From: Gaiellaceae bacterium
Lineage (GTDB): Bacteria; Actinomycetota; Thermoleophilia; Gaiellales; Gaiellaceae
Direction of reading: 5' to 3'
Assembly: GCA_035776735.1 (NCBI GenBank)
Contig: DASSSO010000033.1
Location: 582-64,581 of the forward strand
Length of the DNA stretch: 64,000 nucleotides
Shown here: positions 1 through 64,000 of the stretch, in pieces
How positions within the stretch are numbered: position 1 is the first letter of the stretch
Layout of the letters: every line of letters begins with the position of its first letter
Made by a program: the position numbers and the translations under genes
The notes under the pieces: generated by a model
Seen by the model: only the letters and a program-made list of their open reading frames with translations
The model's database searches: none
Told to the model about the DNA's origin: nothing

Positions 1-683
1 TGGCGATCCGCGGCCGGCGGGCCGAAGGCTGGCGGATCGCCGCCTTCGCCGCCGGCTGCCTGCTTCTCCTCGTAACCGCCGTCACTCCCCTCGAGGCGCT
101 CAGCTACCACCTGCTCTCGGCGCACCTGCTGCAGAACGTGATCCTCGCCGAGTGGGCGCCGGCGCTCCTCGTCCTCGGCATCCCCGCCGCGCTCGCCGAG
201 CGGATCGGCGCCCTACCCGCCGTCCGCGAGCTGACCCGCCCGCCGGTCGCGCTCGGCCTCTGGCTGCTCACCTACTTCGTCTGGCACCTACCCCCCGCCT
301 ACGACACCGCGCTCGAGCATCCCGCCACCCTGCTCCACCTCGAGCACGTGTGCTACCTGGCGGCCGGCTCGCTCCTCTGGTGGCCCGTGTTCCAGGACGC
401 CCCGCACCGACTCTCGAATGCGTCGAGGGCGCTGTACCTCTTCCTCGCCTTCCTGCTCGCGAGCCCGGTCGGTCTCCTGCTCGCCCTCGCCCCGGAGCCG
501 GCCTACGACTACTACGTCCAGGGCGGCGGCCTCTGGGGCCTGGGCCCGCACTCGGACCAGCAGGTGGCGGGCGTGACGATGGCGGTCGAGCAGTCGATCG
601 TGTTCTTCGCGGTCTTCGCCGTCTACTTCTTCCGCTTCCTCGCCGACGAGGAACGGGTGGCAGCTGCATCGGGGTCCGAATAG
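1..683 (+). CDS. ctaG: cytochrome c oxidase assembly factor CtaG-like membrane protein (caa3_CtaG family); 5' end lies outside the window
   Basis: The frame is open from nt 3. The protein is polytopic and hydrophobic, with HLLQNVILAEWAPALLVLG and LLWWPVF motifs typical of caa3-type CtaG. Stop TAG at 681-683. Confidence 0.6.
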   Translation, partial: AIRGRRAEGWRIAAFAAGCLLLLVTAVTPLEALSYHLLSAHLLQNVILAEWAPALLVLGIPAALAERIGALPAVRELTRPPVALGLWLLTYFVWHLPPAYDTALEHPATLLHLEHVCYLAAGSLLWWPVFQDAPHRLSNASRALYLFLAFLLASPVGLLLALAPEPAYDYYVQGGGLWGLGPHSDQQVAGVTMAVEQSIVFFAVFAVYFFRFLADEERVAAASGSE

Positions 684-698
684 GCCGATCGGCCTATT
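679..698. repeat. perfect 20-nt palindrome AATAGGCCGATCGGCCTATT (copy 1 of a motif repeated at 7128-7146)
   Basis: Read directly: aataggccga/tcggcctatt. It overlaps the ctaG stop and lies 41 nt upstream of the PAS-protein ATG. Confidence 0.8.
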
Positions 699-738
699 GC
701 ATTCCGCCCGCGCGGCTGCCAGCGTGTCAGGAGCGCCC

Positions 739-1128
739 ATGGCCACTCACATCGCACCCCTGGAGCAGGATCTCGTCCAGGAGACGCTCCTCGGGGAAGC
801 GCTCGAGCACGCGCCCATGGGAGCGATCGTCCTCGACGAGGACGGCCGCTACCTCGCCGCCAACAGGGTCGCCTGCGAGCTCTCCGGCTACACGCGCGAA
901 GAGCTCCTCGAAGGCGGCGCGAAGGCGCTCGCCCTCGACCCCGGGCGCCTTCCCGAGCGGATGTCGAGGATGGCGAGCGGCGACCTCCGCAGCGGCGTGG
1001 GGCGGCTGCGCCGCAAGGACGGCGTGCCGGTCACCTGCGAGTTCCGGGTGGGCGCGACACGAAGCGGCGGCATGCCGTTCTTCGTCGTCGTCTTCTGGGA
1101 GACGGACGGGACGGCCGACACGTCGTAG
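739..1128 (+). CDS. single PAS-domain protein
   Basis: ATG 739 is preceded by AGGAG at 728-732. The sequence GAIVLDEDGRYLAANRVACELSGYTREELL ... RRKDGVPVTCEF is a typical PAS fold signature. Confidence 0.6.
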   Translation: MATHIAPLEQDLVQETLLGEALEHAPMGAIVLDEDGRYLAANRVACELSGYTREELLEGGAKALALDPGRLPERMSRMASGDLRSGVGRLRRKDGVPVTCEFRVGATRSGGMPFFVVVFWETDGTADTS

Positions 1129-1202
1129 TCGGGACGGCCGGATTCGAACCGGCGGCCTCCTGCTCCCAAAGCAGGCGCGCTACCAGGCTGCGCCACGTCC
1201 CG
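1129..1202 (-). tRNA. tRNA-Pro (anticodon TGG), 74 nt, no encoded CCA
   Basis: The reverse complement folds as a cloverleaf. Acceptor CGGGACG/CGTCCCG; D arm GCGC-AGCCTGGTA-GCGC; anticodon arm CCTGC-TTTGGGA-GCAGG (anticodon TGG); T arm GCCGG-TTCGAAT-CCGGC; discriminator A. Confidence 0.9.
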
Positions 1203-1268
1203 CCGATCCCAGTGTAGAGCGAGCGCCCGAGGGCCTCGTGCCGCAGCGCCGTCGTTAGGCTCGGCCGC

Positions 1269-2183
1269 GTGACCCGCCGGCCCGCGCTGGGGTACGCGAT
1301 GGTGCTCACGGCGGCGACGCTCTGGGCGCTCAACGGCACCGTCTCGAAGGTGATCATCCAGTCGGGCGGCGTCACCCCCGAGCGCCTGACGCAGGTCCGG
1401 GCGACCGGCGCCTTTCTCCTCCTCGTCGCCGCGCTGCTCGTCTGGCGGCGCTCGACGCTCGGAGTAAGCCGGCGCGAACTGCCCTTCCTGGCCGTGTTCG
1501 GCGTCTGCGGGCTGGCACTCGTCGCCTGGTTCTATTTCGTGGCGATCGACCGGCTGGAGATCGCCGTCGCCCTGCTGATCCAGTACGTCGCGCCCGTCCT
1601 TGTCGCCCTGTACGCGCGGTACGTGCTGCACGAGCCGGTGCGGCGCCGGATCTGGGCGGCACTTGCCCTGGCGATCGTCGGGCTCTCCCTCCTCCTGCAA
1701 CTCTGGAACGGCATCGAGCTGGACACGATCGGACTGCTCGCGTCGGTGGGCGCGGCCGTGACCTTCGCGCTCTACATCCTCATGGCCGACGAGGGGCTGA
1801 AACGTCGCTCGACGAGCTCGCTGCTCACCTACGGCTTCCTCTTCGCGGCGCTCTTCTGGACGATCGTCCAGCCGTGGACCAGCTTCCCGTGGCAGCTCGT
1901 GGACGACAGCGTCTCCCTGCTCGGACGCCTCGAGTCGATCGAGCTCCCCGTCTGGCTGCTGATGGGCTGGATGGTCGTGCTCGGCACCATCGTCCCCTTC
2001 GGGCTGCTCGTCGCGGCGCTGCGCCACATCCGACCGACGCGGGCGGGCATCCTCGCGATGTTCGAGCCCGTCGCCGCAACGGTCATCGCCTATGCGTGGC
2101 TGGGCGAAAAGCTCGATCCGGTTCAGCTCGTCGGAGCGGCAGTGGTTCTCTGCGGCATCGTTCTTGCGCAAACCTCACGGTAA
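1269..2183 (+). CDS. EamA/DMT-family transporter
   Basis: About 10 TM segments in two EamA-like halves, with a GTG start. The N-terminus ALGYAMVLTAATLWALNGTVSK is typical of the family. Confidence 0.8.
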   Translation: MTRRPALGYAMVLTAATLWALNGTVSKVIIQSGGVTPERLTQVRATGAFLLLVAALLVWRRSTLGVSRRELPFLAVFGVCGLALVAWFYFVAIDRLEIAVALLIQYVAPVLVALYARYVLHEPVRRRIWAALALAIVGLSLLLQLWNGIELDTIGLLASVGAAVTFALYILMADEGLKRRSTSSLLTYGFLFAALFWTIVQPWTSFPWQLVDDSVSLLGRLESIELPVWLLMGWMVVLGTIVPFGLLVAALRHIRPTRAGILAMFEPVAATVIAYAWLGEKLDPVQLVGAAVVLCGIVLAQTSR

Positions 2184-2232
2184 TTCATGCGAAAATCTAC
2201 TCGTTTAATCACCGTGGAATGCGCCGTCCCGA

Positions 2233-2748
2233 ATGTATGGCAGACTCCTCGGCCGAGTGGTGGGAAGCCGCACACTTCTCGCCCTGGTCGTTGGGGGGAT
2301 CGTGTTCCTGGCGTCGTCGCCGGGAGCGATGTCGTCCGGCCAGGTCAGCCAGGCGCAGTTGTCGGGGCAGGAGCAGAGCCTCCTCAACGCGATCAACCGG
2401 GCACGCGCCAGGCACGGCCGACAACCCCTGCGCATCGCCTCTCCGCTGCAGCGGGCCGCCCGCTCGCACTCGAACGCGATGATGCGCACCGGCAACTTCG
2501 GGCACGGGAACTGGTACCAGCGCCTGCGCCGGCACGGCGCCCGGGCCCGCATGCTGGGGGAGACGATCGCGTGGGGCTCAGGCCCGCACGGGACCGCGGC
2601 CGCGATCGTCCGGATGTGGCTCGGGAGCCCGTCTCACCGTGCGACGGTGCTGCACAGCGGGTTCCGCTACGTCGGGGTCGGAGTCGCAACCGGTACGTTC
2701 TCCGGGTACGGCGGCGCAAGCGTCGCGACGGCCGACTTCGGCGGATAG
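2233..2748 (+). CDS. secreted CAP/SCP (YkwD-like) domain protein
   Basis: N-terminal TM/signal segment, then LLNAINRARARHG...PL...L..AARSHS..M...G.F.H and WLGSPSHRATVL motifs of CAP/SCP domains. Confidence 0.7.
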   Translation: MYGRLLGRVVGSRTLLALVVGGIVFLASSPGAMSSGQVSQAQLSGQEQSLLNAINRARARHGRQPLRIASPLQRAARSHSNAMMRTGNFGHGNWYQRLRRHGARARMLGETIAWGSGPHGTAAAIVRMWLGSPSHRATVLHSGFRYVGVGVATGTFSGYGGASVATADFGG

Positions 2749-2750
2749 TC

Positions 2751-3200
2751 CTACTCGACCAGGAGCGCCCTCAGCTCGGCGATCTTCTCTCGCCGGAGCT
2801 CCTCCCGCTCGCCGCGCCGCACGCGCTCGAGCAGGTTCTCGACGACCGATGCGAGCTCCACGGGATTGAACGGCTTCGTGATGTAGTCGACGCCGCCCAG
2901 CTCGAGCCCCTTCGCGCGGTCCCGCAGCTCGGCACGGGCGGTGAGGAAGACGAGCGGGATGTGGCTCGTGGCCTCGTCGTCGACCAGGCGCTCGGCCACC
3001 TGCCAGCCGTCCATGCCCGGCATCATCACGTCGAGGAGGATCACGTCGGGCCGCTCGGCCCGGGCGGCCTCGACGCCGGCGACCCCGTCGGCCGCCTCCA
3101 GCACCGTCATGCCCTCCGCCTCGAGGTTCACGCGGCAGAGCAGGCGAATCGGCGCTTCGTCGTCGACGACGAGGACTCGGGTGGGCACGGCTCGGTCCAT
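2751..3200 (-). CDS. receiver-only response regulator (CheY-like)
   Basis: RVLVVDDE, phospho-acceptor context ILLDVMMPGMDG, LTAR and YITKPF motifs. ATG at 3200 was chosen over the longer track start. It lies immediately downstream of the kinase. Confidence 0.85.
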   Translation of the reverse strand: MDRAVPTRVLVVDDEAPIRLLCRVNLEAEGMTVLEAADGVAGVEAARAERPDVILLDVMMPGMDGWQVAERLVDDEATSHIPLVFLTARAELRDRAKGLELGGVDYITKPFNPVELASVVENLLERVRRGEREELRREKIAELRALLVE

Positions 3201-3208
3201 GGGCGCTC

Positions 3209-6200
3209 CTATACCCGACTCTCCGGGGCCTGAGTCAAGGTCATCGGCAGCTCGAAGACGAAGCACCCACCCTGCCCGCTGTCGGAGTCGACCCAGACGC
3301 GGCCGCCCATCGCGCTCGCGAGGCCGCGGGCGATGAAGAGCCCGAGGCCGGTGCCGCCGGGAGCCTGGCGGGTCGCCTCAGCGCGGTAGAACTTCCGGAA
3401 GATCCGCTCCTGCTCGCTCTGGGGAACGCCGGCGCCCTCGTCGACGACGCGAACCTGCACGGCGTCGTGCGTCCTGCGGGCGGCGACCGTGACCGTCCCG
3501 CCCTGCGGGGAGAACTTGACGGCGTTGTCGACGAGGTTCGCGAGGATCTGCCGCACCTTGTCCCGGTCGGCCGACGCGTCGAGCGGCTCGTCGGGGACCT
3601 CGACGACGAAGCGCCGCGCGTTCGCGAGCTCGCGCTCGGCGCTCTCGACGACGTCGGAGACCACCTCGCGGAGGTCGGTCGGCGCGAACTGGACCTGAAG
3701 GTCGCCGCTCTCGAGGCGCGCGACGCTCAGCAGCGCGTCCACGATCCCGGTCAGGCGCTGCGCCTCCGTGGCGATGTAGCCGAGGAACGTGCGGCGCGCC
3801 TCGTCCTCGAACGCCACGTCCTCCCGCAGGAGCGTCTCGGCGAAGCCGTAGATCGACGTCAGCGGCGCGCGCAGCTCATGCGAGACCGTGGAGACGAAGC
3901 CGGACTTCAGCTGCTCCACGAGGTGATCGGAGGACACGTCCCTGAACGCGTAGATGCGGCCGGCGACCGCCCCGGCGGGATCCCGCATCACGGCCTCGCT
4001 GACCGAGAGCCAGACCTCCTCCCCCCCGCGATGGATCTGGATCAGCCCGCGCCCCTCCGCCGAGGTCTCGTCGGGCTCGAGGCTCCGCTGGAGGACGTCC
4101 GCCGGCGTCCGTCCCATCGCCTCCGCCGCCGGCACGTCCGTGATCTCCTCCGCCGCCGCGTTCCACAGCACGACGCAGCCCTCCCGGTCGACCGCGACGA
4201 TCCCGTCGGCGACGTTGCCGAGAATCGCCACGCTCCGTTCCCGTTCCAGCACGACGCGCTGGTAGAGCTCGGCGTTGGACAGGAACGCGGACACGTTGGC
4301 CGCGAGCGCGGCGAGCGCCTCGACCTCCTCGTCGCGCCAGGAGCGCGCGCCGCGCGCGTACACGGCGAGGACGCCGTGCACGGCTCCCTCCGGGCCGACG
4401 AGCGGGGCGCCGAGATAGGCGGCGTGGCCCGCCTCCAGCAGCGCGTCGGAGCCGCTGAGGATCCCGCCGGCTCGCGCGTCGCCGACCGCCACCGGGCCGC
4501 GGGACTGGACGACCTCCCCCGCGAGCTCCCCAACCGCCGAGACACGGCTGCCGATCGCCGCGTCAGCGCCTTCCCCGTGGGCCGCGCTGACCACGAGCTC
4601 GTCGCCTTCGAGCATGCTCACCGCGGCCGCGTCGGCGCCGACGAGCCCGGGCGCCTGCTCGACGATCTCCTCGAGGATCGCGTCGGGGTCGAGCTCGCTC
4701 GCGAGCAGCGTCCCCGTCCGGGCGAGCTGCTGCGCGATCGCGCGGTTCCGCCGCTCGGCCTCGAAGAGCTCCGCGCGCTCGAGGGCTCCCCGTGCGGCAC
4801 CGGCGAGATGGTGGGCCAGCTCGATCTCGTCGTCGGAGAAGGCCTGTTCCTCGGAGAAGAAGACGAGGCCGATGCCGGTCTGCTCGCGTCTCGGCGCCTC
4901 GACGGGGACCGCGACGAGCGAGCGGAAGCCCATCCCGTCCGCGAGCCCGCGCCAGGCGTCGCCGAAGCGATCGTCCTCGGCGACGTGCGGCGAGGCGAGC
5001 ACGCGCTTGCGGAGGGCCGCGTCATGCAGGGGCTCCGCTCCGCCGACGCCTTTCGCGAGGAACTCGGAGACCGCGGGAGGGAGCTCGTGCGCGCCCGAGA
5101 GCCGCAGCCCGCCGTCGCCGGGCATGAGCACGGCCGCGAAGCTCCCGCCGAGCGCCTCGCTCGCCGCCTGGGCGACGGCGTCGAGGGTCTCGTCCAGGGA
5201 GAGGGGCTGGGCGAGGACGGACGCGATCCGGAAGAACCCTCGCTGGATCCGTACCTGCCGCGCGCTCTGCTCGATGCTCGCCACGTTGCGGAGCGCGACC
5301 GAGCCGAGGTTCGCGAACGCCTCCAACACCTCGACGTCCTCCGCGCTGAAGCGCCGGTCGGGGTCCTTCGTCCCGACGCCGATGACGCCGCGGACCTCGC
5401 CCCACCAGGTCATCGGGGCGACCATCGCGGCGGTGACGCCCTCGTACGCCTCGTGCGGCCTCTCGACCTCGTCGCCGTAGTCGAGTGACACGACCGCCTG
5501 CCGGCGCCGCATCGCCTCGCCCGCGAGCCCGGTCTCGGAGGGGAACTCGAGCTCGATCAGGTTGGCCGGAAGCCCGTACACGGCTGCGCAGCGGAGGACA
5601 CCCCGTCGCGGGTCGAGGAGGTAGCAGTCCGCGGCGTCGGCCTCCAGGAGCTTCGTCACCTCGACCACGAGCCGCTGGAGGACCGCCTCCACCTGGAGCT
5701 CGCTCGTCATCACCTGCGCCGCCTGGACGAGCGCGGCCTGCCGGTCGAGGCGGCGCCGGTTCTCGTCCAGGAGCTGCGCCGTGTGCAGCGCGAGCCCCAC
5801 CTCGCGGGCGACGGCCTCGGCGAGCGACACGTCCGAGGCCGTCCACTCGGTCGTCTCCGCCCGGTGGAGCCCGAAGACGCCGATCACGTCGCCGAAGACC
5901 TCGATCGGCGTCGCGAGCGCCGCCTTCGTCCCGATCTGGAGCAGCGTCTCGACCTGCCCGAGGCTCGGATCCCGCAGCTCGGGATCCTGCGCGACGTCGC
6001 CGGAAACCACCGTCCGGCGCCTTCGAGCGGCGAGGTTCACGACCGGGAGGTTCGGCGCCGCCGTCCCGATCGAATCCACGCCGGGAGCGTCCCACTCGGC
6101 GCGGATCGGCATCGTCCGGCCCGGCTGGCCGAGTCGGATGAAGCAGCGGGCGACGCCGGTGGCCCTGCCCACCTCCTCGACGGCGATGCGGAGCACGGTC

Positions 6201-6940
6201 TCGAGGTCGTGCTCGGAGCGAACGCGCTGGCCGATCTCCGCGACCACGCGCTCGCGGCCGAGCGCCTCCTCGAGCCGCGCCGCGGAACGGGTCTTCTCGA
6301 GCGCGAGCGCCGTCTCGCCCGCGAGCGTCTCCAGCCGCGTCATCTCCTCGGGCGGGAACGCCCGTCGCCGGCTCGTGCTCGCGGCGACGAGCACTGCGAG
6401 TACGCGCGCGCCGGACACGATCGGGACGAACGCGGCGCTCTTGGCGCCGACGCGGTCGGCGAGGCGGCGGTTGACGCGGGGGGAGGACTCGACGTCGAAG
6501 ATCGTCAGCGACGCGGCCTCGAACGCGGCGCTCGCGATCGCCGACGGTTCGTTCTCGAGGTCGATGCGCACCGACGGCCACCAGCCGACGTCCTTGCCGT
6601 CGCTGCTGCGCGCCACGAGGCCGGTCGCCTCCTTCGTGTCGTCGTTGATCTGCGCGACGGCGGTGAACTCGACCCCGAGGAGCGAGGTGACCTCGTCCAG
6701 AAGCGTCTGCGCGACGGCCTCCGCGTCCGTCGCCCGGGCGAGGCCGGCCGACAGCGAGGGCGGCGTCTCGGCCGGCGGCTCCTCCTCCGCCTCCGCGGAA
6801 GTCTCGGGTGTCCCGCGGTTCCGGCGGCGAAGGACGGCAAGGAGCACCGCGGCCGCGACGAGGAGCGCCGCGGCGAGCGCGAGCAGGAGGTAGCCGACGG
6901 CAACCGAGAGAAACGGCTGCGCGGCGATCGTCAGGCACAT
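3209..6940 (-). CDS. membrane-anchored sensor histidine kinase with about five GAF domains, one PAS domain, HisKA and HATPase_c
   Basis: Start ATG 6940 (MCLTIAAQPFLSVAVGYLLLALAAALLVAAAVLLAV is a TM anchor). H-box SHELRAPLTSI, N-box LVDNAVKFSP, G-boxes DEGAGV and GTGLGL. The track ORF continues upstream to 8152, but only as antisense of ispH. Confidence 0.85.
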   Translation of the reverse strand: MCLTIAAQPFLSVAVGYLLLALAAALLVAAAVLLAVLRRRNRGTPETSAEAEEEPPAETPPSLSAGLARATDAEAVAQTLLDEVTSLLGVEFTAVAQINDDTKEATGLVARSSDGKDVGWWPSVRIDLENEPSAIASAAFEAASLTIFDVESSPRVNRRLADRVGAKSAAFVPIVSGARVLAVLVAASTSRRRAFPPEEMTRLETLAGETALALEKTRSAARLEEALGRERVVAEIGQRVRSEHDLETVLRIAVEEVGRATGVARCFIRLGQPGRTMPIRAEWDAPGVDSIGTAAPNLPVVNLAARRRRTVVSGDVAQDPELRDPSLGQVETLLQIGTKAALATPIEVFGDVIGVFGLHRAETTEWTASDVSLAEAVAREVGLALHTAQLLDENRRRLDRQAALVQAAQVMTSELQVEAVLQRLVVEVTKLLEADAADCYLLDPRRGVLRCAAVYGLPANLIELEFPSETGLAGEAMRRRQAVVSLDYGDEVERPHEAYEGVTAAMVAPMTWWGEVRGVIGVGTKDPDRRFSAEDVEVLEAFANLGSVALRNVASIEQSARQVRIQRGFFRIASVLAQPLSLDETLDAVAQAASEALGGSFAAVLMPGDGGLRLSGAHELPPAVSEFLAKGVGGAEPLHDAALRKRVLASPHVAEDDRFGDAWRGLADGMGFRSLVAVPVEAPRREQTGIGLVFFSEEQAFSDDEIELAHHLAGAARGALERAELFEAERRNRAIAQQLARTGTLLASELDPDAILEEIVEQAPGLVGADAAAVSMLEGDELVVSAAHGEGADAAIGSRVSAVGELAGEVVQSRGPVAVGDARAGGILSGSDALLEAGHAAYLGAPLVGPEGAVHGVLAVYARGARSWRDEEVEALAALAANVSAFLSNAELYQRVVLERERSVAILGNVADGIVAVDREGCVVLWNAAAEEITDVPAAEAMGRTPADVLQRSLEPDETSAEGRGLIQIHRGGEEVWLSVSEAVMRDPAGAVAGRIYAFRDVSSDHLVEQLKSGFVSTVSHELRAPLTSIYGFAETLLREDVAFEDEARRTFLGYIATEAQRLTGIVDALLSVARLESGDLQVQFAPTDLREVVSDVVESAERELANARRFVVEVPDEPLDASADRDKVRQILANLVDNAVKFSPQGGTVTVAARRTHDAVQVRVVDEGAGVPQSEQERIFRKFYRAEATRQAPGGTGLGLFIARGLASAMGGRVWVDSDSGQGGCFVFELPMTLTQAPESRV

Positions 6941-7127
6941 GGGCGCCACTGAGCCAGACGGATGATACGGAGCAGCCGTCCGAGAACGAATACGAGGGAG
7001 GCCCGCCGCTCGGGGGGGTCGGTGCGGCGGGCACTCCCCAGTGCTAACCGCGGATCGTGGCCAGGTACGCGCACCGCGGTTCGCGTCGCCCAGTGACGCC
7101 AAGCTACCCCGGCGACCCGTGAATTCC

Positions 7128-7146
7128 AATAGGCCGATCGGCCCAT
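7128..7146. repeat. second copy of the AATAGGCCGATCGGCC motif (AATAGGCCGATCGGCCCAT)
   Basis: 16 of 16 nt are identical to 679-694. In reverse orientation the similarity extends to CAATAGGCCGATCGGCC plus a GAAT-like flank. It lies 32 nt upstream of the ispH ATG, in the divergent kinase/ispH spacer. Confidence 0.75.
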
Positions 7147-7177
7147 CTTTGAAAGCCAGAAACGGTGGCCGGATACC

Positions 7178-8143
7178 ATGGCTCCGATGGTGGAGCGAGT
7201 GCTGCTGGCCTCGCCGCGCGGCTACTGCGCGGGCGTCGAACGGGCTGTCGAGACGGTCGAGCGGCTGCTCGACCTCCACGGGCCCCCGATTTACGTGCGC
7301 AAGCAGATCGTCCACAACCTGCACGTCGTGCGGGACCTCGAGGAGCGGGGCGCGATCTTCGTCGAGAGCGAGACGGAGGTGCCGCCGGGGGCGCGGATCG
7401 TCCTCTCGGCGCACGGCGTCGCCCCGTCCGTCTACGCCAACGCGGGGGAGCGCGGGCTGAAGACGACGGACGCGACCTGCCCCCTGGTGACGAAGGTGCA
7501 CGTCGAGGCCCGGCGCTATGCCGCGGAGGGCTACACGGTCGTGTTGATCGGCCACGCGGGTCACGAGGAGGTGATCGGGACGATGGGCGAGGCGCCCGAG
7601 GCGACCGTCCTCGTCCAGTCGGTCGCGGACGCCGAGGCGCTCCGGCTCGCCGATCCGAACCGGGTCGCCTACATCACGCAGACGACGCTCTCCGTCGACG
7701 AGACGACGGAGATCATCGCCGTGCTCCGGCGGCGCTTCCCCAACATCCGCGCGCCCAAGCGGGACGACATCTGTTACGCCACGTCCAACCGTCAGTGGGC
7801 CGTGAAGGACATGCTCGCCGAGGTCGACCTGCTGCTCGTCATCGGCTCCAGGAACTCGTCCAACTCGAACCGGCTCGTCGAGGTCGCCCGCGCCGGCGGG
7901 GTCGAGTCGCACCTGATCGACGACGAACGCGGCATCGAGCTCCGCTGGCTCGACGGGGTTCGCACCGTCGGGATCACGTCGGGTGCCTCCGCGCCGGAGA
8001 AGCTGGTGGAGCGAGTCTGCGACTGGTTCCGGGCCATGGGCGTGCGGCGCATCGAGCCGTTCCAGTCGGTGCACGAGGACGTCGTGTTCCGCCTCCCCGT
8101 CGAGCTCCGTCGCGAGCTCGCGCTCGCCGAAGCGCAGCGCTAG
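7178..8143 (+). CDS. ispH: 4-hydroxy-3-methylbut-2-enyl diphosphate reductase
   Basis: Full-length IspH/LytB pattern: LASPRGYCAGVERAV, DATCPLVTKVH, HEEV, ICYATSNRQ, GSRNSSNSNRL and ITSGASAPE. Confidence 0.95.
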   Translation: MAPMVERVLLASPRGYCAGVERAVETVERLLDLHGPPIYVRKQIVHNLHVVRDLEERGAIFVESETEVPPGARIVLSAHGVAPSVYANAGERGLKTTDATCPLVTKVHVEARRYAAEGYTVVLIGHAGHEEVIGTMGEAPEATVLVQSVADAEALRLADPNRVAYITQTTLSVDETTEIIAVLRRRFPNIRAPKRDDICYATSNRQWAVKDMLAEVDLLLVIGSRNSSNSNRLVEVARAGGVESHLIDDERGIELRWLDGVRTVGITSGASAPEKLVERVCDWFRAMGVRRIEPFQSVHEDVVFRLPVELRRELALAEAQR

Positions 8144-8146
8144 CGG

Positions 8147-8176
8147 CCGCACGAACCCCGACCTTGTGTTGCATCA
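8147..8176 (-). repeat. left arm of a 30-nt inverted repeat bracketing the 89-aa ORF
   Basis: ccgcacgaaccccgaccttgtgttgcatca. 25 of 30 positions are the reverse complement of 8484-8513, including a 13-nt perfect AT-rich core ttgtgttgcatca. Confidence 0.85.
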
Positions 8177-8443
8177 GAAGAACCGCTGGATGGGGCACAG
8201 GCCGGCGAAGAGATCGCTGACGACCTGGGCCGCCAGCTCGCGGCGCTCCCCGCGCTCGAGCTCGAGCCGGCGTCGCTCGGCGATCAGGTAGCGGCGGACG
8301 AGCCAGTACGTCGGCCTGCCGATGCCGAGCTCCTCCTCGAGCGGGATCAGGCGGCGAAGAGCGTCCGCGTAGCCGATCTCGAAGCGGGCGAGCCCGGCCA
8401 GCGCGGCCTCGTAGTCCGGATGCAAGGCAGGCCAGCGCGGCAC
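8174..8443 (-). CDS. hypothetical 89-aa protein (possible HTH-like segment LGIGRPTYWLVRRYL)
   Basis: GTG start with an in-frame TGA 27 nt upstream. Third-codon positions are almost all G/C, as in neighbouring real genes. I recognise no family. Confidence 0.45.
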   Translation of the reverse strand: MPRWPALHPDYEAALAGLARFEIGYADALRRLIPLEEELGIGRPTYWLVRRYLIAERRRLELERGERRELAAQVVSDLFAGLCPIQRFF

Positions 8444-8483
8444 GCTTCGAAGGTGCCCGAGGAGAGCTCACGGAAGAAGCGAG

Positions 8484-8513
8484 TGATGCAACACAAAGTG
8501 GAACTTCGTGCGG
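8484..8513 (-). repeat. right arm of the 30-nt inverted repeat bracketing the 89-aa ORF
   Basis: tgatgcaacacaaagtggaacttcgtgcgg, the reverse complement partner of 8147-8176. Confidence 0.85.
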
Positions 8514-8521
8514 CTCCGAGC

Positions 8522-8689
8522 TCAGCCGGAGTCAGGACGCGGCTTGCGGCGGTCCTTGCCCGAGCGCCGGTCCTTGCCCGAGCGGCGCTCGCCTTCCTCG
8601 CGCCGCCGCGACTCCTTGCGCCGATCCTCGCCGCTCCGTCGGTCCTTTCCGGAGCGGCGGTCGCCTTCGTAGCGGCCCATGCCGCTCAT
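8522..8689 (-). CDS. unannotated 55-aa Arg/Asp/Gly-rich repeat protein (MSGMGRYEGDRRSGKDRRSGEDRRKESRRREEGERRSGKDRRSGKDRRKPRPDSG)
   Basis: Below the track's size cutoff. The first ATG lies 4 nt after the ileS TAG (TAGGAGAATG). A second ATG at 8680 sits 9 nt after GGAGA. Third-codon GC is high, and there are three DRRSGKD-type repeats from an 18-nt tandem unit. Confidence 0.35.
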   Translation of the reverse strand: MSGMGRYEGDRRSGKDRRSGEDRRKESRRREEGERRSGKDRRSGKDRRKPRPDSG

Positions 8690-8693
8690 TCTC

Positions 8694-11789
<3,096 letters not shown>

Positions 11790-11852
11790 CCCAGCCGGGC
11801 GGCGCGTTAGCCTGATCGGAACATTTCGTTGACCCGAAAGGACATTCAGTAG

Positions 11853-12188
11853 ATGGCAGACGCACAGGTTGTGACCGAGGAGACCTTCGACCAGGAGGTC
11901 CTCACCTCCGACACCCCGGTCCTCGTCGACTTCTGGGCCGAGTGGTGCCAGCCGTGCCACATGGTGGCGCCGGTGCTCGACAAGATCGCCGAGGAGCGGC
12001 AGGGCCAGCTGAAGCTCGTGAAGATCAACATCGACGAGCAGCCGGCGATCGCGCAGCGCTATGGGATCGCGTCGATCCCGACGATGGTGCTCTTCAAGGA
12101 CGGCGAGCCGGCCGCCGCCGCGCTCGGCGCCCAGCCCAAGGGCGCCCTGGAGCGCTCACTCGGCCTCTCCGAGAACGGAACCGGGTAG
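11853..12188 (+). CDS. trxA: thioredoxin (active site WCQPC rather than WCGPC)
   Basis: VLVDFWAEWCQPCHMVAP, and KINIDEQPAIAQRYGIASIPTMVLFKDGE. 111 aa. Confidence 0.9.
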   Translation: MADAQVVTEETFDQEVLTSDTPVLVDFWAEWCQPCHMVAPVLDKIAEERQGQLKLVKINIDEQPAIAQRYGIASIPTMVLFKDGEPAAAALGAQPKGALERSLGLSENGTG

Positions 12189-12985
12189 CCGGGTACCTCC
12201 TCATCAATCCGCGCTCGGGGGAGGACTCGCCGAGCGCGGACGAGCTTCGGGCCGCAGCTGCCGAGCGCGGCGTCGAGACGCACGTGCTCGGCGAGGGCGA
12301 CGACCTCGCCGAGCTCGCCCGCGGCGCGGACGCGGACACCCTCGGCATGGCCGGGGGCGACGGCTCGCTCGCCCCGGTCGCCGAGGTGGCGATCGAGCGC
12401 GGCCTGCCGTTCGTCTGCGTCCCGTTCGGGACGCGGAACCACTTCGCGCGCGACCTCGGCCTCGACCGTGACGACCCGATCGCCGCGCTCAGCGCCTTCG
12501 AGGGGAAGGAGCGGCGGATCGACGTCGGCCGCGTCCGCGGCGACCTGTTCCTCAACAACGTCAGCCTGGGCGCGTACGCGGCCCTGGTTCACCGCCGCGA
12601 GCACCACCGCCGCCGCGGCAACGCCTTCGCGCGTCTCCGCGCGCTCCTGCTGACCGTGAGAAACCGCGAGCCGCTGGGCCTGAGCGTGGACGGCGAGGCG
12701 GTCGAGGCGGACGTCGCGCTCGTCTCGAACAACGACTACACGCTGGAGCTCTTCTCGCTCGGCGAGCGCGACCGGCTCGACGAGGGGAAGCTGCACCTGT
12801 ATCTCGCGCGCGGTTGGCGCTTCTCGGAGTGGGAGGAGCGCGCGTGCACGTCCCTCACGATCGACACAGCACGCCACCGCATCGATGCGGCCGTCGACGG
12901 CGAGCCGGCCGAGTTCGAGACGCCGCTCGAGTTCACGAGCGAGCCGCGTGCGCTACGCGTGCTCGTCCCGGCTTCGCCAGGCTGA
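12185..12985 (+). CDS. diacylglycerol kinase catalytic-domain (YegS/LCB5-like) lipid kinase; start codon unresolved
   Basis: LLINPRSG N-terminal motif, GMAGGDGS, and CVPFGTRNHFARDLG. There is no ATG/GTG/TTG in frame near the conserved N-terminus. The annotated start is the GTA codon overlapping the trxA TAG. Confidence 0.7.
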   Translation, partial: VAGYLLINPRSGEDSPSADELRAAAAERGVETHVLGEGDDLAELARGADADTLGMAGGDGSLAPVAEVAIERGLPFVCVPFGTRNHFARDLGLDRDDPIAALSAFEGKERRIDVGRVRGDLFLNNVSLGAYAALVHRREHHRRRGNAFARLRALLLTVRNREPLGLSVDGEAVEADVALVSNNDYTLELFSLGERDRLDEGKLHLYLARGWRFSEWEERACTSLTIDTARHRIDAAVDGEPAEFETPLEFTSEPRALRVLVPASPG

Positions 12986-13471
12986 GATCACGTCGGGGAT
13001 GTGCGGGAACGCGATCTCGTCCCACGGGATCTCGTCGGGCGCGAGGAAGCAGAGCTCCTCGACGTCGTCGTCCGGCGTGGGCACTCCGTCAGCGATCCGC
13101 GCGCTCCAGTAGAGGTTGAGCGTCGAGACCTCGCGCGAGTGGACGCGATACGAGTCCATGAAGACGCCGACGAACTCGGTGCCGCGGAGCCCGATCCCGG
13201 CCTCCTCGCGCAGCTCCCGGTGGAGACAGTCCAGCGGATGCTCACCCTCCTCGACGAAGCCGCCCGGGAGGTCGATCTTCCCGGCCGCCGGATCCTTCGC
13301 GCGCCTGCTGAACATGATGCGCCCCTCGTCGTCCACCACCAGGGCCGACGCGGTCGCCTTGGGGTTCGCGTAGAAGACGAAGCCGCATTCGGGGCATTCG
13401 ACGCGGCCCTGCTCGTGGCGCAGGGCCGACGTGCAGGCCGGGCAGTGTTTCCAGGCGTCGAGCTCGCTCAC
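12953..13471 (-). CDS. NUDIX hydrolase with N-terminal zinc ribbon
   Basis: CPAC...CPECG zinc ribbon. Nudix box GGFVEEGEHPLDCLHRELREEAG. GTG start at 13471. It overlaps the convergent DAGK-family gene by 33 nt. Confidence 0.8.
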   Translation of the reverse strand: MSELDAWKHCPACTSALRHEQGRVECPECGFVFYANPKATASALVVDDEGRIMFSRRAKDPAAGKIDLPGGFVEEGEHPLDCLHRELREEAGIGLRGTEFVGVFMDSYRVHSREVSTLNLYWSARIADGVPTPDDDVEELCFLAPDEIPWDEIAFPHIPDVISAWRSRDEHA

Positions 13472-13490
13472 GGATCGCAACAATAGGGCC

Positions 13491-13625
13491 GTGCACGAGG
13501 ATCCAGCACCCACACCCGAGGAGCAGGAGCAGGTGCCCGAGCGGCTGCCCGAGGCGCAGGCGGCGGAAGGCGCCGGCCACGAGGACGACGAGCTCCCCGG
13601 CGACGAGGCGACCGCCGAGTCGTGA
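13491..13625 (+). CDS. possible 44-aa acidic/proline-rich peptide
   Basis: GTG start. Its TGA stop overlaps the GTG of the downstream cNMP-binding gene (GTGA). Third-codon GC is high. No homology recognised. Confidence 0.25.
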   Translation: MHEDPAPTPEEQEQVPERLPEAQAAEGAGHEDDELPGDEATAES

Positions 13626-13990
13626 GACACGTCCCGGCCTCCGTGACGGAGCTGTCGCGGATCGGCCTCCTGGCGGAGCTGCCGGGCGAGCAGCTCACGA
13701 AGCTCGCCCACAGGATGCGGCGGGAAGAGGTCGGCCCCGGGAAGCCGCTCCTCCGGGAGGGCGACGACGGTGACCGCTTCTACGTGATCCTGAACGGGCT
13801 CTTCTCGGTGACCCAGGAGCAGCGCGGGCTGCGCCGGATCCTCAAGCCGGGCGACTACTTCGGCGAGGTGGCGCTGACGATGGACCTCCCGCGGACCGCG
13901 TCCGTCTCGCCGATGACGCTCGCGACCGTCGCCAGTTGCGACCGCGAGACGTTCGACGAGTTCATCCGGCCGCTGTTCGCCGACGGCTAG
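13622..13990 (+). CDS. stand-alone cyclic-nucleotide-binding domain protein
   Basis: REGDDGDRFYVILNG...GDYFGEVAL...PRTASV is the canonical cNMP-binding beta-barrel and phosphate-binding cassette. 122 aa with no output domain. Confidence 0.7.
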   Translation: MRHVPASVTELSRIGLLAELPGEQLTKLAHRMRREEVGPGKPLLREGDDGDRFYVILNGLFSVTQEQRGLRRILKPGDYFGEVALTMDLPRTASVSPMTLATVASCDRETFDEFIRPLFADG

Positions 13991-14133
13991 GCCGCCGTCT
14001 CCTTCACGCCCACCGGCCGCGACCAGGGCTTGACCTACGCCTGGCGGCGATCGTGTGACTTGCAACGGGTATCCCTCCTTCGAGGGAGCGGTAGGCTGCA
14101 GGAAACGGCCGACCTCAGCCGTAAGGTCACGTT

Positions 14134-15483
14134 TTGCCGCAGGCCGCAACCCGAGTCCCCGTCTACCGAGGCAGATTCGGCCCGGAGCAGGCCGAGCGCC
14201 TGCTCTGGCGTGCCGGTTTCGGGCCGCGCGGCCGCGAGGCCGAGGCGCTCGCACGGAAGGGGCTCGACGACGCGGTCCGTTGGCTGACGAGGCCGGGGCG
14301 CCAGCGCTTCCGCGGGCCCAAGCCGAGGGACGAGAAGGGCCGGCCGCTCGCGCCGCGGGACGCCTGGGGCCACGACCACCTCTGGTGGCTCGACCGGATG
14401 GTGCGCGGCAACCGGCCGCTGATGGAGCGGATGACGCTCGTCTGGCACGACTGGTTCGCGACCTCGAACGAGGGCGTCGGGTCGCAGAACCTGATGATCC
14501 GCCAGAACGCGCTCTTCCGCCGCTACTGGCTCGGGTCGTTCAAGGAGCTGACGACGGCCGTCACCCGCGACCCGGCCATGCTGCTCTGGCTCTCGGGGAC
14601 CGACAACACGAAGTGGTCGCCGAACGAGAACTACGCGCGCGAGCTGATGGAGCTCTTCACGCTCGGCGCCGGCCGGGGCTACACCGAGCGCGACGTCCGG
14701 GAGCAGGCCCGGGCGCTGACCGGTTGGCGCAACGACTGGCGCGAAGGCGTCGGTCCGACCCGCTTCCGGTTCGACCGCGAGCGGCACGACGTCGGCACGA
14801 AGCGCGTCTTCGGCCGCCGTGGGCGCTTCGACTGGCGGGACGCTGTCGAGCTCTGCGTCAGGCACCCGCGCCACCCGTCGTTCTTCGTGACGAAGCTCTG
14901 GGGCTACTTCATCCCGACCGCGCCCTCCCGCGGCACGCAGCGCGCGCTCGAGCGGCTCTACGTGCGGAACCGGTACGCGGTCCGCCCGGTGGTCGCCGCG
15001 ATCCTCAAGCACCCGCAGCTCTACAACGGGCCGCGGATGGTGAAGCCGCCCGTCGTCTACACGGCCGGCCTCCTCCGTGCCGCGCGCGAGCCGATCGAGA
15101 CCGAGTCGTGGACGTGGCTCTGCGCGAACGCGGGCCAGCAGCTCTTCTACCCGCCGAACGTCTCCGGCTGGAACGACGACCGGTGGCTCGACACCGCGAC
15201 CTACCTCGCCCGCTGGGAGCTCGCCGGCCGGATCACGCGATCCGCCCAACTCGACCCGGGCAAGGTGCAGGCGCCGTTCGACGCCGACAAGCTCCTCGAT
15301 CGCGCGCTCGCCTTCTGGGGCGACCCGCCGCTCTCGCGCGGCACACGGCGCGTTCTGCGCGGCTACACCCGCCGGGCGCTCGCGACGGCGAACTCGAGCT
15401 GGAAGCGCAAGAGCTACCCCGCGCTGATCGAGAACTCGCTGCGCCACCTGATCGCCGTCTCCCCCGACCTTCAGACGAGCTGA
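14134..15483 (+). CDS. DUF1800 family protein
   Basis: LLWRAGFG, ERMTLVWHDWFATS, NENYARELMELFTLG and GYTERDVRE..RALTGW are hallmark DUF1800 blocks. TTG start. Confidence 0.85.
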   Translation: MPQAATRVPVYRGRFGPEQAERLLWRAGFGPRGREAEALARKGLDDAVRWLTRPGRQRFRGPKPRDEKGRPLAPRDAWGHDHLWWLDRMVRGNRPLMERMTLVWHDWFATSNEGVGSQNLMIRQNALFRRYWLGSFKELTTAVTRDPAMLLWLSGTDNTKWSPNENYARELMELFTLGAGRGYTERDVREQARALTGWRNDWREGVGPTRFRFDRERHDVGTKRVFGRRGRFDWRDAVELCVRHPRHPSFFVTKLWGYFIPTAPSRGTQRALERLYVRNRYAVRPVVAAILKHPQLYNGPRMVKPPVVYTAGLLRAAREPIETESWTWLCANAGQQLFYPPNVSGWNDDRWLDTATYLARWELAGRITRSAQLDPGKVQAPFDADKLLDRALAFWGDPPLSRGTRRVLRGYTRRALATANSSWKRKSYPALIENSLRHLIAVSPDLQTS

Positions 15484-15487
15484 CCCG

Positions 15488-16858
15488 ATGGCGCGCTGCT
15501 GCGACGAGTTCTCGCGGTCCTCGCTCCTCCGGCGCGCCGTCGCCGAGGCGGGCTCGGGCCTGCCGGCGGTCGAGCCCGGGATGCCGATCCCGGCGGGAAC
15601 CGGCCTCGACCGGCGCGAGCTCCTGCTCCGGTCTGCAGGACTGGCCCTCGCCGTCTACGGCGCCGGGTCGCTCTCGCTGCCGGGGTTCGAGGACGGGATC
15701 CTCGAGGCCGCTCACGCCGCGCCCGCGCAGCCGGTGCTCGTCAGCGTCTTCCTCGACGGCGGCGTGGACTCGCTCTCGATGCTCGCGCCGGTCGCCGACC
15801 CCGACTACCGGCGGCTCCGTCCGCGCCTCGCCATGCCCGACTCCGCGCTCGTGTTCAGCGAGGACGCGCGGCTGCGCTGGCATCCCGAGGCGGCGGCGTT
15901 CCGGACGCTCCACCTCGAGGGCAAGCTGACCGTGTTGCCGACCGTCGGCTACACGAACGCCGACCAGTCGCACTTCACCTCCCGTCACTACTGGGAGGTC
16001 GGGGCGACGAATCCCGGGCTCCGCACGGGCTGGCTGGGGCGGTATCTCGACCGGGCCGGGAGCGCGAGCAACCCGCTCCAGGGGCTGAGCCTGGACGGCG
16101 AGCTGGCGCCGCCGCTCGCGACCCGGAAGGCGCCGGTGGCCGCGCTCCGCGGCGCCGGCAACTACCGCTTCTGGTCGCCCGGAGTCTGGGGCGAGGTCGA
16201 GCGGGAGATGCTGAAGACGCTCGGGCCGCTCGGCGGCGCCGCCGGCCGGCGCGGCAAGGCGCTCGCCTCGGTCGCCGGGATCGCCAAGCAGGCACAGACG
16301 CTCCGGCAGCAGCTCGCCCCCTTCGGCGGCAAGATCGCGAGCCCCGTTCCCTACCCCACACACCGGAGCAGCTTCCCGCAGCGGCTGGCCGGCCTGGCCG
16401 CGATGCTCGGTGCGGGGCTGCCGCTCCGCTGCGTCGCGCTCCGCGCGTACGGGATGTACGACACCCACGACGACCAGGCCGAGCCGCTCGCGCAGGGGCT
16501 CAAGCTGACGGGCGAGAGCCTGCTCGCATTCCAGCGGGACCTGGAGGCGCGGGGTCTCGCCGACCGCGTTCTGACGCTCGTCTGGTCGGAGTTCGGCCGC
16601 CGCGGCCAGGAGAACGGCTCACGCGGGACCGACCACGGCGCGGCCGGCATCGGGATGGTGATGGGCGCACGGGCTCGCGGGCAGATGATCGGAGAGCTGC
16701 CGCCGCTGCGAAGCGCGCTCGACCGGCAGGGGAACCTGAAGGCGACGGTCGACTTCCGCAGCGTGTATTCGTCCCTGCTCGAGCAGTGGTTCGACTTCGA
16801 CGGCGCCGGCGCGATCCCGAATGCACGGGCCTTCGGTCGGCTCCAGCTCGTCAAGTGA
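15488..16858 (+). CDS. DUF1501 family protein (sulfatase-like fold, Tat-type leader)
   Basis: RRELLLRSAGLALAVYGAG Tat-like leader. DSL, GYTNADQSHF and SEFGRR..ENGSRGTDHG blocks of DUF1501. It is the typical partner of DUF1800. Confidence 0.85.
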   Translation: MARCCDEFSRSSLLRRAVAEAGSGLPAVEPGMPIPAGTGLDRRELLLRSAGLALAVYGAGSLSLPGFEDGILEAAHAAPAQPVLVSVFLDGGVDSLSMLAPVADPDYRRLRPRLAMPDSALVFSEDARLRWHPEAAAFRTLHLEGKLTVLPTVGYTNADQSHFTSRHYWEVGATNPGLRTGWLGRYLDRAGSASNPLQGLSLDGELAPPLATRKAPVAALRGAGNYRFWSPGVWGEVEREMLKTLGPLGGAAGRRGKALASVAGIAKQAQTLRQQLAPFGGKIASPVPYPTHRSSFPQRLAGLAAMLGAGLPLRCVALRAYGMYDTHDDQAEPLAQGLKLTGESLLAFQRDLEARGLADRVLTLVWSEFGRRGQENGSRGTDHGAAGIGMVMGARARGQMIGELPPLRSALDRQGNLKATVDFRSVYSSLLEQWFDFDGAGAIPNARAFGRLQLVK

Positions 16859-17217
16859 GACGTCTCGCGCTCCTCGCGCTGACGGCCCTGGCGATCCCCG
16901 CCGCCGCACACCCCGTGCTCGACGCGCGCGCGCCTGCCCGCGTCCAGGTGACGGCGCTCGAGTTCGAGTACCGGCTCTCGCGCCTGACCGTGCGGCAGGG
17001 GGCGGCGCTGATCGAGCTCGTCAACTACGGTGAGGACGAGCACGACCTCTTCGTCCGCCGCATCGGCGGGACGAAGACCTGGCGCGTCAGGACGATCCTC
17101 CCGGGCGAGCGCGCGACGCTCTCGATCCGGCTCCGCCCCGGCCGCTACCGCCTCTGGTGCGCGGTCGCCGACCACCGCTCGCGCGGCATGCGCGCGACGC
17201 TCCGCGTCAGGCGCTGA
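16855..17217 (+). CDS. small secreted cupredoxin-like protein
   Basis: The GTG overlaps the DUF1501 TGA (GTGA). Signal peptide LALLALTALAIPAAA. A beta-rich domain ends in YRLWCAVADHRSRGM, a Cys/His/Met-type pattern. Copper binding is inferred only. Confidence 0.5.
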   Translation: MRRLALLALTALAIPAAAHPVLDARAPARVQVTALEFEYRLSRLTVRQGAALIELVNYGEDEHDLFVRRIGGTKTWRVRTILPGERATLSIRLRPGRYRLWCAVADHRSRGMRATLRVRR

Positions 17218-17222
17218 AAGGG

Positions 17223-17250
17223 CGGACGGCGGGGCTGAGCCCGCCGTCCG
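17223..17250. terminator. 11-bp GC hairpin between convergent genes (possible bidirectional terminator)
   Basis: cggacggcggg-gctgag-cccgccgtccg. There is no clear U-tract. Confidence 0.45.
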
Positions 17251-17260
17251 AGTCAAGTCG

Positions 17261-17701
17261 TCAGTACGCGCGAGCCGACGTGGTCTCGTCGCGATCCCAG
17301 TTCGCCAGAGCCCAGATGATCGCGATGTCGAGCGCGATGATCAGCACGGCCCAGACCGGGTAGTACGGAATGAAGAAGAAGTTCGCGATCGCACTGATGA
17401 CCGCGAGCGTCATCCCGACGACCCTGGCCCAGGTGGCACCCGTGAGGATGCCCCACCCGGCGAAGAACACGACGACGCCGAGCACGAGCTGGATCCAGCC
17501 CCACGCGGTCACGTCGACGTCGAAGACGTAGTTCGACGTCACGACGAAGAACTCGTCCTCGAAGAGCGCGGCGATACCTGCGATCCCGTGGAAGAAGCCC
17601 ACGATCATCATCACCACTGCAGCGAAGGCCCCGAGGCCCGTCACCCAGCCGCTCTCGGCGCGCGTCGCGTGCGCGGTCCGGTGCTCACTCATGGTCGCCA
17701 T
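17261..17701 (-). CDS. conserved 4-TM membrane protein (function unknown)
   Basis: ATG 17701 is preceded by GGAAGGAGGTGA. Hydrophobic segments WVTGLGAFAAVVMMIVGFFHGIAGIAALF, WIQLVLGVVVFFAGWGIL, VVGMTLAVISAIANFFFI and VWAVLIIALDIAIIWAL. Confidence 0.7.
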   Translation of the reverse strand: MATMSEHRTAHATRAESGWVTGLGAFAAVVMMIVGFFHGIAGIAALFEDEFFVVTSNYVFDVDVTAWGWIQLVLGVVVFFAGWGILTGATWARVVGMTLAVISAIANFFFIPYYPVWAVLIIALDIAIIWALANWDRDETTSARAY

Positions 17702-18022
17702 CCCTGTCACCTCCTTCCTCCCCGAGTGTCGAACAGGGGCCTCGACGACGCATCGGTGTTTCCCCGGACCAGGATGCGGCCTGGTACCGATGCACCGCGA
17801 TCGCACTCCCGGGCGGCTAGCTCAGCGGTTCAGGAGCGGCGGGCGGTGGCGCCAGAAGCGCCGCGCGACCAGCGTGGCGGCGAGCACGACCAGGCCGAAC
17901 TCGCGGATCTTCCCCCACGCCCTGCGGGGCAGCGACTCGTGGCGTCGAAAACGGATGTGACGAATGGCGTTCATCTCGACGATCGTCCCCGACGCGGCTA
18001 CGGACGCCATCGGGGATCCCGC

Positions 18023-18934
18023 TCAATCGGCCTGCGAGGAACTACGGAGGCGCGCCGGCCCCGCCTCCAGCTCGGCGACGATGTCGTCCGAGAGCCTCGG
18101 CCAGGCCTCGAGGGCCCAGTCGCCGAACTCGAGGTCGGTGAGACACGCGACCGCGAGCTCACGCTCGGGGTCGACCCAAAGGAAGGTGCCGCTGCCTCCG
18201 AAATGCCCGAACGTCCGGGTCGACTGCCGCTCGCCGGTCCAGTGCCCCGGTTTTCGGTCCCGCAGCTCGAAGCCGAGCCCCCAGTCGTTCGGGTCGAAGC
18301 GGCCGACGCCCGGGATCACGCCCCCGAGCCCTGGGAACTGGACGGAGGTGGCCTCGCCGAGCGTCTCCGGCGCGACGACCATCGGATCGAGCAGCTCGCG
18401 CCCGAGCCGGAGTGCCTCGTCCAGCGTCCCGTGCACGCCCGACCCCGCGGAGCCCTCGAGCCGTGCCTGCAGGCCGAGCGGCTCGAACACCGCCTCGCGG
18501 AGGTAGTCGCCGAACGCGATCTCGGCCCTCGCCTCGACGAATTCGGCGAGGACGTCGAAGCCCGAGTTCGAGTAGATCCGGCGCGTCTGGGGCCGCGCGA
18601 TCGGCTCGCGACCCTCGAAGGGGAGCCCCGAGGCGTGCGCGAGCAGGTGGCGGACGGTCGAGCCGGGCGGGCCGGCCGGCTCGTCGAGGTCGACCGTTCC
18701 CTCCTCCGCGGCGACGAGGATCGCGAGCGCGGTCACGAGCTTCGTGACCGACGCCCAGCGGAACTCGCGGCCGGTCGGGCCGTGGGTCGCGAGGACTCGT
18801 CCTTCCAGGACGACGCCGGCGGCGGCGTTGTCGGCCTGCCACTCGTCCACCTGGCGCAGGGCATCCACGGCGGCGGATACTAGGCGCGTGCCCCACCGCC
18901 GCATCCCTGGCCACTCGCCGTTCGAGGCCGTCAT
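18023..18934 (-). CDS. serine hydrolase / beta-lactamase-family protein
   Basis: S-x-x-K motif ASVTKL. HLLAHASGL. The start could instead be 18904 or GTG 18868, which would remove the overlap with the divergent RidA gene. Confidence 0.8.
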   Translation of the reverse strand: MTASNGEWPGMRRWGTRLVSAAVDALRQVDEWQADNAAAGVVLEGRVLATHGPTGREFRWASVTKLVTALAILVAAEEGTVDLDEPAGPPGSTVRHLLAHASGLPFEGREPIARPQTRRIYSNSGFDVLAEFVEARAEIAFGDYLREAVFEPLGLQARLEGSAGSGVHGTLDEALRLGRELLDPMVVAPETLGEATSVQFPGLGGVIPGVGRFDPNDWGLGFELRDRKPGHWTGERQSTRTFGHFGGSGTFLWVDPERELAVACLTDLEFGDWALEAWPRLSDDIVAELEAGPARLRSSSQAD

Positions 18935-19283
18935 GGGGTACGCACGCGCGGTCGTGGCGGGAGACCACGTGTACGTCGCCGGGACGGCTCCGATCCCGCC
19001 GGACGGCGCCGACCCGCCCCAGGGCGCCTACGAGCAGACGCGGCTCTGTCTCGAGATCATCTCCGGGGCGCTGGAGCGGGCCGGCTCGAGCCTGCAGGAC
19101 GTCGTCCGCACGTGCGTCTACCTCGTCGACCCCGCCGCCTTCGACGAGATGGCGCGGGCGCACGGCGAGGTGTTCGCCGAGATCCGTCCCGTGAACACGA
19201 CGGTGACGATCGCCGGCCTCGTCGACCCGCGCTGGCTCTTGGAGATCGATGCGGTCGCCGTGCTGCAGACTGAGGCACCGTGA
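18888..19283 (+). CDS. RidA/YjgF-family protein
   Basis: SPFEAVMGYARAVVAGDHVYVAGT, and TCVYLVD...F..M..A....F....P..T. The GTG 18888 start restores the family N-terminus. ATG 18933 is the alternative. Confidence 0.7.
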   Translation: MPHRRIPGHSPFEAVMGYARAVVAGDHVYVAGTAPIPPDGADPPQGAYEQTRLCLEIISGALERAGSSLQDVVRTCVYLVDPAAFDEMARAHGEVFAEIRPVNTTVTIAGLVDPRWLLEIDAVAVLQTEAP

Positions 19284-20464
19284 AGCAGGTCTTCCCGCCG
19301 TCCATCACCGGCGTCGAGGGCGCTGAGCCTGCCGGCAGCGTGCTCGACCACAAGTTCGGGCAGGGCGAGCAGTACACGCTCGGCGTCGAGGAGGAGTACA
19401 TGCTCCTCGACGCCGAGAGCTTCGACCTCGTCCAACGGGTCGACACGATCCTCGCCGCGTTCGTGGGCCACGAGGAGGAGGCGCGGATGAAGCCGGAGCT
19501 CATGCAGTCGACGCTCGAGGTCGCGACGCCCGTCTGCCGGAACGCCGGCGAGGCGGACCACGCGCTCCGTCGCCTGCGCTCGGCCGTGAGGGACAGCGCC
19601 ACGGCGAACGGGCTTCGCATGGGCTCGGCTGGAACGCACCCGTTCAGCCTCTTCGAGCGGCAGCGGATCACGGCGCGGGACCGGTACCGGACGCTCGTCG
19701 ACCAGATGCAGTACGTCGCCCGCCGCGAGCTGATCTTCGGGCTCCACGTGCACGTCGCGGTGGACCACCCGGACAAGGCGATCCACGTCGTGAACGGGGT
19801 CCTGAACGACCTGCCGCTGCTGCTCGCCCTGTCCGCGAGCTCGCCCTTCTGGCGCGGCGAGCCGACCGGGCTCGCGTCGACGCGCCAGCCGATCTTCGCG
19901 GCCTTCCCGCGCTCTGGCCCGCCGCCGCGCTTTCGCGACTACGCCGAGTACGCCGAGGTCGTGGGGCAGCTCGAGAAGACCGGCTGCATCGCGGACTACA
20001 CACACATCTGGTGGGACATCCGCCCGCACCCGCGGCTCGGGACGGTCGAGATCCGAATCTGCGACTGCGTGACGCGCGTCGAGGACGCTGTCGCGATCGC
20101 GGCGCTCTGCCAGGCGCTCGTGAAGTACTACTGCGAGCTCGCGGAGAGCGACGGCGTCCCCAGCTACCACCGCGTCCTGACCACCGAGAACAAGTGGCTC
20201 GCGGTCCGGTACGGGCTGGAGGCGCCGGTGATGGACCTGCGGACCGGAAACCGGAACCGGGTGCCCGTGGCCCAACTCGCGCGCAAGCGGCTCGCCGATT
20301 TGGAGCCGCACGCGCGGGAGCTCGGCTCGGAGCGCGAGCTCGAGGGCATCCGAGACATCCTCCGTCGCGGCAACGGCGCCGACCGCCAGCTGCGCGTCTA
20401 CAACGCGAACCGCGACATCGTCGAGGTGGCGCGGGAGATCGCCGAGGCCACGGAAACCATCTAG
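19280..20464 (+). CDS. ybdK: carboxylate-amine ligase, YbdK/GCS2 family
   Basis: YTLGVEEEYMLLD, STLEVATPVC, GTHPF, LIFGLHVHV, SSPFW and IWWDIRPHPRLGTVEIRICD. The start overlaps the RidA stop (GTGA). Confidence 0.85.
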   Translation: MKQVFPPSITGVEGAEPAGSVLDHKFGQGEQYTLGVEEEYMLLDAESFDLVQRVDTILAAFVGHEEEARMKPELMQSTLEVATPVCRNAGEADHALRRLRSAVRDSATANGLRMGSAGTHPFSLFERQRITARDRYRTLVDQMQYVARRELIFGLHVHVAVDHPDKAIHVVNGVLNDLPLLLALSASSPFWRGEPTGLASTRQPIFAAFPRSGPPPRFRDYAEYAEVVGQLEKTGCIADYTHIWWDIRPHPRLGTVEIRICDCVTRVEDAVAIAALCQALVKYYCELAESDGVPSYHRVLTTENKWLAVRYGLEAPVMDLRTGNRNRVPVAQLARKRLADLEPHARELGSERELEGIRDILRRGNGADRQLRVYNANRDIVEVAREIAEATETI

Positions 20465-20622
20465 GAGGGGCTCGGCGCCGGGTCGGGGCAGGCCTCTTCC
20501 CCGGCAGGATGAATCAGACTCCGTCCATGAGGCCTCGATTCGCCAGGGACCTCGGCGAGCCCGATCCGCGTACATCGGGCGATGGACCTCTGCGGCGGAG
20601 CCGCTCGTATAGCAGGCGCGCC

Positions 20623-21165
20623 ATGGCCGCGCTTCAAGCCGACGAGCGCGCCTGGATCCGGGGCGCCCAGACGGGCTCGCTGCCCGACCTCGAGGCGCTG
20701 TTCCGCGACCACTGGCCACGCGCATACCGCACCGCCTATCTCGTCGTCCACGACGGCGCGGCTGCGGAGGACATCGCGCAGGAGTCCTTCCTGGCGGCGA
20801 TCCGGACGCTCGACCGGTTCGACCGCCGCCGGCCGTTCGGGCCCTGGCTGCACCGGATCGTCGTCAACCGGGCGATCGACTGGGCCCGCGCGAGGACGCT
20901 GCGGGCGGAGGTCGGCGAGCCCGCGCTCGAGCTCGCTGTGGACGCTCCGCCGGAAGGCGCGCCCTACTCGCAGCCGGTGCTCGCGGCGCTCGGCGAGCTC
21001 TCGCCGGAGCACCGGGCGGTGATCGTGCTCCGCCACCTGCTCGAGTACACGCCGGGCGAGATCGCGCGGATGCTCGACCTTCCGCGCGGAACCGTGAACT
21101 CGCGGCTGCGGCGCGGGCTGGACGAGCTGGCGGACCTGCTCGAGGTCGACGAGGACACGCTGTGA
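20623..21165 (+). CDS. ECF-type RNA polymerase sigma factor
   Basis: Region 2 (AEDIAQESFLAAIRTLDRFD...PFGPWLHRIVVNRAIDWAR) and region 4 (EHRAVIVLRHLLEYTPGEIARMLDLPRGTVNSRLRRG). Confidence 0.85.
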   Translation: MAALQADERAWIRGAQTGSLPDLEALFRDHWPRAYRTAYLVVHDGAAAEDIAQESFLAAIRTLDRFDRRRPFGPWLHRIVVNRAIDWARARTLRAEVGEPALELAVDAPPEGAPYSQPVLAALGELSPEHRAVIVLRHLLEYTPGEIARMLDLPRGTVNSRLRRGLDELADLLEVDEDTL

Positions 21166-22349
21166 ACGAGCGCGAGCTCCGCAGGGCCCTGCTCGGCATC
21201 CAGCCGCCCGACGAGCTCGGCGCGCAGCGCCGCTCGTGGCAGCTGGCGCGCGCGGCCTTCGACGACCGGGAGCCGGCGCCCTGGCCCAGGCGCCACGCGC
21301 GCGCGCTCGTCGCCGCCGCGGCCGGGATCGCGCTGGTGGCCGCGGTGCTCAGCCCGCCGGGCCGGGCGAGGATCGACGACGTCCGGGAGGCGATCGGGAC
21401 GGAGAAGGTCGTAGGCGTCTCCCCGGCGAGACCGGCGCTCTTCTCGCTGCCGGCGGCCGGCCGACTGCTCGTCGTCGCGCCGACGGGCGCCTGGGTCCTC
21501 GACGCCGACGGGTCCAAGCGCCGGCTCGGCGACTACGACCAGGCCTCGTGGTCGCCGAACGGGCTCCACGTGGTCGCCTCGACGCGGAGCCAGCTCGTCG
21601 CCGTCCGCCCGAGCGGCGAGGTGCGCTGGACGCTGGCCCGGCCGCGAGTCCACGACGCCCGCTGGTCGCCGAGCGGGTTCCGGATCGCGTACCTGAGCGG
21701 CTCGAACCTCCGGCTCGTCGCCGGCGACAGGACGGGCGACCGGCGGGTCGACGGCGCCTCGACCGTTGCGCCGGCCTGGCGGCCGGGGCAGCAGCACGTC
21801 CTCGCCTACGTCACCCCGGCCGGGCGGCTCAGGGTCGTCGACACGGACGCCGACCGAACGGTCTGGAGCGCGCCGGTGCGGGCGGTTCCGGCCCACGTCG
21901 AGTGGTCCGCGGACGGAACCCGGCTCCTCGCCGTCGTCCCGCTCTCGCCGAGCCGGTTCGCGCTGACCGTGTACGACGCGTCCGGCCGCCGGCTGCAGTC
22001 GCTCCCGCTGCCCGGTGCGTTCCGGGATGCCGCCTTCGCGCCCGAGGGCCACCGGCTCGCGCTCGCCCGGAGCCACGAGGAGCGGAGCGAGCTGCTCATC
22101 GTCGACGCCGACCTGCTGCGGCAGCAGGAGCCCGTCTTCCAAGGCAAGGGTGTCTTCAGCGACGTCACCTGGGCGCCGGGTGGACGCTGGCTCCTGCTCG
22201 GCTGGGAGAGCGCCGACCAGTGGCTCTTCGTCCGCTCGACGGACGTCGAGAAGATCAAGGCGGTCTCGAGCCTCGCCGTGCAGTTCGACCCGGGCGGGGA
22301 CGGCGCAGGCGAGTTCCCGCGGGTCGAAGGCTGGTGCTGCGCACAGTAG
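21162..22349 (+). CDS. probable anti-sigma factor: single TM segment plus extracytoplasmic TolB-like beta-propeller
   Basis: Its start overlaps the sigma gene stop (GTGA). TM segment ALVAAAAGIALVAAVL. Repeated WSP.G motifs (WSPNGLHVVAS, ARWSPSGFRIAYLSG, VEWSADGTRLLAV, FAPEGHRLALA, VTWAPGGRWLLLG). Confidence 0.65.
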   Translation: MNERELRRALLGIQPPDELGAQRRSWQLARAAFDDREPAPWPRRHARALVAAAAGIALVAAVLSPPGRARIDDVREAIGTEKVVGVSPARPALFSLPAAGRLLVVAPTGAWVLDADGSKRRLGDYDQASWSPNGLHVVASTRSQLVAVRPSGEVRWTLARPRVHDARWSPSGFRIAYLSGSNLRLVAGDRTGDRRVDGASTVAPAWRPGQQHVLAYVTPAGRLRVVDTDADRTVWSAPVRAVPAHVEWSADGTRLLAVVPLSPSRFALTVYDASGRRLQSLPLPGAFRDAAFAPEGHRLALARSHEERSELLIVDADLLRQQEPVFQGKGVFSDVTWAPGGRWLLLGWESADQWLFVRSTDVEKIKAVSSLAVQFDPGGDGAGEFPRVEGWCCAQ

Positions 22350-22359
22350 GCTCCGGACG

Positions 22360-22830
22360 GTGCTGGCGGCCGGCGACCGCATTCCCGACGTGCAGGTGTG
22401 GCTCGCGCCCAGAGAGGGCGTCTCGCTTCACGACCTCGTCTCCGAGGGCCCGATCCTCCTCCTCTTCTACCTCTTCGACTGGTCGGGCACCTGAACGAAC
22501 GAGATGGAGCTCCTGCGTGACAGGAGCCGGGAGTTCGAGGAGGCGGGAGTCCGGATCATGGCGGCGTCGCGCGACTCCGCCTGGTCGCACGTGGCCTGGA
22601 TCCAGGCGCTCGACCTGACCTTCCCGCTGCTCTCGGACTGGAACGGCGACGCGGTTCGCGGCTTCGGGGTCGCGCAGGACTACCGGGGGATGAGCGACGT
22701 CGCCCAGCGGTCCGCGTTCCTCGTCGACACCGGCGGTACGGTCCGCGGCGCATGGGCCTACGAGGACGGCGACGTTCCGGACGTGGACGAGCTGCTCGCG
22801 GCCGCGCGGGCCTTGTCGGCCTCGTCCTAG
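22360..22830 (+). CDS. Bcp/AhpC-TSA-type peroxiredoxin with in-frame UGA (22492-22494) at the peroxidatic Cys position; probable selenocysteine
   Basis: Track ORFs 22015..22494 and 22504..22830 share one frame. The joined product is ...PILLLFYLFDWSGT-U-TNEMELLRDRSREFEEAGVRIMAASRDSAWSHVAWIQALDLTFPLLSDWNGDAVRGFGV...RSAFLVDTGGTVR, a full Prx fold signature. GTG 22360 is a tentative start. Confidence 0.6.
22496..22537 (+). promoter_or_regulatory. candidate bacterial SECIS hairpin downstream of UGA 22492-22494
   Basis: Lower stem cgaac (22496-22500)/gttcg (22533-22537). Upper stem gctcctg (22509-22515)/caggagc (22521-22527). Apical loop CGUGA starts 21 nt after the UGA and contains GU. Confidence 0.45.
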
Positions 22831-24320
22831 TCCTCTACCTCGGCGCCGGCCTCGTCTCGACGTGGCCCGCGCTCCGCGACGCGCGCGCGGACTTCCTCGC
22901 GGAGGGGTTGCCCGGGCGTCCAGGGGCGGCGCAGCCCGGCGACCACCTGCAGACGGCCTGGCAGCTCTGGCTTCCCGGGCACCAGCTCCGGCGAGGAGAA
23001 GCGCCGTGGCTCGACCCGTACAGCTTCCAGCCCCAGGTCGACCCGCGGGTCAACTTCGCCGGCTGGCCGTTCGGCGCCGTCTTCGGGCCGCTGAAGGGCC
23101 TGCTCGGCGTGGTCGCCGCCTGGAACGTCTTCGTGCTGCTCGGCTACCTCGGCTGCGGCGCGCTGGCGTTCCTGTGGCTGCGCTCGATCGGGCTCGGCGT
23201 CGGGGCGGCGCTCGTGGGAGGTCTCGTCTTCGCGCTCGCGCCGTACCGTGCCGTGCAGGCGGGCGCCGGCCACCTCCTCGCCTGGATCTCGATGTTCCTG
23301 CCGCTCTCGCTCTGGGCCTGGGAGCGGCGCTGGTACTGGCTCACCGCAGCGGCTCTCGCGTCGATTCCGCTGTCGGGCCAGGTGCATCTCGCCCTCGGCG
23401 CGATTCCGTTCGTCACCGCGTACGCGCTGTTGCGGGGCGGCGACCGGCGCTGGGCCGGCGGGGCGGCGGCCGGCGCCGTCGGCGCCGGTCTCTTGGTCTG
23501 GGCGCTCTCGATCCGGGGCTCGATCGGGACCTCCCGCTCCTTCGCCTCGGTCGAGCGCTACTCGGCCGAGCTCGCGGACTTCGTCTCGCGCGACCCGCGC
23601 CACGGCCTCGAGCCGTTCGTCTTCGTCGGCTGGCTCGTGCCGCTCCTGGCGCTCCTGGGGCTTGTGTTTCATGTGACGAGGCTCACCGTCTTCCTCGCCT
23701 GCTCGGCGCTCGCCGCCTGCCTCCTGGCGCTCGGAGCCAATCTTCCGGGCTACGAGACGGCGTGGGAGGCCCTGCCCGGGCTGGGGAGCACCCGCGTCCC
23801 GGGGAGGCTGATGCCGATCGCCTGCCTGGCGATCGCCGCCCTTGCCGCGTTCGGCGCGCAGGAAACGGCTCGTCACATGAAACACAAGCTCGCGGGGGCC
23901 GCCGTCGCCGCAGTGGTGCTCGCGCTCGTCGCGATCGACCTGCGGATCGATGTGACCGCCTACCGGCCGACGGCCGCGGACGAGGGGAACCGGGCCTACG
24001 CGGCACTCGGGCAGCAGGGCGGCGGCCGACTGCTCGAGATGCCGGTGCACACGCCGGACCGCCACGAGGGGAGCGTCTACCTCTACTACGCGATGCAGGC
24101 GCCGCGCGAGCGCCCGGCCGGCTACTCGACCGTCGCACCGAGGGAGGCGGCCCGCGTCCTACGCGAGCTGCAGCCCTGCGCGGACGCGCGGCATCTCGCC
24201 GAGCTCGGCGTCCGGTACCTCGCCGTCCACGGACGCCCGCGCTGCGGCGTCGGCGGCCGGCTGCTCGCCCGCGACGGGCCCGTCGCGCTCTACGAGGCCT
24301 ACATCCCCGTAGGCTGGTAG
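22752..24320 (+). CDS. large polytopic membrane protein (possibly GT-C-like glycosyltransferase; function unknown)
   Basis: More than 10 hydrophobic segments. ATG 22752 is the only canonical start before the first TM segment, giving a 79-nt overlap with the peroxiredoxin gene. The family assignment is only a guess from architecture. Confidence 0.6.
   Translation: MGLRGRRRSGRGRAARGRAGLVGLVLVLYLGAGLVSTWPALRDARADFLAEGLPGRPGAAQPGDHLQTAWQLWLPGHQLRRGEAPWLDPYSFQPQVDPRVNFAGWPFGAVFGPLKGLLGVVAAWNVFVLLGYLGCGALAFLWLRSIGLGVGAALVGGLVFALAPYRAVQAGAGHLLAWISMFLPLSLWAWERRWYWLTAAALASIPLSGQVHLALGAIPFVTAYALLRGGDRRWAGGAAAGAVGAGLLVWALSIRGSIGTSRSFASVERYSAELADFVSRDPRHGLEPFVFVGWLVPLLALLGLVFHVTRLTVFLACSALAACLLALGANLPGYETAWEALPGLGSTRVPGRLMPIACLAIAALAAFGAQETARHMKHKLAGAAVAAVVLALVAIDLRIDVTAYRPTAADEGNRAYAALGQQGGGRLLEMPVHTPDRHEGSVYLYYAMQAPRERPAGYSTVAPREAARVLRELQPCADARHLAELGVRYLAVHGRPRCGVGGRLLARDGPVALYEAYIPVGW
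23660..23680. repeat. left arm of a perfect 21-bp inverted repeat inside the membrane-protein CDS
   Basis: gcttgtgtttcatgtgacgag, markedly AT-richer than its surroundings. Exact reverse complement of 23869-23889. Confidence 0.9.
23869..23889. repeat. right arm of the perfect 21-bp inverted repeat
   Basis: ctcgtcacatgaaacacaagc. A 188-nt spacer separates it from the left arm. Confidence 0.9.
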
Positions 24321-24322
24321 CC

Positions 24323-24634
24323 GTGGAGCTGGAGAGCTACACGTTCGTCCTCCTCCGGCGGGGCCCCCGAGCGGACGAGTTCGGCGAGAGCGAGCTGGCG
24401 GAGCTCCAGGCCGGGCATCTCGCGTTCCTCGATCGGATGCGGAACGAGGGCCACCTGCGGCTCTCGGGGCCCTTCCGAGGCCAGGAGGACGAGACGAAGC
24501 GCGGTTTCTGCCTCTACCGGACGAGCGTGGACGAGACGAGGCGGCTGATCGCCGAGGGCGATCCGTCGGTGCGCGCCGGCCGGATGGCGGTCGAGGCGAT
24601 GACATGGCTGACGCCGAAGGGAGCGTTCGGCTGA
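24323..24634 (+). CDS. YciI-like family protein
   Basis: GTG start 3 nt after the upstream TAG. YTFVLLRRGP......EL..LQAGHLAFL..M...G.L.LSGPF fits the YCII-related domain. Confidence 0.65.
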   Translation: MELESYTFVLLRRGPRADEFGESELAELQAGHLAFLDRMRNEGHLRLSGPFRGQEDETKRGFCLYRTSVDETRRLIAEGDPSVRAGRMAVEAMTWLTPKGAFG

Positions 24635-25263
24635 GTGACGACCGGCTCGTGCGGGGCGACGACGGCGTCACCCGCTGCTTCTGGGGCGCCTCGCCGCCGG
24701 AGTACCAGGCGTACCACGACGCCGAGTGGGGCTTCCCCGTCGACGACGACCGGCGCCTGTTCGAGAAGCTCGTCCTCGAGGGCTTCCAGTCCGGGCTCTC
24801 CTGGCTGACGATCCTCCGCAAGCGCGAGAACTTCCGCAACGCCTTCGCCGGTTTCGACTTCGAGCAGATGGCGCGGTTCGGCGAAAAGGACGTCGAGCGG
24901 CTGCTCGGCGACGCCGGGATCGTCCGACACCGCGGGAAGATCGAGGCTGCGATCAACAACGCGCAGCGGGCGGTCGAGCTCGTCGCCGAGGAGGGCTCGC
25001 TGGCCACCTACGTCTGGCGCTTCGAGCCCGACCCGAAGTCTCGGCCGAAGCGGCCCACCTGGGACGAGCTGCTGGAGCTGGCCGAGACGCCGGAGTCCCG
25101 CGCGCTCGCGAAGGATCTGAAGCGCCGCGGCTGGCGCTTCGTCGGCCCGACGACGGTTTATGCCTTCATGCAGGCGATGGGCCTCGTCAACGACCACTTG
25201 CACGGCTGCGACGCGCGCGAGCACGCCGAGCTGGCGCGGGCCGAGTTCGACCGCCCGGCCTAG
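24604..25263 (+). CDS. tag: DNA-3-methyladenine glycosylase I
   Basis: RCFWG....Y..YHD.EWG.P, LFE.L.LEGFQSGLSWLTIL.KRE.FR.AF, GIVRHR.KI and FVGPTT.YAFMQA.G.VNDH. Confidence 0.9.
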   Translation: MADAEGSVRLSDDRLVRGDDGVTRCFWGASPPEYQAYHDAEWGFPVDDDRRLFEKLVLEGFQSGLSWLTILRKRENFRNAFAGFDFEQMARFGEKDVERLLGDAGIVRHRGKIEAAINNAQRAVELVAEEGSLATYVWRFEPDPKSRPKRPTWDELLELAETPESRALAKDLKRRGWRFVGPTTVYAFMQAMGLVNDHLHGCDAREHAELARAEFDRPA

Positions 25264-26043
25264 CTACATGCCCATCGAGTGGTAGCCGCTGTCGACGTAC
25301 AGCGTCGTCGCCGTCACGTTGTCCGCCTCGTCCGAGAGCAGGTACGCGGCCGCGGCGCCCACGTCGTCCGCGTCGATCGGCCGGTGGAGCGGCGAGCGCT
25401 CCTCGACGATCGACTCCATCGTCGGAAAGCCGGCGATCGAGCGGGCGGCCAGCGTGCGCACCGGGCCGGCGGAGATCGCGTTCACGCGGATGTTCTTCTG
25501 CCCGAGGTCCCAGGCCAGGTACTGGACGGACGAGTCGAGCGCGGACTTGGCCACGCCCATGACGTTGTAGTGCGGCACCGCCCGCTGCCCGCCGAGGTAC
25601 GTCATGGTCAGGATCGAGCCGCCCCCGGCCGCCTCCATCAGCGGCTCCGCCGCGCGTGCGAGGGCGACGAGCGAATAGGCGCTCACGTCAAGAGCCATCC
25701 AGAACCGGTCGCGCGGCGTATCGGTGAAGCGGCCCTCGAGATCCTCGGCGGCCGCGAAGGCGACCGAGTGGACGAGGAGGTCGAGCCCGCCGTCGAACGT
25801 CTCCCCCACGTCGCGCAAGACGCGGTCGACGTCCTCGTCCGACCGGACGTCGCACGCGGTGACAAGCGGGCTGGAGACCGACTCGGCGAGCTCGCGGACG
25901 TTCTTCTCGATCCGCTCGCCCTGGTAGGTGAAGGCGAGCTGCGCACCCTCCTCGGCCAACCTGCGGCCGATCGCCCACGCGATCGAGCGCTTGTTCGCGA
26001 CACCGGTGACGAGCCCGCGCTTGCCCTCGAATCTCCCAGGCAT
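25264..26043 (-). CDS. fabI: enoyl-[acyl-carrier-protein] reductase (NADH)
   Basis: GKRGLVTGVANKRSIAWAI, HSVAFA, Y..MGVAKSALD and IRVNAISAGPVRTLAA. Confidence 0.9.
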   Translation of the reverse strand: MPGRFEGKRGLVTGVANKRSIAWAIGRRLAEEGAQLAFTYQGERIEKNVRELAESVSSPLVTACDVRSDEDVDRVLRDVGETFDGGLDLLVHSVAFAAAEDLEGRFTDTPRDRFWMALDVSAYSLVALARAAEPLMEAAGGGSILTMTYLGGQRAVPHYNVMGVAKSALDSSVQYLAWDLGQKNIRVNAISAGPVRTLAARSIAGFPTMESIVEERSPLHRPIDADDVGAAAAYLLSDEADNVTATTLYVDSGYHSMGM

Positions 26044-26060
26044 CGAGGCGATCCTACGGT

Positions 26061-29000
26061 GTGACTACTCTGTACGTCTTGCGCCGCCAGCTCTTGCTCT
26101 TGGTCCCGATGGCGGCGCTTGCGCTCGCAGCGCCGGCCTCTGCCGCGCTCCGCCCGATCGAGCGGACGTTCGGCGACATCACGGTCCCGCGCGTCTCGAA
26201 GGGGACGCTCCGCGTCTCCGCGGCGCAGGGATCGGGGCGGATGACCGTGATCGCGACGCTGAGGCTCCCGCCGCTCGCGGCCGCGCGCGGCCCGGGCTTC
26301 TTCGCCACCCTCGGCCCGAGCCGGCTCGACACGGCCAGCGCATCGTCGCGCTCCTACCTCGCGCGCGTGCAGGCCGAGCAGGCCGCCGCGGCCCGCGCGA
26401 TCCGCACCGCCGTCCCCGGGGCGCGGCTCGTCCACCGGTTCCAGGTCGTGCTGAACGGGATCACCGTCGAGCTCCCGGTGGCGGACCTCCCGAAGCTCCA
26501 GGCGCTCAGCTCCGTCGCCCGCGTCTACCCGAGCGTGCGCCACTTCCTGAAGACGAACCGAAGCCCCGGCGTGATCGGCGCGACCGCGTTCACGGCGGGG
26601 ACGGGCGCGACCGGCGCCGGCGTCAAGATCGCGGTCGTCGACGACGGGATCGACCAGACGAACCCGTCCTTCAGCCCGGGCGGGTTCGCGTATCCGCCCG
26701 GCTTTCCGAAGGGGCAGACCGCCTACACGACGCCGAAGGTGATCGTGGCCCGCAGCTTCACCGCGCGCGGCTCCGGCACCCGCGGTCGCCTCCCCGTCGA
26801 CTCGCGCGTCTCCTTCCACGGGACCCACGTCGCGGGCATCGCCGCCGGCCGCGCCGGAACCGCCTCCCCGGGCGGCCGCGACCACCCCCCGACGGCGGGA
26901 CTGAGCGGCGTGGCGCCGAACGCCTGGATCGGGAACTATCGCGTCTTCAACGTCCCGACCCCGGCCGGGCACATCTCGACGACGGGACAGACCGTCGCCG
27001 CCTTCGAGCAGGCCGTCCGCGACGGAATGGACGTCATCAACTACTCCGGCGGCTCGCCCGCGATCGACCCGCGCACGGACGCGATGATGGAGACGGTCGC
27101 GAACGTCACGCGCGCCGGTGTCGTCGTCGTCGCCTCCGCCGGGAACGACCGCGACGACTTCGGCCTCGGCTCGACCGGCTCGCCGTCCACCTCGCCGGAG
27201 GCGATCGGCGTCGCGGCCACGTCCAACACGCACGTGTTCGCGCCTGCACTCGCCGTCAGCGATCCCGGCGCCCCGGCGTCCGTCCGGCGGATCCCGTTCA
27301 AGCCGGACGCCCTCGGCGCGCCCTCGTCCTGGGGGCAGACCGACCGGTCGCTCGTCGACGTCGGCTCGATCACAGGGACGAACGGCCAGCCCGTACCGAC
27401 GCAGCTCTGCGGAATCGGGCGCGATCCCAACGCCGGAACCAACCCGCTGCCGCGCGGGTCGCTCGCCGGCTCGTTCGCGCTGATCTCCCGCGGCCGCTGC
27501 AGCATCTTCTCCAAGGCGGCCCGTGCGGCCGCGGCGGGCGCGGCGGGCCTCGTGATCGTCGACAACCGCTTCGGCGAGGCGAACCCGATCCCGCTCCTAG
27601 TCTCCGTGCGCGCCGGGATGATCTCCGACCTCGACGGCGCGAACTTGCGCGCGTACCTCGCGACGCGAGGAGGCCGCGCACCGATTCGCATCGGGCCGGG
27701 GGTCACCGAGATCGAGACCGGGCGGAGCGGGATCATCACGAGCTTCTCCGCCGGCGGCCCGACCGCATTCGGCCACAACCTGAAGCCGGACCTCGCCGCG
27801 CCGGGCGGCGAGATCCTCTCTGCGACCCTCCCCGGGTTCACGGGCGGCTCACGGTTCGCCAACTTCGACGGGACGAGCATGTCGGCGCCGCATGTCACCG
27901 GCGCGGTCGCGCTCCTCCGCGAACGGCACCGTGAGTGGACGGTGCGGCAGGTGAAGTCCGCGCTGATGTCGACTGCCGTTGCGGCGTGGGGCAACAGCGC
28001 GCGGACGCAGGAGGCCCCGGTGCTCCTGCAGGGCGCCGGCCTCGTCAACGTGCAGGCCGCCGACGACCCGAAGATCTTCGCGGAGCCCGGGTCGCTCTCA
28101 TTCGGAGACCTCAACCTGGTCGCCGCAGTCACCTCGAAGCAGCTCCTGCTCTCGATCCGGGACGCCGGCGGCGGCGGCGGCACGTGGACAGTCGAGCTCC
28201 GGCCGCAGTCCGCGTCGGCCGGCGCGACCATCGAGGTTCCTTCGAGCGTCACGATCCCGCCCGGAGGCGCGTCAGACGTCCAGGTGACCGCGCGCGCCGA
28301 CGGCGGGGCGCCGAAGGGCGACAACTACGGCTTCGTCGTACTCCGGCAGGGCGCCGTCACGCGCCGGGTGCCCTACGCGTTCTTCCTCACGCGGCCGGGG
28401 CTCGCGGGCGTCACCGCCCGTCCGCTCGCGCGCGTCCAGACCGGCACGACCGCGTCGGGAACGTCGTTCGCCGACCGCTACCGGTTCCCCGCGGCGCCCT
28501 TCGGCCACCCACCGGATTACGGCGCCGGCCCGGACATGGTGGAGGACGGCGCCGAGCGGCTGTACTCGATCCGGGTCCGGAACCGGGTCGTCAACGTCGG
28601 CGCGGCCGTGATCACCTCGTCGCCCAACTCGGCGATCGACCCGTTCTTCCTCGGCGCCAAGGACGAGAACGCGGTTCAGGGCTACGTCGGGACGCCGACG
28701 AACATCAACGGGCTGACGATCGGCTACGGGCTCGCGATCGGGGCGGCCGGCGCGGTCTTCGCCCCCCCGGGCACGTACTACGTCGCCGTGGACTCCGGCC
28801 GTGACGAGTTCACGAATCAGCGGCGGGCGGGCAGCTACCGCCTGCGCTCGTGGGTCAACGACATGCATCCGCCGTCGGTGCGGCTCCTGACGACCCGGGT
28901 CACGGCCGGCCGGCCGACGCTCGCGGTTCAGACGCTCGACCGCGGGGCGGGCGTCGACCCGTTCTCCCTGACCCTAGGCTACGGGCGCGTCCTGGTCGCG

Positions 29001-29468
29001 GCGGCCGCCTACGACCCGTTCTCCGGGGTCGCGATCTTCGCGCTTCCCCCGGCGGCGCCGGCCATCCGCGCCGGCAGGCTGAACGCGCTCTTCCAGTCCG
29101 CGGACTACCAGGAGGCAAAGAACGCGGACGTCTTCGGGGACGAGCTGATGCCGAACACGCGCGTGAAGGCCACGCGGGTCCGGGTCGTCTCCGGCCCGAC
29201 GCTGACGTGGCTGCTGCCGCTCCCGCGGACCTGCGTCGCCCGGACCGTGCCGCTGCTCGTCGTGGCGAGCCCACCGGCGAAGGCCCGCACCGCACGGTTC
29301 TTCGACGGCAAGCGGCAGATCCGCGTGCTGCGCCGCAACGCCGCCGGCCTGTACGCGACCACTTGGCGGACGGCCGGTGCCAAGCGCGGCGCGCACACGC
29401 TCCGCGCGGTCGTACAGGTGGCCGGCAAGCGCGTCGAGGCGACGCGCGTCGTCCGCGTGTGCCGGTAG
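26061..29468 (+). CDS. secreted S8 (subtilisin-family) serine peptidase with PA-like insert and C-terminal beta-rich domains
   Basis: Signal peptide. Catalytic blocks VAVVDDGID (Asp), HGTHVAGIAAG (His) and GTSMSAPHVTGAVALL (Ser). Confidence 0.85.
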   Translation: MTTLYVLRRQLLLLVPMAALALAAPASAALRPIERTFGDITVPRVSKGTLRVSAAQGSGRMTVIATLRLPPLAAARGPGFFATLGPSRLDTASASSRSYLARVQAEQAAAARAIRTAVPGARLVHRFQVVLNGITVELPVADLPKLQALSSVARVYPSVRHFLKTNRSPGVIGATAFTAGTGATGAGVKIAVVDDGIDQTNPSFSPGGFAYPPGFPKGQTAYTTPKVIVARSFTARGSGTRGRLPVDSRVSFHGTHVAGIAAGRAGTASPGGRDHPPTAGLSGVAPNAWIGNYRVFNVPTPAGHISTTGQTVAAFEQAVRDGMDVINYSGGSPAIDPRTDAMMETVANVTRAGVVVVASAGNDRDDFGLGSTGSPSTSPEAIGVAATSNTHVFAPALAVSDPGAPASVRRIPFKPDALGAPSSWGQTDRSLVDVGSITGTNGQPVPTQLCGIGRDPNAGTNPLPRGSLAGSFALISRGRCSIFSKAARAAAAGAAGLVIVDNRFGEANPIPLLVSVRAGMISDLDGANLRAYLATRGGRAPIRIGPGVTEIETGRSGIITSFSAGGPTAFGHNLKPDLAAPGGEILSATLPGFTGGSRFANFDGTSMSAPHVTGAVALLRERHREWTVRQVKSALMSTAVAAWGNSARTQEAPVLLQGAGLVNVQAADDPKIFAEPGSLSFGDLNLVAAVTSKQLLLSIRDAGGGGGTWTVELRPQSASAGATIEVPSSVTIPPGGASDVQVTARADGGAPKGDNYGFVVLRQGAVTRRVPYAFFLTRPGLAGVTARPLARVQTGTTASGTSFADRYRFPAAPFGHPPDYGAGPDMVEDGAERLYSIRVRNRVVNVGAAVITSSPNSAIDPFFLGAKDENAVQGYVGTPTNINGLTIGYGLAIGAAGAVFAPPGTYYVAVDSGRDEFTNQRRAGSYRLRSWVNDMHPPSVRLLTTRVTAGRPTLAVQTLDRGAGVDPFSLTLGYGRVLVAAAAYDPFSGVAIFALPPAAPAIRAGRLNALFQSADYQEAKNADVFGDELMPNTRVKATRVRVVSGPTLTWLLPLPRTCVARTVPLLVVASPPAKARTARFFDGKRQIRVLRRNAAGLYATTWRTAGAKRGAHTLRAVVQVAGKRVEATRVVRVCR

Positions 29469-30220
29469 CGGTCGTCACCGGCGGCAGCTCGGGGATCGGC
29501 GCGGCCGTCGCACGACGTCTCCGGCAGCGCGGCTGGGACTGCGTGCTCGTGGCGCGCGACGAAGAGCGGCTCCGCGCGACCGCGGAGGAGCTCGGGGCCG
29601 AGTACGAGGTCTGCGACGTCGGCGACCGCGAGGCCGTCGACCGGATGGCCGCCGCCGTCCGCGAGCGGCATCCGGCGGTCAAGCTGCTCGTCAACAACGC
29701 CGGCATCTCCGGGCGGACGCCGGGCGACCGGCGCCGGAAGGGCTTCATCGAGACCGACCCCGAGTGGATCGAGGAGCTCTTCCGGGTCAACCTTCTCGGC
29801 GCCGTCTGGTGCCTGCGCGCCTTTCTCCCCGCGCTCGATGCGGCCCGGCCCGCGCACGTCGTGAACGTGGGCTCGGTTGCCGGCACCGTCGCCGTCCCGC
29901 CGGGGCTGTACTCGGCGACGAAGCACGCGCTGGTCGCCTTCTCCCGCTCGCTCGCGGCGTCGCTGCCCGCCCGGGGGATCCACGTCCACACGGTCAATCC
30001 GGGATTCGTGGAGACGCCCGGTTTCCCGCAGCGCGGCGTCCTCGGGAGTTGGCTGCTGGAAGCCGCGGTCGTGGGCCCGGACTACGCGGCCCGCAGGATC
30101 GTCTCCGCCGTGGAGCACAACCGCCCGGAGGTCTTCGTGCCCGGCTGGTACCGGGTGCCCGCGGTCCTGCAGGCGCTCGCGCCGGGACTCGTCAGCCGCC
30201 TGCTGGCACGGCGGCGGTAA
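29459..30220 (+). CDS. short-chain dehydrogenase/reductase (SDR)
   Basis: VAVVTGGSSGIGAAV, NNAG and YSATKHAL. The GTG start overlaps the S8 gene end by 10 nt. Confidence 0.85.
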   Translation: MPVAVVTGGSSGIGAAVARRLRQRGWDCVLVARDEERLRATAEELGAEYEVCDVGDREAVDRMAAAVRERHPAVKLLVNNAGISGRTPGDRRRKGFIETDPEWIEELFRVNLLGAVWCLRAFLPALDAARPAHVVNVGSVAGTVAVPPGLYSATKHALVAFSRSLAASLPARGIHVHTVNPGFVETPGFPQRGVLGSWLLEAAVVGPDYAARRIVSAVEHNRPEVFVPGWYRVPAVLQALAPGLVSRLLARRR

Positions 30221-30230
30221 CTTCCCTCTC

Positions 30231-30533
30231 GTGACCGTCGAGCTCTTCTACTGGGAGGGCTGCCCGTCGTACCCGGAGGCACGCGAGCTGCTCGAGGACG
30301 TCCTCCGGGAACGCGGCCTCGACGTGCCGATCGACCTCCGGCACGTCGGTACGCGCGAGGAGGCGGCCGAGCTGCGCTTCCCCGGCTCGCCGACGATCCG
30401 GGTCGACGGGCGCGACGTCGACCCGGCCGGCGCCGACGAGCCTCCCTCGCTCAGCTGCCGGATCTACCACCTGCCCGACGGTCGCGTCTCGCCGATCCCG
30501 TCCCGCGAACAGCTCGAGGAGGCCCTCGCATGA
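30231..30533 (+). CDS. small thioredoxin/glutaredoxin-fold protein
   Basis: VELFYWEGCPSYPEA...GSPTIRVDG pattern. 100 aa with a GTG start. Confidence 0.55.
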   Translation: MTVELFYWEGCPSYPEARELLEDVLRERGLDVPIDLRHVGTREEAAELRFPGSPTIRVDGRDVDPAGADEPPSLSCRIYHLPDGRVSPIPSREQLEEALA

Positions 30534-31060
30534 GCCTGACGCTCGCCACAGAGGCACCGCCGTTCGACCTTCCCGGCGTCGACGGCCGCAACCACTCGCT
30601 CGACGACTACGCCGACGCGCCGATCCTGGCCGTGGTCTGGTCGTGCAACCACTGTCCGTACGTGATCGCCTGGGAAGGGCGGATGAAGGCGCTCCAGGAG
30701 GAGTACGGCGACCGGGGCTTCCGGCTCGTCGCGATCAACTCGAACGACGCCGAGAACTACCCGGCCGACTCGTTCGAGGCGATGCAGGCGCGGGCGCGGG
30801 AGCAGGGCTTCAACTTCGACTACCTGTACGACGAGGACCAGTCCGTCGCGCAGGCGTACGGGCCGGAGCGGACGCCCGAGGTGTTCCTCTTCGACCGCAA
30901 CCGGAGGCTCGTCTACCACGGCGCCATCGACGACAGCCGCGAGGAGGGCGCCGTGCAGGAGCGTTACGTGCGCGACGCCATCGAGGCGCTGCTCACGGAC
31001 CGGGACCCGCCGGTGGCCGAGACCCCGCCCGTCGGCTGCACGGTGAAGTGGAAGGGCTGA
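30530..31060 (+). CDS. thioredoxin-fold (redoxin/TlpA-like) protein with a CNHCP motif
   Basis: APPFDLPGVDG......D......AVVWSCNHCPYV, RLVAINSND and TPEVFLFD. The start overlaps the upstream stop (ATGA). Confidence 0.75.
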   Translation: MSLTLATEAPPFDLPGVDGRNHSLDDYADAPILAVVWSCNHCPYVIAWEGRMKALQEEYGDRGFRLVAINSNDAENYPADSFEAMQARAREQGFNFDYLYDEDQSVAQAYGPERTPEVFLFDRNRRLVYHGAIDDSREEGAVQERYVRDAIEALLTDRDPPVAETPPVGCTVKWKG

Positions 31061-31157
31061 GCGCGACGCGCGCCGAGTGGTCGTAGTCCAGGCGCACCCG
31101 GCCTCCTCCCCGCTGCGAGCCTACTGAGAAGGCCCGCACGCGTGTGAAACGAGTGCG

Positions 31158-32195
31158 TCAGGAATCGGTGCCGGCGGACCGGCCGCGCCGGACGAGCTCG
31201 AGCGCCTCATCGCGCGTCGAGATCGTCCCGGCGGCGCGCTCCTCGGCGATCCGCTCCAGCCACTCGCCGATCTCGGGCCCCGGCGGGAGGCCGAGCTCGT
31301 CCCCGCGCACGAGCGGTTGCGGAGGGTCGTTCGTCCGCGCCGCCTCGATCGCCCGCACGAGGTCGGCGTCGCCGCCGGCGAACCGCGCCGCGTCGATGGC
31401 CCACGGCTCGGTCGCCCGGCGGAAGCGGTGGAGCTCCCGCGGGGACAGGTCGCCGGGGAGCTCCGCGCGCAGCACCTTGCCCGCATAGCGCCGCAGCTCG
31501 TTCGAGACCGGCAGCTGCCCGAGCCGGTGGCCGAAGACGGCGACCAGGCGCAGCTCGGCCGTCGTCTCGCCGAGCTCGCGGAGCCGGTCGACCGAGCCGC
31601 CGAGCGGTGCCAGCAGGCCCAGCTCCTCGAGGCGCTCGAAGCCGTCGGCGCCGAGCCGCTCGAGCTCGGCGAGGATCCGTTCGCCGGCCGGGCGCGTGAC
31701 GAGGCCGGCGTTCGCCCTGACGAGCCGCTCCGTCTCGGCGTCCAGCCGGAAGCCGAGCTCGCTCTCGAGGCGAGCGGCCCGAAGGAGGCGCAGGGGATCG
31801 TCCTGGAAGACCCCCGGGCCGACGGCCCGCAACGTCCGGCGCTCGAGGTCGCCGACCCCGCCGAACGGATCGAGCGGCTCGCCGCCGGCCAGCGGTCTCG
31901 CGATCGCGTTGATCGTGAAGTCGCGCGTTGCCAGGTCGTCGTGGATCCCGTCCGGCAGCGGCGTGAAGTCGACGGTTCGATCCTCGGGGAGCGCCACCCG
32001 CCAGGCGCCGTGGCGCTCGGAGAGCGGGAACGGGGCCCCCTCGGAGCGCCGCGCGTAGCGGCGCGCCGCCTGCTCGGGCTCGCGGCAGGCGATGTCGAGG
32101 TCGACGACCGGCCGGCCGAGCAACTCGTCACGCACGGCGCCGCCGACGATCCAGGCCTCCTCCCCCGCCAGCACCTCTTGCGCTGCCTCAAGCAT
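31158..32195 (-). CDS. cca: CCA-adding enzyme / poly(A) polymerase-family tRNA nucleotidyltransferase (head domain class)
   Basis: WIVGGAVRDELLGRPVVDLDIA, RDFTINA and DP.GG..DL....LR. Confidence 0.75.
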   Translation of the reverse strand: MLEAAQEVLAGEEAWIVGGAVRDELLGRPVVDLDIACREPEQAARRYARRSEGAPFPLSERHGAWRVALPEDRTVDFTPLPDGIHDDLATRDFTINAIARPLAGGEPLDPFGGVGDLERRTLRAVGPGVFQDDPLRLLRAARLESELGFRLDAETERLVRANAGLVTRPAGERILAELERLGADGFERLEELGLLAPLGGSVDRLRELGETTAELRLVAVFGHRLGQLPVSNELRRYAGKVLRAELPGDLSPRELHRFRRATEPWAIDAARFAGGDADLVRAIEAARTNDPPQPLVRGDELGLPPGPEIGEWLERIAEERAAGTISTRDEALELVRRGRSAGTDS

Positions 32196-33207
32196 CGATC
32201 ACCGTCCGCCGGGCCCGGGCCGGCCCGGACTCGATCCGCGACACGAGCTCGTAGTTGATCGTGTCCGCGACGCGCGTATGGTCTTCGACCAGGACGCCGT
32301 CCCCGATCAGCGTCACCGGCGCGTCAATGGGCTCCTGCTCGTCGAGCCGGACGGCGATCGCGTCCATCGAGACCGTGCCGACGACCAGGCAGCGCCTGCT
32401 GCCGACGACCACCTCCGTCCCGGTCATGTCGCGGCGGAACCCGTCCGCGTAGCCGACCGGCACGACGCCGATCCACGTGTCCTCCTGGGCGACGAACCGA
32501 CGGCCGTAACCCGTGCTCTCGCCGGCGCGCAGGCGCTTGACCTGCGCGAGCCGGCTCTCCCAGCGCAGCGCCGGCTCGAGGCCGTCGTCGGCCGGGTCGC
32601 CGCCGAACGGCGAGAGCCCGTAGAGGGCGATCCCGCAGCGGGCGGCGTCGAAACGCGCCTCCGGGATCCGGAGTGCCGCCGCGCTGTTCGCGGCGTGCCG
32701 GACGAGCTGCGGGTGACCCTTCGTCGCCTCCTCGAAGCGGGCGACCTGCGCGCGGGCGACCTCCGCGTCGCTGTCCGCGGTCGCGAGATGCGTCATCAGG
32801 CCGACGACCTCCGCGCCCACCTCGGGGAGCTCCGAGAGCCCCCAGCGGCCCATCCCCGTGTCGAGCTTCAGGTGGGCGCGGACGCCCTCCGGCACCGGCA
32901 GCTCCCAGACCGCGAGCTCGAGGTCGGCCGCGCGGGCGAGTGCGATCTCGCGGCCCGCCGACGGGCCCATGACGAGGATCCGGACGCCCGAGAACTCCGC
33001 CCGCAGCTCCAGCCCCTCGGCGACCGTGGCGACGCAGAGCGCGCTCGCGCCCTCGGCGAGCACCGCTCCGGCGACGTCGACCGCCCCGTGGCCGTAGCCG
33101 TTCGCCTTCACGACCGCCCAAAGCGCCGAGCCCTCGAGCGCCTTCAGCAGCCTGCGGGCGTTCCGCCGCACCGCGCCGAGGTCGATCGTGATCTCGGACC
33201 TATGCAT
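32188..33207 (-). CDS. alr: alanine racemase
   Basis: AVVKANGYGHG (PLP Lys), SELPEVG, GYGRRF and SMD. Confidence 0.9.
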   Translation of the reverse strand: MHRSEITIDLGAVRRNARRLLKALEGSALWAVVKANGYGHGAVDVAGAVLAEGASALCVATVAEGLELRAEFSGVRILVMGPSAGREIALARAADLELAVWELPVPEGVRAHLKLDTGMGRWGLSELPEVGAEVVGLMTHLATADSDAEVARAQVARFEEATKGHPQLVRHAANSAAALRIPEARFDAARCGIALYGLSPFGGDPADDGLEPALRWESRLAQVKRLRAGESTGYGRRFVAQEDTWIGVVPVGYADGFRRDMTGTEVVVGSRRCLVVGTVSMDAIAVRLDEQEPIDAPVTLIGDGVLVEDHTRVADTINYELVSRIESGPARARRTVIDA

Positions 33208-34516
33208 CGAGGACGCGCGGGAGAGCCTCCAGCAGGTCGCCGGCCATCAAGCCCGAGCGCCGACCGGAGGCGGCGACGGCGTCCGTATGCGCCCGGACGG
33301 CGGCCGCCGCGGCCAGCCGCGGCTCCATGCCCTTGGCGAGGAACGCGGCAACGACGCCCGTGAGGACGTCTCCGGTTCCCGCCGTCGCGAGCGCGGGGTC
33401 GCCGCCGGCGACGAGCGGGCCCTCGCCCGGCGCGCCGACGAGCGTCCCCTCTCCCTTCAGGACGACCACGCAGCCGAAACGCTCGACCCCGCGCCGGAGC
33501 GCCTCCAAGCGGTGCGCGTCGACCCAGCGCGACTCCTCGCCCAGGAGGCGCCCGAGCTCGCCCGAGTGCGGGGTGAGAACCGTCGGAGCTGCCCGCTCGA
33601 ACGGCTCCAGGCTCCACAGCGCGTCTGCGTCGACCACGGCAGGGAGCTCGGTCTCCTCCAGGAGGCGGCGGACGAGCTCTCCGCGATCCCTGCCGAGCCC
33701 GGGCCCGACCGCCAGGGCGCTGGCGCGCTCCCGGCCCTCCCAGACCTCGTCGAGCGGGCGCTTGACAGCCTCGCGCAGGCGCGTCTCGATGACAGGTAGC
33801 GACTCCGCCGGCGCGGCGACGGCGACGTAGCCCGCGTCCGCGCGGAACGCCGCCTCGGCGGTGAGCGTCACGGCGCCGGTCATCCCCGGCGAGCCGCCGA
33901 CGACGAGCACCGATCCGGCCGTGTACTTCGTGTCGCCCGGCTTGCGGCGCGGCACGAGCCGGACGATCTCCGGGAGCACGCGTGCGTGCTCGGCAGGGCC
34001 GTGGGCGAGCCCGATGTCGGCGACGACGACCTCGCCCGCGTGGAACCGGCCGGGCGCGACCTCGTGCCCGACCTTCCACCCGTGGAACGTGACGGTGACG
34101 GCCGCCGTGACCGCGTCTCCCGGGACCTCGCCGGTGGAGCCGTCGACGCCGGATGGGATGTCCACGGCGACGACAGGCCTGCCCGACTCATTCATCGCCC
34201 GAATCTGCGCGGCGGCGCCCTCCCGCGGCGGGGGACGGAAGCCGGTGCCGAACAGCGCGTCGAGGACGACGTCGGCCTCGCCGAGCGAGCGTTCCTCCCA
34301 GCCGGCCGCACGCAGGAGCTCGGCCGCGATCCTTCCGTCACCGCCGTTCGCGCCGCCGCCGCAGACCGCAGCGAACGAGCGGCCGTTGGGGAACCGCCGC
34401 AGGACCTCGTCGGCGACTGCGGCTCCCGCCCGCCGCATCAGCTCCTCGACGTCGTGCCCCTCCTCCGCCGCGCGCATCTCGGCGGCGGTGTAGAGCGGCT
34501 CAAGAGGTTCCAACAT
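33200..34516 (-). CDS. nnr: bifunctional NAD(P)H-hydrate repair enzyme (epimerase/dehydratase, YjeF)
   Basis: N-terminal YjeF_N (CGGGANGGDG). C-terminal carbohydrate-kinase-like domain (VVGGSPGMTGA, LTPH.GE and GTGDVL.G). Confidence 0.9.
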   Translation of the reverse strand: MLEPLEPLYTAAEMRAAEEGHDVEELMRRAGAAVADEVLRRFPNGRSFAAVCGGGANGGDGRIAAELLRAAGWEERSLGEADVVLDALFGTGFRPPPREGAAAQIRAMNESGRPVVAVDIPSGVDGSTGEVPGDAVTAAVTVTFHGWKVGHEVAPGRFHAGEVVVADIGLAHGPAEHARVLPEIVRLVPRRKPGDTKYTAGSVLVVGGSPGMTGAVTLTAEAAFRADAGYVAVAAPAESLPVIETRLREAVKRPLDEVWEGRERASALAVGPGLGRDRGELVRRLLEETELPAVVDADALWSLEPFERAAPTVLTPHSGELGRLLGEESRWVDAHRLEALRRGVERFGCVVVLKGEGTLVGAPGEGPLVAGGDPALATAGTGDVLTGVVAAFLAKGMEPRLAAAAAVRAHTDAVAASGRRSGLMAGDLLEALPRVLDA

Positions 34517-34569
34517 CGTGTGCCTCGTCGCCGGGGTGCGCTGGGTGGTGCGAGGGTAGGACGCAGGGA

Positions 34570-34596
34570 GCGTCCATATCAGTCAGATATGGACGC
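34570..34596. repeat. perfect 11-bp-arm palindrome/hairpin GCGTCCATATC-AGTCA-GATATGGACGC
   Basis: Read directly. It has an AT-rich centre and lies in the 147-nt acpS-nnr spacer. Confidence 0.85.
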
Positions 34597-34663
34597 GACT
34601 GAGGACGCCGCCTCGCGCCGCACAGCGCGGCCCGGCGGCACAAGGCTCATGGTGTTGGAGCCT

Positions 34664-35038
34664 CTAAGCATCCGGGTCGGCCACCACGCAGACCGCGCTC
34701 GCCAGCTCGCGCGAATGCGACATCGAGAGGTCGATCGGGCCGGCCTCGACGCGCTCCGCCCACTTCGCGACCCGGCCGGTCAGCGTGACGGACGGCTTCG
34801 GCCGGCCGGCAATCTCGATGTCGCGCCAGGCGAAGAGCCGCGCCACCCCGAGCCCGAGCGCCTTGCCCACGGCCTCCTTGCCCGCGAACCTGGCCGCGTA
34901 GTGCTGCGCCGGGTTCTGCCGCGCGTCGCAGTAGGCCTGTTCCGCCTGCGTGAAGCAGCGGTCTCGGAAGCCCTCGTACCGCTCGAGCGCCGCGCGGATC
35001 CTCCCGATCTCGATCATGTCGACGCCGACCCGGGTCAT
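34664..35038 (-). CDS. acpS: holo-[acyl-carrier-protein] synthase
   Basis: GVDMIEIGRI, FT..E, AARFAAKEA..KA and the ~124-aa size typical of AcpS. Confidence 0.9.
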   Translation of the reverse strand: MTRVGVDMIEIGRIRAALERYEGFRDRCFTQAEQAYCDARQNPAQHYAARFAGKEAVGKALGLGVARLFAWRDIEIAGRPKPSVTLTGRVAKWAERVEAGPIDLSMSHSRELASAVCVVADPDA

Positions 35039-35808
35039 TGCGCCTCCAGCCATTCGGGGAAGTCGGCGATCGAGGACAGGATCGCGTCGGGCCTGACCAT
35101 TCCGCGCTCGACGGCGTCCGGCCGAAACTTGCCCGTCCGGACGAGCGCGGTTTTCAGCCCGTGCTTCTGCGCGCCGGCGACGTCGGCCTCGATGTCGTCT
35201 CCGACCATCCACGTCATCTCCGCATCGGCGTCGAGTGCCTCGAGCGCGGCCTTGAAGTAGGGCGCGCTCGGTTTGCCGACCACCGTCGCCTCGACCTCGG
35301 CCGCGTACTCGAGGCCGGCGACGAAGCAGCCCGAGTCCAGCAGCGGCCCGCGCGAGGTCTGCCACCACCGGTTCTTGTGCAGGCAGTAGAGCTCCGCACC
35401 GAGCTCGAGCTCCGCGAAGGCGCGCGCGAGGTTCATGTAGGAGAAGACGCGGTTCGTCTCCTCGGTCTCGTCCGCGCCGCCCAGCAGCACCGCGTCCGCC
35501 TCCTCCCAGACGAGCTCGACGTCGCCCAGGTCGTCCAGGACCGCCGCCATCGTCAGCGCGAGTACGCGCTTGCCGGCGAGCGCCCGCGCCGCTGCGACCG
35601 CAGTGGTCTGAAGCTCGTCCTCCTCGAGGTCGAACCCGCCCGAGCGCAGTCCCTCGACGAGCGAGCGCCTCGACTGCGTGGTGTTGTTGGTCACGAACCG
35701 GAGGCGATGACCGTTCTCGCGCAGGCGCCGGACGGCCTCCACCGCGCCGCGGATCGGCTCGCCGGAGACGTGAAGGACCCCGTCGATGTCCAGGAGAATG
35801 GCGGCCAT
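35035..35808 (-). CDS. HAD-superfamily subfamily IIA hydrolase
   Basis: ILLDIDGVL, RFVTNNT and MVGDD...D. The stop overlaps the acpS start. Confidence 0.85.
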   Translation of the reverse strand: MAAILLDIDGVLHVSGEPIRGAVEAVRRLRENGHRLRFVTNNTTQSRRSLVEGLRSGGFDLEEDELQTTAVAAARALAGKRVLALTMAAVLDDLGDVELVWEEADAVLLGGADETEETNRVFSYMNLARAFAELELGAELYCLHKNRWWQTSRGPLLDSGCFVAGLEYAAEVEATVVGKPSAPYFKAALEALDADAEMTWMVGDDIEADVAGAQKHGLKTALVRTGKFRPDAVERGMVRPDAILSSIADFPEWLEAQ

Positions 35809-36217
35809 GGACGGCGAGTCTATTCAGGTGACGCGGACGGTCGCGATTCCCGTGTCGGAGATCGAGCTGCGCTTCTCGAGGTCGAGCGGACCGGGCGGGC
35901 AGCACGCCCAGAAGTCCGAGACGAGAGTCGAGGCGATCCTCGACGTGGAGCGCTCGAGCGGCCTCAGCCCCGCGCAGAAGGCGCGCGTCGTCGGCAAGGC
36001 CGGGCCGGTGCTCCGCGCCGTGGCCCAGGACGAGCGCAGCCAGCTCCGAAACCGCGAGCTCGCCGTCGAGCGCCTCGTGGAGTCCCTGCGCGAGGCGCTG
36101 CGCGTGCGGCGGCCGCGCCGTCCCACGCGGCCGACGGCGGCCGCCAAGGAGCGGCGCCTGGAACAGAAGCGCCGCCGGGCGGAGACGAAGCAGCTACGGA
36201 GGAAACCGGAGGACTAG
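35807..36217 (+). CDS. arfB: alternative ribosome-rescue factor ArfB (peptidyl-tRNA hydrolase, GGQ class)
   Basis: VAIPVSEIELRFSRSSGPGGQHAQK, plus a basic C-terminal tail. ATG 35807 follows AGGAGA by 9 nt. GTG 35828 is an alternative start. Confidence 0.85.
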   Translation: MDGESIQVTRTVAIPVSEIELRFSRSSGPGGQHAQKSETRVEAILDVERSSGLSPAQKARVVGKAGPVLRAVAQDERSQLRNRELAVERLVESLREALRVRRPRRPTRPTAAAKERRLEQKRRRAETKQLRRKPED

Positions 36218-36230
36218 GAGCCGCCGCTCG

Positions 36231-38057
36231 CTATTCCACAGTGACGGTCTTCGCCAGGTTGCGCGGCTGGTCGACGTTGAGGCCGCGGAGCCGCGCGATG
36301 CGGTAGGCGAGGAGCTGGAGCGGCACGACGGCCAGGGCGGCCTGGAGGAACGCCGGCGTCCGGGGCACGTAGATGACGTCGTCGGCGTGGTGCTGGATGT
36401 CCTCGTTGCCGTCCGTCGCGATCGCGATCACGTGCGCGCCCCGGGCCCGGGTCTCCTGGATGTTGGAGACGATCTTGTCGTAGACGTGGATGTTGGTCGC
36501 GACGACGACGACGGGGGTGCCCTCCTCGAGCAGCGCGATCGGCCCGTGCTTCATCTCGCCGGCGGAGTACGCCTCGGTCGGGATGTAGGAGATCTCCTTC
36601 AGCTTGAGCGCGCCCTCGAGGGCGACCGGCAGGCCGATGTGGCGGCCGAGGTAGAGGAAGAAGTCCTGCTGGTAGAAACGCTGGGCGATCTCCTCGACCG
36701 GGTGGTCGCCGTCGAGGAACGCCGCGATCTTGTCCGGCAGCGTGTAGACCTGGTCGACGATGTAGGAGATCTCGTCGGGCGGCAGCGTCCCGCGCACCTC
36801 GGCGAGCTTGAGGCCGACGAGGTACAGGAGCGCGACCTGTGCCGTGAACGTCTTCGACGCGGCGACGCCGACCTCGAGCCCGCAGCGCGTGAAGAGCGAG
36901 GAGTCGACCTCGCGCGTGATGTGGGAGCCCATCATGTTCGTGATCGCGACGGTGTGGGCGCCCTTCTCGCGCGCGAGCCGCATCGCGCCGACCGTGTCTC
37001 TGGTCTCGCCGGACTGGGAGATCCCGATCACGAGCGTGTTCTCGTCGATCACCGGGTTCCGGTAGATCCACTCCGAGGCGATGTCGGGCTCGACGGGGAT
37101 CCGCGACCACTCCTCCAGCACGTAGCGGCCGACCACGCCGGCGTGGTAGGCGGTGCCGCAGGCGAGGATGACGATCCGCCGCAGGTCGCGAACCTGCTGC
37201 TCGTCCATCCCGAGCCCCTCGAGGACGAGCTTCCCATGGCGGGCCCGGTCGCCGATCGTCTCGGCGATCGACTCCGGCTGGTCGTAGATCTCCTTCAGCA
37301 TGAAGGTCTCGTAGCCGCCCTTCTCGGCGCTCTCGTCGTCCCAGTCGAGCTCGAGCGGCTCGTGCTCGACCGGCTGCCCGTCGGCCCGCACGAAGCTGAC
37401 CGAGTCGGGCGTGATCGAGACGATGTCCCCGTCGTCCGGGAAGAGCACGGTGCGCGTCTCTCCCAGGAACGCCGCGGCGTTCGACGCGAGGAAGTTCTCG
37501 CCCTGCCCGAGGCCGACGACGAGCGGCGTCTGGTGACGCGCGCCGACGAGCAGGCGCGGGTGGTCGCGGTGGATCGCCACGAAGGTGAAGTGGCCCTCGA
37601 GCTCGGCGAAGGTCTTCACGACCGCGTCGGTGAGGTCGCCGTCGTAGTGCGACTCGATCAGGTGGGCGACGGTCTCCGCGTCGGTCTCCGAGCTGAACGC
37701 GTGGCCGTCCTCGTGGAGCCTCGCCTTCAGCTCCCGGTAGTTCTCGACGATCCCGTTCAGGACAATCGCCAGCTGGCCGTCCTCACAGGCGGTCAGCGGA
37801 TGCGCGTTCCCCTCGGTGACCCCGCCGTGCGTCGCCCAGCGCGTGTGGCCGAGGCCGGTGCTCGAGTGCGAGCCGTTCGACGACGTGGCCTGCTTCAGGA
37901 ACTGGAGGTTGCCGACGGCCCGGACGTAGTCGAGGCCGTGATCCTCGAGGAGGGCGATCCCGGCGGAGTCGTAGCCGCGGTACTCCAGGCGCTCGAGACC
38001 CTGGAGGAGCAGTGGCTTCGCCGCTCGCGGCCCGACGTATCCGATGATTCCGCACAC
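36231..38057 (-). CDS. glmS: glutamine--fructose-6-phosphate aminotransferase (isomerizing)
   Basis: GTG start directly followed by CGIIGY (Ntn Cys), with AAGGAGGG 5 nt upstream. Two SIS domains. C-terminal KTVTVE. Confidence 0.95.
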   Translation of the reverse strand: MCGIIGYVGPRAAKPLLLQGLERLEYRGYDSAGIALLEDHGLDYVRAVGNLQFLKQATSSNGSHSSTGLGHTRWATHGGVTEGNAHPLTACEDGQLAIVLNGIVENYRELKARLHEDGHAFSSETDAETVAHLIESHYDGDLTDAVVKTFAELEGHFTFVAIHRDHPRLLVGARHQTPLVVGLGQGENFLASNAAAFLGETRTVLFPDDGDIVSITPDSVSFVRADGQPVEHEPLELDWDDESAEKGGYETFMLKEIYDQPESIAETIGDRARHGKLVLEGLGMDEQQVRDLRRIVILACGTAYHAGVVGRYVLEEWSRIPVEPDIASEWIYRNPVIDENTLVIGISQSGETRDTVGAMRLAREKGAHTVAITNMMGSHITREVDSSLFTRCGLEVGVAASKTFTAQVALLYLVGLKLAEVRGTLPPDEISYIVDQVYTLPDKIAAFLDGDHPVEEIAQRFYQQDFFLYLGRHIGLPVALEGALKLKEISYIPTEAYSAGEMKHGPIALLEEGTPVVVVATNIHVYDKIVSNIQETRARGAHVIAIATDGNEDIQHHADDVIYVPRTPAFLQAALAVVPLQLLAYRIARLRGLNVDQPRNLAKTVTVE

Positions 38058-38151
38058 CCGGGGACCCTCCTTCGACGTAGTGGCCGCCTGTCGACTCCCC
38101 TCGAAAACGCACAAGAGCCCGGCCGCAGCCCGACCCCATCTTCGCGGTCGG

Positions 38152-39414
38152 TTAGCCGAGCTCTCGACGAACGAGAGCCGTGACTCTAGCACAGAGGGAG
38201 GCCGCTTCTCGCTCGTTTTCGGCCTCCGCGAGAATCCTGACAAGAGGTTCGGTTCCGGAGGGACGGACGAGCACCCGAGCGCCCCCGTCCAGGTCGCGGT
38301 TGAGGCTCTGCACCTCGGCGAGCAGGTCGTCGGGGAGCTCGCGGATCGTCACCGGGAGGTTCTCCTTCACCTGCGCGAAGCGGGGCATCACGGCCGCCGC
38401 CTCGGCGAGGCTGCGGCCCTCCAGCGCGCGGCAGAGGAGGAGGGCGGCCGCGAGCCCGTCGCCCGTCACGTGGCCGTCGAGGCAGATCAGGTGGCCGGAC
38501 TGCTCGCCGCCGAGGATCGCGCCCTCGCGGCGGAGTGCCTCGAGGACGTAGCGGTCGCCCACGTCGGTCGTCACGACCCGGATCCCGTTGTCGGCCATCA
38601 GCCGGTGGAAGCCGAGGTTCGTCATCACGGTGACCACGACGGCGTCGACGCCGAGGTGCAGGGCGAGGATGGCCAGGATCTGGTCGCCGTCGACGATCTG
38701 GCCGGCGCCGTCGACGGCGAGCATGCGGTCGCCGTCGCCGTCGAAGGCCACGCCGAGGTCAGCCCCCCTCGCGACGACCTCGCGCTGGAGCGCGGCGAGG
38801 TGGGTTGCGCCCGAGTCGACGTTGATGTTCGTGCCGTCGGGCCTGTCGGCGATGGCGACCACGTCCGCGCCGAGACGCTCGAACGCGGCGGGCGCGATCC
38901 CCGAGTAGGCGCCGTTCGCGCAGTCGACCGCGATCCGCACGCCGTCGAGCGGCGAGCCGAAGCGATCGAGAACGTGATCCATGTAGCTGTCCGCGGCCAC
39001 GGCGACGTGGTCTATCGAGCCGCGCTCGGGACGAGGCGGCTCGTCGAGGAGCGCCTCGATCTCCTCCTCCGCCGCGTCGGTCAGCTTCTGCCCGTCGCCG
39101 TCGAAGAACTTGATCCCGTTGTACTCGGGCGGGTTGTGCGACGCGGAGACGACGATCCCGAGGTCGAGCGCCAGCAGGGCGACGGCGGGCGTCGGCAGCA
39201 CCCCGCCGAGCACCGCGTTGCCGCCGACCGACGCGACGCCCTCGGCGAAGGCCTCCTCCAGCATCGGCCCCGAGCCGCGCGTGTCCCGCCCGACGAAGAC
39301 GCGCCCGCCGCCGGACCAAAGCGCCGCCGCGCGGCCGAGCCGCTCGACGAGGTCGACCGTCAGCCCCTCGCCGACGATCCCGCGAACGCCGTCGGTGCCG
39401 AAGTACCTCCGCAC
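38152..39414 (-). CDS. glmM: phosphoglucosamine mutase
   Basis: RYFGTDGVRG and SASHNPPEYNGIKFF (phosphoserine loop). GTG 39414 was chosen to match the family N-terminus. Confidence 0.9.
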   Translation of the reverse strand: MRRYFGTDGVRGIVGEGLTVDLVERLGRAAALWSGGGRVFVGRDTRGSGPMLEEAFAEGVASVGGNAVLGGVLPTPAVALLALDLGIVVSASHNPPEYNGIKFFDGDGQKLTDAAEEEIEALLDEPPRPERGSIDHVAVAADSYMDHVLDRFGSPLDGVRIAVDCANGAYSGIAPAAFERLGADVVAIADRPDGTNINVDSGATHLAALQREVVARGADLGVAFDGDGDRMLAVDGAGQIVDGDQILAILALHLGVDAVVVTVMTNLGFHRLMADNGIRVVTTDVGDRYVLEALRREGAILGGEQSGHLICLDGHVTGDGLAAALLLCRALEGRSLAEAAAVMPRFAQVKENLPVTIRELPDDLLAEVQSLNRDLDGGARVLVRPSGTEPLVRILAEAENEREAASLCARVTALVRRELG

Positions 39415-39446
39415 GGCCGCGAACCTTAAGCGGAAAGCCTCGCCCA

Positions 39447-39467
39447 GGAACCGGCTTTGCCGGTTCC
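39447..39467 (-). other. 9-bp hairpin GGAACCGGC-AAA-GCCGGUUCC in the glmM leader
   Basis: Read directly. It lies 33 nt upstream of the glmM GTG. Confidence 0.6.
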
Positions 39468-39548
39468 TCCACAGCGGCTGCTGGAGACGGAAAGCGGTAG
39501 AGCGCGTCTGGGCCGCGCGGCGCGAAGCGCCGCCCGGCTTCATCGGGT

Positions 39549-39574
39549 CGCTGAAAGTCGGGAGACTTTCAGCG
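39549..39574 (-). other. 11-bp hairpin CGCUGAAAGUC-UCCC-GACUUUCAGCG downstream of rpsI
   Basis: Read directly. It begins 18 nt after the rpsI TAA and has no U-tract. Confidence 0.6.
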
Positions 39575-39591
39575 AAAGCGAGCGCCCCTCG

Positions 39592-39987
39592 TTACCGCTT
39601 ACTGAACTGAGGAGCCTTGCGAGCTTTATGGAGGCCGGCTTTCTTGCGCTCCACGATGCGGGCGTCGCGCGTGAGGAAGCCCTCGCGCTTGAGCACCGTC
39701 CGGAGCTCCGGATCGGCCTCGACGAGCGCCCGCGCCAGGCCGTGGCGGATCGCCTCAGCCTGGCCCGTCGGGCCGCCGCCCTCGACGCGGACGCGCAGGT
39801 CGTACGTCCCTTCGGCGCCGGCGACCTTCAGCGGCGCCATCAGCGCCGTGCGATGCGTCGCGCGCGGAAAGTACTCCTCGATTGTGCGGCCGTTGATCCA
39901 GGTCGCCCCGTCGCCGGGACGCAGGATCACGCGCGCGATCGACGTCTTCCGCTTGCCGGTGCCCTGGTACTGGGCGAGAGCGCTCAT
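39592..39987 (-). CDS. rpsI: 30S ribosomal protein S9
   Basis: [12 protein letters not shown], and C-terminal [13 protein letters not shown]. Confidence 0.95.
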
Positions 39988-40427
39988 GAGGTGACCTCCT
40001 CCGGCAGCGGCTTCGGGTCCTGGGCCTCGTGGGGATGCTCGGGCCCAGCGTAGATCTTGAGCTTCGTCAGCTGGGCGCGGCTGAGCCGGTTCCGGGGCAA
40101 CATTCCCTTGACCGCCTTCCGGAGGACCTCCGTCGGGCGCCGCTCGAGCTGCTCGCGGAGGGTGCGCGTCCGAAGGCCGCCGGGATAGCCCGAGTGCCGG
40201 TGGTAGAGCTTCTCGTCGAGCTTCTTGCCGGTGACGGCGATCTTCTCCGCGTTCACGACGATCACGAAGTCACCGGTGTCGACGTGCGGCGTGTACTGCG
40301 CCTTGTGCTTGCCGCGAAGCGTGTCCGCGATGCGCGTGGCCAGACGCCCGAGGGTCTGCCCCTCGGCGTCCACGACGTACCAGCGGCGATCGACCTCGCC
40401 CGGCTTTGCATTCCACGTTTTGCCCAT
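39984..40427 (-). CDS. rplM: 50S ribosomal protein L13
   Basis: [43 protein letters not shown]. Confidence 0.95.
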
Positions 40428-40480
40428 ACGGAAGTGCGGCGGACCCCCGGCCCGCCGGCGGTGGATGGTAGCAGGCGAAT

Positions 40481-40615
40481 TCAGGACTCCTCGCCGTCCT
40501 TGCGCTGGCCGACCCAGACGGCGAGGGCGATCGCGACGATTAGGAGCGCCGACGAGGCCTCGACGATCGCGCCCGCGAGCCCGCCGTGGGCGACTAGCCC
40601 GAGGACAGCAGCCAC
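40481..40615 (-). CDS. possible 44-aa single-TM peptide
   Basis: The GTG overlaps the end of the upstream membrane-protein gene. The hydrophobic core [13 protein letters not shown] is followed by QRKDGEES. Only weak support. Confidence 0.25.
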
Positions 40616-41976
40616 AGGCCGGTGCAGGTGTAGAGGACCATGAGCGCGAGCATCGCGTACTGCGTGCGGATCGCGGTCTTCGCCGAGGAGAACATCGAGA
40701 TCGCCCGGTCGTGCGCCAGCGCGAGCCCGAGCACGTGGCCGACGACGAGCACGCCGACCTGCACGTACCAGACCGTGTTCGGGGCGAAGACGTTCTCGGC
40801 CGGCCTGAAGTCCGCCGTCCCGAAGAGATCCCAGCCCTTCCCGAAGGGATCCGACGCCAGGAAGATCGCGTCCTGCCCGGCGTCGACGAGCAGCGTGAAG
40901 TAGTGCGCGACGAGGTAGGCGAGCGCGATCGGGATCAGGCTGCCCACGAACGCACCGGCGAGCGGGGCGTCGGTGTGCCCGATCGCCTTCGCGGCCAGGA
41001 CGGCGAGCGCATAGAAGAGCCCGATCGCGACGACCGCAGCCAGGAGCCCCAGCAGGTTGAAGCCGAGCGAGACGAAGTCGGCCTTCGTCGGCGAGTCGAC
41101 GATGTAGCGGACCTCGAGCTCGTACAGCTGGTCCTGCCACCACGTCGCCCGGCTGAGCCCGTCGAACGCGACCGACCCGAGCATGACCGAGACGAAGGCC
41201 ACCGTCCCGTGCCTCGCGTCCCCGAGCACGAGGCCCGACAGCGGCGGACGCACGACCACCGTCCGGCGGCCGTCCTCGTCGCGGACGGCGAACGCCGAGA
41301 TCCGCGAGAGGAGGTCGAAGTAGACGTTGAACGCCTCGCCGTTCTCGAGCCAGGCCCGGCGCCCGTAGACGAGCATCCCGGCCCAGGTCACCCAGCTGTA
41401 GACGACGATCGCGAGCGCAAGCGTCCGCGGCTCGGCCGAGCGGGGCCAGGCGAGCTCGAGCGTCGCGAAGGCGAGGAGCAGCACGGCGGCGGGCCAGCGG
41501 CCGAGCCGTTCGGGATAGACGGCCGCCGGCTCCCAGGACCGGCCGAGCCGCGCCCAGAGCCAGGCGATCGCGTCGGCCACGGCCCGCCACGGGTTGAGCA
41601 CGCTCCAGAGGTTCCCGAAGACGACGATGAGCGGGACGAGCCCGAGCCAGAAGACGACCCAGATGAAGACGGGCGCGATGTTGTCGGCCGCATCCGGCCG
41701 GCCGAAGAGCGCGGCGAGCCAGACGACGAGCAGCAGCCCGGCCGCGACTCCCCCGAGGATGATCCGCCAGCCGGGCCAGAGGATCAGGCGCTGCCAGCCC
41801 TCGTCGAGCGGCCGCCCCCGCTCGCGGGCTGTCAGCCGCGGCTCCTTCCAGAGGACGCCGAGGGCGACGAAGGAGAGGATCAGGACGAGCGAGGCGCCGT
41901 AGTAGAACATCCAGCGCGGGATCGGGAGGTCCTGGATCTCGCCGATGCCGTGGGCGAGCGGAAGCGCGGCGTTCAC
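40594..41976 (-). CDS. conserved polytopic membrane protein (function unknown)
   Basis: About 12 TM segments and high third-codon GC. Translationally coupled to the upstream cupredoxin-like gene. Confidence 0.7.
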
Positions 41977-42425
41977 GGCTTCGTGGTGATCGTGGCGATC
42001 TGGACGCCGCGATCCTCGAGCTCGGCCTCGACGGTGCCGACGATCGTCGCCCGGAAGGAGATCTGTGCCGGCTGTCCCGGTGCGACGTCCCGCATGATGT
42101 CGTAGCCGTGGAGGTGGACGTGGTCCGCCACGTCCGAGGTGACGACGAGGACGACGCGGCGTCCCTTCGCGACGGTGACCCTTCGCGGACCGCCGACCGG
42201 AACCCCGTCGCGGATCGTGATCGGGACGCGCGCGGGCGGCGGCGGGCCTGGCGGAGGAGGCGGCGGCGTTGGCTGGGACGTGGTCTCCGTTTCCTGCGTC
42301 GTCGTCGCCTGCGCCGTCGTGCCAGGGCTTGCGGTCTCCTCGTCGTCGGTCGGTCGGAGGATCACGAAGAGGCTCGCGGCGAGGATCACGGCGGCGACGA
42401 GCAGGAGGATCGACCTGGGACGCAT
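41973..42425 (-). CDS. membrane-anchored cupredoxin-like domain protein with a Thr/Pro-rich linker
   Basis: N-terminal TM segment and a low-complexity TTQETETTSQPTPPPPPPGPPPP linker. The beta domain has VVLVVTSDVADHVHLHGYD. Metal binding is inferred only. Confidence 0.55.
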   Translation of the reverse strand: MRPRSILLLVAAVILAASLFVILRPTDDEETASPGTTAQATTTQETETTSQPTPPPPPPGPPPPARVPITIRDGVPVGGPRRVTVAKGRRVVLVVTSDVADHVHLHGYDIMRDVAPGQPAQISFRATIVGTVEAELEDRGVQIATITTKP

Positions 42426-42426
42426 C

Positions 42427-42936
42427 TCAGCGTATGGATAGCAGCAAGCCCTCGCGGAAGGCGGCGGCGCCGCCGTGCGAGGGGTGGCGCACGTAGCGGC
42501 CGCCGAGGACGGCGTGCGCGAGGCGGCCCACGGGGATGGGAGTCCGTCCGGAGAGGAGCACGCGCAGGAAGGGCATCGCCTCCCGTACTTCGGCGCTCGT
42601 CGGCCGCCGGTTCGCCGCCTCCGTCCCGGGATGGGTGGGCACGACGTTCCAGAGCAGCACCTCCTCCTCGGCGCCGAGGTCCGAGAGCGCGCGGTGGACG
42701 ATGGTCGCGCTCGCCTCCGCAGGCCCTGTGCCGGTCAGCTGGCGCTCGGACGTGAAGGGCAGGCCGCTGACGCGCGCGCCGCGATAACCGGCGGCCTCGC
42801 CCACGAGCACGAAGCGCGCGCCGCGGCGGCGCTCCAGGTACTCGGCGAGGCGGGTGCGGCGCAGCTCCGAGCCCGCGTACTGGTTGAAGGTCTCCCCGAT
42901 CCGCGCCCGGGCGAGGTCGTCGACGAAGCCCCTCAC
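42427..42936 (-). CDS. uracil-DNA glycosylase superfamily protein
   Basis: VLVGEAAGYRGARVSG resembles the GE(A/P)PG motif, and VRHPSHGG resembles the HPS motif. Confidence 0.6.
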   Translation of the reverse strand: MRGFVDDLARARIGETFNQYAGSELRRTRLAEYLERRRGARFVLVGEAAGYRGARVSGLPFTSERQLTGTGPAEASATIVHRALSDLGAEEEVLLWNVVPTHPGTEAANRRPTSAEVREAMPFLRVLLSGRTPIPVGRLAHAVLGGRYVRHPSHGGAAAFREGLLLSIR

Positions 42937-43018
42937 CCGTGCTCGGAGAAGGCGATCACGCAGTGGGCCGGTGGCATCGGCACGACTGGATTCTTGCCGT
43001 TCCGGAAAGATCTCCGGC

Positions 43019-44056
43019 GTGCTCGAGGTGAGAACGCTGACGGACGGCGGCCAGGATGCGCTCGACGTCGCCCGGCAGATCGCGGACTTCGTCGAGGGCG
43101 CTCGGTCGACGCTCGACTTCGCCCACTACGACTTCCACATCGCCGGTGAGACCAAGGAGGTCGTCGGCGGCGCGATCAAGGCTGCGGCTGCACGCGGAGT
43201 CGCAGTCCGGTTCCTTTACAACTTGGATCACCGGAACCCGATCCCGGTTCCGCCGCCTCCCGAGCCCGACGGGAAGCTGATCGCGTCGTTCGCCGTGCCG
43301 GTCAGGGCGATCGCGGGCGTTCCGGACCTGATGCACCACAAGTATGTCGTTCGGGACGGCGAGACGGTCTGGACCGGGTCGACGAACTGGACCGACGACT
43401 CGTGGCTGCGTCAGGAGAACGTGATCGTGATCGCGGAGTCGCGCGAGCTGGCAGCCCGGTTCACGGAGAACTTCGACGAGCTGTGGGACACAGGGGCGGT
43501 CGAGCGGAGCGGCTTCGTGACGTCGCGGCCGGTCGCCGTGGGAACGCTGGAGGTGCGGCCGTGGTTCACGCCCGGCAACGGCGAGGATCTCTCGCACCGG
43601 ATCGGCAAGGCGATCGGGCGCGCACGCCGCCGTGTCCGCATTGCCTCCCCCGTGATCACCGCGGCGCCCATCCTGTCGACCCTGGCGGAGAAGATCTCGG
43701 AAGGGAAGCTGGACGTCGCCGGCTGCGTCGACCAGCCGCAGGTGCGCGGCGTCATCTACCAGTGGCGAGAGAACGGCAACATCGCCTGGAAGCTGCCGCT
43801 CCTCGAGCGGGTGATGCAGGCGCCGTTCTCCGGGAAGCGGTCGACCCCGTGGGGGCCCGGCACGCTCCACGACTTCATGCACGCGAAGGTCACGGTCGCC
43901 GACGACACAGTCTTCGCGGGGAGCTACAACCTCTCCCGCTCGGGCGAGCTCAACGCAGAGAATGTGCTCGAGTTCAGGGATCCGGACCTGGCCGACCGCC
44001 TCGCCGGGTACATCGACGACGTCCGGGCGCTCTACCCGCCCTTCTCGCCCGAGTAG
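43019..44056 (+). CDS. phospholipase D-like protein with two HKD motifs
   Basis: HHKYVVRDGETVWTGSTNW and HAKVTVADDTVFAGSYNLSRSG. The GTG start is tentative (43019 or 43028). Confidence 0.8.
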   Translation: MLEVRTLTDGGQDALDVARQIADFVEGARSTLDFAHYDFHIAGETKEVVGGAIKAAAARGVAVRFLYNLDHRNPIPVPPPPEPDGKLIASFAVPVRAIAGVPDLMHHKYVVRDGETVWTGSTNWTDDSWLRQENVIVIAESRELAARFTENFDELWDTGAVERSGFVTSRPVAVGTLEVRPWFTPGNGEDLSHRIGKAIGRARRRVRIASPVITAAPILSTLAEKISEGKLDVAGCVDQPQVRGVIYQWRENGNIAWKLPLLERVMQAPFSGKRSTPWGPGTLHDFMHAKVTVADDTVFAGSYNLSRSGELNAENVLEFRDPDLADRLAGYIDDVRALYPPFSPE

Positions 44057-44060
44057 GCAC

Positions 44061-44672
44061 TCACCACCGGTCCCAGCGAACGACCTCCTCGCGCGCCTTC
44101 CGCCGCTTCGTGAAGACGCTCGCGCCGCTGCTCGGCTCGTCTGGACCGTCCGCCGGGTAGCCCATGGTCACGACGGCGACGAAACGCACGTCGTCCGGCA
44201 GCCCCAGCGTCTCCCGGAGAGCGGAAAGGTCGGTGACGCCGAAGATCGCGGTGTCGAGCCCCTCGTCGATCGCGGCGAGCATCAGCGCCATCGCCGCCGC
44301 GCCCGCGTCGACGTACCAGTACGGCGCCGGCCAGTCGATCTCGCGCCCGCCGGTGATCCGGAGCTTGTCCTGCTGCCGGTAGCGGTCGTGATAGTCGTCC
44401 TCGCGGGTCAGGACGACCATCTGCACCGGCGCCGCGGCCTTCCAGCGGGGCCGTCCCTGCGCGGCGAGCTCGTCCTCCTTGGCGGCGGTCGCGATTTGCC
44501 GCCGCGTCTCGGGATCGGTGACGACGACGATCCGCAGGCCCTGCGAGAAGCCGGCGCTCGGAGCCCAGACGACGGCCGCGTTCGCGATCCGCTCCAGCAC
44601 GTCGCGCGGCACCGTCCGGTCGGCGTACGTACGGACGCTTCGCCGCCTGGTCAGGACGTCGCGAAACTCCAC
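44061..44672 (-). CDS. nitroreductase-family protein
   Basis: RRSVRTY.DR.VP...L..I, and a later P.WYVDAG.A.M.LMLAA block. Confidence 0.8.
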   Translation of the reverse strand: MEFRDVLTRRRSVRTYADRTVPRDVLERIANAAVVWAPSAGFSQGLRIVVVTDPETRRQIATAAKEDELAAQGRPRWKAAAPVQMVVLTREDDYHDRYRQQDKLRITGGREIDWPAPYWYVDAGAAAMALMLAAIDEGLDTAIFGVTDLSALRETLGLPDDVRFVAVVTMGYPADGPDEPSSGASVFTKRRKAREEVVRWDRW

Positions 44673-44685
44673 CGGAACGCGGGCG

Positions 44686-45087
44686 TCAGATTCCGATCAG
44701 GACGGCGCCGGGCGGCTCGGCCTCCAAGCGCCCGGCCTCGATCTCGCTCGCGATCCGGTCCTCGATCCGGCCGAGCCCGATGCGGTGCGTCGTCCGCCAG
44801 GTGCGGGTCTCCGCCGGCGGGCCGTCTGTGTGCGCCCGGATGTTCGGCCGCGCAAAGCTCAGCCCGCGCTCCAGTAGCCAGATCACGAACAGCGGGACGA
44901 TCAGCACCCACGTGATCCAGCCCGTGTCGACCGAGATCAGCCGCACGATGAGCACGAGCATGATCAGGGTCGCGATCAGGCTGGGCCAGAAGAACGGCTC
45001 CTGCCGTCTCTCCGCGAACGACGTCCGCTGCGAGACGCGCTCGAGCTGCCAGGTCCTGCCGTCGGGCGAACGAACGGTGCGGCTCAC
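44686..45087 (-). CDS. hypothetical 2-TM membrane protein
   Basis: FFWPSLIATLIMLVLIVRLI and WITWVLIVPLFVIWLL. No family recognised. Confidence 0.5.
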   Translation of the reverse strand: MSRTVRSPDGRTWQLERVSQRTSFAERRQEPFFWPSLIATLIMLVLIVRLISVDTGWITWVLIVPLFVIWLLERGLSFARPNIRAHTDGPPAETRTWRTTHRIGLGRIEDRIASEIEAGRLEAEPPGAVLIGI

Positions 45088-45116
45088 GGGAGCCGATCAT
45101 ACGCCGGACGCCGCAA

Positions 45117-45311
45117 TCAGGTCGCTAGCGCGATCAGGGCGGCGATCAGCACGATGACGCCGACCACGAGCAGGGCGGCGGTGATCGCGGCTCCGAGCAG
45201 GATCCGCTTGGCCTCGCGCGTCAGCCGCTCGCGCAGCGGCCGCGGATCGTCGGCCGTGAGGATGCGGATCGCGCGCCGCAGCACCCAGAAGCCGATGAAC
45301 CGGTGAATCAC
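45117..45311 (-). CDS. hypothetical small membrane protein (64 aa)
   Basis: C-terminal TM segment LLGAAITAALLVVGVIVLIAALIALA. Confidence 0.4.
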   Translation of the reverse strand: MIHRFIGFWVLRRAIRILTADDPRPLRERLTREAKRILLGAAITAALLVVGVIVLIAALIALAT

Positions 45312-45504
45312 GGCTGCCGGACGACGTTCAGAGATCCGCTCCCCGGTTGCGCGCGATCCACGTGTCGCAGACCACGGTCCCGATCCCGACCAGCACGCCG
45401 GACGCGAGCGCGCCGCCGACGCCGGTGAAGAACAGCGCCACGACGACCGTGATCGGAACGCCGACCAGCGTCAGCCGCCACCGATCCGCGGCGGCGCGAA
45501 CCGG

Positions 45505-47142
45505 CTACTCCCACTCGATGGTGCTCGGCGGCTTCGACGAGATGTCGAGCGCGACGCGGTTCACGCCGGGGATCTCGTTGATGATCCGGCTCGAGATCGT
45601 CTCGAGCAGGTCGTAGGGCAGGCGCGCCCAGTCTGCGGTCATCGCGTCCTCGGAGGTGACCGCGCGGATCACGATCGGGTACGCGTACGTCCGCTCGTCG
45701 CCCTGGACGCCGACCGACCGGATCGCCGGGAGCACGGCGAACGACTGCCAGAGGTCGCGGTAGAGCCCGGCACGCCGCACCTCCTCCTGGAGGATCGCGT
45801 CGGCCTCGCGCAGGATCTCGAGCCGCTCGTGCGTGACGGCGCCGATGATCCGGATCGCGAGCCCCGGGCCCGGGAAGGGCTGTCGCCAGACCATCCGCTC
45901 GGGCAGCCCCAGCTCCTCGCCGACGCGCCGCACTTCGTCCTTGAAGAGCAGCCGCAGCGGCTCGACGAGCTCGAAGTCGACCTCCTCGGGGAGGCCGCCC
46001 ACGTTGTGGTGCGACTTGATCATCGCCGCGACCCCCTCGGTGCCGCCCGACTCGATCACGTCGGAGTAGAGCGTGCCCTGGACGAGGTACCGGATGCGGC
46101 CCAGCCGAGGCGCCGACTTGGCAGCGCCGCCTGGAGGATGGTCGGGCTTTGCCCGACCGTCCGCAAGACGCTTCGCTTCCTCCTCGAAGACGCGGATGAA
46201 CTCCTCGCCGACGCGCTTGCGCTTCTCCTCGGGGTCCTCGACGCCCTCGAGCCGCGTCAGGAACCGCTCCTCGGCCTCCACGTGCACGAGCGGGATGTGG
46301 AAGTGGCCGCGGAACGTCTCGACTACCTGCACCGCCTCGTCCTTGCGCAGCAGCCCGTGATCGACGAAGACGCAGGCGAGCTGGTCGCCGACCGCCTTGT
46401 GGACCAGCAGCGCAGCGACCGCGGAGTCCACGCCGCCGGAGAGCGCGCAGAGGACGCGCTCGCTTCCGACCTGCGCCCGGATCCGCTCGACCTGCTCCTC
46501 GATCACCGCCGCCGCCGTCCACGCGGGCGGGGCCTGCGCGACCCCGTAGAGGAAGTTCTTCAGCACCTCGTTGCCGAACGCCGTGTGCACGACCTCCGGG
46601 TGGAACTGCACGCCGTAGAGCCCCCGCGCCGGCGCCTCGAAGGCGGCGATCGGCGTCGAGGGCGAGGACGCGGTCACCTCGGCCCCCTCCGGGGCGGCCG
46701 TCACCGAGTCGCGGTGGCTCATCCAGACGACCTGCTCGGCAGGCGTCTGCTCCAGGAGCGCGCCGCCGCCGGCCCGCAGCTCCGTGCGCCCGAACTCCGA
46801 GGCTCCCGTCCGCTCGACCTTCCCGCCGAGGTCGCGCGCCATCAGCTGCATGCCGTAGCAGATCCCGAGGATCGGGACGCCGAGCTCCCAGAGGCCCGGG
46901 TCCACGTCGGGCGCCTCCTCCGCGTAGACCGACGCAGGCCCGCCGCTGAGGACGATCGCGCGCGGGTTCCGCGCCCGCAGCGCCTGGGCCGGCGTCCGGT
47001 GGGACACGAGCTCCGAGTAGACGCGGCACTCGCGGACCCTGCGGGCGATCAGCTGCGAGTACTGGCCGCCGAGGTCGACGACGAGGACCGGGCGATCCTC
47101 CGCTCGGTCGTCGGCGCGCTCGAACGGAAGGATCTCGGCCAT
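45505..47142 (-). CDS. guaA: GMP synthase (glutamine-hydrolysing)
   Basis: GATase CYGMQ...HPE, ATP-PPase SGGVDS, and C-terminal [12 protein letters not shown] 47142. The track ORF extends further only as a GC artefact. Confidence 0.95.
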
Positions 47143-47192
47143 CAGTGCTCCCCCAGGTGATGCTGCCCCGCGTGCATCGCTTGGGCGAGCAC

Positions 47193-48350
47193 CTAGCCCA
47201 TTCCGATCCGCTGCGACTGCTGGAGGCCTTTGCCCTCGGTCTTGATCGAGGGCGCGAGCATGATCTCGGCCTTCTGGAAGTCGTGGATCGACTCGTAGCC
47301 GCAGGTCGCCATCGCCGTCCGCAGCGCGCCCATCAGGTTCAGCGTGCCGTCGTTCTCGGTCGCCGGGCCGATCACGATCTGCTCGAGCGTCGCGACCTGG
47401 TCGACCTGCACGCGCGCGCCGCGCGGAAGCGTCGGATGGAAGGTCGCCATGCCCCAGTGGTAGCCGAGGCCGGGCGCCTCCTTGGCGCGGGCGAGCGGCG
47501 ACCCGACCATGACGGCATCGGCGCCGCAGGCGATCGCCTTTGCGATGTCGCCGCCGGTTCGCATCCCGCCGTCGGCGATCACGTTCACGTACGTGCCCGT
47601 CTCGAGCAGGTGCTGGACGCGGGCGGCGCTCGCGTCCGAGATCGCCGTCGCCTGCGGGACGCCGACGCCGAGGACGCCGCGGGTCGTGCAGGCCGCACCC
47701 GGCCCGACGCCGACGAGCACCGCAGCGGCCCCCGTCCGCATCAGGTGCAGCGCCGTCTGGTACGAGGCGCAGCCGCCGACGATGACGGGGATCGGCAGCG
47801 CCGAGATGAACTCCTTCAGGTTCAGGGCCGAGCCGTTCGAGGACACGTGCTCGGCCGAGACCACCGTCCCCTGGATCACGAGGATGTCGAGCCCGGCGGC
47901 GAGCGCGATCTCGTAGTGCTCGCGCACCCGCTGCGGGGTCAACGACCCGGCTGCGAGCACGCCTTTGGACTTGATCTCCTCGATCCGGCGGGCAATCAGC
48001 CGCGGCTCGACCGGCTGCGCGTAGATCTTCTGCATCGCCGCCGTCGCCTTCTCCTTTGGGAGCTTGGCGATCTTGGCGAGCTGGATGTCGGCGTCCTCGT
48101 AGCGGGTGAAGATCCCCTCGAGGTTGAGGACGCCGAGGCCGCCGAGCTCGCCGAGCTTGACCGCAGTCTCCGGCGAGACCACGCCGTCCATGGCCGACGC
48201 CAGCAGGGGAAGCTCGAGCAGGTGCGGGCCGAGCTTCCACCCGATGTCGACGTCCTGAGGGTCGCGCGTCCGCCGGCTCGGGACGATCGCGATGTCGTCG
48301 AAGCCGTAGGCCTGACGGGCCTTCTTCCCCCTCCCGATCTCAATCTCCAT
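47193..48350 (-). CDS. IMP dehydrogenase-family protein lacking the CBS pair (GuaB3-like)
   Basis: [28 protein letters not shown] and VMVGS. ATG 48350 follows GGAGGG. Confidence 0.8.
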
Positions 48351-48371
48351 GTTGCCCTCCTGAAGCACAAA

Positions 48372-48401
48372 GGCCCAGGCTCCTCGCGGTTGGCCTGGGC
48401 C
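48372..48401 (-). terminator. 9-bp GC hairpin followed on the minus strand by UUUGUGCUU (terminator or attenuator between pfkB and the guaB3-like gene)
   Basis: ggcccaggc / gcctgggcc with a 12-nt loop. The U-rich tract runs directly into the guaB3-like Shine-Dalgarno. Confidence 0.4.
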
Positions 48402-48478
48402 GGAAACCTCCGATTTTCTCAGTCGCTCTCAATCGAGAGAGGATCGTAACAACGGGCCTTGACGGCGCCCTTCGCGGC

Positions 48479-49438
48479 TCAGAGCTCCGACGGAACCGGC
48501 TCGAGCCTCTCCACCTCCACGCCCCCGGCGAGGCGGGTCAGCTCCCTCGGCTCGAAGCGCCCGGCGCCGACCTCCTGCACGGCTGCGGCTCCGGCCGCCA
48601 CTGCTCGGCGGAGCGCCTCCTCGGGCGGATTCTCGTCCAGCCGCGCGGCGATGTAGCCGGCGAGCAGCACGTCGCCCGAGCCGGCCGGGGAGACGGCGGC
48701 CACCTGCGGGACGGCGGCGTGGAAGCGCTCCGCCTCCCGGTCCTCGCGGAACAGCGCGTAGCACCCGGAGGTGAGCGTGATCAGCACGTTCCTGGCGCCG
48801 AGGCCGGAGATGTGCTCGAGCGCCTGAACGAAGTCCTGCGGATCGTGGAACTCCTGGCCGACGAGGCCCTCGGCCTCGCGCTCGTTCGGCGTGACGAGGA
48901 ACGGCTCCGCCTCGGTTCCGAGCCGGAGCGGCTGCCCCTCGGCGTCCAGGACGGCCCGGACCCCGCGCCGGTCGAGCTCGCGGATCGCCTCGGCGTAGAA
49001 GCCCTCGTCCACGCCCCGCGGCAGCGTGCCGGCGAAGATGACCATGTCCGCGCCGCGCGAGAGGTAGCGGAGCTTCTCCAGCAGCAGCTCGAGCTCCTCG
49101 GCCTCCACGTGCGGCCCCCACTCGTTGATCTCCGTGTAGGTCCCACCCGTGGGGTCGACGACCGCCGTGGACGTCCGGGACTCGTCGGCGATCCGGACGA
49201 AGTCGTTGAGGATCCCCTCGCGCGTCAGCTCGCTGACGACCCGGGCGCCGGTGCGGCCCCCCGCGAGGCCGGTCGCGACGACCGGGACGTCCATCCGCTT
49301 GAGCGCGCGGGCGATGTTCACGCCCTTGCCGCCGGCGAGCGTGAGGCCGGCGCTGGCGCGGTGACGCTGCCCCGGCTGGAAGTTCGGCACGGTCAGCGTC
49401 CGGTCGAGGGCTGCGTTCATCGTGACCGTGACGATCAC
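48479..49438 (-). CDS. pfkB: PfkB-family sugar-phosphate kinase (1-phosphofructokinase/tagatose-6-P kinase-like)
   Basis: VTMNAALDRT, GGKGVN and SPAGSGD. The GTG overlaps the upstream TGA (GTGA). Confidence 0.8.
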   Translation of the reverse strand: MIVTVTMNAALDRTLTVPNFQPGQRHRASAGLTLAGGKGVNIARALKRMDVPVVATGLAGGRTGARVVSELTREGILNDFVRIADESRTSTAVVDPTGGTYTEINEWGPHVEAEELELLLEKLRYLSRGADMVIFAGTLPRGVDEGFYAEAIRELDRRGVRAVLDAEGQPLRLGTEAEPFLVTPNEREAEGLVGQEFHDPQDFVQALEHISGLGARNVLITLTSGCYALFREDREAERFHAAVPQVAAVSPAGSGDVLLAGYIAARLDENPPEEALRRAVAAGAAAVQEVGAGRFEPRELTRLAGGVEVERLEPVPSEL

Positions 49439-50559
49439 GAGAACCACCCCGTGATGTGGTCGACGGTTCTGCCCGCGTACCAGCCGGTGCGGTCCAGGAC
49501 GCCGGGGTCGTCGCGCGCCTCGGCGGCGACGAGCGGCGCGCGACCGAGGAGCCGCTTGCGGTCGAGCACCCGCAGCTCGCCGACGACCTGTCCCTTTCGC
49601 ACCGGGAGGTCGAGGCGGCTCGGGAGGACGACCCGCTCGACGAGCGGGCGGCCGATCCGGACGGGCCGTGCGAGGGGACGCGCGGCGACGACGGGGACCG
49701 GCTCGAGGCCCCAGTCGACGGGAATCCTGTCGTACACGCGCGCCGGCGGGGCGAGCGGGACGTACGCGTAACGGGACATGCCCCAGGCGAGGAGCTCCTC
49801 GAGGTCCGCGTTCCGGACGCCGCGCGACCGGCTCCCCAGGATCGTCGCGTAGATGGTGACGTGGTTGCCGCGGGCGGCCGCGACCTGGCTCCAGCCGGCG
49901 CCGGACGTGTGGCCCGTCTTCACGCCGATGACCCCGGGGAACTCGCCGAGCAGGTCGTTCCACGTGTGAAGCGTGCGGCCGCCGGAAATCGCGGCCGACT
50001 CCTGCCGGACGAGCTTCCGGATCTCTGGGTGCTTCATCGCCTCGAGGGCGAGGCGGGTGACGTCCCACGCGGAGGAGTAGTGGCCCGCGGTGTCGAGGCC
50101 GTCAGGGCGCGCGAACTGGGTCTCCCGCAGCCCGAGCGCCGCCGCCTGCTGGTTCATGAGCGCGACGAACGGACCGCTCTGCCCGCCGCCGACGTGCTCG
50201 GCGATCGCGACCGCGCTGTCGTTCGCGCTCTGGATCAGCGCGGCGGCGATCAGGTCGCGAAGCGGGATCCGCTCGCCCGCGCGGAGCCGGATCGTCGAGC
50301 CGGTGACGCCGACCGCGTCCCGGTCGACCGAGACCATCGTCCCCGGCTTCGCGCGCTCCAGCGCGACGAGTACCGTCATCAGCTTCGTGATGCTCGCGAT
50401 CGGCAGGCGATCGTGCGCGCGGCGCGCGAGCAGCACCTCACCGGTCTGGCCCTCCTGGACGAGGTAGGCGCGAGCGTCGACCTCCGGGGTCGCAGCGGCG
50501 GCCGGTGCAGACCAGGCAAGTACGGCCAAGAGGGCGGCGAGCCGCTTCACCGGGCGCAA
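49435..50559 (-). CDS. D-alanyl-D-alanine carboxypeptidase (S11, PBP5/6-like)
   Basis: Signal peptide, ASITKLMT (SxxK), SAND (SxN-like), KTGHT. Confidence 0.85.
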   Translation of the reverse strand: MRPVKRLAALLAVLAWSAPAAAATPEVDARAYLVQEGQTGEVLLARRAHDRLPIASITKLMTVLVALERAKPGTMVSVDRDAVGVTGSTIRLRAGERIPLRDLIAAALIQSANDSAVAIAEHVGGGQSGPFVALMNQQAAALGLRETQFARPDGLDTAGHYSSAWDVTRLALEAMKHPEIRKLVRQESAAISGGRTLHTWNDLLGEFPGVIGVKTGHTSGAGWSQVAAARGNHVTIYATILGSRSRGVRNADLEELLAWGMSRYAYVPLAPPARVYDRIPVDWGLEPVPVVAARPLARPVRIGRPLVERVVLPSRLDLPVRKGQVVGELRVLDRKRLLGRAPLVAAEARDDPGVLDRTGWYAGRTVDHITGWFS

Positions 50560-50562
50560 ACG

Positions 50563-50886
50563 TTAGTCGACGCGGATCGGCTGGCCCACGCGCAGGGCCG
50601 TCGGGTCGACGCCCGGGTTGAGCTCCATCAGGCGGTCGACCGTCGTGCCGAACTTCTCCGCGATCGAGGCGAGCGTGTCGCCGCTGCGGACCGAGTACCC
50701 CGTCGCCCGGACGCTCTTCGTCCGGGGCCGCTCGCGCGGCTCCTCGGCCACCGAGGCCGCAGGCGCTGGCCGCGCCGCCTCGCCGCCGTGGAGCGCCGGG
50801 CGCACGAGGAGCACCAGCACCGTCACCGCCAGGAGCGCGAGCGCCGGGAAGCCGTAGCGGACGAACCACCAGGGGATCGTCACCAT
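50563..50886 (-). CDS. membrane-anchored LysM-domain protein
   Basis: TM anchor, then YSVRSGDTLASIAEKFGTTVDRLMELN......L.VGQ.I. The start overlaps the pyrF stop (ATGGTGA). Confidence 0.75.
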   Translation of the reverse strand: MVTIPWWFVRYGFPALALLAVTVLVLLVRPALHGGEAARPAPAASVAEEPRERPRTKSVRATGYSVRSGDTLASIAEKFGTTVDRLMELNPGVDPTALRVGQPIRVD

Positions 50887-51791
50887 CCGGCCACCGCCCA
50901 GACCTCGCTCCGCAGCTGGGCGGCGGCGGCCGCCGCCGCCGACCGCCAGTCGTCCTCCCCGTGCCGGTACGCGTAGATCACGGACCGGGCGGCGGCCACG
51001 AGCGCGCTCGCGGGCCCGCTCGTGAAGGCGCGCGCGACGTCGGCGGGGGTCGCGCCCTGGGCGCCCAGCCCGGGAAGCAGCAGCACCGACCGCGGCAGCA
51101 GGCGGCGGGCCTCGCCGACGGCGCGCGGGTGGGTGGCGCCGATCACGGCCCCGACGCTCGACAGGCCGCGCTCGCCGACGACGTCCTCTCCCCACTCCGC
51201 GACGAGGGTCGCGACGTGCTGCCAGAGCGGCCGGCCGTCCGAGAGCGTCAGATCCTGGACGTCGGCCCCGCCCGGATTCGAGGTCCGGACGACGCAGAAG
51301 ATCCCGCGGCCGTGGCGGCGGCACGCCGCGAGGTACGGGTCGACGGAGTCGCGGCCAAGGTACGGGTTGACGGTGAGCGCGTCGGCGACGGGCTGCCCGC
51401 CCTCGTCCCGCGGCTCGAGGTACGCGGCCGCGTACGCCCGGGCGGTCGAGCCGATGTCGCCCCGCTTCCCGTCGGCGAGCACGATCAGTCCCGCCGCGCG
51501 CGCGTAGTCGCAGACCTCCTCGAAGGCGGCGAGCCCCGGGGCGCCGAGCGTCTCGAAGAAGGCGAGCTGCGGCTTGACGCCCACGACGTACGGCGCGACC
51601 GCGTCGACGATCCCGCGGCAGAAGCGGGCGGAGGCGTCGGCCGGCGGCTCCCCGCGCAGCTCGACCGGGAAGAGCTCGGGCCTCGGGTCGAGGCCGACGA
51701 GCACCTGCGACCGCTTCCGGTCCACGGCGTCGGCGATCCGGTCGCCGAAGGTCATTCCGCCGACCTGTACCGGCGTCTCGACATCGGACAT
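50880..51791 (-). CDS. pyrF: orotidine 5'-phosphate decarboxylase (long, type 2)
   Basis: LVGLDP, VKPQLAFFE, ADGKRGDIG.T and TVNPYLG. Confidence 0.9.
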   Translation of the reverse strand: MSDVETPVQVGGMTFGDRIADAVDRKRSQVLVGLDPRPELFPVELRGEPPADASARFCRGIVDAVAPYVVGVKPQLAFFETLGAPGLAAFEEVCDYARAAGLIVLADGKRGDIGSTARAYAAAYLEPRDEGGQPVADALTVNPYLGRDSVDPYLAACRRHGRGIFCVVRTSNPGGADVQDLTLSDGRPLWQHVATLVAEWGEDVVGERGLSSVGAVIGATHPRAVGEARRLLPRSVLLLPGLGAQGATPADVARAFTSGPASALVAAARSVIYAYRHGEDDWRSAAAAAAAQLRSEVWAVAGW

Positions 51792-51825
51792 CTGCGGATG
51801 AGCGTACTGGCGGCCCCAGACGCGG

Positions 51826-51851
51826 AGCGGGGGCCGGTTTCGGCCCCCGCT
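51826..51851 (-). terminator. 11-bp GC hairpin downstream of hup
   Basis: agcgggggccg-gttt-cggcccccgct (plus-strand reading). Weak U-tract. Confidence 0.5.
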
Positions 51852-51875
51852 GAGACTTCGCGCTCGAAGCGCTCG

Positions 51876-52160
51876 CTACATCGAGCTCTTGACGGCGGCC
51901 TTCAGCTGGCTCCCCGCCGAGAACTTCGGCACCTTCGAGGCGGGGATGTGCACGCGCTCGCTCGGGTTCCGGGGGTTCACGCCCTGCCGTGCCGCGCGGT
52001 TCTGCACCGAGAACTTGCCGAATCCTGTGAAGCTCACTTCCTCGCCGTTCCGGAGTGCGTCGCTGATCGAGCCGAGAAACGCGTCGACTGCCTCGGCCGC
52101 CTCGCGTCGATTCAGGCCGCTCTTCTGCGCGACGCGATCCACGAATTCCTGCTTGGTCAA
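51876..52160 (-). CDS. hup: HU-family nucleoid-associated DNA-binding protein
   Basis: TTG start 7 nt after GGGAGGAG. LTKQEFVDRVA, V.F.GFGKF....RAAR.GVNPR....V.IPA and VPKF.AG..LK. Confidence 0.9.
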   Translation of the reverse strand: MTKQEFVDRVAQKSGLNRREAAEAVDAFLGSISDALRNGEEVSFTGFGKFSVQNRAARQGVNPRNPSERVHIPASKVPKFSAGSQLKAAVKSSM

Positions 52161-52194
52161 AAGAATCTCCTCCCTCGACGTCAGTGCCTGTGGG

Positions 52195-52223
52195 ACCCTA
52201 ACAGCGATCCCATTTCCGCTCAA
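52195..52223 (-). promoter_or_regulatory. candidate sigma-70-type promoter of hup (TTGAGC-N17-TAGGGT)
   Basis: -35 at 52218-52223 and -10 at 52195-52200 on the minus strand, with a 17-nt spacer. It lies about 35 nt upstream of the TTG start. Assigned by pattern match only. Confidence 0.4.
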
Positions 52224-52244
52224 CCATGCGGTTGCGGCGGTCTT

Positions 52245-52775
52245 CTACCCCGGAAGCAGCTCTCCTGCCCGAAAAAGCGGCCTGAGGCGCACGCCGTGCC
52301 GCGCGAGCTCGTCGCTTCCACCCTCCTCGCGGTCGACCACGCAGACGGCCGTCCGGCACTCGAGACCCGCCTCGCGGAGCGCCTGCACGGCGGCCAGAGC
52401 GGCACCTCCCGAGGTGATCACGTCCTCCACGAGGCACACTCGCTCGCCCGGCTCGAAGGCCCCTTCGATGCGGTTCGAGGTGCCGTAGTCCTTCGTCTCC
52501 TTGCGGACGATGAGGAAGGGAAGGCGCGAGACGAGCGACGAGGCGGCGGCGAGAGCGACGGCGCCGAGCTCCGGCCCCGCCAGCCGTGTCGCGCCCGGCT
52601 CGTGCTTCCCGACGACAGCTGCGACCCGGATGCCGATCGCCTCCAGGAGCTCGGGACGGGTCTCGAAGCGGTACTTGTCGAAGTAGCGCGTCGAACGGCG
52701 CCCCGAGCGCAGGACGAAGTCGCCCTCGAGCAGCGCGTGCTCGCGCAGCGCAGACCGCAGCTCGTCGTCGGTCAC
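52245..52775 (-). CDS. pyrE: orotate phosphoribosyltransferase
   Basis: GDF.L.SG..S.YY.D, and the PRPP loop VCLVEDVITSGG. Confidence 0.9.
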   Translation of the reverse strand: MTDDELRSALREHALLEGDFVLRSGRRSTRYFDKYRFETRPELLEAIGIRVAAVVGKHEPGATRLAGPELGAVALAAASSLVSRLPFLIVRKETKDYGTSNRIEGAFEPGERVCLVEDVITSGGAALAAVQALREAGLECRTAVCVVDREEGGSDELARHGVRLRPLFRAGELLPG

Positions 52776-52960
52776 GCGAGGACCTCGAGCAGCTCTCGGG
52801 CGTCGTTCAGCAGGTCGTCCGCCTCCACCCCGCGCTCGAGGCGGATCAGCGCGCCGTCCTCGTAGGTCACGTCGACGTACTCCTTCGGTCGCATCGTGCG
52901 GCGCCAGAGCAGGATGCCCACCAGGATCGCGAGCGGAATCGTGACCCTACGAGGCGGCAC
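52772..52960 (-). CDS. hypothetical 62-aa protein with an N-terminal TM segment
   Basis: IPLAILVGILLW followed by an acidic tail. The stop overlaps the pyrE GTG (GTGA). Confidence 0.4.
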   Translation of the reverse strand: MPPRRVTIPLAILVGILLWRRTMRPKEYVDVTYEDGALIRLERGVEADDLLNDARELLEVLA

Positions 52961-53306
52961 GCGCCTTCTGCCTCCTGCGGCCCAGCTTCCGCAGCGTCGC
53001 GCGAAGGTCGTGATAGACGAGACCGGCCACGGGGTCCCGGCCCGTGGCCGCGACGACTGCTCCCGCTTCAGCGCGAACGACGAACACGCTGCCCTCGGCG
53101 GTGACGGCCTGGATCCGCGTGGCCTCCGGGCCGGTGCGCAGGGCGTCCGCGTACGCGAGCGTCGCGAGTGCGATCTCGGCGACCCGGTGGGCGTCCTCGT
53201 CGCTCACGCCGGCTGCGACGGGCCGCCCCTCCGCGTCGAGGATCACCGCGGCGACGACGTCCTCGGAGACGTCCAGCAGCTCCGCTAGGGCCTGATCTCC
53301 GGTCAC
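52947..53306 (-). CDS. Roadblock/LC7 (MglB-like) domain protein
   Basis: LAELLDVSEDVVAAVILDAEGRPVA and later SVFVVRAEAGAVVAATGRD fit the Robl/LC7 alpha-beta-alpha pattern. Moderate confidence from memory of the family. Confidence 0.55.
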   Translation of the reverse strand: MTGDQALAELLDVSEDVVAAVILDAEGRPVAAGVSDEDAHRVAEIALATLAYADALRTGPEATRIQAVTAEGSVFVVRAEAGAVVAATGRDPVAGLVYHDLRATLRKLGRRRQKARAAS

Positions 53307-53326
53307 GGCGAGAACATACTGGCGCG

Positions 53327-54148
53327 ATGCACGAGCCGCTCCGGAAGTTCTTCGCCGACCGCGGCCCGCACCTGGCCGCGATGATCGCCTACTTCGCGCT
53401 GCTCTCGCTCGTGCCGCTCGTCTTCCTGGCGCTCGCCCTGCTGGGCCTGTTCGGGCGCGTCGACGAGTCCACCTACCTCGTCACCGAGCTGAACAAGATC
53501 CTCCCGTCCGCGTCGATCTCCCAGATCGTGCGCGTCGTCAACCAGATCCAGGACAACGCGGCGACGCTGGGGGTGATCGGCGGGGTCTTCCTGCTCTGGA
53601 CCTCGCTCTCGCTCTTCAGCGTGCTCGAGTCGGCCTTCAACATCGTCTACGGCCGCCCGAACCGTTCCTTCCTCCACGGCAAGGGGATCGCCGTCGCCGT
53701 GATGCTCGGGACGCTCGTCACGCTCTTCGCGGGCCTCGTGATCGGCACCGTCGGCTACGCGCTGCTCGAGGACGCGGCACCCGGCGTGATCGAGAACCAG
53801 TGGGTCGCGTACGTCCTCTCGCTCGCCCTCTCGACCGGGGCGGTCTTCGTCTTCCTCGTCTCGACCTACTACCTGCTGACGAACGAGGACCTGGGCATCC
53901 GCGACGTCCTGCCCGGCGCGATCCTCGCCAGCATCCTGCTCCAGGTCAGCTTCCAGGTGCTGCCGCTCTACGTGGCGCTCTCGCAGCGTGACGAGGTCCT
54001 GACGCTCCGCGCGCTCGGCGCGCCCGTGATCCTGCTGATCTGGCTCTACGTGATGGCGAACGCGATCGTCCTCGGCGCCGAGGTCAACTGGTGGCGCTCC
54101 CGCGGCCGGCTCGCCGAGGATCGCGACGCGATCCCCGGCTTGGCCTAG
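53327..54148 (+). CDS. YihY/BrkB-family membrane protein
   Basis: AAMIAYFALLSLVPLVF, and later LLIWLY..A.I.L.GAE.N. Six TM segments. Confidence 0.85.
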   Translation: MHEPLRKFFADRGPHLAAMIAYFALLSLVPLVFLALALLGLFGRVDESTYLVTELNKILPSASISQIVRVVNQIQDNAATLGVIGGVFLLWTSLSLFSVLESAFNIVYGRPNRSFLHGKGIAVAVMLGTLVTLFAGLVIGTVGYALLEDAAPGVIENQWVAYVLSLALSTGAVFVFLVSTYYLLTNEDLGIRDVLPGAILASILLQVSFQVLPLYVALSQRDEVLTLRALGAPVILLIWLYVMANAIVLGAEVNWWRSRGRLAEDRDAIPGLA

Positions 54149-54708
54149 GCGAACGCAGCGAGGAGCGCTCTCGCGGCTCGGGCCCGGTGCGAGTTCCCGG
54201 CCTTCCACTCGTTGCCGAGCTCCGCCACGGTTCGCTCCTCGCCTTCCGGCACGAAGACCGGGTCGAACCCGAAGCCCCCGGAGCCGCGCGGCTCGTGCGC
54301 GATCCGGCCCTCGAGGATGCCCGTGCCGCGCCGCTCCTCGCCCGCCGGTGAGAGCGCCACGAGCTCGCAGACGTAGCGCGCCCGGCGGCCGCCGCCCTCC
54401 ACGCCCTCGAGCTCGGCGAGCAGCCTGTCGACGTGCAGGCCGCCGGCGAAGCGGGCGGACTTGATCCCCGGTGCGCCGTCGAGGCCCTCCACCTCCAGCC
54501 CCGAGTCCTCGCCGAGCACCCAGGCGGCGGGCTCGACTGTGCGCCCGTAGACGGCCTTCGCGCGGGCGTTGTCGTAGTAGGTCTCGCCGGTCTCCGGTGG
54601 GTAGTCGTCCACCTCGAGCGGCTCGATCCGCCAGCCGGGAAGCGCGGCGCGGAGCTCCCGCAGCTTGCCGGGGTTCTCGGAGGCGAGACGGGCGGCTACG
54701 GGTTCCAG
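54145..54708 (-). CDS. rdgB: non-canonical purine NTP pyrophosphatase (RdgB/HAM1); start codon unresolved
   Basis: LASENPGKLRE, GEDSGLEV..L.G.PG..SAR, GFGFDP.F and N..SHR..A. There is no ATG/GTG/TTG near the conserved N-terminus. Candidates are CTG 54708, or GTA 54699 which overlaps the mgtC TAG. Confidence 0.8.
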   Translation of the reverse strand: MEPVAARLASENPGKLRELRAALPGWRIEPLEVDDYPPETGETYYDNARAKAVYGRTVEPAAWVLGEDSGLEVEGLDGAPGIKSARFAGGLHVDRLLAELEGVEGGGRRARYVCELVALSPAGEERRGTGILEGRIAHEPRGSGGFGFDPVFVPEGEERTVAELGNEWKAGNSHRARAARALLAAFA

Positions 54709-55379
54709 CGGGCCGCCCGGACCGCATCGGCGTGCGTGAGCGCGTCGATCAGCTCGGCGGCCGTTCGCTCCGTCCCGAGCCGCACGCGCAGGTCGACGCG
54801 GCGGCGGTCGCCTTCCTCCGCGAACTCGAGCGAGCTGACGTCGGCGCCCGTCCGCTCCACCGCCTCCAGCACCGACACCGCGCTCGCACCTGCAGGCAGC
54901 TCCACCGCCAGGCGACCCTCCTCGGGCCGGGTGCGCGCCGACAGTCGGTAGGCGACGATCCGCAGGGGCCAGAGGAAGAGGAGCACGAGCGCCGTCGTGA
55001 CGAACGCCGCCTCGTAGTATCCGACCCCGGCGGCCATCCCGATCGCAGCCACCACCCACAGCGTCGCGGCCGTGGTCAGCCCCTTGACGGAGAGCCCCTG
55101 CCGGATGATCGCGCCGGCTCCGAGGAAGCCGATGCCGGTCACGATCTGCGCGGCAATGCGGGTCGGGTCGAAGACGAGCCCCTCCTCGGTGGAGAAGCGC
55201 CAGTCCGTCCACGCATAGGCGGAGACCATCGTGAAGAGCGCCGCACCGACGGACACGAGCATGTGCGTTCGCAGCCCCGCCTCGCGCTCCCGCAGCTCGC
55301 GCTCCAGGCCGATCGCCCCGCCGAGCGCAGCCGCGAGCCCGATGCGGAGGATGACCTCGGCCCAGGAGAGGTCAGGCAA
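54696..55379 (-). CDS. mgtC: MgtC/SapB-family membrane protein
   Basis: LAAALGGAIGLERE...R.AGLRTHMLV..GAALF, and GIGFLGAGAI. Confidence 0.85.
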   Translation of the reverse strand: MPDLSWAEVILRIGLAAALGGAIGLERELREREAGLRTHMLVSVGAALFTMVSAYAWTDWRFSTEEGLVFDPTRIAAQIVTGIGFLGAGAIIRQGLSVKGLTTAATLWVVAAIGMAAGVGYYEAAFVTTALVLLFLWPLRIVAYRLSARTRPEEGRLAVELPAGASAVSVLEAVERTGADVSSLEFAEEGDRRRVDLRVRLGTERTAAELIDALTHADAVRAARWNP

Positions 55380-56082
55380 GGACGGCCTCCACGGCGCGCT
55401 GCTGGGCCTGGCCGATCTCCTCGATACCCGCGGCCGCGAGGTCGAGCAGCTCGTCGAGCTGCTCGCGCGTGTAGCGCTCGCCCTCGGCGGTCGCCTGCAC
55501 TTCGATCAGGCGCCCGTCGCCGCTCATGACCACGTTCAGGTCGACCTCGGCGCGCGAGTCCTCCGAGTAGTCGAGGTCGAGCAGCGGCTCGCCGTCGACG
55601 ATCCCGAGCGAGACGCCGGCGACCGAGTCGGTGAGAGCCTTGCCGAGCCCGAAGCGGTCGAGCGCCCGCCTCGTGGCGACGTACGCGCCCGAGATCGCCG
55701 CGCAGCGCGTCCCACCGTCCGCCTGGAGCACGTCGCAGTCGATCCAGAGTGTCCGCTCGCCGAAAGCCTCGAGGTCGGTGACGGCGCGCAGCGAGCGGCC
55801 GATCAGCCGCTGGATCTCGACGGTGCGACCCTTCTGGCGCCCGGTGCTCGCCTCCCGCTGCGTCCGCTCGCCCGTGGACGCCGGCAGCAGGCCGTACTCG
55901 GCGGTCATCCAGCCCCGGCCCTTGCCCATCAGCCAGCGCGGGACGCCCTCCGTGATCGACGCCGTGCAGAGCACGCGCGTCTTCCCGGCGGAGATCAACG
56001 CCGAGCCCGCCGGTTGCTCCAGGTAGTCGACCTCGATCTCGAGCGGCCGCAACTCGTCATGCCTGCGACCGTCCGCCCTCAC
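55372..56082 (-). CDS. rph: ribonuclease PH
   Basis: RADGR...ELRP, GS.L...G.T.VLCTAS, GWMTAEY.MLP..T..R and D.DVLQADGGTR.A.I.GA. Confidence 0.95.
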   Translation of the reverse strand: MRADGRRHDELRPLEIEVDYLEQPAGSALISAGKTRVLCTASITEGVPRWLMGKGRGWMTAEYGLLPASTGERTQREASTGRQKGRTVEIQRLIGRSLRAVTDLEAFGERTLWIDCDVLQADGGTRCAAISGAYVATRRALDRFGLGKALTDSVAGVSLGIVDGEPLLDLDYSEDSRAEVDLNVVMSGDGRLIEVQATAEGERYTREQLDELLDLAAAGIEEIGQAQQRAVEAVLA

Positions 56083-56251
56083 GCCCCCGGCCTCCTCCGG
56101 CTCCCGCCCGGCGAAGCCGGGCTCCGCCGGAGGCTGACGGCGCCGGCGGCAGGATGCGGCGCCCGCGTCGCTTGTCCGTGCTGAGAAGCACCGTCCTGCG
56201 CGACGCGGGCTTGCCTCCTTTGCCAGCCCCGCCCCGGGAACGTGAGGAACC

Positions 56252-57073
56252 TCATGCCGCCGCGGCCTCCAGCTCGGCGATCTCGATGTGCACGACGCCT
56301 TCGAGCGGCAGCTGGAGGAAGCGCTGGCCGAGCTCGGCGAAGCGCTCGATGTCGCCCGTCGTCAGGAACCGGTAGCCGCCCTCGCGGCGCGGGTCGTTCT
56401 CGATCCCCTTCCGGCTCAGCGTCTCGGCCACCTCGCGCGCGGTCTCCTCGGCCGAGAAGACGAGCCTGACGTCGCGGCCGAAGACCCGCTGGAAGATCGG
56501 CCGGATCAACGGGTAGTGCGTGCAGCCGAGAATCACGGTGTCCACCTCCGCGTCCTTCAGCGGCTGCGCGTACTCGCGCACTGCGGCCGTCGTCTCGGCG
56601 CCGAACGGCTCGTCGCCCTCGATCAGCGGCACGAGCTCCGGGCACGCGACCGGGAAGAGCCGCGTGCCGGCGTCGAGCGTGTGGACGAGCTCGGCGTAGC
56701 GGCCGGCGGCCACCGTCGCCTCGGTCGCCATCAGCCCGATGCGGCGGTTGCGGGTCACCTGGACGGCGGCGTGCGCTTCGGGGGTGATCACGCCGACCAC
56801 CGGCACCGAGATCCGCTCCTGGAGATCGGGCAGAGCGGCGGAGGTGGCCGAGTTGCAGGCGACGAGGATCAGCTTCATGCCCTGCGCCTCGAGGTAGCCG
56901 GCGATCTCGAGCGAGAAGCGGCGGACCTCGTCCAGCGGCCGGGGCCCGTAGGGCAGGCGTGCGCCGTCGCCGAGGTAGACGAAGTCCTCGTGCGGCATGG
57001 TGACCAGGCATTCGTGCAGAACGGTCAGCCCGCCCATGCCCGAGTCGAACACACCGATCGGGCGGGAATTCAT
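56252..57073 (-). CDS. murI: glutamate racemase
   Basis: IGVFDSGMGGLTV, VACNSATS and LGCTHYP. Confidence 0.95.
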   Translation of the reverse strand: MNSRPIGVFDSGMGGLTVLHECLVTMPHEDFVYLGDGARLPYGPRPLDEVRRFSLEIAGYLEAQGMKLILVACNSATSAALPDLQERISVPVVGVITPEAHAAVQVTRNRRIGLMATEATVAAGRYAELVHTLDAGTRLFPVACPELVPLIEGDEPFGAETTAAVREYAQPLKDAEVDTVILGCTHYPLIRPIFQRVFGRDVRLVFSAEETAREVAETLSRKGIENDPRREGGYRFLTTGDIERFAELGQRFLQLPLEGVVHIEIAELEAAAA

Positions 57074-57118
57074 TCGGCGATTGTAAGGAGCCGAGGGCTT
57101 GATCTACCCTCTTTCGCC

Positions 57119-58600
57119 GTGGGTCGCCGTTTTCTCCTGCTTTCGAGCATCTTCTTCGTCGCCCAGGCCGGGAGCGCGCAGGCGCTGCAACCGGGCCACG
57201 CCGGCCGAGCCGGCATGGCCCTCGAAGCAGGCAGCGCAAGCGCCGCCTATGCCAAGACCGAGCACACCCTGCCGATGGGTGACGGCGTCTCCCTCGCCGC
57301 CACGCTCTACACGCCGCCCGGCGCGGCCCCTCAGGGCGGCTGGCCCGCCGTCCTCTTGCTCCACGGGCTCGGCGGCAACCGCAGCTCGACGAACGCGATC
57401 GCCGAGGCGCACCTGGCGCCGCACGGCTACGTGGTGCTGACCGTGGACGCGCGGGGCCACGGCGCCTCGGGCGGGCAGTCCTCACTCGTCGGCCCCCGGG
57501 AGCTCGCGGACTACGCGACCGTGCTCCAGTGGCTGCGGCTGCAGCCGGGCGTGAGCGACCTGAACGTCGGTGCGCTCGGCATCTCGCTCGGCGGCGGCTC
57601 GGTCTGGAAGCTGCTCACGGCGCCGGGCACCCGGCTCAGGGCCGCCGTCCCGATGACCACGTGGACGAGCCTCTACGACTCGCTGCTGCCGCAGGGACTC
57701 GTCAAGTCCGGCCTCGTCGCGTACTTCCACAACCTGCTCCCGCCCGAGCGGTGGGACCCGGGCGTGACGGCGCTGCGGGACGACGCGCTGCAGGGACGGA
57801 ACGACGCGGCGATCCGGGCGTTCGCCGCGGCGCGCTCGGTCCGCGCCGACCTGACGAAGATCCGCACGCCGGTCTTCATGCTCCAGGGCCGCCGCGACTA
57901 CGCATTCGACATGCAGGAAGCGCTGACCGCCTTCTCCCGGCTGCGAGGGCCGAAGCGCCTCTACCTCGGCGGCCTCGGCCACGCCCCGGCGCCGAACCCG
58001 GCCGCCGAGCAGCCGTACTACTTCGGCCAGATCCGGATGTGGTTCGACCGGTTCCTCAAGGGGCAGCTGAACGGGATCGACACGCGGCCGCGGATCGAGC
58101 TCGCGCCCGATCCGTGGCGGGCACGCACCTACCAGGCCGCCCGCCTGCCGGCCCGCAAGGTGCTCCGCCTGACGTTCCGCGGCCGGCGGACGGTCGACGG
58201 AGCCGGCAAGGTCGTCCGCACGGTCGCCGCCACCCGCCGCCTGAACGAGACGTTCGGCCACGCGCTCGTCTCCGTGAAGGCCTCGACGCCGACGGGGTGG
58301 TCGCATCTCGTCGCCGTCCTCTCGGCCCTGACGCCGAAGGGCGAGGAGGTGGTCGTCAGCCAGGGCGGTGTCCCGACGACGACCCTGCGCGGGACGACGC
58401 GCATCCTCACAATCCGGCTCATGAGCCAGGCGACGACGATCCCGCGGGGCTCCCGCCTCCGCCTGACCCTGGCCGGCGTCTCGACCGCCCAGAACCCGAG
58501 CAACCTTCTCTACCTCACAGGCCCGGAGACGGCGTCGCGCCTCCGGATCGGCGAGGCGAAGGTCGTCCTGCCCGTCCTCCGGCGACCGGTCTCCCGATGA
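57119..58600 (+). CDS. secreted alpha/beta hydrolase, CocE/NonD (X-Pro dipeptidyl-peptidase S15-like) family
   Basis: Signal peptide RRFLLLSSIFFVAQAGSAQA. LLLHGLGG, DARGHGASGG and the nucleophile elbow GISLGG. A C-terminal beta-sandwich-like region is present. GTG 57119. Confidence 0.65.
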   Translation: MGRRFLLLSSIFFVAQAGSAQALQPGHAGRAGMALEAGSASAAYAKTEHTLPMGDGVSLAATLYTPPGAAPQGGWPAVLLLHGLGGNRSSTNAIAEAHLAPHGYVVLTVDARGHGASGGQSSLVGPRELADYATVLQWLRLQPGVSDLNVGALGISLGGGSVWKLLTAPGTRLRAAVPMTTWTSLYDSLLPQGLVKSGLVAYFHNLLPPERWDPGVTALRDDALQGRNDAAIRAFAAARSVRADLTKIRTPVFMLQGRRDYAFDMQEALTAFSRLRGPKRLYLGGLGHAPAPNPAAEQPYYFGQIRMWFDRFLKGQLNGIDTRPRIELAPDPWRARTYQAARLPARKVLRLTFRGRRTVDGAGKVVRTVAATRRLNETFGHALVSVKASTPTGWSHLVAVLSALTPKGEEVVVSQGGVPTTTLRGTTRILTIRLMSQATTIPRGSRLRLTLAGVSTAQNPSNLLYLTGPETASRLRIGEAKVVLPVLRRPVSR

Positions 58601-59817
58601 GGCCGGTGCTCGCCGTCGTCGCCCTCGCGGCGGCGTTCGCGGTCGCCCTGCCGGGCGCGCACGCCGGCTCGGCGGCGGATCCCGGCGTGACCTCGAGCTC
58701 GATCCTCCTCGGCGGAACCGTCCCGCTGACCGGGCCCGCCGCGGCTTTCGCGGCCGTCGCTCCGGGCGCGGACGCGTACTTCCGGTACGTGAACGACCGG
58801 GGCGGCGTCTTCGGGAGGAAGATCCGGTACAAGTACGTCGACGACGGGTTCGAGATCCCCCGGACCGTCGACCAGACGCGGCGGCTCGTCCAGCAGGACC
58901 GCGTCTTCGCGATCTTCAACGCGATCGGGACCGAGCACGCGATCGCCGTCCGGCCGTACCTGAACCAGGTGCGCGTCCCGCACGTCTTCACGGGGACCGG
59001 CGCGAGCACGTTCCACAAGGACCGCGCCCGCTATCCATGGTCGATGGGCTATCTCCCGAGCTTCACCGGCGAAGGAGCGATCTACGGGAGGTACATCGCC
59101 CGCACGATGCCGAGCGCGCGGATCGGCGTGCTCTACGAGAACACCGACTACGGCCGCGACCTCACGAACGGGCTGCGGCGCGGGCTCGGCCGCCGCGCGA
59201 ATCGGATCGTCGCCGTGCGGAGCTACGAGATCACCGACGCCGACGTCAACTCCCAGATCTCCCAGCTGAAGCGCTCCGGGGCGAACACCTTCATGCTCTT
59301 CGCGACGCCGGGCTTCGCGATCCAGGCGTTCCTCGGCGCGCATCGCCAGGCCTGGCACCCGCGGACGTTCATCAGCTCGGTCTCGATCGAGCCGTCGATC
59401 ATGAAGGTGATCCGCCTCAACACGAGCTCCCGGGCCACGAGCGGGACGATCAGCATGGGCTACCTCAAGGACCCGACGTCGCCCACGTGGAAGCGCGATC
59501 GCGCGATCCTGCTCTACCGGCAGATCATGCGGCGCTACCTGCCGGGGCGGAAGGCGAGCGACGTCTACCACTACTACGGCATGGCGGTCGCACACTCGAT
59601 GGTGCACGCGCTGCGCAAGTCCGGACGGAACCTGAGCCGGGCGGGGCTCCGCAACGCCGTGACGCACCTGAACCAGGCGGACAACCCGTTCCTGCTCCCG
59701 GGCGTCGCCGTCCGCACGTCGCCGTCGAACTACTACCCGATCGCGAAGGCCAAGCTCTTCAGATACAGCGCCCAGGGGCAGTGGGTCCCCTTCGGCCGGC
59801 TGCTTGCGGCCCGTTAA
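58597..59817 (+). CDS. periplasmic solute-binding protein, LivJ/branched-chain-amino-acid-type (type I PBP), with no permease genes nearby
   Basis: Signal peptide. ILLGGTVPLTGPAAAFA, VDDGFEIPRTVDQTRRLVQQDRVFAIFNAIGT and IGVLYENTDYGRD. The ATG overlaps the upstream TGA (ATGA). Confidence 0.75.
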   Translation: MRPVLAVVALAAAFAVALPGAHAGSAADPGVTSSSILLGGTVPLTGPAAAFAAVAPGADAYFRYVNDRGGVFGRKIRYKYVDDGFEIPRTVDQTRRLVQQDRVFAIFNAIGTEHAIAVRPYLNQVRVPHVFTGTGASTFHKDRARYPWSMGYLPSFTGEGAIYGRYIARTMPSARIGVLYENTDYGRDLTNGLRRGLGRRANRIVAVRSYEITDADVNSQISQLKRSGANTFMLFATPGFAIQAFLGAHRQAWHPRTFISSVSIEPSIMKVIRLNTSSRATSGTISMGYLKDPTSPTWKRDRAILLYRQIMRRYLPGRKASDVYHYYGMAVAHSMVHALRKSGRNLSRAGLRNAVTHLNQADNPFLLPGVAVRTSPSNYYPIAKAKLFRYSAQGQWVPFGRLLAAR

Positions 59818-59832
59818 CCACCCTGAAAAGAT

Positions 59833-59854
59833 GCGGCCTCACGAGAGAGGCCGC
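59833..59854 (+). terminator. 8-bp GC hairpin after the solute-binding-protein gene
   Basis: gcggcctc-acgaga-gaggccgc, 16 nt after the stop. Weak T-tract. Confidence 0.5.
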
Positions 59855-59900
59855 AACTGATTGCGAAAACCTTCGTCTCACCCCACTGAAAGGGGGTCTC

Positions 59901-60998
59901 TTGTCTAAAACCATCCGCTTCGTCCTGCTCTCGTCCGTGTGCGCCCTTGCGCTCGCATTCGGGGGCAACGCGCTCGCGGCATACAACCCGTCGTTGCTCG
60001 TGGCCGGCACCAGCCATGCCACCGGAAGCGGCGGCCCCGTGGTCATCGGGGTCGGCCAGGACCAGAACGACGACGCCACGGGCGTCCTCAACATCTACGC
60101 ACCACTCGGGTACGGCGTCACGCTGACGCAGGCGCCGGGAACGCAAATCGGCGTCCTCGAGGCGACCGTCCTGGTCCGCGCGCTGGCGAACGCCCGCGTG
60201 CCCATCCAGGGAACCGTGATCGCACAGGACCCGGGCCGGTACACGAACCCGGCCCAGTACCCGTGCGGTGGCGGCGTCCGCCACGAGGCCGTCTGGCAGA
60301 TCGAGTCGACTCTGGCGGGGAACCCGCTGCAGATTCCCATCTACGTCGACCGAGTCACGAGCGGCCCGGAGGCGCAGTTCGCGTCCGCGAAGATGCGGAT
60401 CTGCCTCGCTTCGCCGTACATCCCGCCGCCGCAGGGCGCGGCCGCGGGCGCGTCGCTGATCGTCGCCGCGTTCTCCGTGGCCGGCGTCTTCAGCAACCCG
60501 GCCACCCGGGGGAGCTACCCGTGGAATGCCCTGTTCATCCCGTACGCACCGGGCACGGGGACGCTGAACCCGACGAACGCCGCGCAGAGCACGTCCTACA
60601 CGCGCCTGCCCGTGCAGCTCTCCGTCACCGCGAAGAAGTTCAAGCGCGGGAAGCGGTCGTTCGCACGCGTCACTGCCTGCCTCAACGAGTCTGGACAGGC
60701 TGTTCGCGGCGTCAGGGTGAACATCCTCGCCGGGCGGACCGCTCGGAGGACCGGCCGCGTGGCGTTCGGGCGCACCAACTCGCGCGGCTGCGTGACCCGG
60801 ACGGTCAGGCTGCGCTACCGCGTGACGTTCTTCCGTGCATCGACCTCGGTGCCCGACCGGGACGTCACGAGCTCACCCGGCTGCACCCCGGCGCTGTCCG
60901 CGGCGCCCGGGACACTGCCGCCGGCCCGCTGCACGTCGGCGACGCTGGCTCCCGTGCTCCAGCTCTTCAGCCGGAACACGGCGCGAGTGCGCCGCTAG
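59901..60998 (+). CDS. hypothetical secreted protein (365 aa)
   Basis: TTG start after AAAGGGGG. Signal peptide KTIRFVLLSSVCALALAFGGNALA. No family recognised. Confidence 0.55.
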   Translation: MSKTIRFVLLSSVCALALAFGGNALAAYNPSLLVAGTSHATGSGGPVVIGVGQDQNDDATGVLNIYAPLGYGVTLTQAPGTQIGVLEATVLVRALANARVPIQGTVIAQDPGRYTNPAQYPCGGGVRHEAVWQIESTLAGNPLQIPIYVDRVTSGPEAQFASAKMRICLASPYIPPPQGAAAGASLIVAAFSVAGVFSNPATRGSYPWNALFIPYAPGTGTLNPTNAAQSTSYTRLPVQLSVTAKKFKRGKRSFARVTACLNESGQAVRGVRVNILAGRTARRTGRVAFGRTNSRGCVTRTVRLRYRVTFFRASTSVPDRDVTSSPGCTPALSAAPGTLPPARCTSATLAPVLQLFSRNTARVRR

Positions 60999-61011
60999 AG
61001 AGAACGCAACC

Positions 61012-61037
61012 GAGAGGGCCCCGACCGGGGCCCTCTC
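61012..61037 (+). terminator. 11-bp GC hairpin after the secreted-protein gene
   Basis: gagagggcccc-gacc-ggggccctctc. Confidence 0.55.
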
Positions 61038-61051
61038 ACTATCCTGCAGGG

Positions 61052-61975
61052 ATGGCCGCGCAGATCCGCGTCGGCACCTGCTCGTGGGCCGACGAAGCGC
61101 TCTCGAAGTACTTCTACCCGCCGGGCCTCAAGGCGGGCGACCGCCTTGCCTACTACGCCGAGCACTTCGACACCGTCGAGCTCGACTCCACCTACTACCG
61201 ACTTCCGGTCGAGTCGATGGCTGCCCGGTGGGCCGAGCAGACCCCGGAGGGCTTCGTCATGCACGTGAAGGCGTTCGGCGTCATGACTCGCCACCCCGTG
61301 AAGAAGGAGCAGCTGCCGACCGACCTCCGCGAGGCAGCCCCGGTCGACGAGAAGGGCCGCATCGACCGTCCGCCGCGGGAGTTCCGCGCCGAGGTCTTCA
61401 GGCGGTTTCGGGAGGCGCTCGAGCCGCTCCGGGCGGCGGGGAAGCTGGGCGGGACGCTCTTCCAGTTCCCCTCGTACGTCGTCTACAAGGACCTCTCCCT
61501 CGACTATCTCGCGTGGGCGAAGGAGCAGATGGGCGAGGACGAGATGCTGGTCGAGTTCCGCCACTCGAGCTGGTACGAGGAGGACGTGCGCCGGGACGTG
61601 CTTTCGTTCCTCGAGGAGCACGGGATGTCGCTCGTCGTCGTCGATGCGCCGAAGGTGGACGCGAAGAATGTCCCGCGGACGCTGCTCGCGCTCACCTCGC
61701 CGACGCTCTACGTCCGCTTCCACGGCCGGAACGCGGACACGTGGAACGTGCGCGGGAAGAGTGCCGCCGAGCGGTTCGACTACCTGTACTCGGAGGACGA
61801 GCTGCGGGAGTGGGTCGAGCCGCTGCGCGAGCTCGCCGGGCAGGCCGAGAACGCGTACGCGGTTTTCAACAACAACAACCGCGCGCCCGGCCCGAACGGG
61901 AGCTGGGTCGCGCAGGCGGCGACGAACGCGCAGCAGTTCCGGCAGCTCCTGGCGGAAGCCGGCGTCCCGGCTTAG
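61052..61975 (+). CDS. DUF72 family protein
   Basis: IRVGTCSW, YY...F..VELDSTYY.LP, G.LFQFP and RFHGRN are hallmark DUF72 blocks. Confidence 0.85.
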   Translation: MAAQIRVGTCSWADEALSKYFYPPGLKAGDRLAYYAEHFDTVELDSTYYRLPVESMAARWAEQTPEGFVMHVKAFGVMTRHPVKKEQLPTDLREAAPVDEKGRIDRPPREFRAEVFRRFREALEPLRAAGKLGGTLFQFPSYVVYKDLSLDYLAWAKEQMGEDEMLVEFRHSSWYEEDVRRDVLSFLEEHGMSLVVVDAPKVDAKNVPRTLLALTSPTLYVRFHGRNADTWNVRGKSAAERFDYLYSEDELREWVEPLRELAGQAENAYAVFNNNNRAPGPNGSWVAQAATNAQQFRQLLAEAGVPA

Positions 61976-62779
61976 GTGCCGACCGCCTACCCGGAGCTGA
62001 ACCCCGTGCTCGCGGAGCTCGTGGCGGGAGCCCGCGCCGTGCTCGGCGAGAATTTCGTCGGCGCCTACCTGCAGGGCTCGTTCGCGGTCGGGGACGCGGA
62101 CGAGCACAGCGACGTCGACTTCCTCGTCGTCACGAGCCGCGAGGTCGACGAGACGGAACAGGAAGGGCTTCGGCGGCTCCACGAGCGGCTCTTCGCGCTC
62201 GAGACGCCCTGGGCGCAGCACCTCGAAGGGTCGTACGCGCCGCTGGAGCAGCTCCGGCACGTCGATCCGGACCGATCGCCGTGGTTCTACTTCGACAACG
62301 GCGCGACGGAGCCGACCTGGGACGGCCACGACAACACGGCCGTCGTGCGGTGGTCGCTTCGCGAGCGCGGTGCCGTCCTCGCCGGGCCTGCCCCGGCGAG
62401 CCTGGTCGACCCGGTCTCGGCCGACGTCCTGCAGGCCCAGGTCACGGATGACATCGTCGCCTTCGGCGACTGGCTCCGCGAACGGGACGGCTGGAGCGTG
62501 CGGTTGCAGAACCTCGTCGTCGTCACGTACTGCCGCTTCCTCCACACGCTGGAGACCGGGATGGTCACCTCCAAGCGGCAGGCGGGCGAATGGGCGCTCG
62601 GCGCCCTCGATCCTGCGTGGACGGATCTGATCCGGCAGGCGCTCGCGGACCGGCCGGATCCCTGGCGGAAGGTCCACGAGGCCGCCGACGAGGCGCTCGT
62701 CGCGCGGACGTTCGCGTTCGTCGACTATGCCGCCGAGGTCGCTAGAGGCTCTGCAGGAACTCGCCGAGCAGCTCGTTGA
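61976..62779 (+). CDS. nucleotidyltransferase-domain protein (aminoglycoside adenylyltransferase-like, with DUF4111-like C-terminal half)
   Basis: GAYLQGSFAVGDADEHSDVDFLVV (G-S...D.D NTase motif). The C-terminal helical region is as in ANT(3'')-like proteins. A resistance function is not implied. Confidence 0.65.
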   Translation: MPTAYPELNPVLAELVAGARAVLGENFVGAYLQGSFAVGDADEHSDVDFLVVTSREVDETEQEGLRRLHERLFALETPWAQHLEGSYAPLEQLRHVDPDRSPWFYFDNGATEPTWDGHDNTAVVRWSLRERGAVLAGPAPASLVDPVSADVLQAQVTDDIVAFGDWLRERDGWSVRLQNLVVVTYCRFLHTLETGMVTSKRQAGEWALGALDPAWTDLIRQALADRPDPWRKVHEAADEALVARTFAFVDYAAEVARGSAGTRRAAR

Positions 62780-63383
62780 AGCGGTTCCGCCGCTCGACGT
62801 TCGTGAAGTGCCCGGCGCCTTCGAGCAGCTCGAGGCGGCCGTTCGGCGCCGAGGCCACGATCTCGCGGGCCTCGGCGGCCGAGAGGAAGGGATCCTCGCT
62901 GCCGACGACGACCCAGAGGGGACCCTCGAAGGCCCGGACGACATCCGTGGAGTCGCGCCGGTCGCGCAGCGCCTCGGTCGCGCGGATCAGCTCCTCCACG
63001 GTCCGTTCCGGCGGCGGAGGCGCGGGCGCGGTTGGGGCCCACGCCTCGATCCCCTGCTCGCGGAGCGTCTCGATCGCGGCGTTCCGCGCCGCTTTCCGGT
63101 CGGCGTCGTCGGCGCCGGCACGCGCGCCTGCGAGGAAGAGGCCGCGGGCCCGCTCGGGTGCCAGCCGCGCCAGCGCAAGCGCGACGTAGCCGCCCATGGA
63201 CGCCCCGACGGCGGCGAAGTCGTCGTCGAAGCCGTCCCAGATCTGCTCCGCCCAGCCGTCGATCGAGTTCCCACCGAGCTCGTAGAGGTTCGGGGCGATC
63301 ACCTCGTGGCCCTCGAGCGCATCGCGCTGCGGCGCCCACATCTCGGGGCCGAGCGGGAAGGCGTGAAGGAGGACGACCTTCAC
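62742..63383 (-). CDS. alpha/beta-fold hydrolase
   Basis: VVLLHAFP, the nucleophile elbow GASMGG and C-terminal GAGHF. Confidence 0.75.
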   Translation of the reverse strand: MKVVLLHAFPLGPEMWAPQRDALEGHEVIAPNLYELGGNSIDGWAEQIWDGFDDDFAAVGASMGGYVALALARLAPERARGLFLAGARAGADDADRKAARNAAIETLREQGIEAWAPTAPAPPPPERTVEELIRATEALRDRRDSTDVVRAFEGPLWVVVGSEDPFLSAAEAREIVASAPNGRLELLEGAGHFTNVERRNRFNELLGEFLQSL

Positions 63384-63997
63384 GCCTGCTCCACGACCAC
63401 CGCGCCGGGCAGCTCCCGCGCCTGCTCGAACCGCAGCTCCGCGCCCTCGAGGCCAAGCGCAGCCGCGACGTCGGCGAGCAGCTCCTCGGCGGGCGGCAAC
63501 TCGTCCGGCGACTCGGCGGTCCGCGCGACCGACCTGATCCGGCCCGGGTCGGCGCCCGTCAGCCGGGAGAGGACCGTGGGGTTCGCCCGCAGCGCGATCG
63601 CATCGCCGGGAGCGACGTTGCGGAGGCTCGGCACGGAGACGTACTCGTCCATCAGCCGGCCCCGCTCCATCGCGATCAGATGGACGATGCGGGCGTACTC
63701 GACGCCGATCGTGATCGTGACGTGGGCGGACGCGCTGGAGAGCTCCCTGCCGAGCGCGCGAAGCTTGTCCGGGTCGAGCTCGGCGACCTCGTCGTAGACG
63801 GCGATCCAGCCGTTCCTGGGCGGCGAGACGACGGTCTCGCGGGAGGTCAGGACGCGAGGGACGAGCCGCTGAACGAGCTTGGTCACGGCCGCCTGGTCGT
63901 CGGTCTGCAGATGGACGGCGCCGAACGATCCTTGCTCGAGCTCCTGCGCCGTCTCCTCGTCATCCGCGGCGGCCGCGCGGAGCAGCGCGAGCGCCAC
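63380..63997 (-). CDS. hypothetical protein; the 5' end may lie beyond the window
   Basis: High third-codon GC. The stop overlaps the downstream start. No upstream stop is visible before the window end. No family recognised. Confidence 0.45.
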   Translation of the reverse strand: MALALLRAAAADDEETAQELEQGSFGAVHLQTDDQAAVTKLVQRLVPRVLTSRETVVSPPRNGWIAVYDEVAELDPDKLRALGRELSSASAHVTITIGVEYARIVHLIAMERGRLMDEYVSVPSLRNVAPGDAIALRANPTVLSRLTGADPGRIRSVARTAESPDELPPAEELLADVAAALGLEGAELRFEQARELPGAVVVEQA

Positions 63998-64000
63998 GCC

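Follow-up and report, generated by a model that had tools for sequence, protein, structure and literature searches.

What is a 30-nt inverted repeat around one small gene for? In the window (the whole 64-kb stretch of Gaiellaceae DNA that was analyzed), a short ORF lies between ileS (8694–11960, minus strand) on one side and the convergent ispH (7178–8143, plus strand; Pfam LYTB) on the other, and two complementary arms enclose it. The elements of the locus are:

8174–8443, minus strand: ORF of 89 aa, a small helical protein with a helix-turn-helix-like pattern and a long C-terminal helix
8484–8513, minus strand: upstream (5′) arm, CCGCACGAAGTTCCACTTTGTGTTGCATCA in the sense of the ORF, its 3′ end 41 nt before the GTG start codon
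8485–8499, minus strand: invariant core of the 5′ arm, ACTTTGTGTTGCATC, at −56 to −42 relative to the start codon
8147–8176, minus strand: downstream (3′) arm, TGATGCAACACAAGGTCGGGGTTCGTGCGG in the sense of the ORF, opening with the TGA of the ORF
8164–8176, minus strand: invariant core of the 3′ arm, TGATGCAACACAA, with a mean pairwise identity of 0.993

The initial annotation of this DNA had described an inverted repeat around one small ORF, complementary at 25 of 30 positions, and these sequence facts were all correct on recheck. Complementarity between the two arms is perfect over a 9-nt GC block and over a 13-nt AT-rich block, and an additional G-C pair flanks them at 8146/8514; a repeat search lengthened the arm pair to 43 nt at 77% complementarity. 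The left arm overlaps the stop codon of the ORF, and the far end of the 3′ arm is 3 nt from the ispH stop codon. When a 16-mer from one arm was searched with up to 3 mismatches, its only matches in the 64 kb were the two arms (0.03 matches expected by chance). The 30-nt inverted repeat is real and is not a product of chance.

A 1647-aa ORF (3209–8152, minus strand) runs antisense through ispH into the left arm and is an artefact that reflects high GC content and a scarcity of stop codons. The gene actually present there encodes a GAF-rich sensor histidine kinase of ~1260 aa, starts near position 7000 and is present in all homologous loci.

Mean pairwise identity of the 89-aa ORF was 0.76, 0.83 and 0.54 at the first, second and third codon positions, a clear coding signature that marks the gene as real. 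Its 33 close homologues (60–98% identity) all come from Gaiellaceae metagenome-assembled genomes or soil metagenomes. A profile search yielded 66 cluster representatives, about 275 proteins altogether, and most family members among those listed are ~70–150 aa long and have the motif YAEAWRxLIPVAxRLGxPRPSYxxVRRFL in common. The 89-aa protein gave no significant match in Pfam, NCBIfam, PHROGs or in PDB sequence and profile searches, and the gene family, with its ~275 relatives and none of them in Pfam, is previously undescribed. Paralogues of the gene were not found in the window or the flanks. Homologues were likewise absent from plasmids and viral contigs, and a plasmid or phage origin was rejected on this ground.

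The locus was compared with 24 distinct, independent related Gaiellaceae loci. The order ileS, ORF and convergent ispH, followed by the GAF-domain sensor kinase gene, was found in 24/24. Of the repeat, only the inner core was kept across these loci, namely ACTTTGTGTTGCATC upstream of the gene and ATGCAACACAA on the stop codon. Exact matches to both cores (5′ TTTGTGTTGCAT; 3′ ATGCAACACAA, overlapping the stop codon) occurred in 25 of the 27 sequences scanned, and the core-to-core spacing was exactly 323 nt in 23 of these 25. L008 departs from this spacing (322 nt, by a 1-nt deletion), and L016 and L025 carry single-base variants of the 5′ core. The distance from the 5′ arm to the start codon was constant at 41 nt in all related loci. 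Mean pairwise identity reached 0.975 in the 5′ core and 0.993 in the 3′ core, when compared with 0.54 at third codon positions and 0.41–0.51 in the flanks; the two cores are the longest invariant blocks in the locus and have diverged much less than the coding sequence.

Conservation is seen at the inner ends of the repeats, not at the outer ends. The outer 9-bp GC block was perfect only in the window and L002, the outer part of the 3′ arm changed at the neutral rate (identity 0.51), and the conserved block of the 5′ arm outreaches its complement, since GAAGTTCCAC has no partner in the 3′ arm. On these alignments, the conserved object is a 13–15-nt sequence motif in two inverted copies and not a 30-bp helix with strand-specific wobbles. 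The earlier proposal that the repeat is under selection and linked to the enclosed ORF is upheld by cores that are invariant in the 24 related loci at near-constant spacing. The comparison also carries a caution: what looked in a single genome like an impressive 30-bp stem with G:U asymmetry came down to a 13–15-nt invariant motif when relatives were examined.

Outside the two arms, neither the 64-kb window nor ~120 kb of flanking DNA from the homologous loci contained the motif. One additional near-match in the window, TGATGCACCACAA (43329–43341, plus strand), is one mismatch from the core and was judged to be due to chance because it lies inside a phospholipase-D-like ORF (HKD motif, ...DLMHHKYVVRDG...).

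The same set of loci bears on the idea that the segment is an invertible DNA cassette, flipped by a recombinase that switches the ORF between the ileS and the ispH transcription units. Inverted repeats do flank a small cassette between two convergent transcription units. However, the flipped orientation was seen in 0/24 independent assemblies, all 24 loci having the orientation of the window, and no recombinase was found among the neighboring genes (ileS, ispH, the GAF-domain sensor kinase gene, a thioredoxin gene, a lipid-kinase-like gene and a NUDIX gene). A catalytic domain was not found in the enclosed protein, and neither was an HUH domain. We consider an invertible cassette, once suggested for this locus, to be effectively excluded and give it almost no credence.

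A second possibility is that the arms act as RNA. They would pair in ileS read-through transcripts and close a ~300-nt loop around the ORF, and the resulting long-range helix would be processed by RNase III or bound sequence-specifically, possibly by the encoded arginine-rich protein, with the outcome that the small mRNA is separated, stabilized or silenced. In the window, the pairing is as the initial annotation had it. In the minus-strand RNA of the arms, three of the five mismatches are U:G and 28 of 30 positions pair. When region 8130–8530 was folded as minus-strand RNA, the arms were placed in one long helix of the minimum free energy structure (−212.9 kcal/mol, z = −3.9), in agreement with the folding check that had been proposed. 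For a predicted transcript spanning both arms, that is, given ileS read-through, the core helix had a pairing probability of at least 0.94 in 17 of 20 loci.

Signs of pairing were also sought among the relatives (alignment A3). The 12 core pairs never vary, hence there is no core covariation, and invariant pairs are uninformative on pairing. At the edge of the core, pair 49-383 was UA in 10, UG in 8 and CG in 1 case, and pairs 34-399 and 35-398 alternated among CG, GC and AU. The outer block was paired in 62% of cells, slightly above shuffled alignments (56%; 1/500 reached the observed value) and slid controls (32–52%). Its covariation score was 0.225 vs. 0.159, with 4/500 shuffles reaching the observed value, a level that unconstrained related sequences attain in 5–25% of trials. 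Cells with G:U outnumbered those with A:C by 60 to 27 overall, an excess dominated by two columns, and by 20 to 13 in the outer block.

Other measurements point away from a helix. Duplex energy was −36.6 kcal/mol for cognate arms and −36.3 kcal/mol for non-cognate arms from distant loci, with no difference between them, and sense and antisense duplexes had equal energies on average; folding likewise gave no advantage to the sense over the antisense RNA. The conserved stem measures 13–16 bp, and only this length is left in clades L003, L006/L017, L015/L020 and L026, where the outer 9-bp pairing is absent; such a stem is short for RNase III. An Rfam search of 7000–13000 gave no match at E ≤ 1.

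These data suggest that (i) the outer 9-bp helix and the G:U strand asymmetry are lineage-specific, the asymmetry being present in the window but not general across relatives; (ii) of the ~30-bp RNA duplex previously proposed, the helix is found in the fold and its core is predicted, but only 13–16 bp are conserved; (iii) compensatory changes are confined to a weak signal in the outer block and to the edge pair, with none in the 12 core pairs; and (iv) relatives do not conserve the double-stranded RNA of ~20 bp or longer that would be expected of an RNase III stem.

Transcription termination was considered as well. An intrinsic terminator with the T-rich arm as its U-tract gave a weak match in the window but was rejected. 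No consistent hairpin was found before the arm on either strand in 21 loci, where z-scores were around 0, and the stretch from ileS to the arm likewise lacked a terminator-like hairpin.

The interval between ileS and the 5′ arm contains a 55-aa arginine-rich ORF (MSGMGRYEGDRRSGKDRRSGEDRRKESRRREEGERRSGKDRRSGKDRRKPRPDSG; 8522–8689, minus strand), with an 18-nt tandem repeat at 8546–8584 inside it. This ORF ends 22–25 nt short of the 5′ arm, has no match in Pfam, NCBIfam or PHROGs, and is kept in six of the closest loci (the window, L002, L004, L005, L009 and L025) and absent from the other clades. Within the invariant 5′ arm, GTG and TTG codons (8468–8493, minus strand, and homologous loci) are in frame with the 89-aa ORF. 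In some clades no stop interrupts the frame from the 5′ arm, and this accounts for P0019 and P0030 being predicted as 106-aa genes; other clades have a conserved cGTGA with an in-frame stop at −27, so that only an 8-codon mini-ORF is left. An N-terminal extension or upstream ORF starting from these codons was rejected, since it is not conserved as coding sequence and meets the TGA at −27 in some clades.

The position of the 5′ arm relative to the promoter of the small gene depends on one further element:

8450–8455, minus strand: putative −10 element, CACCTT, at −12 to −7 from the start codon

In 21 loci, A at −11 and T at −7 were invariant and the hexamers at −12 to −7 were all [C/G]ANNNT, with the caveat that position −12 is C or G and not T. 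The pattern NANNNT was found at the same place in distant homologues, with GACGCT before the ATG of the L029 gene and CATCCT before the likely GTG of the L027 gene. In Mycobacterium tuberculosis, a TANNNT box is located 7–12 bp upstream of 73% of primary transcription starts, a conserved −35 consensus is absent and leaderless mRNAs are abundant (PMC3898074). By analogy, the geometry upstream of the ORF fits actinobacterial leaderless promoters, and we infer that the gene has its own promoter and a leaderless mRNA that begins at the start codon. Because such a promoter would be downstream of the 5′ arm, the arm (−56 to −42) would be promoter-proximal DNA outside the ORF's own mRNA. The 5′ arm is thus probably upstream of the ORF's own transcription start, which counts against an RNA helix in that mRNA.

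A sigma-70 or ECF-type promoter in the arm or antisense to it was rejected, the consensus scan being negative and manual inspection revealing no conserved −10 partner. The start of ispH is probably the ATG at 7187 (MVERVLLASPRG...) rather than 7178 (region 7174–7189, plus strand), and a TACCAT box at 7174–7179 would make ispH another leaderless gene in this genome.

Related repeats were found beside distant homologues in other genomic contexts. In L027/L028 (43% identity; between a hypothetical gene and COX3), the pair CTTGTGTTTCAT / ATGAAACACAAG is located upstream of the gene, and the halves of this inverted pair, written as CTTGTGTTTCATCTCAC / GTGGCATGAAACACAAG, are 36 nt apart. In L029/L030 (38% identity; after a ketoacyl synthase gene), there are three perfect palindromes of the form CTT(T)GTGGCTC-N-GAGCCAC(A)AAG, which have the CTTTGTG end in common with the arm of the window. 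Two of them bracket the gene, one 59–81 nt upstream and one directly after the stop codon. The third fills the 57-nt gap between the divergent ATP-dependent ligase and ketoacyl synthase genes (L029 2547–2609), where it is placed between the −10-like boxes TAGGTT (−12 to −7 of the ligase ATG) and TAGGCT (ketoacyl synthase). This is a classical operator position, and it is senseless for a terminator or a processing hairpin. The separation of half-sites thus differs by subfamily (1, 36 and 307 nt). A conserved inverted-repeat or palindromic motif stands beside the gene's own putative promoter in the orthologues (−56 to −42, 21 loci), and related repeats stand beside the homologues of L027 and L029. 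The distant members P0042, P0048 and P0100 end in ...MQHK, the translation of ATGCAACACAA, which suggests, at the level of protein sequence, that the 3′ motif is widespread.

In L027, a degenerate, C-rich tandem array (3589–3694; period 24 nt, 4.6 copies; TCCCGCCCTCCGCCGAGCCTCAGC) lies in the intergenic stretch of 535 nt that precedes the homologue with its inverted repeat. In L029, a Prim-Pol-type gene is present within 2 kb of the divergent ligase/ketoacyl synthase promoter region, and the small protein of L029 may regulate the neighboring ligase, ketoacyl synthase and Prim-Pol-type genes.

The distant loci cut both ways for a long-range RNA helix. A stem whose loop length can vary would accommodate arm separations of 1, 36 and 307 nt, and the L029 palindromes have kept self-complementarity in their outer parts although these are not the same in each copy. 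In contrast, the palindrome between divergent gene starts cannot be understood as a 3′ or processing hairpin. The argument for RNA pairing and RNase III is weakened by the invariant core, the weak outer helix, the asymmetry that is not general, the putative leaderless promoter and the operator-like palindrome of L029, and we regard a functional RNA helix as an unlikely, if serious, alternative.

The reading we favor, tentatively and with somewhat less than even confidence, is that the arms are paired DNA operator sites (or half-sites), recognized sequence-specifically by the encoded 89-aa protein. As an account of the arms, binding by the product of the enclosed gene is more likely than a flip-switch or an RNase III stem. 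Sequence-specific recognition is indicated by the fixation of every core nucleotide, and by a motif that accompanies the gene family in unrelated contexts. The lack of covariation in the 12 core pairs counts in the same direction, since selection on pairing only would permit covariation. That the motif is found nowhere else in 64 kb or in the ~120 kb of flanks fits a local regulator.

The protein has features that such a role would call for. The segment LEExLG-IGRP-TYWxVRRYL, with its canonical-looking pattern LG-x-G-R-P-T-Y-W, has the look of a canonical helix-turn-helix. An AlphaFold2 model (pLDDT 85) is all-helical, with three short helices (9–20, 25–31 and 33–39) and one long helix (46–81), and is compatible with DNA binding. 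Foldseek searches of the PDB and BFVD with this model yielded nothing significant (all E-values >0.4). Among the weak neighbors with recognizable descriptions, most are helix-turn-helix DNA-binding domains of transposases, resolvases and Hin (E of at least 0.47), the best, non-significant ones being the repeat-binding domains of the transposases SETMAR, Mos1, Mu and Tc3.

We propose that the 89-aa protein would contact DNA through the helix-turn-helix-like motif (LEExLGIGRPTYWxVRRYL) and possibly dimerize through its long helix. One operator site (−56 to −42) would abut the gene's own, apparently leaderless promoter (−10 box at −12 to −7), and its inverted partner would cover the stop codon, where the gene borders the convergent ispH. 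By occupying both sites, the protein would autoregulate its gene. It may bridge the sites as a ~320-bp loop or, alternatively, shield the gene from ileS read-through and from convergent ispH transcription. DNA binding, the promoter with its leaderless start, and the looping or roadblock action are all inferred. If this reading is true, it defines ~275 uncharacterized small proteins of Gaiellales and related uncultured Actinomycetota together with their recognition motif. It would also provide a clean natural case in which the two binding sites of a regulator bracket its own gene at a fixed distance, useful for studies of looping and insulation in very GC-rich organisms with leaderless mRNAs.

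Several observations speak against operators. All family and structure searches with the 89-aa protein were without a significant match, half-sites ~322 bp apart are unusual for a simple dimer, and a separation that varies among 1, 36 and 307 nt would sit more easily with a stem whose loop can change in length. Also on that side are the outer helix, in which pairing and covariation are slightly in excess, the edge pair with its UA, UG and CG states and the predicted long-range helix.

A third alternative is that the locus descends from a minimal mobile element, either as a relic or after domestication. The arms would then be the terminal inverted repeats of an ancient insertion, and its sole surviving gene, fixed between ileS and ispH, would encode a small repeat-binding regulator of the kind of IS1 InsA or IS3 OrfA. 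The ~30-nt terminal-type repeats around a single small helix-turn-helix-like gene, the family members in unrelated contexts, each with related repeats, and the L029 palindromes, which resemble empty repeat pairs, are all in keeping with such an origin, as are the structural neighbors themselves. However, there is no transposase or catalytic domain, and no target-site duplication, as the flanks CTAGCGG and CTCCGAG are not direct repeats. The gene is single-copy in the window and in all homologous flanks and is without plasmid or viral-contig homologues, and its identical position and orientation in 24 loci point to vertical descent. The inner rather than the outer repeat ends are conserved, and their invariance implies a present function and not decay. 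We therefore hold a mobile-element relic to be very unlikely.

A variant that joins protein and structure is that gene and arms form a self-contained cassette, in which an orphan helix-turn-helix-like protein would recognize a stem or loop around its own gene. The enclosing structure would be a DNA loop or a long-range RNA helix around the whole gene, and the half-site separation would be free to evolve from 1 nt (a palindrome) to 36 nt and to 307 nt (the whole gene). The locus may then represent a minimal module that brackets a gene and acts in autoregulation or insulation, or else a domesticated mini-element, and it would have no described counterpart. We consider this variant quite unlikely.

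Paired DNA operator sites for the 89-aa protein, the preferred reading, can be set beside known systems. As in the Hin and Gin invertible segments, short inverted repeats flank a gene for a helix-turn-helix protein, but the present locus lacks a recombinase catalytic domain and an enhancer, and its orientation does not vary among 24 loci. The REP/RAYT systems also combine a single-copy gene with flanking inverted palindromic repeats that change together with the protein clade. In contrast to them, the locus described here does not encode an HUH/Y1 enzyme, and no dispersal of the motif was seen in the 64 kb or the homologous flanks.

RNase III stalks that bracket whole genes are known from the precursor stems of 16S and 23S rRNA and from the sites in phage T7 early mRNA; these stalks covary and are at least about 20 bp long. 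The present locus resembles them in having complementary sequences 5′ and 3′ of a complete gene with predicted long-distance pairing. It differs in that the conserved stem is 13–16 bp and invariant in sequence, and in that the 5′ arm is probably upstream of the gene's own transcription start.

InsA of IS1 and OrfA of the IS3 family, both small proteins with a helix-turn-helix, bind the terminal inverted repeats of the element that encodes them. Here too, inverted repeats of ~30 bp closely surround the gene of a ~90-aa protein that combines a helix-turn-helix-like motif with a helical tail, the left repeat adjoins the putative promoter, and by analogy the protein would bind both repeats and autoregulate. 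Unlike these elements, the locus has no transposase, target-site duplication or extra copies, is vertically inherited at a fixed position, and its protein has neither sequence nor significant structural similarity to them.

The lac operators O1 and O2 are 401 bp apart, and gal OE-OI and ara O2-I1 are other cases of auxiliary operators and DNA looping. Our locus resembles them in that the same recognition sequence occurs twice, at a distance of a few hundred bp, once at the promoter and once within or past the regulated gene, and in that a single oligomeric helix-turn-helix protein presumably binds both copies. In contrast to lac, gal and ara, the protein family is uncharacterized and its binding and looping are putative, each site is a half-palindrome with the two halves mutually inverted, and the entire gene of the proposed regulator itself lies between the sites, whose spacing of 323 nt is invariant.

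Follow-up and report, generated by a model that had tools for sequence, protein, structure and literature searches.

The window considered here, a 64,000-nt stretch of contig DASSSO010000033.1 from a soil bacterium of the Gaiellaceae, contains a thioredoxin gene whose stop codon overlaps the apparent beginning of a lipid kinase gene. The features at this junction are as follows:

11853 to 12188, plus strand: trxA, encoding a thioredoxin of 111 aa, with stop codon TAG at 12186-12188 (open reading frame list; Pfam Thioredoxin, 1.2e-30)
12185 to 12188, plus strand: GTAG junction, in which GTA, the proposed restart codon of the kinase, overlaps the trxA TAG
12185 to 12985, plus strand: DAGK_cat-family lipid kinase gene, 266 codons counted from GTA, with stop codon TGA at 12983-12985
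12203 to 12205, plus strand: ATC, the Ile codon of LLINP, six codons after GTA; the NCBI-annotated kinase start (product MNPRSG...) and a rival start
12284 to 12286, plus strand: GTG, the first canonical in-frame codon of the kinase, 33 codons in and within THVLGEG; the Prodigal-type start, giving a truncated product of 233 aa

As described in a sequence-only reading of the window, trxA ends in GGA ACC GGG TAG, and the kinase frame, one base back from that of trxA, opens at GTA and reads GTA GCC GGG TAC CTC CTC ATC AAT CCG CGC TCG GGG (VAGYLLINPRSG). No ATG, GTG or TTG occurs in this frame between 11954 and 12284. The same reading had given 11942 as the position of the nearest canonical codon upstream; GTGs are present in the kinase frame at 11942, 11945 and 11954, so the nearest is actually at 11954, but it still lies, like the other two, deep inside trxA. 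The first canonical codon downstream is indeed the GTG of THVLGEG, at 12284. The tetranucleotide GTAG occurs at 45 gene junctions in the genome and is, therefore, unremarkable on its own. Judged from the sequences, what is beyond chance is the combination of a missing canonical start with a conserved N-terminus, which persists in 20 further genomes of the genus. The kinase gene lacks a start of the ATG, GTG or TTG type, and most likely begins at the GTA overlapping the trxA stop.

The family assignment places the predicted N-terminus at the junction, as the sequence-only reading had argued from homology. The translation contains the LLINPRSG strand and GMAGGDGS (with the GGDG motif), as expected of the DAGK_cat / YegS-BmrU family, and matches Pfam DAGK_cat (PF00781) with an E-value of 7.4e-18 and 64.8 bits, against a gathering cut-off of 23.6. 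Profile positions 3-125 align with residues 4-117, profile position 3 falling on residue 4 counting from GTA. Solved structures of lipid kinases matching the protein (PDB 4wer, 3s40, 3t5p, 2qv7 and 2p1r) lead to the same placement, with their residues 6-17 pairing with residues 2-5 of the query. No named lipid kinase (YegS, MamU, DgkB) was matched at the equivalog level, all NCBIfam lipid-kinase matches being below the cut-off; the best was MamU, with 112 bits (cut-off 400), and TIGR00147 scored 47 (cut-off 119).

The comparison of orthologous junctions proposed in the sequence-only reading was performed on 21 genomes of the genus, in which the trxA loci (n=20) are 76-95% identical and the full-length kinases show 66-92% identity. 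The kinase N-terminus lies at the codon aligned to GTA in 21/21 genomes. This codon is GTA in 10, CTG in seven, ATA in two, CTA in one and TTG in one, and is ATG or GTG in none. The 10 GTA genomes are evenly divided between GTAG (five) and GTAA (five); their kinases form one well-supported clade (99/96), with 77-92% protein identity, and the GTA state is assigned a single origin on the sequence phylogeny. The periodicity of substitutions follows the trxA frame right up to the junction, and the kinase frame beyond it: with columns grouped by kinase codon position, entropy is 0.49/0.15/0.03 upstream, corresponding to the trxA frame, and 0.20/0.13/0.76 downstream. Codons +2 to +5 are predicted to be translated; they encode Gly (18/19, with all four Gly codons in use), Phe (TTC/TTT), Leu (CTC/CTT/CTG) and Leu/Val. 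When the GTA clade is taken by itself, four of the five changes in codons +1 to +5 affect third positions (P about 0.06), which provides modest support for translation. Internal frameshifts are present in the kinase gene of two relatives, L016 and L021.

The arrangement of the two genes differs between relatives. In L013, L018 and L019, trxA and the kinase gene share one frame, with a stop between them; in L008-L010 another gene separates the two, and other relatives have a different frame with a spacer of 6-19 nt. In L013, L018 and L019, an in-frame stop precedes the CTG by only 3-4 codons, and the first canonical codon after the CTG is found 21-29 codons further on, so the protein must start at the CTG in these genomes. 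In all 8/8 lineages lacking the overlap, the kinase start is CTG or TTG. The ancestor of the genus probably used CTG already, and only one lineage has moved to a strong start codon (TTG); a weak start appears to be tolerated or favoured for this gene. A strong start is a single transition away, by GTAA to GTGA, or by CTG to GTG or ATG.

A second junction in the window, on the minus strand, has the same form:

54696 to 55379, minus strand: mgtC-family gene, with stop codon TAG at 54698..54696 (open reading frame list; same-genus loci 76-94% identical)
54145 to 54699, minus strand: rdgB (Ham1-family NTP pyrophosphatase), its GTA at 54699..54697 overlapping the TAG of mgtC; CTG at 54708..54706 is an alternative

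The recurrence of the GTAGCC junction here, pointed out in the sequence-only reading, is real. After the GTA, rdgB reads AARLASENPGKL, and it matches Pfam Ham1p_like (6.2e-47) with profile position 3 on residue 5. Across 23 genomes of the genus, the rdgB codon is GTG (5), ATG (1), TTG (3), CTG (8), GTA (4) or CTA (1), and the 4-nt overlap is conserved in 22/23 junctions, as NTGA, NTAG or NTAA; rdgB starts with ATG or GTG in 7/7 outgroup genomes. A normal start codon in close relatives had been put forward as a sign of local sequencing error: a canonical start is found in 9/23 rdgB relatives, but GTA is common to separate assemblies, and is not an error.

The genome was also surveyed for junctions of the NTAG type, as the sequence-only reading had suggested. 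It contains 33 non-canonical 4-nt overlaps for which the interval from -20 to +12 codons offers no canonical start, although this "orphan" class is noisy, the crude gene caller used scoring about 7% of all genes as orphans. A Pfam family N-terminus falls at the junction codon in 15 of the 22 overlaps tested, and 2/22 proved to be false on inspection. The mean Shine-Dalgarno duplex energy is -4.35 at orphan overlaps, -3.9 at in-gene controls and -6.1 at canonical overlaps; there is thus no Shine-Dalgarno enrichment at non-canonical overlap sites relative to in-gene controls, making de novo initiation unlikely. Among the other genes at such overlaps, YmdB, with an ATAA junction, and a glutaredoxin-like gene, with GTAG, also gave matches in the search for orthologues. 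A generally relaxed choice of start codon away from stops was considered and rejected: of the 33 candidates that have no gene directly upstream, most contain an obvious canonical start 15-25 codons into the frame and are artefacts of boundary estimation, convincing cases being rare. Universal drift of overlap starts is excluded by rpsI (23/23) and pyrE (24/24), whose overlaps have kept ATG or GTG in 47/47 same-genus loci, so the drift of start codons is gene-specific. In samples of 800 kb, another genome of the genus yielded 11 orphan overlaps, and two other families of the order gave four and five. The trait is not, therefore, specific to the genus, in which it is enriched about two-fold. Some of the overlaps in the other families are convincing.

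Such starts are handled poorly by current annotation. No pipeline annotates GTA or CTA starts, and the NCBI annotation consequently fell back on ATC for the kinase. For this sequence, the NCBI nr database contains the exact protein of 260 aa beginning MNPRSG, and the sister genome is represented by a 259-aa equivalent (HET8653543.1); the 233-aa product from GTG 12284 is found as an exact copy in the Logan and ENA collections. The NCBI start removes six residues and with them the opening strand of the fold, and the Prodigal-type start removes 33. CTG starts at CTGA overlaps are annotated by NCBI in this genome, for rdgB, an epimerase and a kinase paralogue; the rdgB start chosen is the CTG three codons upstream of GTA. 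From the overlaps surveyed, at least 15 genes in this genome (about fifteen or more) most likely have non-standard starts and are similarly misannotated.

The best explanation of the kinase junction, and one that we consider fairly probable, is that the kinase starts at GTA by re-initiation after termination of trxA translation. This mechanism had been proposed in the sequence-only reading, on the grounds that a 4-nt overlap with TAG leaves only NTA as the start codon, and the comparative data favour it (22/23 rdgB overlaps and 21/21 kinase N-termini). The kinase gene would be co-transcribed with trxA; ribosomes ending at the trxA UAG would remain bound to the mRNA, move back by one base and begin again at GUA, the restart presumably depending on trxA termination. 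It would most likely be performed by initiator tRNA, probably as fMet-tRNA, with the central U:A pair kept, position 1 pairing as G:U, as it does in GUG, and position 3 mismatched as A:C, as it is in AUA. Such a restart is expected to be weak, with a low but sufficient output of full-length lipid kinase. Against a GUA start, this codon is two positions off AUG. The starts listed in NCBI table 11 are TTG, CTG, ATT, ATC, ATA, ATG and GTG; GTA and CTA are not among them. The next listed in-frame codon after the kinase GTA is the ATC at 12203, and GUA is not one of the seven best start codons of E. coli (10.1101/063800). The translation machinery of the genome provides no cause for a relaxed check on start codons, as IF3, initiator tRNA and RRF all look ordinary. 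Aragorn found 43 tRNAs, including a single initiator with ordinary features (CAU anticodon, 1:72 mismatch, three G-C pairs in the anticodon stem), and a special initiator tRNA was thus rejected. A missing or odd IF3 or RRF was also discarded: infC (IF3), with a TTG start, is present with only mild substitutions relative to outgroups (Q82E, I96V, M140T, A179G and Cys to Ala/Val in PPVCR), and RRF is present and intact.

The main rival to a GTA start is unlikely in our estimation, and places the start at ATC 12203, de novo or by re-initiation 15 nt past the trxA stop, to give MNPRSG. ATC is listed as a start in table 11 and has been measured as a near-cognate in E. coli (10.1101/063800), Streptomyces infC starts at ATC (PMC5472188), re-initiation a few nucleotides past a stop is already known, and NCBI calls this start in both the present genome and the sister genome. 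The codon is invariant in 19 kinase orthologues, but it would be kept anyway as the Ile of the motif. The five codons before it look coding, with Gly, Phe, Leu and Leu kept and third positions varying, and in the CTG/TTG relatives the N-terminus lies six codons upstream of the ATC, bracketed by an in-frame stop. An ATC start would also delete the first beta-strand, which is present in DAGK_cat profile positions 1-7 and in the solved lipid kinases. The GTG at 12284 is the only canonical codon available and is called by Prodigal-type pipelines, the open frame upstream then being a leftover; a 233-aa protein of this kind is very improbable, as the 33 preceding codons are conserved as protein (LLINPRSG...SPSA[DE]EL) with varying third positions, and such a start would lose the NPxSG nucleotide-binding strand-loop. 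The first downstream canonical codon in the orthologues occupies 11 different positions, 21 to 125 codons in.

A different possibility, again quite unlikely, is that the 70S ribosome, once termination is complete, shifts back by one base and continues with elongator tRNAs, with no start codon or initiator tRNA, the first residue being Val (GUA) or Ala (GCC). The geometry is the sole constant at these overlaps, the codon being NUG or NUA with any first base that upstream codon usage allows, and the lack of Shine-Dalgarno enrichment fits this model. According to studies cited in PMC2268962 (Janosi 1998; Inokuchi 2000), inactivation of RRF in E. coli leads to restarts on non-canonical codons beside the stop, but RRF is intact here, and re-initiation in E. 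coli is described in the same source as requiring formylated initiator tRNA. Where the kinase gene is not overlapped, its start is never arbitrary (CTG or TTG in every lineage), so codon identity matters, and rpsI and pyrE remain strictly ATG or GTG. The frame of the kinase lies at -1 to that of trxA and is open across the stop, and frameshifts of the "hungry" kind or beside a stop are, in principle, known, but a programmed -1 frameshift at GGG UAG, producing a Trx-kinase fusion, has very little probability. As the sequence-only reading had noted, a slippery site is missing, the final 90 nt of trxA containing no X XXY YYZ heptamer. Folding of the 80 nt that follow the junction is no more stable than that of shuffled sequences (z -0.21), and no Rfam element was matched around the junction. 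That reading had thought a fusion unlikely, a view strengthened by the relatives: their frame relation varies (same frame, -1 or other, with spacers and an intervening gene), ruling out one conserved recoding event, and other overlaps join unrelated genes. Least probable of all, to the point of being negligible, is an assembly error or a decaying pseudogene. The source is a metagenome-assembled genome in 232 contigs, and frameshifts do occur within the kinase of L016 and L021, but GTAG or GTAA is found in 10 independent assemblies, and the identity of 66-92% and the coding periodicity are those of a maintained gene.

According to the textbook rule, only NTGA overlaps couple genes at -4. Coupling at such overlaps by termination-reinitiation has been described by Huber et al. 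(2019, PMC6728339; 2023, PMC10666635) and reviewed (PMC12548453); other overlaps are considered to be excluded by the sequences of start and stop codons, or to reflect annotation error or rare non-canonical starts (PMC10666635). The junctions described here resemble these systems in having co-directed genes with a 4-nt stop/start overlap (GTAG at 12185-12188 for the kinase), a downstream gene with no Shine-Dalgarno sequence of its own and a geometry kept in relatives. They differ in having TAG or TAA as the stop and GTA, ATA or CTA as the overlapping codon, in place of a canonical NTG start. In E. coli, certain alleles of infC, the gene for IF3, rescue a recJ mutant with a GUA start (Haggerty and Lovett, 1997, as cited in PMC2268962); recJ, as presented there, also lacks a Shine-Dalgarno sequence at its start and is apparently coupled to an upstream ORF by re-initiation, but its GUA is a laboratory loss-of-function mutation needing IF3 fidelity mutants, whereas the GUA of the kinase is natural and conserved, with an ordinary-looking IF3. 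Streptomyces sigR starts at GTC (GTT) and is repressed by IF3 (Feeney et al., 2017, PMC5472188). Like the kinase, it is an actinobacterial gene with a conserved GTN (non-GTG) start; its weak start is functionally wanted, as may be the case for the kinase, and it belongs to an oxidative-stress/thioredoxin-related regulon, but sigR has a very strong Shine-Dalgarno sequence (AGGAGGTG) and initiates de novo, whereas the kinase gene has none and overlaps the upstream stop. The kinase orthologues also make use of the near-cognates of table 11 (CTG, ATT, ATC, ATA; as in the AUU/ATC autoregulation of infC), namely CTG and ATA, whereas GTA and CTA are outside the list.

A broader generalisation, which we regard as doubtful, would be that NUA (GUA, AUA, CUA) works as well as NUG at 4-nt overlaps, the third base having little influence on restart in the -1 frame. 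This would apply to Gaiellaceae and might extend to many other high-GC bacteria and archaea; TAG and TAA stops would then join -4 coupling, genes would be expressed from codons present in no gene finder or code table, and the restart might even dispense with initiator tRNA. If GUA, AUA and CUA at NTAG/NTAA overlaps do start proteins, the NTGA-only rule for -4 coupling is too narrow, and large recent surveys, being built on annotation, are blind to cases of non-NTGA coupling. Annotation errors would then be systematic. The rdgB site, with ATG, GTG, TTG, CTG, GTA and CTA in a single genus, amounts to a natural mutagenesis series. Start-codon checking would be looser after termination than in de novo initiation, which would bear on the question of 30S versus 70S re-initiation and on the proofreading by IF3 at this step.

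The coding features at the two junctions discussed here are as follows (window positions):

11853–12188, plus strand: trxA (Pfam Thioredoxin, 1.2e-30), 3' end GGA ACC GGG TAG
12185–12985, plus strand: lipid kinase gene, candidate start codon GTA at 12185, stop codon TGA at 12983–12985
54698–54696, minus strand: TAG stop codon of mgtC
54699–54697, minus strand: GTA of rdgB, followed by AARLASENPGKL

The kinase frame opens one base ahead of the trxA stop codon (GTA GCC GGG TAC CTC CTC ATC AAT CCG CGC TCG GGG) and, from GTA, is translated as VAGYLLINPRSG. The product belongs to the DAGK_cat family (PF00781, 7.4e-18; all NCBIfam lipid-kinase matches are sub-threshold), and position 3 of the Pfam profile falls on residue 4, numbering from GTA. 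Residues 6–17 of the solved lipid kinases 4wer, 3s40, 3t5p and YegS 2p1r align with residues 2–5 of the query, placing the N-terminus of the family just a few residues ahead of the LLINP strand. The window sequence and these alignments confirm two claims of an earlier, sequence-only reading: that the gene has no canonical start, its frame opening at GTA over the trxA TAG, and that GTA is its homology-defined N-terminus. The first downstream canonical codon (ATG/GTG/TTG) is a GTG, as described, found at 12284, 33 codons in; the closest upstream one does lie deep within trxA, but at 11954 rather than 11942 (there are GTGs at 11942, 11945 and 11954). From codon −37 to codon +5, the sole start-like codon with a central T is GTA, the next near-cognate being ATC at 12203 (codon +6).

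The genome is a Gaiellaceae metagenome-assembled genome of 3.18 Mb (232 contigs, 70.8% G+C), and the kinase has orthologues in 20 other genomes of the genus (66–92% identity), adjoining trxA in most of them. The codon aligned with GTA is GTA in 10 of the 21 genomes (GTAG in five, GTAA in five), CTG in seven, ATA in two (ATAA and ATAG), CTA in one (with CTG two codons further on) and TTG in one; this comparison with relatives, proposed in the sequence-only reading, does not indicate a local sequencing error. When alignment columns of the GTA group are sorted by kinase codon position, their variability is 0.20/0.13/0.76 3' of the junction; 5' of it, the values are 0.49/0.15/0.03, corresponding to the trxA frame. 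Judging from these columns, the switch of translated frame falls exactly at GTAG, and the alignments indicate that the junction is neither a sequence error nor a pseudogene. In a maximum-likelihood phylogeny built from 18 full-length orthologues, omitting loci L016, L020 and L021 (partial or frameshifted), GTA forms one clade (support 99/96), and CTG occurs to either side of the midpoint root; a strong kinase start was probably already absent in the ancestor of the genus. At L016 (G003:C13) and L021 (G013:C6), both in same-genus genomes, internal frameshifts or assembly errors divide the orthologue among two or three frames, with the GTAG/GTAA junction intact in both. At three other loci (L013, L018 and L019), CTG is flanked by an in-frame stop 3–4 codons to its 5' side and by the next canonical codon 21–29 codons to its 3' side, so the kinase must start at that CTG. 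Unoverlapped kinase starts, which either lie 6–19 nt past the stop of trxA or follow an inserted gene, are CTG or TTG in 8/8 lineages, and codon identity therefore still matters.

On balance, this comparative evidence favours GTA as the functional start of the kinase gene and supports its use through termination-reinitiation, as previously suggested. The start annotated by NCBI, here and in a sister genome (HET8653543.1), is ATC 12203 (MNPRSG..., 260 aa), but it is unlikely to be the one used: in the five codons between GTA and ATC, Gly (18/19, through all four synonymous codons), Phe (TTC/TTT), Leu (CTC/CTT/CTG) and Leu/Val are retained, the N-terminus lies six codons further upstream in relatives, and the fold of the ATC product would be missing its first strand. 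When the GTA clade is taken by itself, the signal in these codons is modest, with four of five changes at third positions (P ~0.06). A start at GTG 12284 (233 aa), as in Prodigal-type calls, is barely credible; the first downstream canonical codon occupies 11 different positions among the orthologues, so that no alternative downstream start is conserved. A −1 frameshift fusion of Trx to the kinase, for which no slippery site had been seen, is disfavoured, as neither a slippery heptamer, a stimulatory structure (z −0.21) nor an Rfam element was found at the junction, and the trxA/kinase frame relation varies among relatives. Restarting at GTA without initiator tRNA is quite improbable, given the preference for NTG at unoverlapped kinase sites.

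The same GTAG junction is present at mgtC/rdgB, as had been noted, and position 3 of the Ham1p_like profile (6.2e-47) falls on rdgB residue 5. Among 23 same-genus genomes, the rdgB codon is CTG in eight, GTG in five, GTA in four, TTG in three, ATG in one, CTA in one and unclear in one; it lies within NTGA, NTAG or NTAA in all clear cases, and is ATG or GTG in 7/7 outgroup genomes (other families of the same order). It tracks the mgtC stop (NTG with TGA, NTA with TAG or TAA), matching the rule, put forward from the window alone, that a TAG stop forces an NTA overlap codon. NCBI starts rdgB in the window at a CTG three codons 5' of GTA that the mgtC coding sequence keeps fixed, and the gene may indeed start there.

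Overlaps were surveyed genome-wide with a simple codon-usage-based gene caller of our own (3011–3019 genes called), counting same-strand neighbours in which the downstream frame opens one base ahead of the upstream gene's stop, with coding signal starting within 10 codons of that stop (GTGA 253, ATGA 157, CTGA 93, GTAG 45, CTAG 44, TTGA 29, GTAA 12, ATAG 9, CTAA 7, TTAG 4, ATAA 2). Non-canonical junctions without ATG/GTG/TTG from −20 to +12 codons, hereafter orphan overlaps, numbered 33 (CTGA 18, GTAG 5, CTAG 5, ATAG 2, CTAA 2, ATAA 1). Of 22 compared with Pfam, 15 were supported, the family profile starting at the junction codon or too near it for any canonical start to serve, five were uninformative and two were false (L19 and a ferredoxin-like protein, with ATG 13–29 codons in). 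Supported junctions include CTG for an epimerase (LKVLVTGATG), a second DAGK paralogue (LKTALLVNPAS), SDR, creatininase, DUF6328, DUF2332, glyoxalase and enoyl-CoA hydratase, ATA for YmdB, LivF and Xaa-Pro peptidase, and GTA for a glutaredoxin-like protein. About 7% of all genes score as orphans with this caller, and candidates without an adjacent upstream gene nearly all show an obvious canonical start slightly further in; because the class is noisy, the homology-checked count, at least 15, is the figure to trust. In 800-kb samples, there were 11 orphan overlaps in a second same-genus genome and 4 and 5 in two other families, including a convincing CTGA start in a HemW-like radical SAM gene; orphan overlaps are not confined to the genus.

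Besides the lipid kinase, rdgB and the second DAGK paralogue, twelve genes of the genome have their Pfam N-terminus at GTA, ATA, CTG or CTA over an upstream stop (C8:22399, C34:6254, C181(-):3490, C200:16038, C177:519, C109(-):8312, C7(-):1359, C217:14175, C37(-):14078, C59(-):3396, C68:17865 and C110(-):27742, by contig); their products are glutaredoxin-like protein, Xaa-Pro peptidase, LivF, YmdB, epimerase, SDR, creatininase, DUF6328, DUF2332, glyoxalase, enoyl-CoA hydratase and methyltransferase. Six junction-start products were compared with public annotation; five are absent from it (four with ATA or GTA starts, plus the SDR with its CTG start), and the epimerase CTG start alone is present. 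NCBI annotation of the genome includes CTG starts at CTGA overlaps and no ATA, CTA or GTA starts. The second DAGK/YegS paralogue (DAGK_cat and YegS_C; C226:4491, outside the window) has an NCBI-annotated CTG start in a CTGA overlap with the upstream TGA, the next canonical codon being 61 codons downstream. A third window overlap without a canonical start (CTAG, 22827–22830) joins a (seleno)peroxiredoxin stop to a 497-codon membrane protein gene with no ATG/GTG/TTG from −25 to +27 codons and no Pfam match; its putative N-terminus at CTAG is LVLYLGAGLVSTWPAL... TAG accounts for ~43% of stops of called genes in this genome, versus ~27% in two sampled outgroup genomes, and this unusual frequency in the genus results in more NTAG junctions.

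Canonical overlaps are enriched in Shine-Dalgarno (SD) signal, with mean duplex energies between −6.1 and −6.8 kcal/mol (49–58% at −6 or lower). Orphan overlaps show no such enrichment (mean −4.35 kcal/mol, with 18% at −6 or lower; in-gene controls, −3.9 kcal/mol and 25%; kinase −4.4, rdgB −5.8), making de novo SD-driven initiation at them unlikely. An economical explanation would be that the terminating ribosome hands over to the downstream gene. The translation apparatus looks ordinary from its genes: nothing unusual was seen in the one initiator tRNA (CAU anticodon, three G-C pairs), RRF is present, and IF3 is present in the genus with mild genus-specific changes only. Genus-wide loss of start-codon checking is ruled out by the rpsI and pyrE overlaps, which have ATG or GTG in 23/23 and 24/24 same-genus loci, respectively.

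In a comparison of infC loci L068–L097 (27 genomes), IF3 of the genus departs from that of the order's other families at a few positions that are invariant elsewhere: Ala/Val replaces Cys in PPVCR (E. coli Cys65 position), Thr replaces Met after FRGRE, and there are Q82E, I96V and A179G differences. infC itself starts at TTG (L088:2037–2072, minus strand; contig C37 of the window's genome, ~3560–3595), with a strong AAGGAGGA ahead of it, together with a conserved mini-ORF of five codons (TTG GTG AAG AGC CTT TGA), the TGA of which overlaps the infC TTG as TTGA (GTGA in one relative); in outgroup families, infC starts at TTG, GTG or ATG. IF3 in the genus may itself be produced through −4 re-initiation downstream of a leader peptide.

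At −4 overlaps, termination-reinitiation is a well-described process, though for NTGA only (PMC6728339; PMC10666635; PMC12548453; bioRxiv 10.64898/2026.09.10.750558); recent surveys take starts from annotation and are, thus, blind to other overlaps. In E. coli, CUG, AUA, AUC and AUU initiate at ~1–2% of AUG, and GUA belongs to the other 57 codons, at which initiation is lower (10.1101/063800). A GUA start mutant of recJ, a gene that has no SD and is coupled to an ORF upstream, was rescued by IF3 alleles, according to work cited in PMC2268962, and Streptomyces sigR has a natural, IF3-controlled GTC or GTT start (PMC5472188); by analogy, these precedents make a GUA start plausible. Unlike NTGA coupling, the overlap here is built on TAG or TAA, with NTA as the restart codon, and would represent a variant form of the known −4 mechanism. 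This TAG/TAA-based form with NTA restart would serve a subset of genes, probably ones with low expression.

Follow-up and report, generated by a model that had tools for sequence, protein, structure and literature searches.

Peroxiredoxins are among the commoner selenoprotein families of bacteria, with 91 proteins recorded from 78 organisms (PMC5029168; see also PMC1794560, PMC13188914), and a survey of 2006 placed the Actinobacteria among the three phyla that are rich in selenoprotein families (PMC1794560). These three sources bear out the statement, made in a preliminary description of the locus studied here, that peroxiredoxin-like selenoproteins are known in bacteria. In the bacterial selenocysteine (Sec) peroxiredoxins of the PrxU type, the AhpC/TSA fold carries Sec in place of the peroxidatic Cys within a T/S-x-x-U motif, and an in-frame bacterial SECIS (bSECIS) hairpin lies directly 3' of the UGA; the gene described below shares this architecture, Sec being predicted in it at the corresponding position. 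It departs from PrxU in several respects. The protein is not a PrxU orthologue, scoring 38.8 bits against a cutoff of 270 with the equivalog model (NCBIfam NF040737) of PrxU, the prototype Sec-peroxiredoxin of Eubacterium acidaminophilum; instead it belongs to a short BCP/AhpE-like branch and measures 156 aa. It is free of Cys and has the motif L-x3-S-x2-U where PrxU has P-x3-T-x2-U, and its hosts are Gaiellales of aerobic soil, as against the anaerobic Clostridia and Deltaproteobacteria in which PrxU is found.

Among solved structures the closest are AhpE of Mycobacterium tuberculosis (Rv2238c) and archaeal Bcp proteins (1xxu, 2cx3, 3hjp), which match over the full length with E = 1e-13 to 1e-18. 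AhpE resembles the present protein in size, in its actinobacterial origin and in being a 1-Cys enzyme that lacks a resolving Cys, whereas AhpE and Bcp alike are Cys enzymes without a SECIS that retain the canonical Pro, and their identity to the present protein is low. The peroxiredoxin-like thiol:disulfide oxidoreductases with UxxC or UxxU motifs are likewise PF00578-related selenoproteins of the thioredoxin fold and were predicted by the same comparative logic; their redox pair is UxxC, while here the sequence reads U-T-N-E with no partner Cys, which would make the site one of peroxidase type rather than of disulfide exchange. With respect to the RNA element, the SECIS-SelB systems of Escherichia coli fdhF and of Moorella are comparable in having a stem-loop that lies inside the reading frame immediately 3' to the UGA, an apical G-U and a distance in the 16-37 nt range, but their sequences are unrelated to that of the present hairpin, in which a CGUGA loop sits on a GC-rich stem of 6-7 bp with no bulged U evident.

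A single reading frame interrupted by one UGA codon

The window, by which we mean the whole 64-kb stretch of DNA analysed here, has a G+C content of 71.9%. Two ORFs within it, 22015..22494 and 22504..22830, had been described as lying in one frame, and this holds: they are separated by TGA 22492-22494 and the codons ACG AAC GAG, which lead to ATG 22504. The read-through translation given in the preliminary description is likewise reproduced, the actual start of the gene being GTG 22360. In many orthologues a stop codon stands three codons upstream of the aligned GTG (Nlen 47), and in the window TAG 22347-22349 marks the end of the gene that precedes it. From this GTG to the TAG at 22828-22830 the TGA is the sole interruption of the frame. 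As originally noted, the joined protein contains no other Cys (its Cys count is 0), and the third-codon GC bias is high on both sides of the UGA, with GC3 values of 0.93 in the 45 codons before it and 0.96 in the 45 codons after it.

When the 64-kb window was scanned for in-frame TGA codons with a coding signature on both sides (GC3 >0.88, GC2 <0.58 and no further stop on either side), the peroxiredoxin TGA was the sole one returned, and this two-sided scan revealed no further selenoprotein gene in the window. A few extra matches of the scan in other loci were rejected as adjacent genes that share a frame by chance. Since UGA terminates 20 of the 48 confident, high-GC3 ORFs of the window, we also rejected a global reassignment of this codon. 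Taking the frame together with the family and comparative evidence below, we consider it very probable that the segment is a single gene whose product is a 1-Sec peroxiredoxin belonging to the BCP/AhpE-like branch within the AhpC/TSA family (Table 1).

Table 1. Predicted features of the peroxiredoxin gene, in window coordinates
Feature	Position	Strand	Basis or remarks
1-Sec peroxiredoxin (predicted), complete CDS, 156 residues	22360..22830	+	GTG start, in-frame UGA at codon 45, TAG stop (22828-22830)
GTG start codon	22360..22362	+	Cys-form homologues start MLAAGDRIPD at the aligned position
Ser42 codon, T/S of the T/S-x-x-Cp motif	22483..22485	+	Aligns with Ser of 'fSpvC' in 2cx3; S in 86% of Sec-form orthologues
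UGA, probably read as selenocysteine (U45), peroxidatic position	22492..22494	+	Cys in aligned homologues and 2cx3; TGA in 65/65 aligned orthologues
Extended putative SECIS with weaker lower stem 22496-22500/22533-22537	22496..22537	+	Present in MFE and centroid folds
Putative SECIS core: upper stem 22509-22515/22521-22527 (6-7 bp), loop CGUGA 22516-22520	22509..22527	+	Fold, pairing, synonymous fixation
Arg117 codon, active-site Arg of peroxiredoxins	22708..22710	+	Invariant in alignments A1 and A3; aligns with Arg of 'AkRavF' in 2cx3

Family affiliation and active site

Family searches were run with U replaced by C in the joined protein. The Pfam profile AhpC-TSA (PF00578) was matched at 85.5 bits against a cutoff of 26 (E = 3.6e-24), with residues 5-129 aligned to profile positions 2-122 of 124, and the Pfam Redoxin profile was matched at E = 1.3e-13. 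The search against the PDB recovered 125 peroxiredoxin sequences at E <1e-3, the best of which was Aeropyrum pernix Bcp (2cx3; E = 1.4e-18, residues 3-152), with Bcp proteins of Sulfolobus and AhpE of M. tuberculosis among the further top matches. In the alignment with 2cx3 the UGA falls on the column of the peroxidatic Cys (wSgtCtnE in the query against fSpvCtkE), S42-G-T-U45 lying over S-P-V-C as the T/S-x-x-Cp motif. The proposal that the UGA occupies the position of the peroxidatic Cys therefore agrees both with 2cx3 and with the full-length homologues, which have Cys in this column.

The canonical Pro of the P-x3-T/S-x2-C motif, seven residues upstream of the catalytic position, is absent from the window protein, which has Leu38 in its place. 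Leu is found at this position in 98% of the Sec-form orthologues, and the Pro is present only in one clade of Cys forms (P0001, P0006, L031). Of the Bcp/AhpC-TSA layout that had been read from the sequence at first, the family assignment consequently stands, being carried by the Pfam and PDB matches, whereas the canonical Pro of PxxxT/SxxC is replaced by Leu here.

Relatives and conservation of the UGA

The comparison with relatives that had been suggested as a check, namely whether they have Cys or Sec in the UGA column, was made by protein searches, which returned two classes of homologues. The first comprises full-length proteins of 152-160 aa with 55-68% identity and Cys in the UGA column (...FDWSxTCTNELELLRDR...). 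The second comprises dozens of fragments of 105-108 aa with 82-100% identity, all of which begin MELLRDR; the 100% match is NCBI HEU6444024.1, a 'redoxin domain-containing protein [Gaiellaceae bacterium]' of 108 aa on an 85,835-bp contig. The expectation that automated annotation would report this gene as fragments is thus realised in HEU6444024.1 and in the other records of 105-108 aa. Among the gene callers, one rendered the codon as W and two skipped the region.

A scan of GTDB species-representative genomes yielded 69 orthologous loci, all from MAGs of Gaiellaceae, Gaiellales or Thermoleophilia, with protein identities to the window that extend down to about 55%. Codon 45 is TGA in 66 of the 69 and TGC in two (L031, L069), the remaining one being a partial locus that does not contain the site. 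Throughout the orthologues the N-terminal 44 codons and the C-terminal stretch of about 110 codons stay in one frame. Among 18 close orthologues, the codon differences from the window amount to 192 synonymous and 90 non-synonymous upstream of the TGA and to 311 synonymous and 215 non-synonymous downstream of it. The preserved frame, together with the synonymous excess, indicates that both halves are translated and under purifying selection.

A SECIS-like hairpin under RNA-level selection

The two-tier hairpin, its CGUGA loop and its 21-nt spacing, all described at the outset, were recovered at the same coordinates by folding. The hairpin begins 14 nt after the UGA and its apical loop 21 nt after it. 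For the 65-nt RNA 22486-22550 the minimum free energy (MFE) is -23.3 kcal/mol (z = -1.98), and 5 of 200 shuffled sequences fold equally well, so that the window sequence taken by itself gives a hairpin barely above chance, at about 2 standard deviations. It is accordingly the comparative data, and not the single-sequence fold, that argue for the reality of this element. Rfam detected no family matching the hairpin in the window, and a search of 22440-22600 at a permissive E-value gave chance matches only, none of them to a SECIS family.

The published model of bacterial SECIS elements specifies a loop of 3-9 nt, an upper stem of 4-16 bp, a distance of 16-37 nt from the UGA and an MFE of at most -7.5 kcal/mol, with a G within the first two nucleotides of the loop and, as a rule, a G or U next after it (PMC13188914). 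The window hairpin falls within every one of these bounds, having a 5-nt loop whose second and third nucleotides are G and U, a stem of 7 bp, a spacing of 21 nt and a core MFE of -10.8 kcal/mol; the geometric resemblance to published models that had been noted early on is thereby upheld (PMC13188914).

Across 65 aligned orthologues, the codons at positions +6 to +10 after the UGA are fixed among their synonyms to an unusual degree: CTC in 59/62, CTG in 65/65, CGT in 64/65, GAC in 65/65 and AGG in 63/65. The mean codon entropy is 0.12 bit at the hairpin codons and 0.89 bit at conserved residues elsewhere in the gene; at an invariant Arg outside the hairpin, for comparison, the codons are distributed as CGC 47, CGG 11, CGT 5, CGA 1 and AGG 1. 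In an alignment of 67 sequences with 62 distinct rows (A2), 94.5% of the cells of the upper stem are paired, against 35-44% in all of the slid controls. Compensatory changes on both sides occur at three pairs, as GC to CG in six sequences and as CG to UA at two further pairs, the limited extent of the covariation being due to the near invariance of the element. The lower stem is paired in 86% of cells across the orthologues and displays little covariation; RNAalifold retained six inner pairs of the upper stem and replaced the lower stem with a 3-bp alternative in columns 16-18/49-51.

Genes that have Cys at codon 45 provide a natural control for these patterns. The control set consists of eight genes (L031, L196-L202), which encode the same ELxLLRDR peptide as the TGA forms. 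The Arg codon of the loop is CGT in 66 of 67 TGA forms and in none of the eight Cys forms, of which seven have CGC and one CGG (Fisher p = 5e-10 for the association of CGT with TGA, uncorrected for phylogeny). The loop G-U thus goes with the TGA state rather than with the peptide. The stem codons of the Cys forms are variable and their hairpins have a mean of -7.2 kcal/mol, against -11.05 kcal/mol in the TGA forms, one Cys form (L198) still forming the stem. Stems and AGG codons that persist as relics in Cys forms such as L198 suggest that Sec-to-Cys conversions have taken place in some cases. The hairpin is under RNA-level selection that is linked to the TGA state.

Sec-decoding genes in relatives

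ARAGORN and Rfam identified only a tRNA-Pro in the window, with no tRNA-Sec, and ARAGORN found no tRNA-Sec in 58 orthologous loci either. Searches by tblastn with the SelA, SelB and SelD proteins of E. coli against the window and about 1.1 Mb of Gaiellales flanks returned no match. The 64-kb window contains none of selA, selB, selD and tRNA-Sec, and none of them comes within 10 kb of any orthologous locus among the 69. To reach such genes in metagenomes, the query was a high-GC back-translation of the invariant SelA motif GDKLLGGPQAG, which the E. coli and Aquifex structures have in the same form; this search gave 120 selA loci, among which L152 is nearest to the Gaiellales loci by tetranucleotide composition. 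Assignment of L152 to the clade of the window itself was abandoned, as tetranucleotide distance failed to resolve clades, and a blastn link between L103 and L011 was rejected as a clade assignment, as it lies in a 6.3-kb insertion that is absent from the window.

With the SelA of L152 as query, two long contigs were found to carry homologues of 93-95% identity. One of these, contig_6789 (1,338,521 bp), matches by name and size the contig that carries the TGA-peroxiredoxin of L055; the L055 locus is syntenic with window positions 16520-35555 at 69-83% nucleotide identity and is on this account an orthologous locus. The other, of 2,994,754 bp, is linked solely by its identical size to the chromosome OY969109.1, which holds L059. 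Both sel loci carry selA, an O-methyltransferase gene, selB and a tRNA-Sec gene. In both, the selB product has the Pfam domains GTP_EFTU, Beta-barrel_SelB and WHD_3rd_SelB, and the tRNA-Sec has the anticodon UCA according to ARAGORN and matches Rfam RF01852, with scores of 66.8 and 62.9 bits. The selD gene does not adjoin selA in 14 Gaiellales-like sel loci and was not located in any Gaiellales sequence examined. A further SelA query, from L161, retrieved five NCBI proteins named 'L-seryl-tRNA(Sec) selenium transferase [Gaiellaceae bacterium]'; a comparison of accession ranges at NCBI tied no SelA to the MAG of the window. From these relatives we infer that the MAG to which the window belongs likewise has the machinery for Sec.

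Alternative explanations for the in-frame UGA

If the TGA were a true stop, the gene being a pseudogene or the codon an assembly error, at most a C-terminal fragment of 108 residues would be made from ATG 22504. NCBI (HEU6444024.1), JGI and other pipelines do call a fragment of 105-108 aa from this ATG, and other UGA codons of the window act as ordinary stops. However, the same TGA is kept in 66 loci that come from different species, where the frame is preserved and purifying selection acts on both halves, which speaks against an assembly error as much as against a pseudogene, and the identical sequence is present in two independent Logan assemblies. Of 64 orthologues, only 30 have the downstream ATG that the annotation pipelines use, and the others either have no in-frame start or have their first one 17 or more codons further downstream; an independently initiated downstream fragment, an outcome that the preliminary description had itself entertained, is therefore not a conserved feature of the orthologues. 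Such a fragment would moreover be devoid of the beta-strand, the Ser and the catalytic residue, and a dead or split gene appears to us extremely improbable. We regard as very improbable, too, that the hairpin is something other than a SECIS, be it a by-product of the LLRDR peptide or a SelB-independent stimulator of near-cognate read-through that would insert Trp, Arg or Cys. Conservation of the ELLRDR peptide in the Cys forms, retention of the stem in L198 and the marginal significance of the single-sequence fold would fit such a view, but amino-acid conservation cannot explain why the rare codons CGT and AGG are fixed at a genome GC3 of about 0.9, nor would it make the loop U track the TGA state (66/67 against 0/8). 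Both the geometry and the GU of the loop agree with the bSECIS model, which is SelB-dependent (PMC13188914), the SelB of the relatives has the winged-helix domain that binds SECIS, and an enzyme with Trp or Arg as its peroxidatic residue would have no activity.

The UGA might also be recoded to Cys, with a SelC*-type tRNA (tRNAReC) acting through SelB at the SECIS to yield an ordinary 1-Cys peroxiredoxin. A precedent exists, in that tRNAReC and SelB decode SECIS-linked UGA as Cys in some bacteria, according to the passage of PMC13582414 that cites Vargas-Rodriguez et al. 2018, and sequence alone cannot separate Sec from Cys at a recoded UGA. The evidence from the tRNAs, however, runs the other way. 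In the one relative read, the tRNA beside selB on the L055 contig (L195) ends ...GCCGCTCC-G, so that its discriminator is G, the base found in canonical tRNA-Sec, and not the U73 that defines tRNAReC; the tRNAs of both relatives match the Rfam tRNA-Sec model above its threshold, and no second Sec-like tRNA was detected in the loci scanned. Furthermore, selA is present and conserved, and this gene is needed only for making Sec. Recoding to Cys is thus, in our judgement, a highly improbable account of this gene. In light of the conserved UGA, the selection on the SECIS and the sel genes of relatives, we find the original proposal supported, and we propose with high confidence that the UGA at codon 45 is read as selenocysteine by means of SelB and the SECIS, giving a 1-Sec peroxiredoxin.

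Predicted mechanism and implications

Under the proposed Sec decoding, SelB carrying Sec-tRNA(Sec) would bind the hairpin 3' of the UGA, the CGUGA apical loop presenting the G-U that SelB recognises, and would deliver selenocysteine to UGA 45, competing there with release factor 2. The full-length product would then have Sec at the peroxidatic site within S-G-T-U-T-N-E, with Ser42 and Arg117 completing the active site. In 1-Cys peroxiredoxins such as AhpE the oxidised intermediate is recycled by an external thiol. As the present protein is free of Cys, the selenenic acid that would arise from the reduction of peroxide would similarly have to be reduced by an external thiol reductant. That SelB binds the hairpin, that Sec is inserted in this organism, that the protein acts as a peroxidase and which reductant serves it are all points that we infer from these comparisons.

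The existence of Sec-peroxiredoxins has been known since PrxU and the bSECIS mechanism invoked here is standard, so no concept is changed by this gene; what sets it apart is a short, Cys-free, BCP/AhpE-like, non-PrxU subfamily that has Leu in place of the motif Pro, is close to universal in Gaiellales with a SECIS that hardly varies, and is systematically mis-annotated. A literature search for publications that link Gaiellales to the use of selenocysteine returned two incidental co-mentions only. We put at roughly even chances the broader proposition that these genes constitute a distinct subfamily of BCP/AhpE-like selenoperoxiredoxins, Cys-free and with the motif L-x3-S-x2-U, which is nearly universal in Gaiellales (66 of the 68 loci in which the codon is covered have TGA), shares a single SECIS of near-constant sequence, lies outside the curated selenoprotein models and appears as a mis-annotated fragment in hundreds of MAGs and metagenomic contigs. 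Were this the case, the selenoperoxiredoxin would be a main reason for which the aerobes among the Gaiellales keep the Sec-decoding machinery.

At the level of annotation, what is predicted to be a complete antioxidant enzyme is filed as a 'redoxin domain-containing protein' of 105-108 aa in HEU6444024.1 and dozens of related records, and this would be mended across the Gaiellales by a family model in which residue 45 is U. The predicted enzyme would place selenium dependence in a globally abundant, largely aerobic order of soil actinobacteria and would add a short Cys-free type of peroxiredoxin to the list of Sec enzymes. The almost invariant SECIS of 19 nt, in combination with the naturally occurring Cys-form controls, would also offer a clean system for the study of SelB-SECIS recognition in high-GC Actinomycetota.

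Gene neighborhood

The peroxiredoxin gene of the window follows genes for a homologue of glutamate-cysteine ligase of the GCS2 family, an ECF sigma factor and a beta-propeller protein. Four of the Cys-form homologues are situated directly after a GCS2 gene, and one shares the sigma factor and propeller context of the window. This neighborhood hints at a thiol-redox or stress context and, if the subfamily proposed above is real, the GCS2 neighbor would suggest a low-molecular-weight thiol as the reductant.

Gene neighborhood and possible Sec-to-Cys conversion

The selenocysteine peroxiredoxin gene (Sec-Prx) of the window lies between genes for a beta-propeller protein and a 470-aa protein. Its Cys-form homologs P0005, P0011, P0022 and P0025 are placed immediately after GCS2; the GCS2-peroxiredoxin linkage therefore predates the sigma factor/propeller pair. 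Separately, a close relative (L011) carries a 6.3-kb insertion (12898-19219) absent from the window at 25256/25257, with flanking blocks otherwise collinear at 82-85% identity.

Some Cys-form genes (L196, L198 and L199) retain the rare AGG codon of the SECIS stem, and L198 (1633-1680) keeps the entire stem, with the loop CGCGA. Such features resemble remnants of a SECIS once present in these genes and suggest Sec-to-Cys conversions. Public gene calls treat the TGA inconsistently (proteins P0047, P0032 and P0044): one reads it as Trp, two splice out 11-20 codons around it and the remainder begin at an internal Met. The Gaiellales MAG JBBDMP01 (LejiaB_69_93) harbors two separate TGA-peroxiredoxin copies on two contigs (L037 9727, L044 10133).

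Organization of the sel loci

At the sel loci of two Gaiellales relatives (L195, L194) and a metagenomic locus (L152), the gene order is selA, O-methyltransferase, selB and tRNA-Sec, with no selD adjoining the sel genes. A sel operon with an embedded methyltransferase is unusual. The O-methyltransferase has 316 aa and combines PF08100 and PF00891 domains; that of L194 is shortened to 171 aa.

Coordinates of features in the window and of sel loci
Feature	Location	Strand	Remark
High-GC3 ORF, about 1654 aa	window 3209-8173	-	very long; upstream part
High-GC3 ORF, about 1153 aa	window 8694-12155	-	very long; upstream part
GCS2	window 19274-20464		glutamate-cysteine ligase family 2
ECF sigma factor	window 20623-21165		
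Beta-propeller protein	window 21162-22349		395 aa
Sec-Prx	window 22360-22830	+	context region 19274-24634
470-aa protein	window 22908-24320		no Pfam match
YCII protein	window 24323-24634		
sel locus	L195 10001-14069		
sel locus	L194 10001-13538 and 18298-18390		
sel locus	L152 9025-13093

Follow-up and report, generated by a model that had tools for sequence, protein, structure and literature searches.

What keeps a pair of exactly complementary 21-nt arms in place inside the coding sequence of a membrane protein? Such a pair lies in the 64,000-nucleotide stretch of Gaiellaceae DNA analysed here (the window), whose identifiable genes are all housekeeping genes. A sequence-only reading of this stretch had proposed an intragenic inverton, in which the segment between the arms flips and recodes the protein, and had listed a pair of protein-binding sites, a long-range mRNA helix and the termini of an old MITE-like insertion as alternatives. 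The features concerned are the following.

22752 to 24320, plus strand: host open reading frame of 522 aa, encoding a polytopic membrane protein with a GT-C glycosyltransferase-like fold.
23660 to 23680, plus strand: arm 1, GCTTGTGTTTCATGTGACGAG, encoding (L)VFHVT(R), residues 303-310.
23681 to 23868, plus strand: inter-arm segment of 188 nt, encoding a transmembrane helix, a conserved loop and a further transmembrane helix.
23869 to 23889, plus strand: arm 2, CTCGTCACATGAAACACAAGC, the exact reverse complement of arm 1, encoding RHMKHK, residues 373-380.

The repeat is as it had been described: the arms are exact reverse complements 188 nt apart, their complementarity breaks off abruptly at both ends, no target-site duplication is found at the arm ends, and a check of the reading frame placed both arms within the coding sequence. 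They are also richer in A+T than their surroundings, with 48% G+C compared to approximately 72% in the window. When up to three mismatches were tolerated, the 21-mer was found in the window at arm 1 and arm 2 alone (0 expected), and the pair is the longest perfect inverted repeat of the whole window at separations of up to 2 kb. In 100 simulated sequences of 64 kb with the same dinucleotide content the longest comparable repeat measured 14-18 nt, and a perfect 21-nt pair has an analytic expectation of about 1e-3 per window. Pattern search and simulation together rule out a chance origin, and the sequence-only reading was right to regard the repeat as non-random and functional-looking.

The host protein, a Gaiellaceae membrane protein resembling GT-C-fold glycosyltransferases, matched no family in Pfam or NCBIfam. 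Both arms code for turns between predicted helices, arm 1 for that between helices 295-306 and 310-328 and arm 2 for that between helices 350-375 and 379-399. The helix-loop-helix between these turns is conserved in every homologue and includes the loop LALGANLPGYE..W..PGLGSTRVPGR. The 188-nt core encoding it, which is the most conserved part of its region in the host protein, is present and sense-oriented in 161 of 161 loci (160 homologous loci and the window). Comparison of orthologues, which had been suggested as a check, placed the arm pair at the same position of the gene in approximately 40 of the 160 homologous loci, the remaining 120 or so being without arms. These data bear directly on the idea that an old MITE-like insertion brought the core into the gene and left the arms as its termini. 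Short terminal inverted repeats around some 190 bp would fit the geometry of such an element, but the core is conserved in all 160 homologues, roughly 120 of them arm-less, and we therefore reject this alternative; neither a target-site duplication nor dispersed copies were found, and its probability is negligible.

The arms vary between clades of the family, and what all variants have in common is complementarity, the only constant sequence being the core CTTGTGT. Complementarity extends over 20-21 nt in clade a (CTTGTGTTCCATGTGACGAG), 13-17 nt in clade b (TTGTGTTGCATCACC) and 21 nt in clade c (GCTTGTGTTTCAGAAACACAA), and over 10+10 nt about a 3-nt centre in clades d and e. In the window's clade the sites have a fixed polarity and an inverted orientation, and the arms of clades a and b are not palindromic. 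In contrast, the sites of clade c, a sister clade, are near-perfect 9-1-9 palindromes with an unconstrained centre, the single asymmetric base being A/A in the majority of genomes and A/T in five of them. The individual sites of clades c, d and e fold into hairpins of a 10-bp stem and a 3-nt loop (-10.9 to -13.6 kcal/mol), in which stem positions 9-10 co-vary (TT/AA, TG/CA, CT/AG) and the central base is free to vary (TCA or TCT). The distribution of the trait is patchy, with decay in several sublineages. L093 and L115 retain arm 1 and have lost arm 2.

Across 28 distinct arm pairs, Watson-Crick or G-U pairing was found in 82.9% of cells, and sliding the partner columns by 1-3 positions reduced this to 31-47%. 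Double-sided compensatory changes occurred at 15 of 23 paired positions, and the covariation score of 0.32, compared to 0.13 in shuffles, was reached by none of 500 shuffles. One-sided changes accounted for 8 cells against 87 double-sided ones, and the mismatched cells of the coding strand comprised 7 G-U and 16 A-C, with no excess of G-U. Of the two properties expected of a conserved RNA helix, compensatory covariation is thus present and strand-specific tolerance of G-U is not. A compensatory change close to the window illustrates the pattern: the window has TTT in arm 1 and AAA in arm 2, whereas L001-L004 and L015 have TTC and GAA, a change that is synonymous in arm 1 and costs a lysine to glutamate replacement in arm 2.

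The arms also differ in reading frame. A single gene can use two frames for the same 21-23-mer, giving CLCFRNT and ACVSETQ in clade c and LCLSDTS and ACVYQTQ in L146, and arm 1 of the window is read in a third (LVFHVT). In 22 clade-c sequences with 80% mean nucleotide identity, third codon positions were conserved at 96% inside the sites compared to 75% outside, and the consensus GC3 was 31% inside and 97% outside, the synonymous positions within the sites being frozen at rare A/T-ending codons. Selection on the arms therefore acts at the nucleotide and not the peptide level. The arms are perfectly complementary, deeply conserved at fixed positions and co-vary in a compensatory manner, and because they are kept and change together across this whole family of soil actinobacteria, the arm pair is a real nucleotide-level signal.

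The same observations weigh upon the notion of a non-functional relic, in which old short palindromic insertions occupy two loop-coding positions and the small-gene locus described below, and stay similar, with no selection for function, because neighbouring inverted copies correct one another by template switching or gene conversion. The patchy, decaying distribution would suit such a relic, as would the additional length of arm-bearing proteins, since a residue count in aligned sequences gave 8 aa more than in arm-less homologues at site 2 in the window's clade and at site 1 in clade c. However, rare A/T-ending codons are held at synonymous positions in 22 divergent genomes, the sites are shared by clades with a protein identity of only about 55%, the genomes contain no high-copy repeat family, and no target-site duplication accompanies the sites. 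We consider a relic very improbable.

A second locus, approximately 15 kb upstream of the glycosyltransferase-like gene, carries the same core motif.

8134 to 8176, unstranded: arm A, with the perfect core CTTGTGTTGCATCA at 8163-8176.
8174 to 8443, minus strand: small conserved gene of 89 aa between arms A and B, predicted to be all-helical and found in Gaiellaceae.
8484 to 8526, unstranded: arm B, with the perfect core TGATGCAACACAA at 8484-8496.

Arms A and B are 77% complementary across 43 nt and separated by 307 nt. Arm A overlaps both the small gene, at its stop codon, and ispH, at its 3' end, the core of arm B lies approximately 42 nt upstream of the small gene's start, and the small gene itself is located downstream of ileS. 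This second pair is conserved in 7 relatives, with both arms within one transcription unit. The heptamer TTGTGTT occurs four times in the window, each copy belonging to one of the four arms, and the window thus has four arm copies in 64 kb over both loci. The 13-mer TTGTGTTGCATCA is common to the small-gene locus and the clade-b glycosyltransferase gene, while the inner 12 nt of the arms differ between the two loci of one genome. Within 10 kb on either side of the host gene, no further motif pairs were found in two relatives, no match to the motif was present in viral contigs that would point to a phage or mobile-element origin, and a literature search for the motif returned unrelated primer sequences only.

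The 89-aa protein is predicted to form three helices, of which the C-terminal one is long. Its sequence had no match in Pfam or the PDB, and Foldseek returned nothing significant, the best neighbours (E ~1) being helix-turn-helix (HTH) domains of transposases bound to terminal-repeat DNA. A profile search recovered 65 representative clusters, nearly all of stand-alone proteins of about 55-195 aa, and no catalytic fusion was present among them. Given the stand-alone architecture and the non-significant HTH matches, we set aside a link to transposases as weak.

A shared core at two loci raises the possibility that the arms are paired double-stranded DNA binding sites, at which one protein binds CTTGTGT in both arms and bridges them, resulting in looping or a roadblock. 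The putative binder would be the 89-aa protein, which would then be autoregulatory, because the same motif brackets its own gene. The restriction of TTGTGTT to the four arms is consistent with this, as are its near absence from 549 kb of flanking sequence of relatives (one stray copy), the use of the same 13-mer at two loci, and the resemblance of the clade-c 9-1-9 palindromes with their free centre to dimer operators. The small protein is likewise conserved and has three predicted helices, with transposase HTH domains as its closest, albeit non-significant, structural neighbours. On the other hand, binding specificity accounts neither for the identity of the lineage-specific inner 12 nt in the two arms nor for symmetric positions that co-vary rather than being conserved; the arms of clades a and b are not palindromic, and the candidate binder lacks a Pfam, PDB or significant Foldseek match. 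We regard paired binding sites as possible, if rather doubtful.

Several known DNA signals were also considered. The parS site of ParB is a 16-bp palindrome with the consensus TGTTNCACGTGAAACA; the window arm TGTTTCATGTGACGAG agrees with it at 11 of 16 positions, a likeness that is no more than a lead, and lacks palindromic symmetry, and the clade-c sites are short of its 3 central bp. Judged by their consensus sequences, none of the Rex, CRP/GlxR, parS, matS, GlnR or Fur-type 9-1-9 boxes fits the arms. A promoter or leaderless start on the ATG-NAA-CAC-AAG face of the arms was discarded as well, as there is no -10 element and clade c lacks the ATG.

We next turn to inversion itself. According to the inverton reading, a site-specific recombinase acting in trans would read the CTTGTGT core and flip the 188-nt segment, giving the junctions GCTTGTGTTTCATGTGACGAG joined to CCGTTTCCTGCGCGCC and GGAAGACGGTGAGC joined to CTCGTCACATGAAACACAAGC. 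A hydrophilic stretch or a stop would thereby replace the two-helix hairpin, a cell-envelope glycosyltransferase would phase-vary, and strand exchange would keep the arms identical. Much of the site architecture accords with this. An arm length of 21 bp and a spacing of 188 bp seem to be in the usual range for invertons, both arms are perfect and end sharply, and their co-variation is strictly Watson-Crick with half-compensated pairs almost absent. Recombinase sites of the lox, FRT and dif type combine a conserved core with an adjoining part that is identical between partner sites, and the arms show a similar combination of core and lineage-specific part. In addition, the core is common to two loci of one genome, as in regulons of a master invertase, and both arm turns face one side of the membrane, which means that a flip would leave the topology intact.

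The searches for a flipped allele gave no support to recoding by inversion. By tblastn colinearity the core was inverted in 0 of 161 loci, as seen in assemblies, where minority orientations stay invisible. A profile of antisense-core peptides identified no chimeric inverted-core protein among 5.8 billion; its sole match was an antisense ORF of 108 aa from a short contig, which lacks sense flanks and has an N-terminus resembling adaptor sequence. When 241 million metagenome records, a collection with at least 349 relatives, were scanned with a gapped DNA pattern specific to the flipped order, there were 0 matches, and the control pattern for the sense orientation detected 21 of 80 loci. One example in a survey of intragenic invertons measures 57 bp, and the flipped fraction of such invertons is usually a minority that consensus assemblies would hide (PMC10028968).

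The translation of the inverted form given earlier is correct and free of stops. The codon-aligned antisense frame is open for 412 codons (22827-24065), far past the arms, and a stop-free inverted frame is thus no evidence for recoding. We discounted the argument altogether, since the frame is open without regard to the arms and is broken in several relatives. It carries stop codons in L004, L015, L076 and most of clade c, which indicates that the recoding is not conserved. The palindromes of clade c pose a further difficulty: with a central base that is A/A or A/T, polarity flips between relatives, making these sites ill-suited to directional inversion, and a symmetric site would permit deletion too. 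The identical lineage-specific part spans 12-13 nt, and to our knowledge all known crossover regions are shorter. As had been noted before, there is no recombinase gene in the window, none of its ~45 ORFs containing a serine or tyrosine invertase, recombinase or transposase domain. In sum, we judge an inverton unlikely.

Our preferred, though tentative, reading is that the arms form a conserved cis-element whose function depends on base pairing between them, probably at the level of the transcript. The two alternatives that the sequence-only reading had listed beside the MITE termini, the mRNA helix and the paired binding sites, are now among the favoured readings. The arms would be selected as exact mutual complements and form a duplex of about 21 bp, closing the 188-nt segment of the transmembrane hairpin into a stem-loop, most likely in mRNA and less likely in transiently single-stranded DNA. 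The CUUGUGU/ACACAAG core might then be recognised by a trans-acting factor, for example a double-strand-specific nuclease or a binding protein, and the outcome would be post-transcriptional control of the glycosyltransferase-like gene, with the small gene 15 kb upstream bracketed by the same element. In the window, the minimum-free-energy fold of the segment includes the arm-arm helix (z = -7.3). We infer from the covariation that the arms may indeed pair; that pairing would take place in RNA, and that its consequence would be regulatory, through processing or decay, are suggestions of the same kind. The mostly double-sided, G-U-poor changes would fit strict identity at the DNA level at least as well as RNA pairing.

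Pairing leaves some observations unexplained, namely the conservation of CTTGTGT at two unrelated loci and the choice of an A/T-rich helix in a genome with 72% G+C. Most clade-c genomes would place an A-A mismatch at the centre of the long-range duplex, an intragenic helix would be unwound by ribosomes, and L093 and L115 hold arm 1 without arm 2. There is also no match to an Rfam family: at the gathering score of Rfam 15 the window yields one tRNA and nothing else, and at E <= 1 there is no hit at the first locus and a chance match to the snoRNA snoZ206 (E 0.34) at the second.

Taken together, these pairs may represent an undescribed cis-element system of the Gaiellaceae, a proposal we make with some reserve: exact-complement pairs of about 21 nt with a CTTGTGT/ACACAAG core would bracket functional units, namely the transmembrane hairpin within the GT-C glycosyltransferase gene and the gene of the small helical protein, and be maintained by compensation throughout the history of the family, serving either as a programmed, deeply conserved inversion switch within a gene for envelope glycosylation or as an intragenic RNA-processing or closing helix of a new kind with a dedicated factor. 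Nucleotide-level signals conserved within genes seldom come to light, since the conservation of the protein masks them. The present one is unmistakable, being read in two or three frames, written in rare codons of a 72% G+C genome and changed mainly by paired substitutions. If the arms pair in mRNA, they would constitute a new regulatory helix within a gene, in an actinobacterial family that is little known and mostly uncultured, and RNA structure or processing would be tied to how an envelope glycosyltransferase is expressed. Should the segment flip instead, conservation of an intragenic inverton across the divergence of a family would be shown for the first time, and the core motif shared by the loci would offer a route to the recombinase. 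Under either reading, the two loci provide precise sites for mutagenesis, structure probing and read-level analysis.

Among known systems, intragenic invertons as described by Chanin et al. (PMC10028968) resemble the present case in having short inverted repeats a few hundred bp apart that flank a segment wholly within one CDS, in a predicted flip that leads to recoding or a premature stop, and in not requiring an adjacent invertase. In contrast, no flipped orientation occurs here in assemblies or predicted proteins, the sites are conserved and co-vary family-wide while the recoded frame is not conserved, and one clade has self-palindromic sites without fixed polarity.

The RNase III stalks of E. 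coli, long-range processing stems that flank 16S and 23S rRNA, are similar in that complementary stretches far apart, about two helical turns in length, close off a long loop and the helix is conserved by compensation; moreover, the arms of the second locus bracket a whole small gene. Here, however, one of the pairs is itself translated as part of a reading frame, the helix has a conserved core, is rich in A/U and tolerates little G-U, and cleavage is hypothetical. REP/REPIN elements and their RAYT genes consist of palindromic or hairpin units arranged as inverted pairs, hundreds per genome, with a HUH/Y1 transposase as the flanked gene. Short palindromic or hairpin units in inverted pairs, and a gene flanked by two inverted copies, are found here too, but the flanked 89-aa all-helical protein lacks HUH/Y1 transposase features, and there are four units per 64 kb, one pair being intragenic.

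Finally, the Rickettsia palindromic elements are dispersed repeats of 100-150 bp inserted in frame into genes. Like the arms, they are palindromic units that are translated, tolerated in loops and read in different frames. An insertion of this kind or of the MITE type accords poorly with a core that is present in arm-less homologues and with the absence of duplication and dispersed copies; in further contrast to the Rickettsia elements, the units described here measure 21-23 nt and sit at two set places in a single gene family, and their synonymous sites experience purifying selection.

The inverted repeat and the gene that carries it comprise the following features:

23660-23680, arm 1, GCTTGTGTTTCATGTGACGAG
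23869-23889, arm 2, CTCGTCACATGAAACACAAGC, the exact reverse complement of arm 1
22752-24320, host ORF, 522 aa

We confirmed that the arms are exact reverse complements separated by 188 nt, with a sharp loss of complementarity at both ends and a higher AT content than their surroundings (G+C 48% in the arms versus ~72% in the window), as the sequence-only reading had described. With up to 3 mismatches allowed, they are the sole occurrences of the 21-mer in the window, and none was found in shuffles. The pair is also the longest perfect inverted repeat of the window at a spacing of ≤2 kb; when the window was simulated 100 times as a first-order Markov chain, the longest such repeat measured 14-18 nt, and perfect 21-nt pairs are expected ~1e-3 times.

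The host ORF has no Pfam or NCBIfam family match, and its protein has >2,300 homologues, the named ones all from Gaiellaceae or Actinomycetota MAGs. Foldseek matched its AlphaFold model, which is of modest quality (pLDDT 63), to GT-C glycosyltransferases including STT3, AftD, ArnT, PglB and AglB (E 1e-4 to 1e-2, probability 0.97-1.0), and on this footing we regard the protein as GT-C-like. Residues 303-310, encoded by arm 1, form a short turn between predicted helices 295-306 and 310-328, and residues 373-380, encoded by arm 2, a short turn between predicted helices 350-375 and 379-399; the 188-nt core segment therefore encodes a helix, a conserved loop (LALGANLPGYE..W..PGLGSTRVPGR) and a helix. 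Few parts of the protein are as well conserved as this segment. Because it is present in every homologue, arm-bearing or arm-less, we rejected a MITE-type origin of the segment with the arms as termini. The long form of the ORF overlaps an AhpC/TSA-like ORF (22504-22830) by 79 nt; gene callers often place the start ~70 codons later in relatives, yet many homologues conserve the predicted N-terminal helix (residues 11-48).

Of 160 loci compared (80 genome and 80 metagenome), ~40 have an inverted repeat at the same two gene positions, and its sequence takes several forms.

Arm variants (clades a-e) among homologous loci (L-numbers)
Clade a: window, L001-L004, L015; CTTGTGTT(C/T)CATGTGACGAG; 20-21 nt
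Clade b: L005, L007, L010, L016, L098; TTGTGTTGCATCACC; 12-17 nt
Clade c: >20 genomes, with proteins ~55% identical to that of the window; GCTTGTGTTTCAGAAACACAA; 21 nt
Clade d: L123, L150; GCTTGTGTTG-NTT-CAACACAAGC
Clade e: L146; GCTTGTGTCT-ATC-AGACACAAGC

The sole constant part of the arms is CTTGTGT/ACACAAG, the remainder being clade-specific yet complementary from site to site. In an anchored alignment of 28 distinct arm pairs, 82.9% of cells (individual arm-to-arm position pairs) were paired, versus 31-47% with the partner slid by 1-3 columns. Double-sided changes occurred at 15 of the 23 paired positions, and the covariation score was 0.32 versus 0.13 in shuffles, none of 500 reaching the observed value. 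A clean recent compensatory example separates the window from its nearest relatives, where TTT/AAA pairing becomes TTC/GAA through a synonymous change in arm 1 and a Lys to Glu replacement in arm 2. Each site in clades c, d and e is itself a palindrome, with a 10-bp stem and a 3-nt loop (-10.9 to -13.6 kcal/mol) whose stem positions 9-10 co-vary (TT/AA, TG/CA, CT/AG). The arms of clades a and b form no significant local hairpin, so that site-to-site complementarity is the one property common to all variants.

In a neighbour-joining tree of the N-terminal 200 residues, the arm-bearing lineages fall into two adjacent groups; the arms have decayed in several sublineages and are lacking in the 74 basal taxa. 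The simplest history would be one gain followed by several losses. Two metagenome loci (L093:1073-1100 and L115:1153-1180) keep an almost intact arm 1 (CTTTTGTTTCATGTGACGAG, peptide LLFHVTR) with unrelated A/T-rich sequence in place of arm 2, and an unpaired arm can thus persist.

Comparison of the variants further indicates that selection at the arms acts on nucleotides. Genes of clades c and e read one 21-23-mer in two frames at their two sites, giving CLCFRNT and ACVSETQ, or LCLSDTS and ACVYQTQ, and the window reads the shared core motif in a third frame. The latter two peptides are those of L146, where an identical 23-nt palindrome, GCTTGTGTCTATCAGACACAAGC, stands at 1112-1134 and 1324-1346. 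In 22 distinct clade-c sequences that share 80% nucleotide identity on average, conservation at third codon positions reaches 96% within the sites versus 75% elsewhere, the consensus has a GC3 of 31% within them and 97% elsewhere, and only the central position of site 2 varies freely (TCA or TCT). We conclude that the repeat is real and ancient, is under nucleotide-level purifying selection and is maintained by compensatory change; that it is a non-functional relic is highly improbable.

The main proposal of the sequence-only reading, an intragenic inverton that recodes the protein, found no support. The core segment lies in the sense orientation in 161/161 homologous loci, and a gapped DNA pattern built to match the flipped arrangement gave 0 matches in metagenome contigs holding at least 349 relatives, the matching sense pattern finding 21/80 genome loci as a control. 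An antisense-core profile of 41 peptides (A2), searched against 5.8 billion proteins, returned a single match, a 108-aa antisense ORF lacking the sense flanks. This protein (P0121) opens with ...PFPYTTLFRS, which we take to be a recurrent sequencing or assembly artefact, and comes from a short contig, where its ORF runs antisense; it is not a flipped allele. The earlier translation of the flipped form is correct and its core is indeed free of stops in the window, but this carries no weight as evidence because the codon-aligned antisense frame is open for 412 codons (22827-24065); stop codons break the flipped frame in L004, L015, L076 and most clade-c genomes. The ~45 ORFs covering most of the window likewise contain no recombinase or transposase domain, as had been noted. 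Clade-c sites are palindromic but for one central base (A/A in most genomes, A/T in five), so site polarity, which is fixed in the clade of the window, is not conserved there, and a symmetric site of this kind would also permit deletion. In published intragenic invertons the flipped fraction is usually a minority (PMC10028968), and consensus assemblies would hide such low-level flipping. With no flipped allele found and a poor fit to the symmetric clade-c sites, we consider a family-wide inverton unlikely.

Several observations bear on whether the arms act at the level of RNA or of DNA. In the predicted fold of the window segment, the arm-arm helix closes the structure (coding strand, z = -7.3), and both arm pairs of the window, including the second one described below, each lie within a single transcription unit. 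On the coding strand, G-U is not enriched among mismatched cells (7 G-U versus 16 A-C), half-compensated pairs are rare (8 cells versus 87), the helix is A/U-rich with a core motif conserved across loci, and Rfam has no family match for the arms. These features leave a DNA-level mechanism open, whether recombination, double-stranded DNA binding or a single-stranded DNA stem.

All four TTGTGTT heptamers of the window are arms of such pairs, the second lying between ispH and ileS:

8134-8176 and 8484-8526, arm regions of the second pair
8163-8176, perfect core CTTGTGTTGCATCA
8484-8496, perfect core TGATGCAACACAA
8174-8443, minus strand, 89-aa gene

This pair extends over 43 nt at 77% complementarity with its arms 307 nt apart, one ~42 nt upstream of the start codon of the 89-aa gene and the other on its stop codon. 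The gene and both arm cores are kept in seven related loci, and in other genomes the same 13-mer makes up the clade-b arms of the glycosyltransferase gene. The motif is otherwise scarce: 549 kb of flanking sequence contained a single stray heptamer, 10 kb on each side of the gene in two relatives added no pairs, and viral contigs had no copy. The 89-aa protein is conserved in Gaiellaceae, belongs to a small family of stand-alone proteins and has no Pfam or PDB sequence match; its predicted structure consists of three helices (pLDDT 80). The nearest structures to it are HTH domains of transposases in complex with terminal-repeat DNA (E ~1, non-significant), a lead rather than a result, and the protein might bind the arms.

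Other observations concern nearby genes. Between ileS and the 89-aa gene lies a 55-aa ORF of DRRSGK/DRRSGE-type repeats (8522-8689, minus strand), and a 53-aa gene is called at the matching place in L081. The mechanical 1647-aa ORF at 3209-8152 (minus strand) is a multi-GAF sensor kinase whose true start must be further downstream, because the N-terminal part as listed lies antisense to ispH (7178-8143); proteins at this position in relatives have 1237-1263 aa. A short ORF at 13487-13987 (plus strand) has a cyclic-nucleotide-binding domain and is possibly a CRP/FNR-type regulator or a fragment, and a single tRNA gene (1129-1202, minus strand) is the only Rfam match of the window at gathering score.

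If the arms were paired protein-binding sites, there would be no explanation for the inner 12 nt, which co-vary and are not the same at both loci of one genome, and we regard this reading as rather doubtful. We tentatively favour a cis-element in which the two arms would pair with each other, most likely in the transcript, and a trans factor would read the conserved CTTGTGT/ACACAAG core, an explanation that covers the most observations of any. The arm pair does not qualify as a member of any of the known families considered, and we describe it by kind as conserved paired inverted cis-elements, of interest for the unusual depth and clarity of a nucleotide-level signal within coding sequence.
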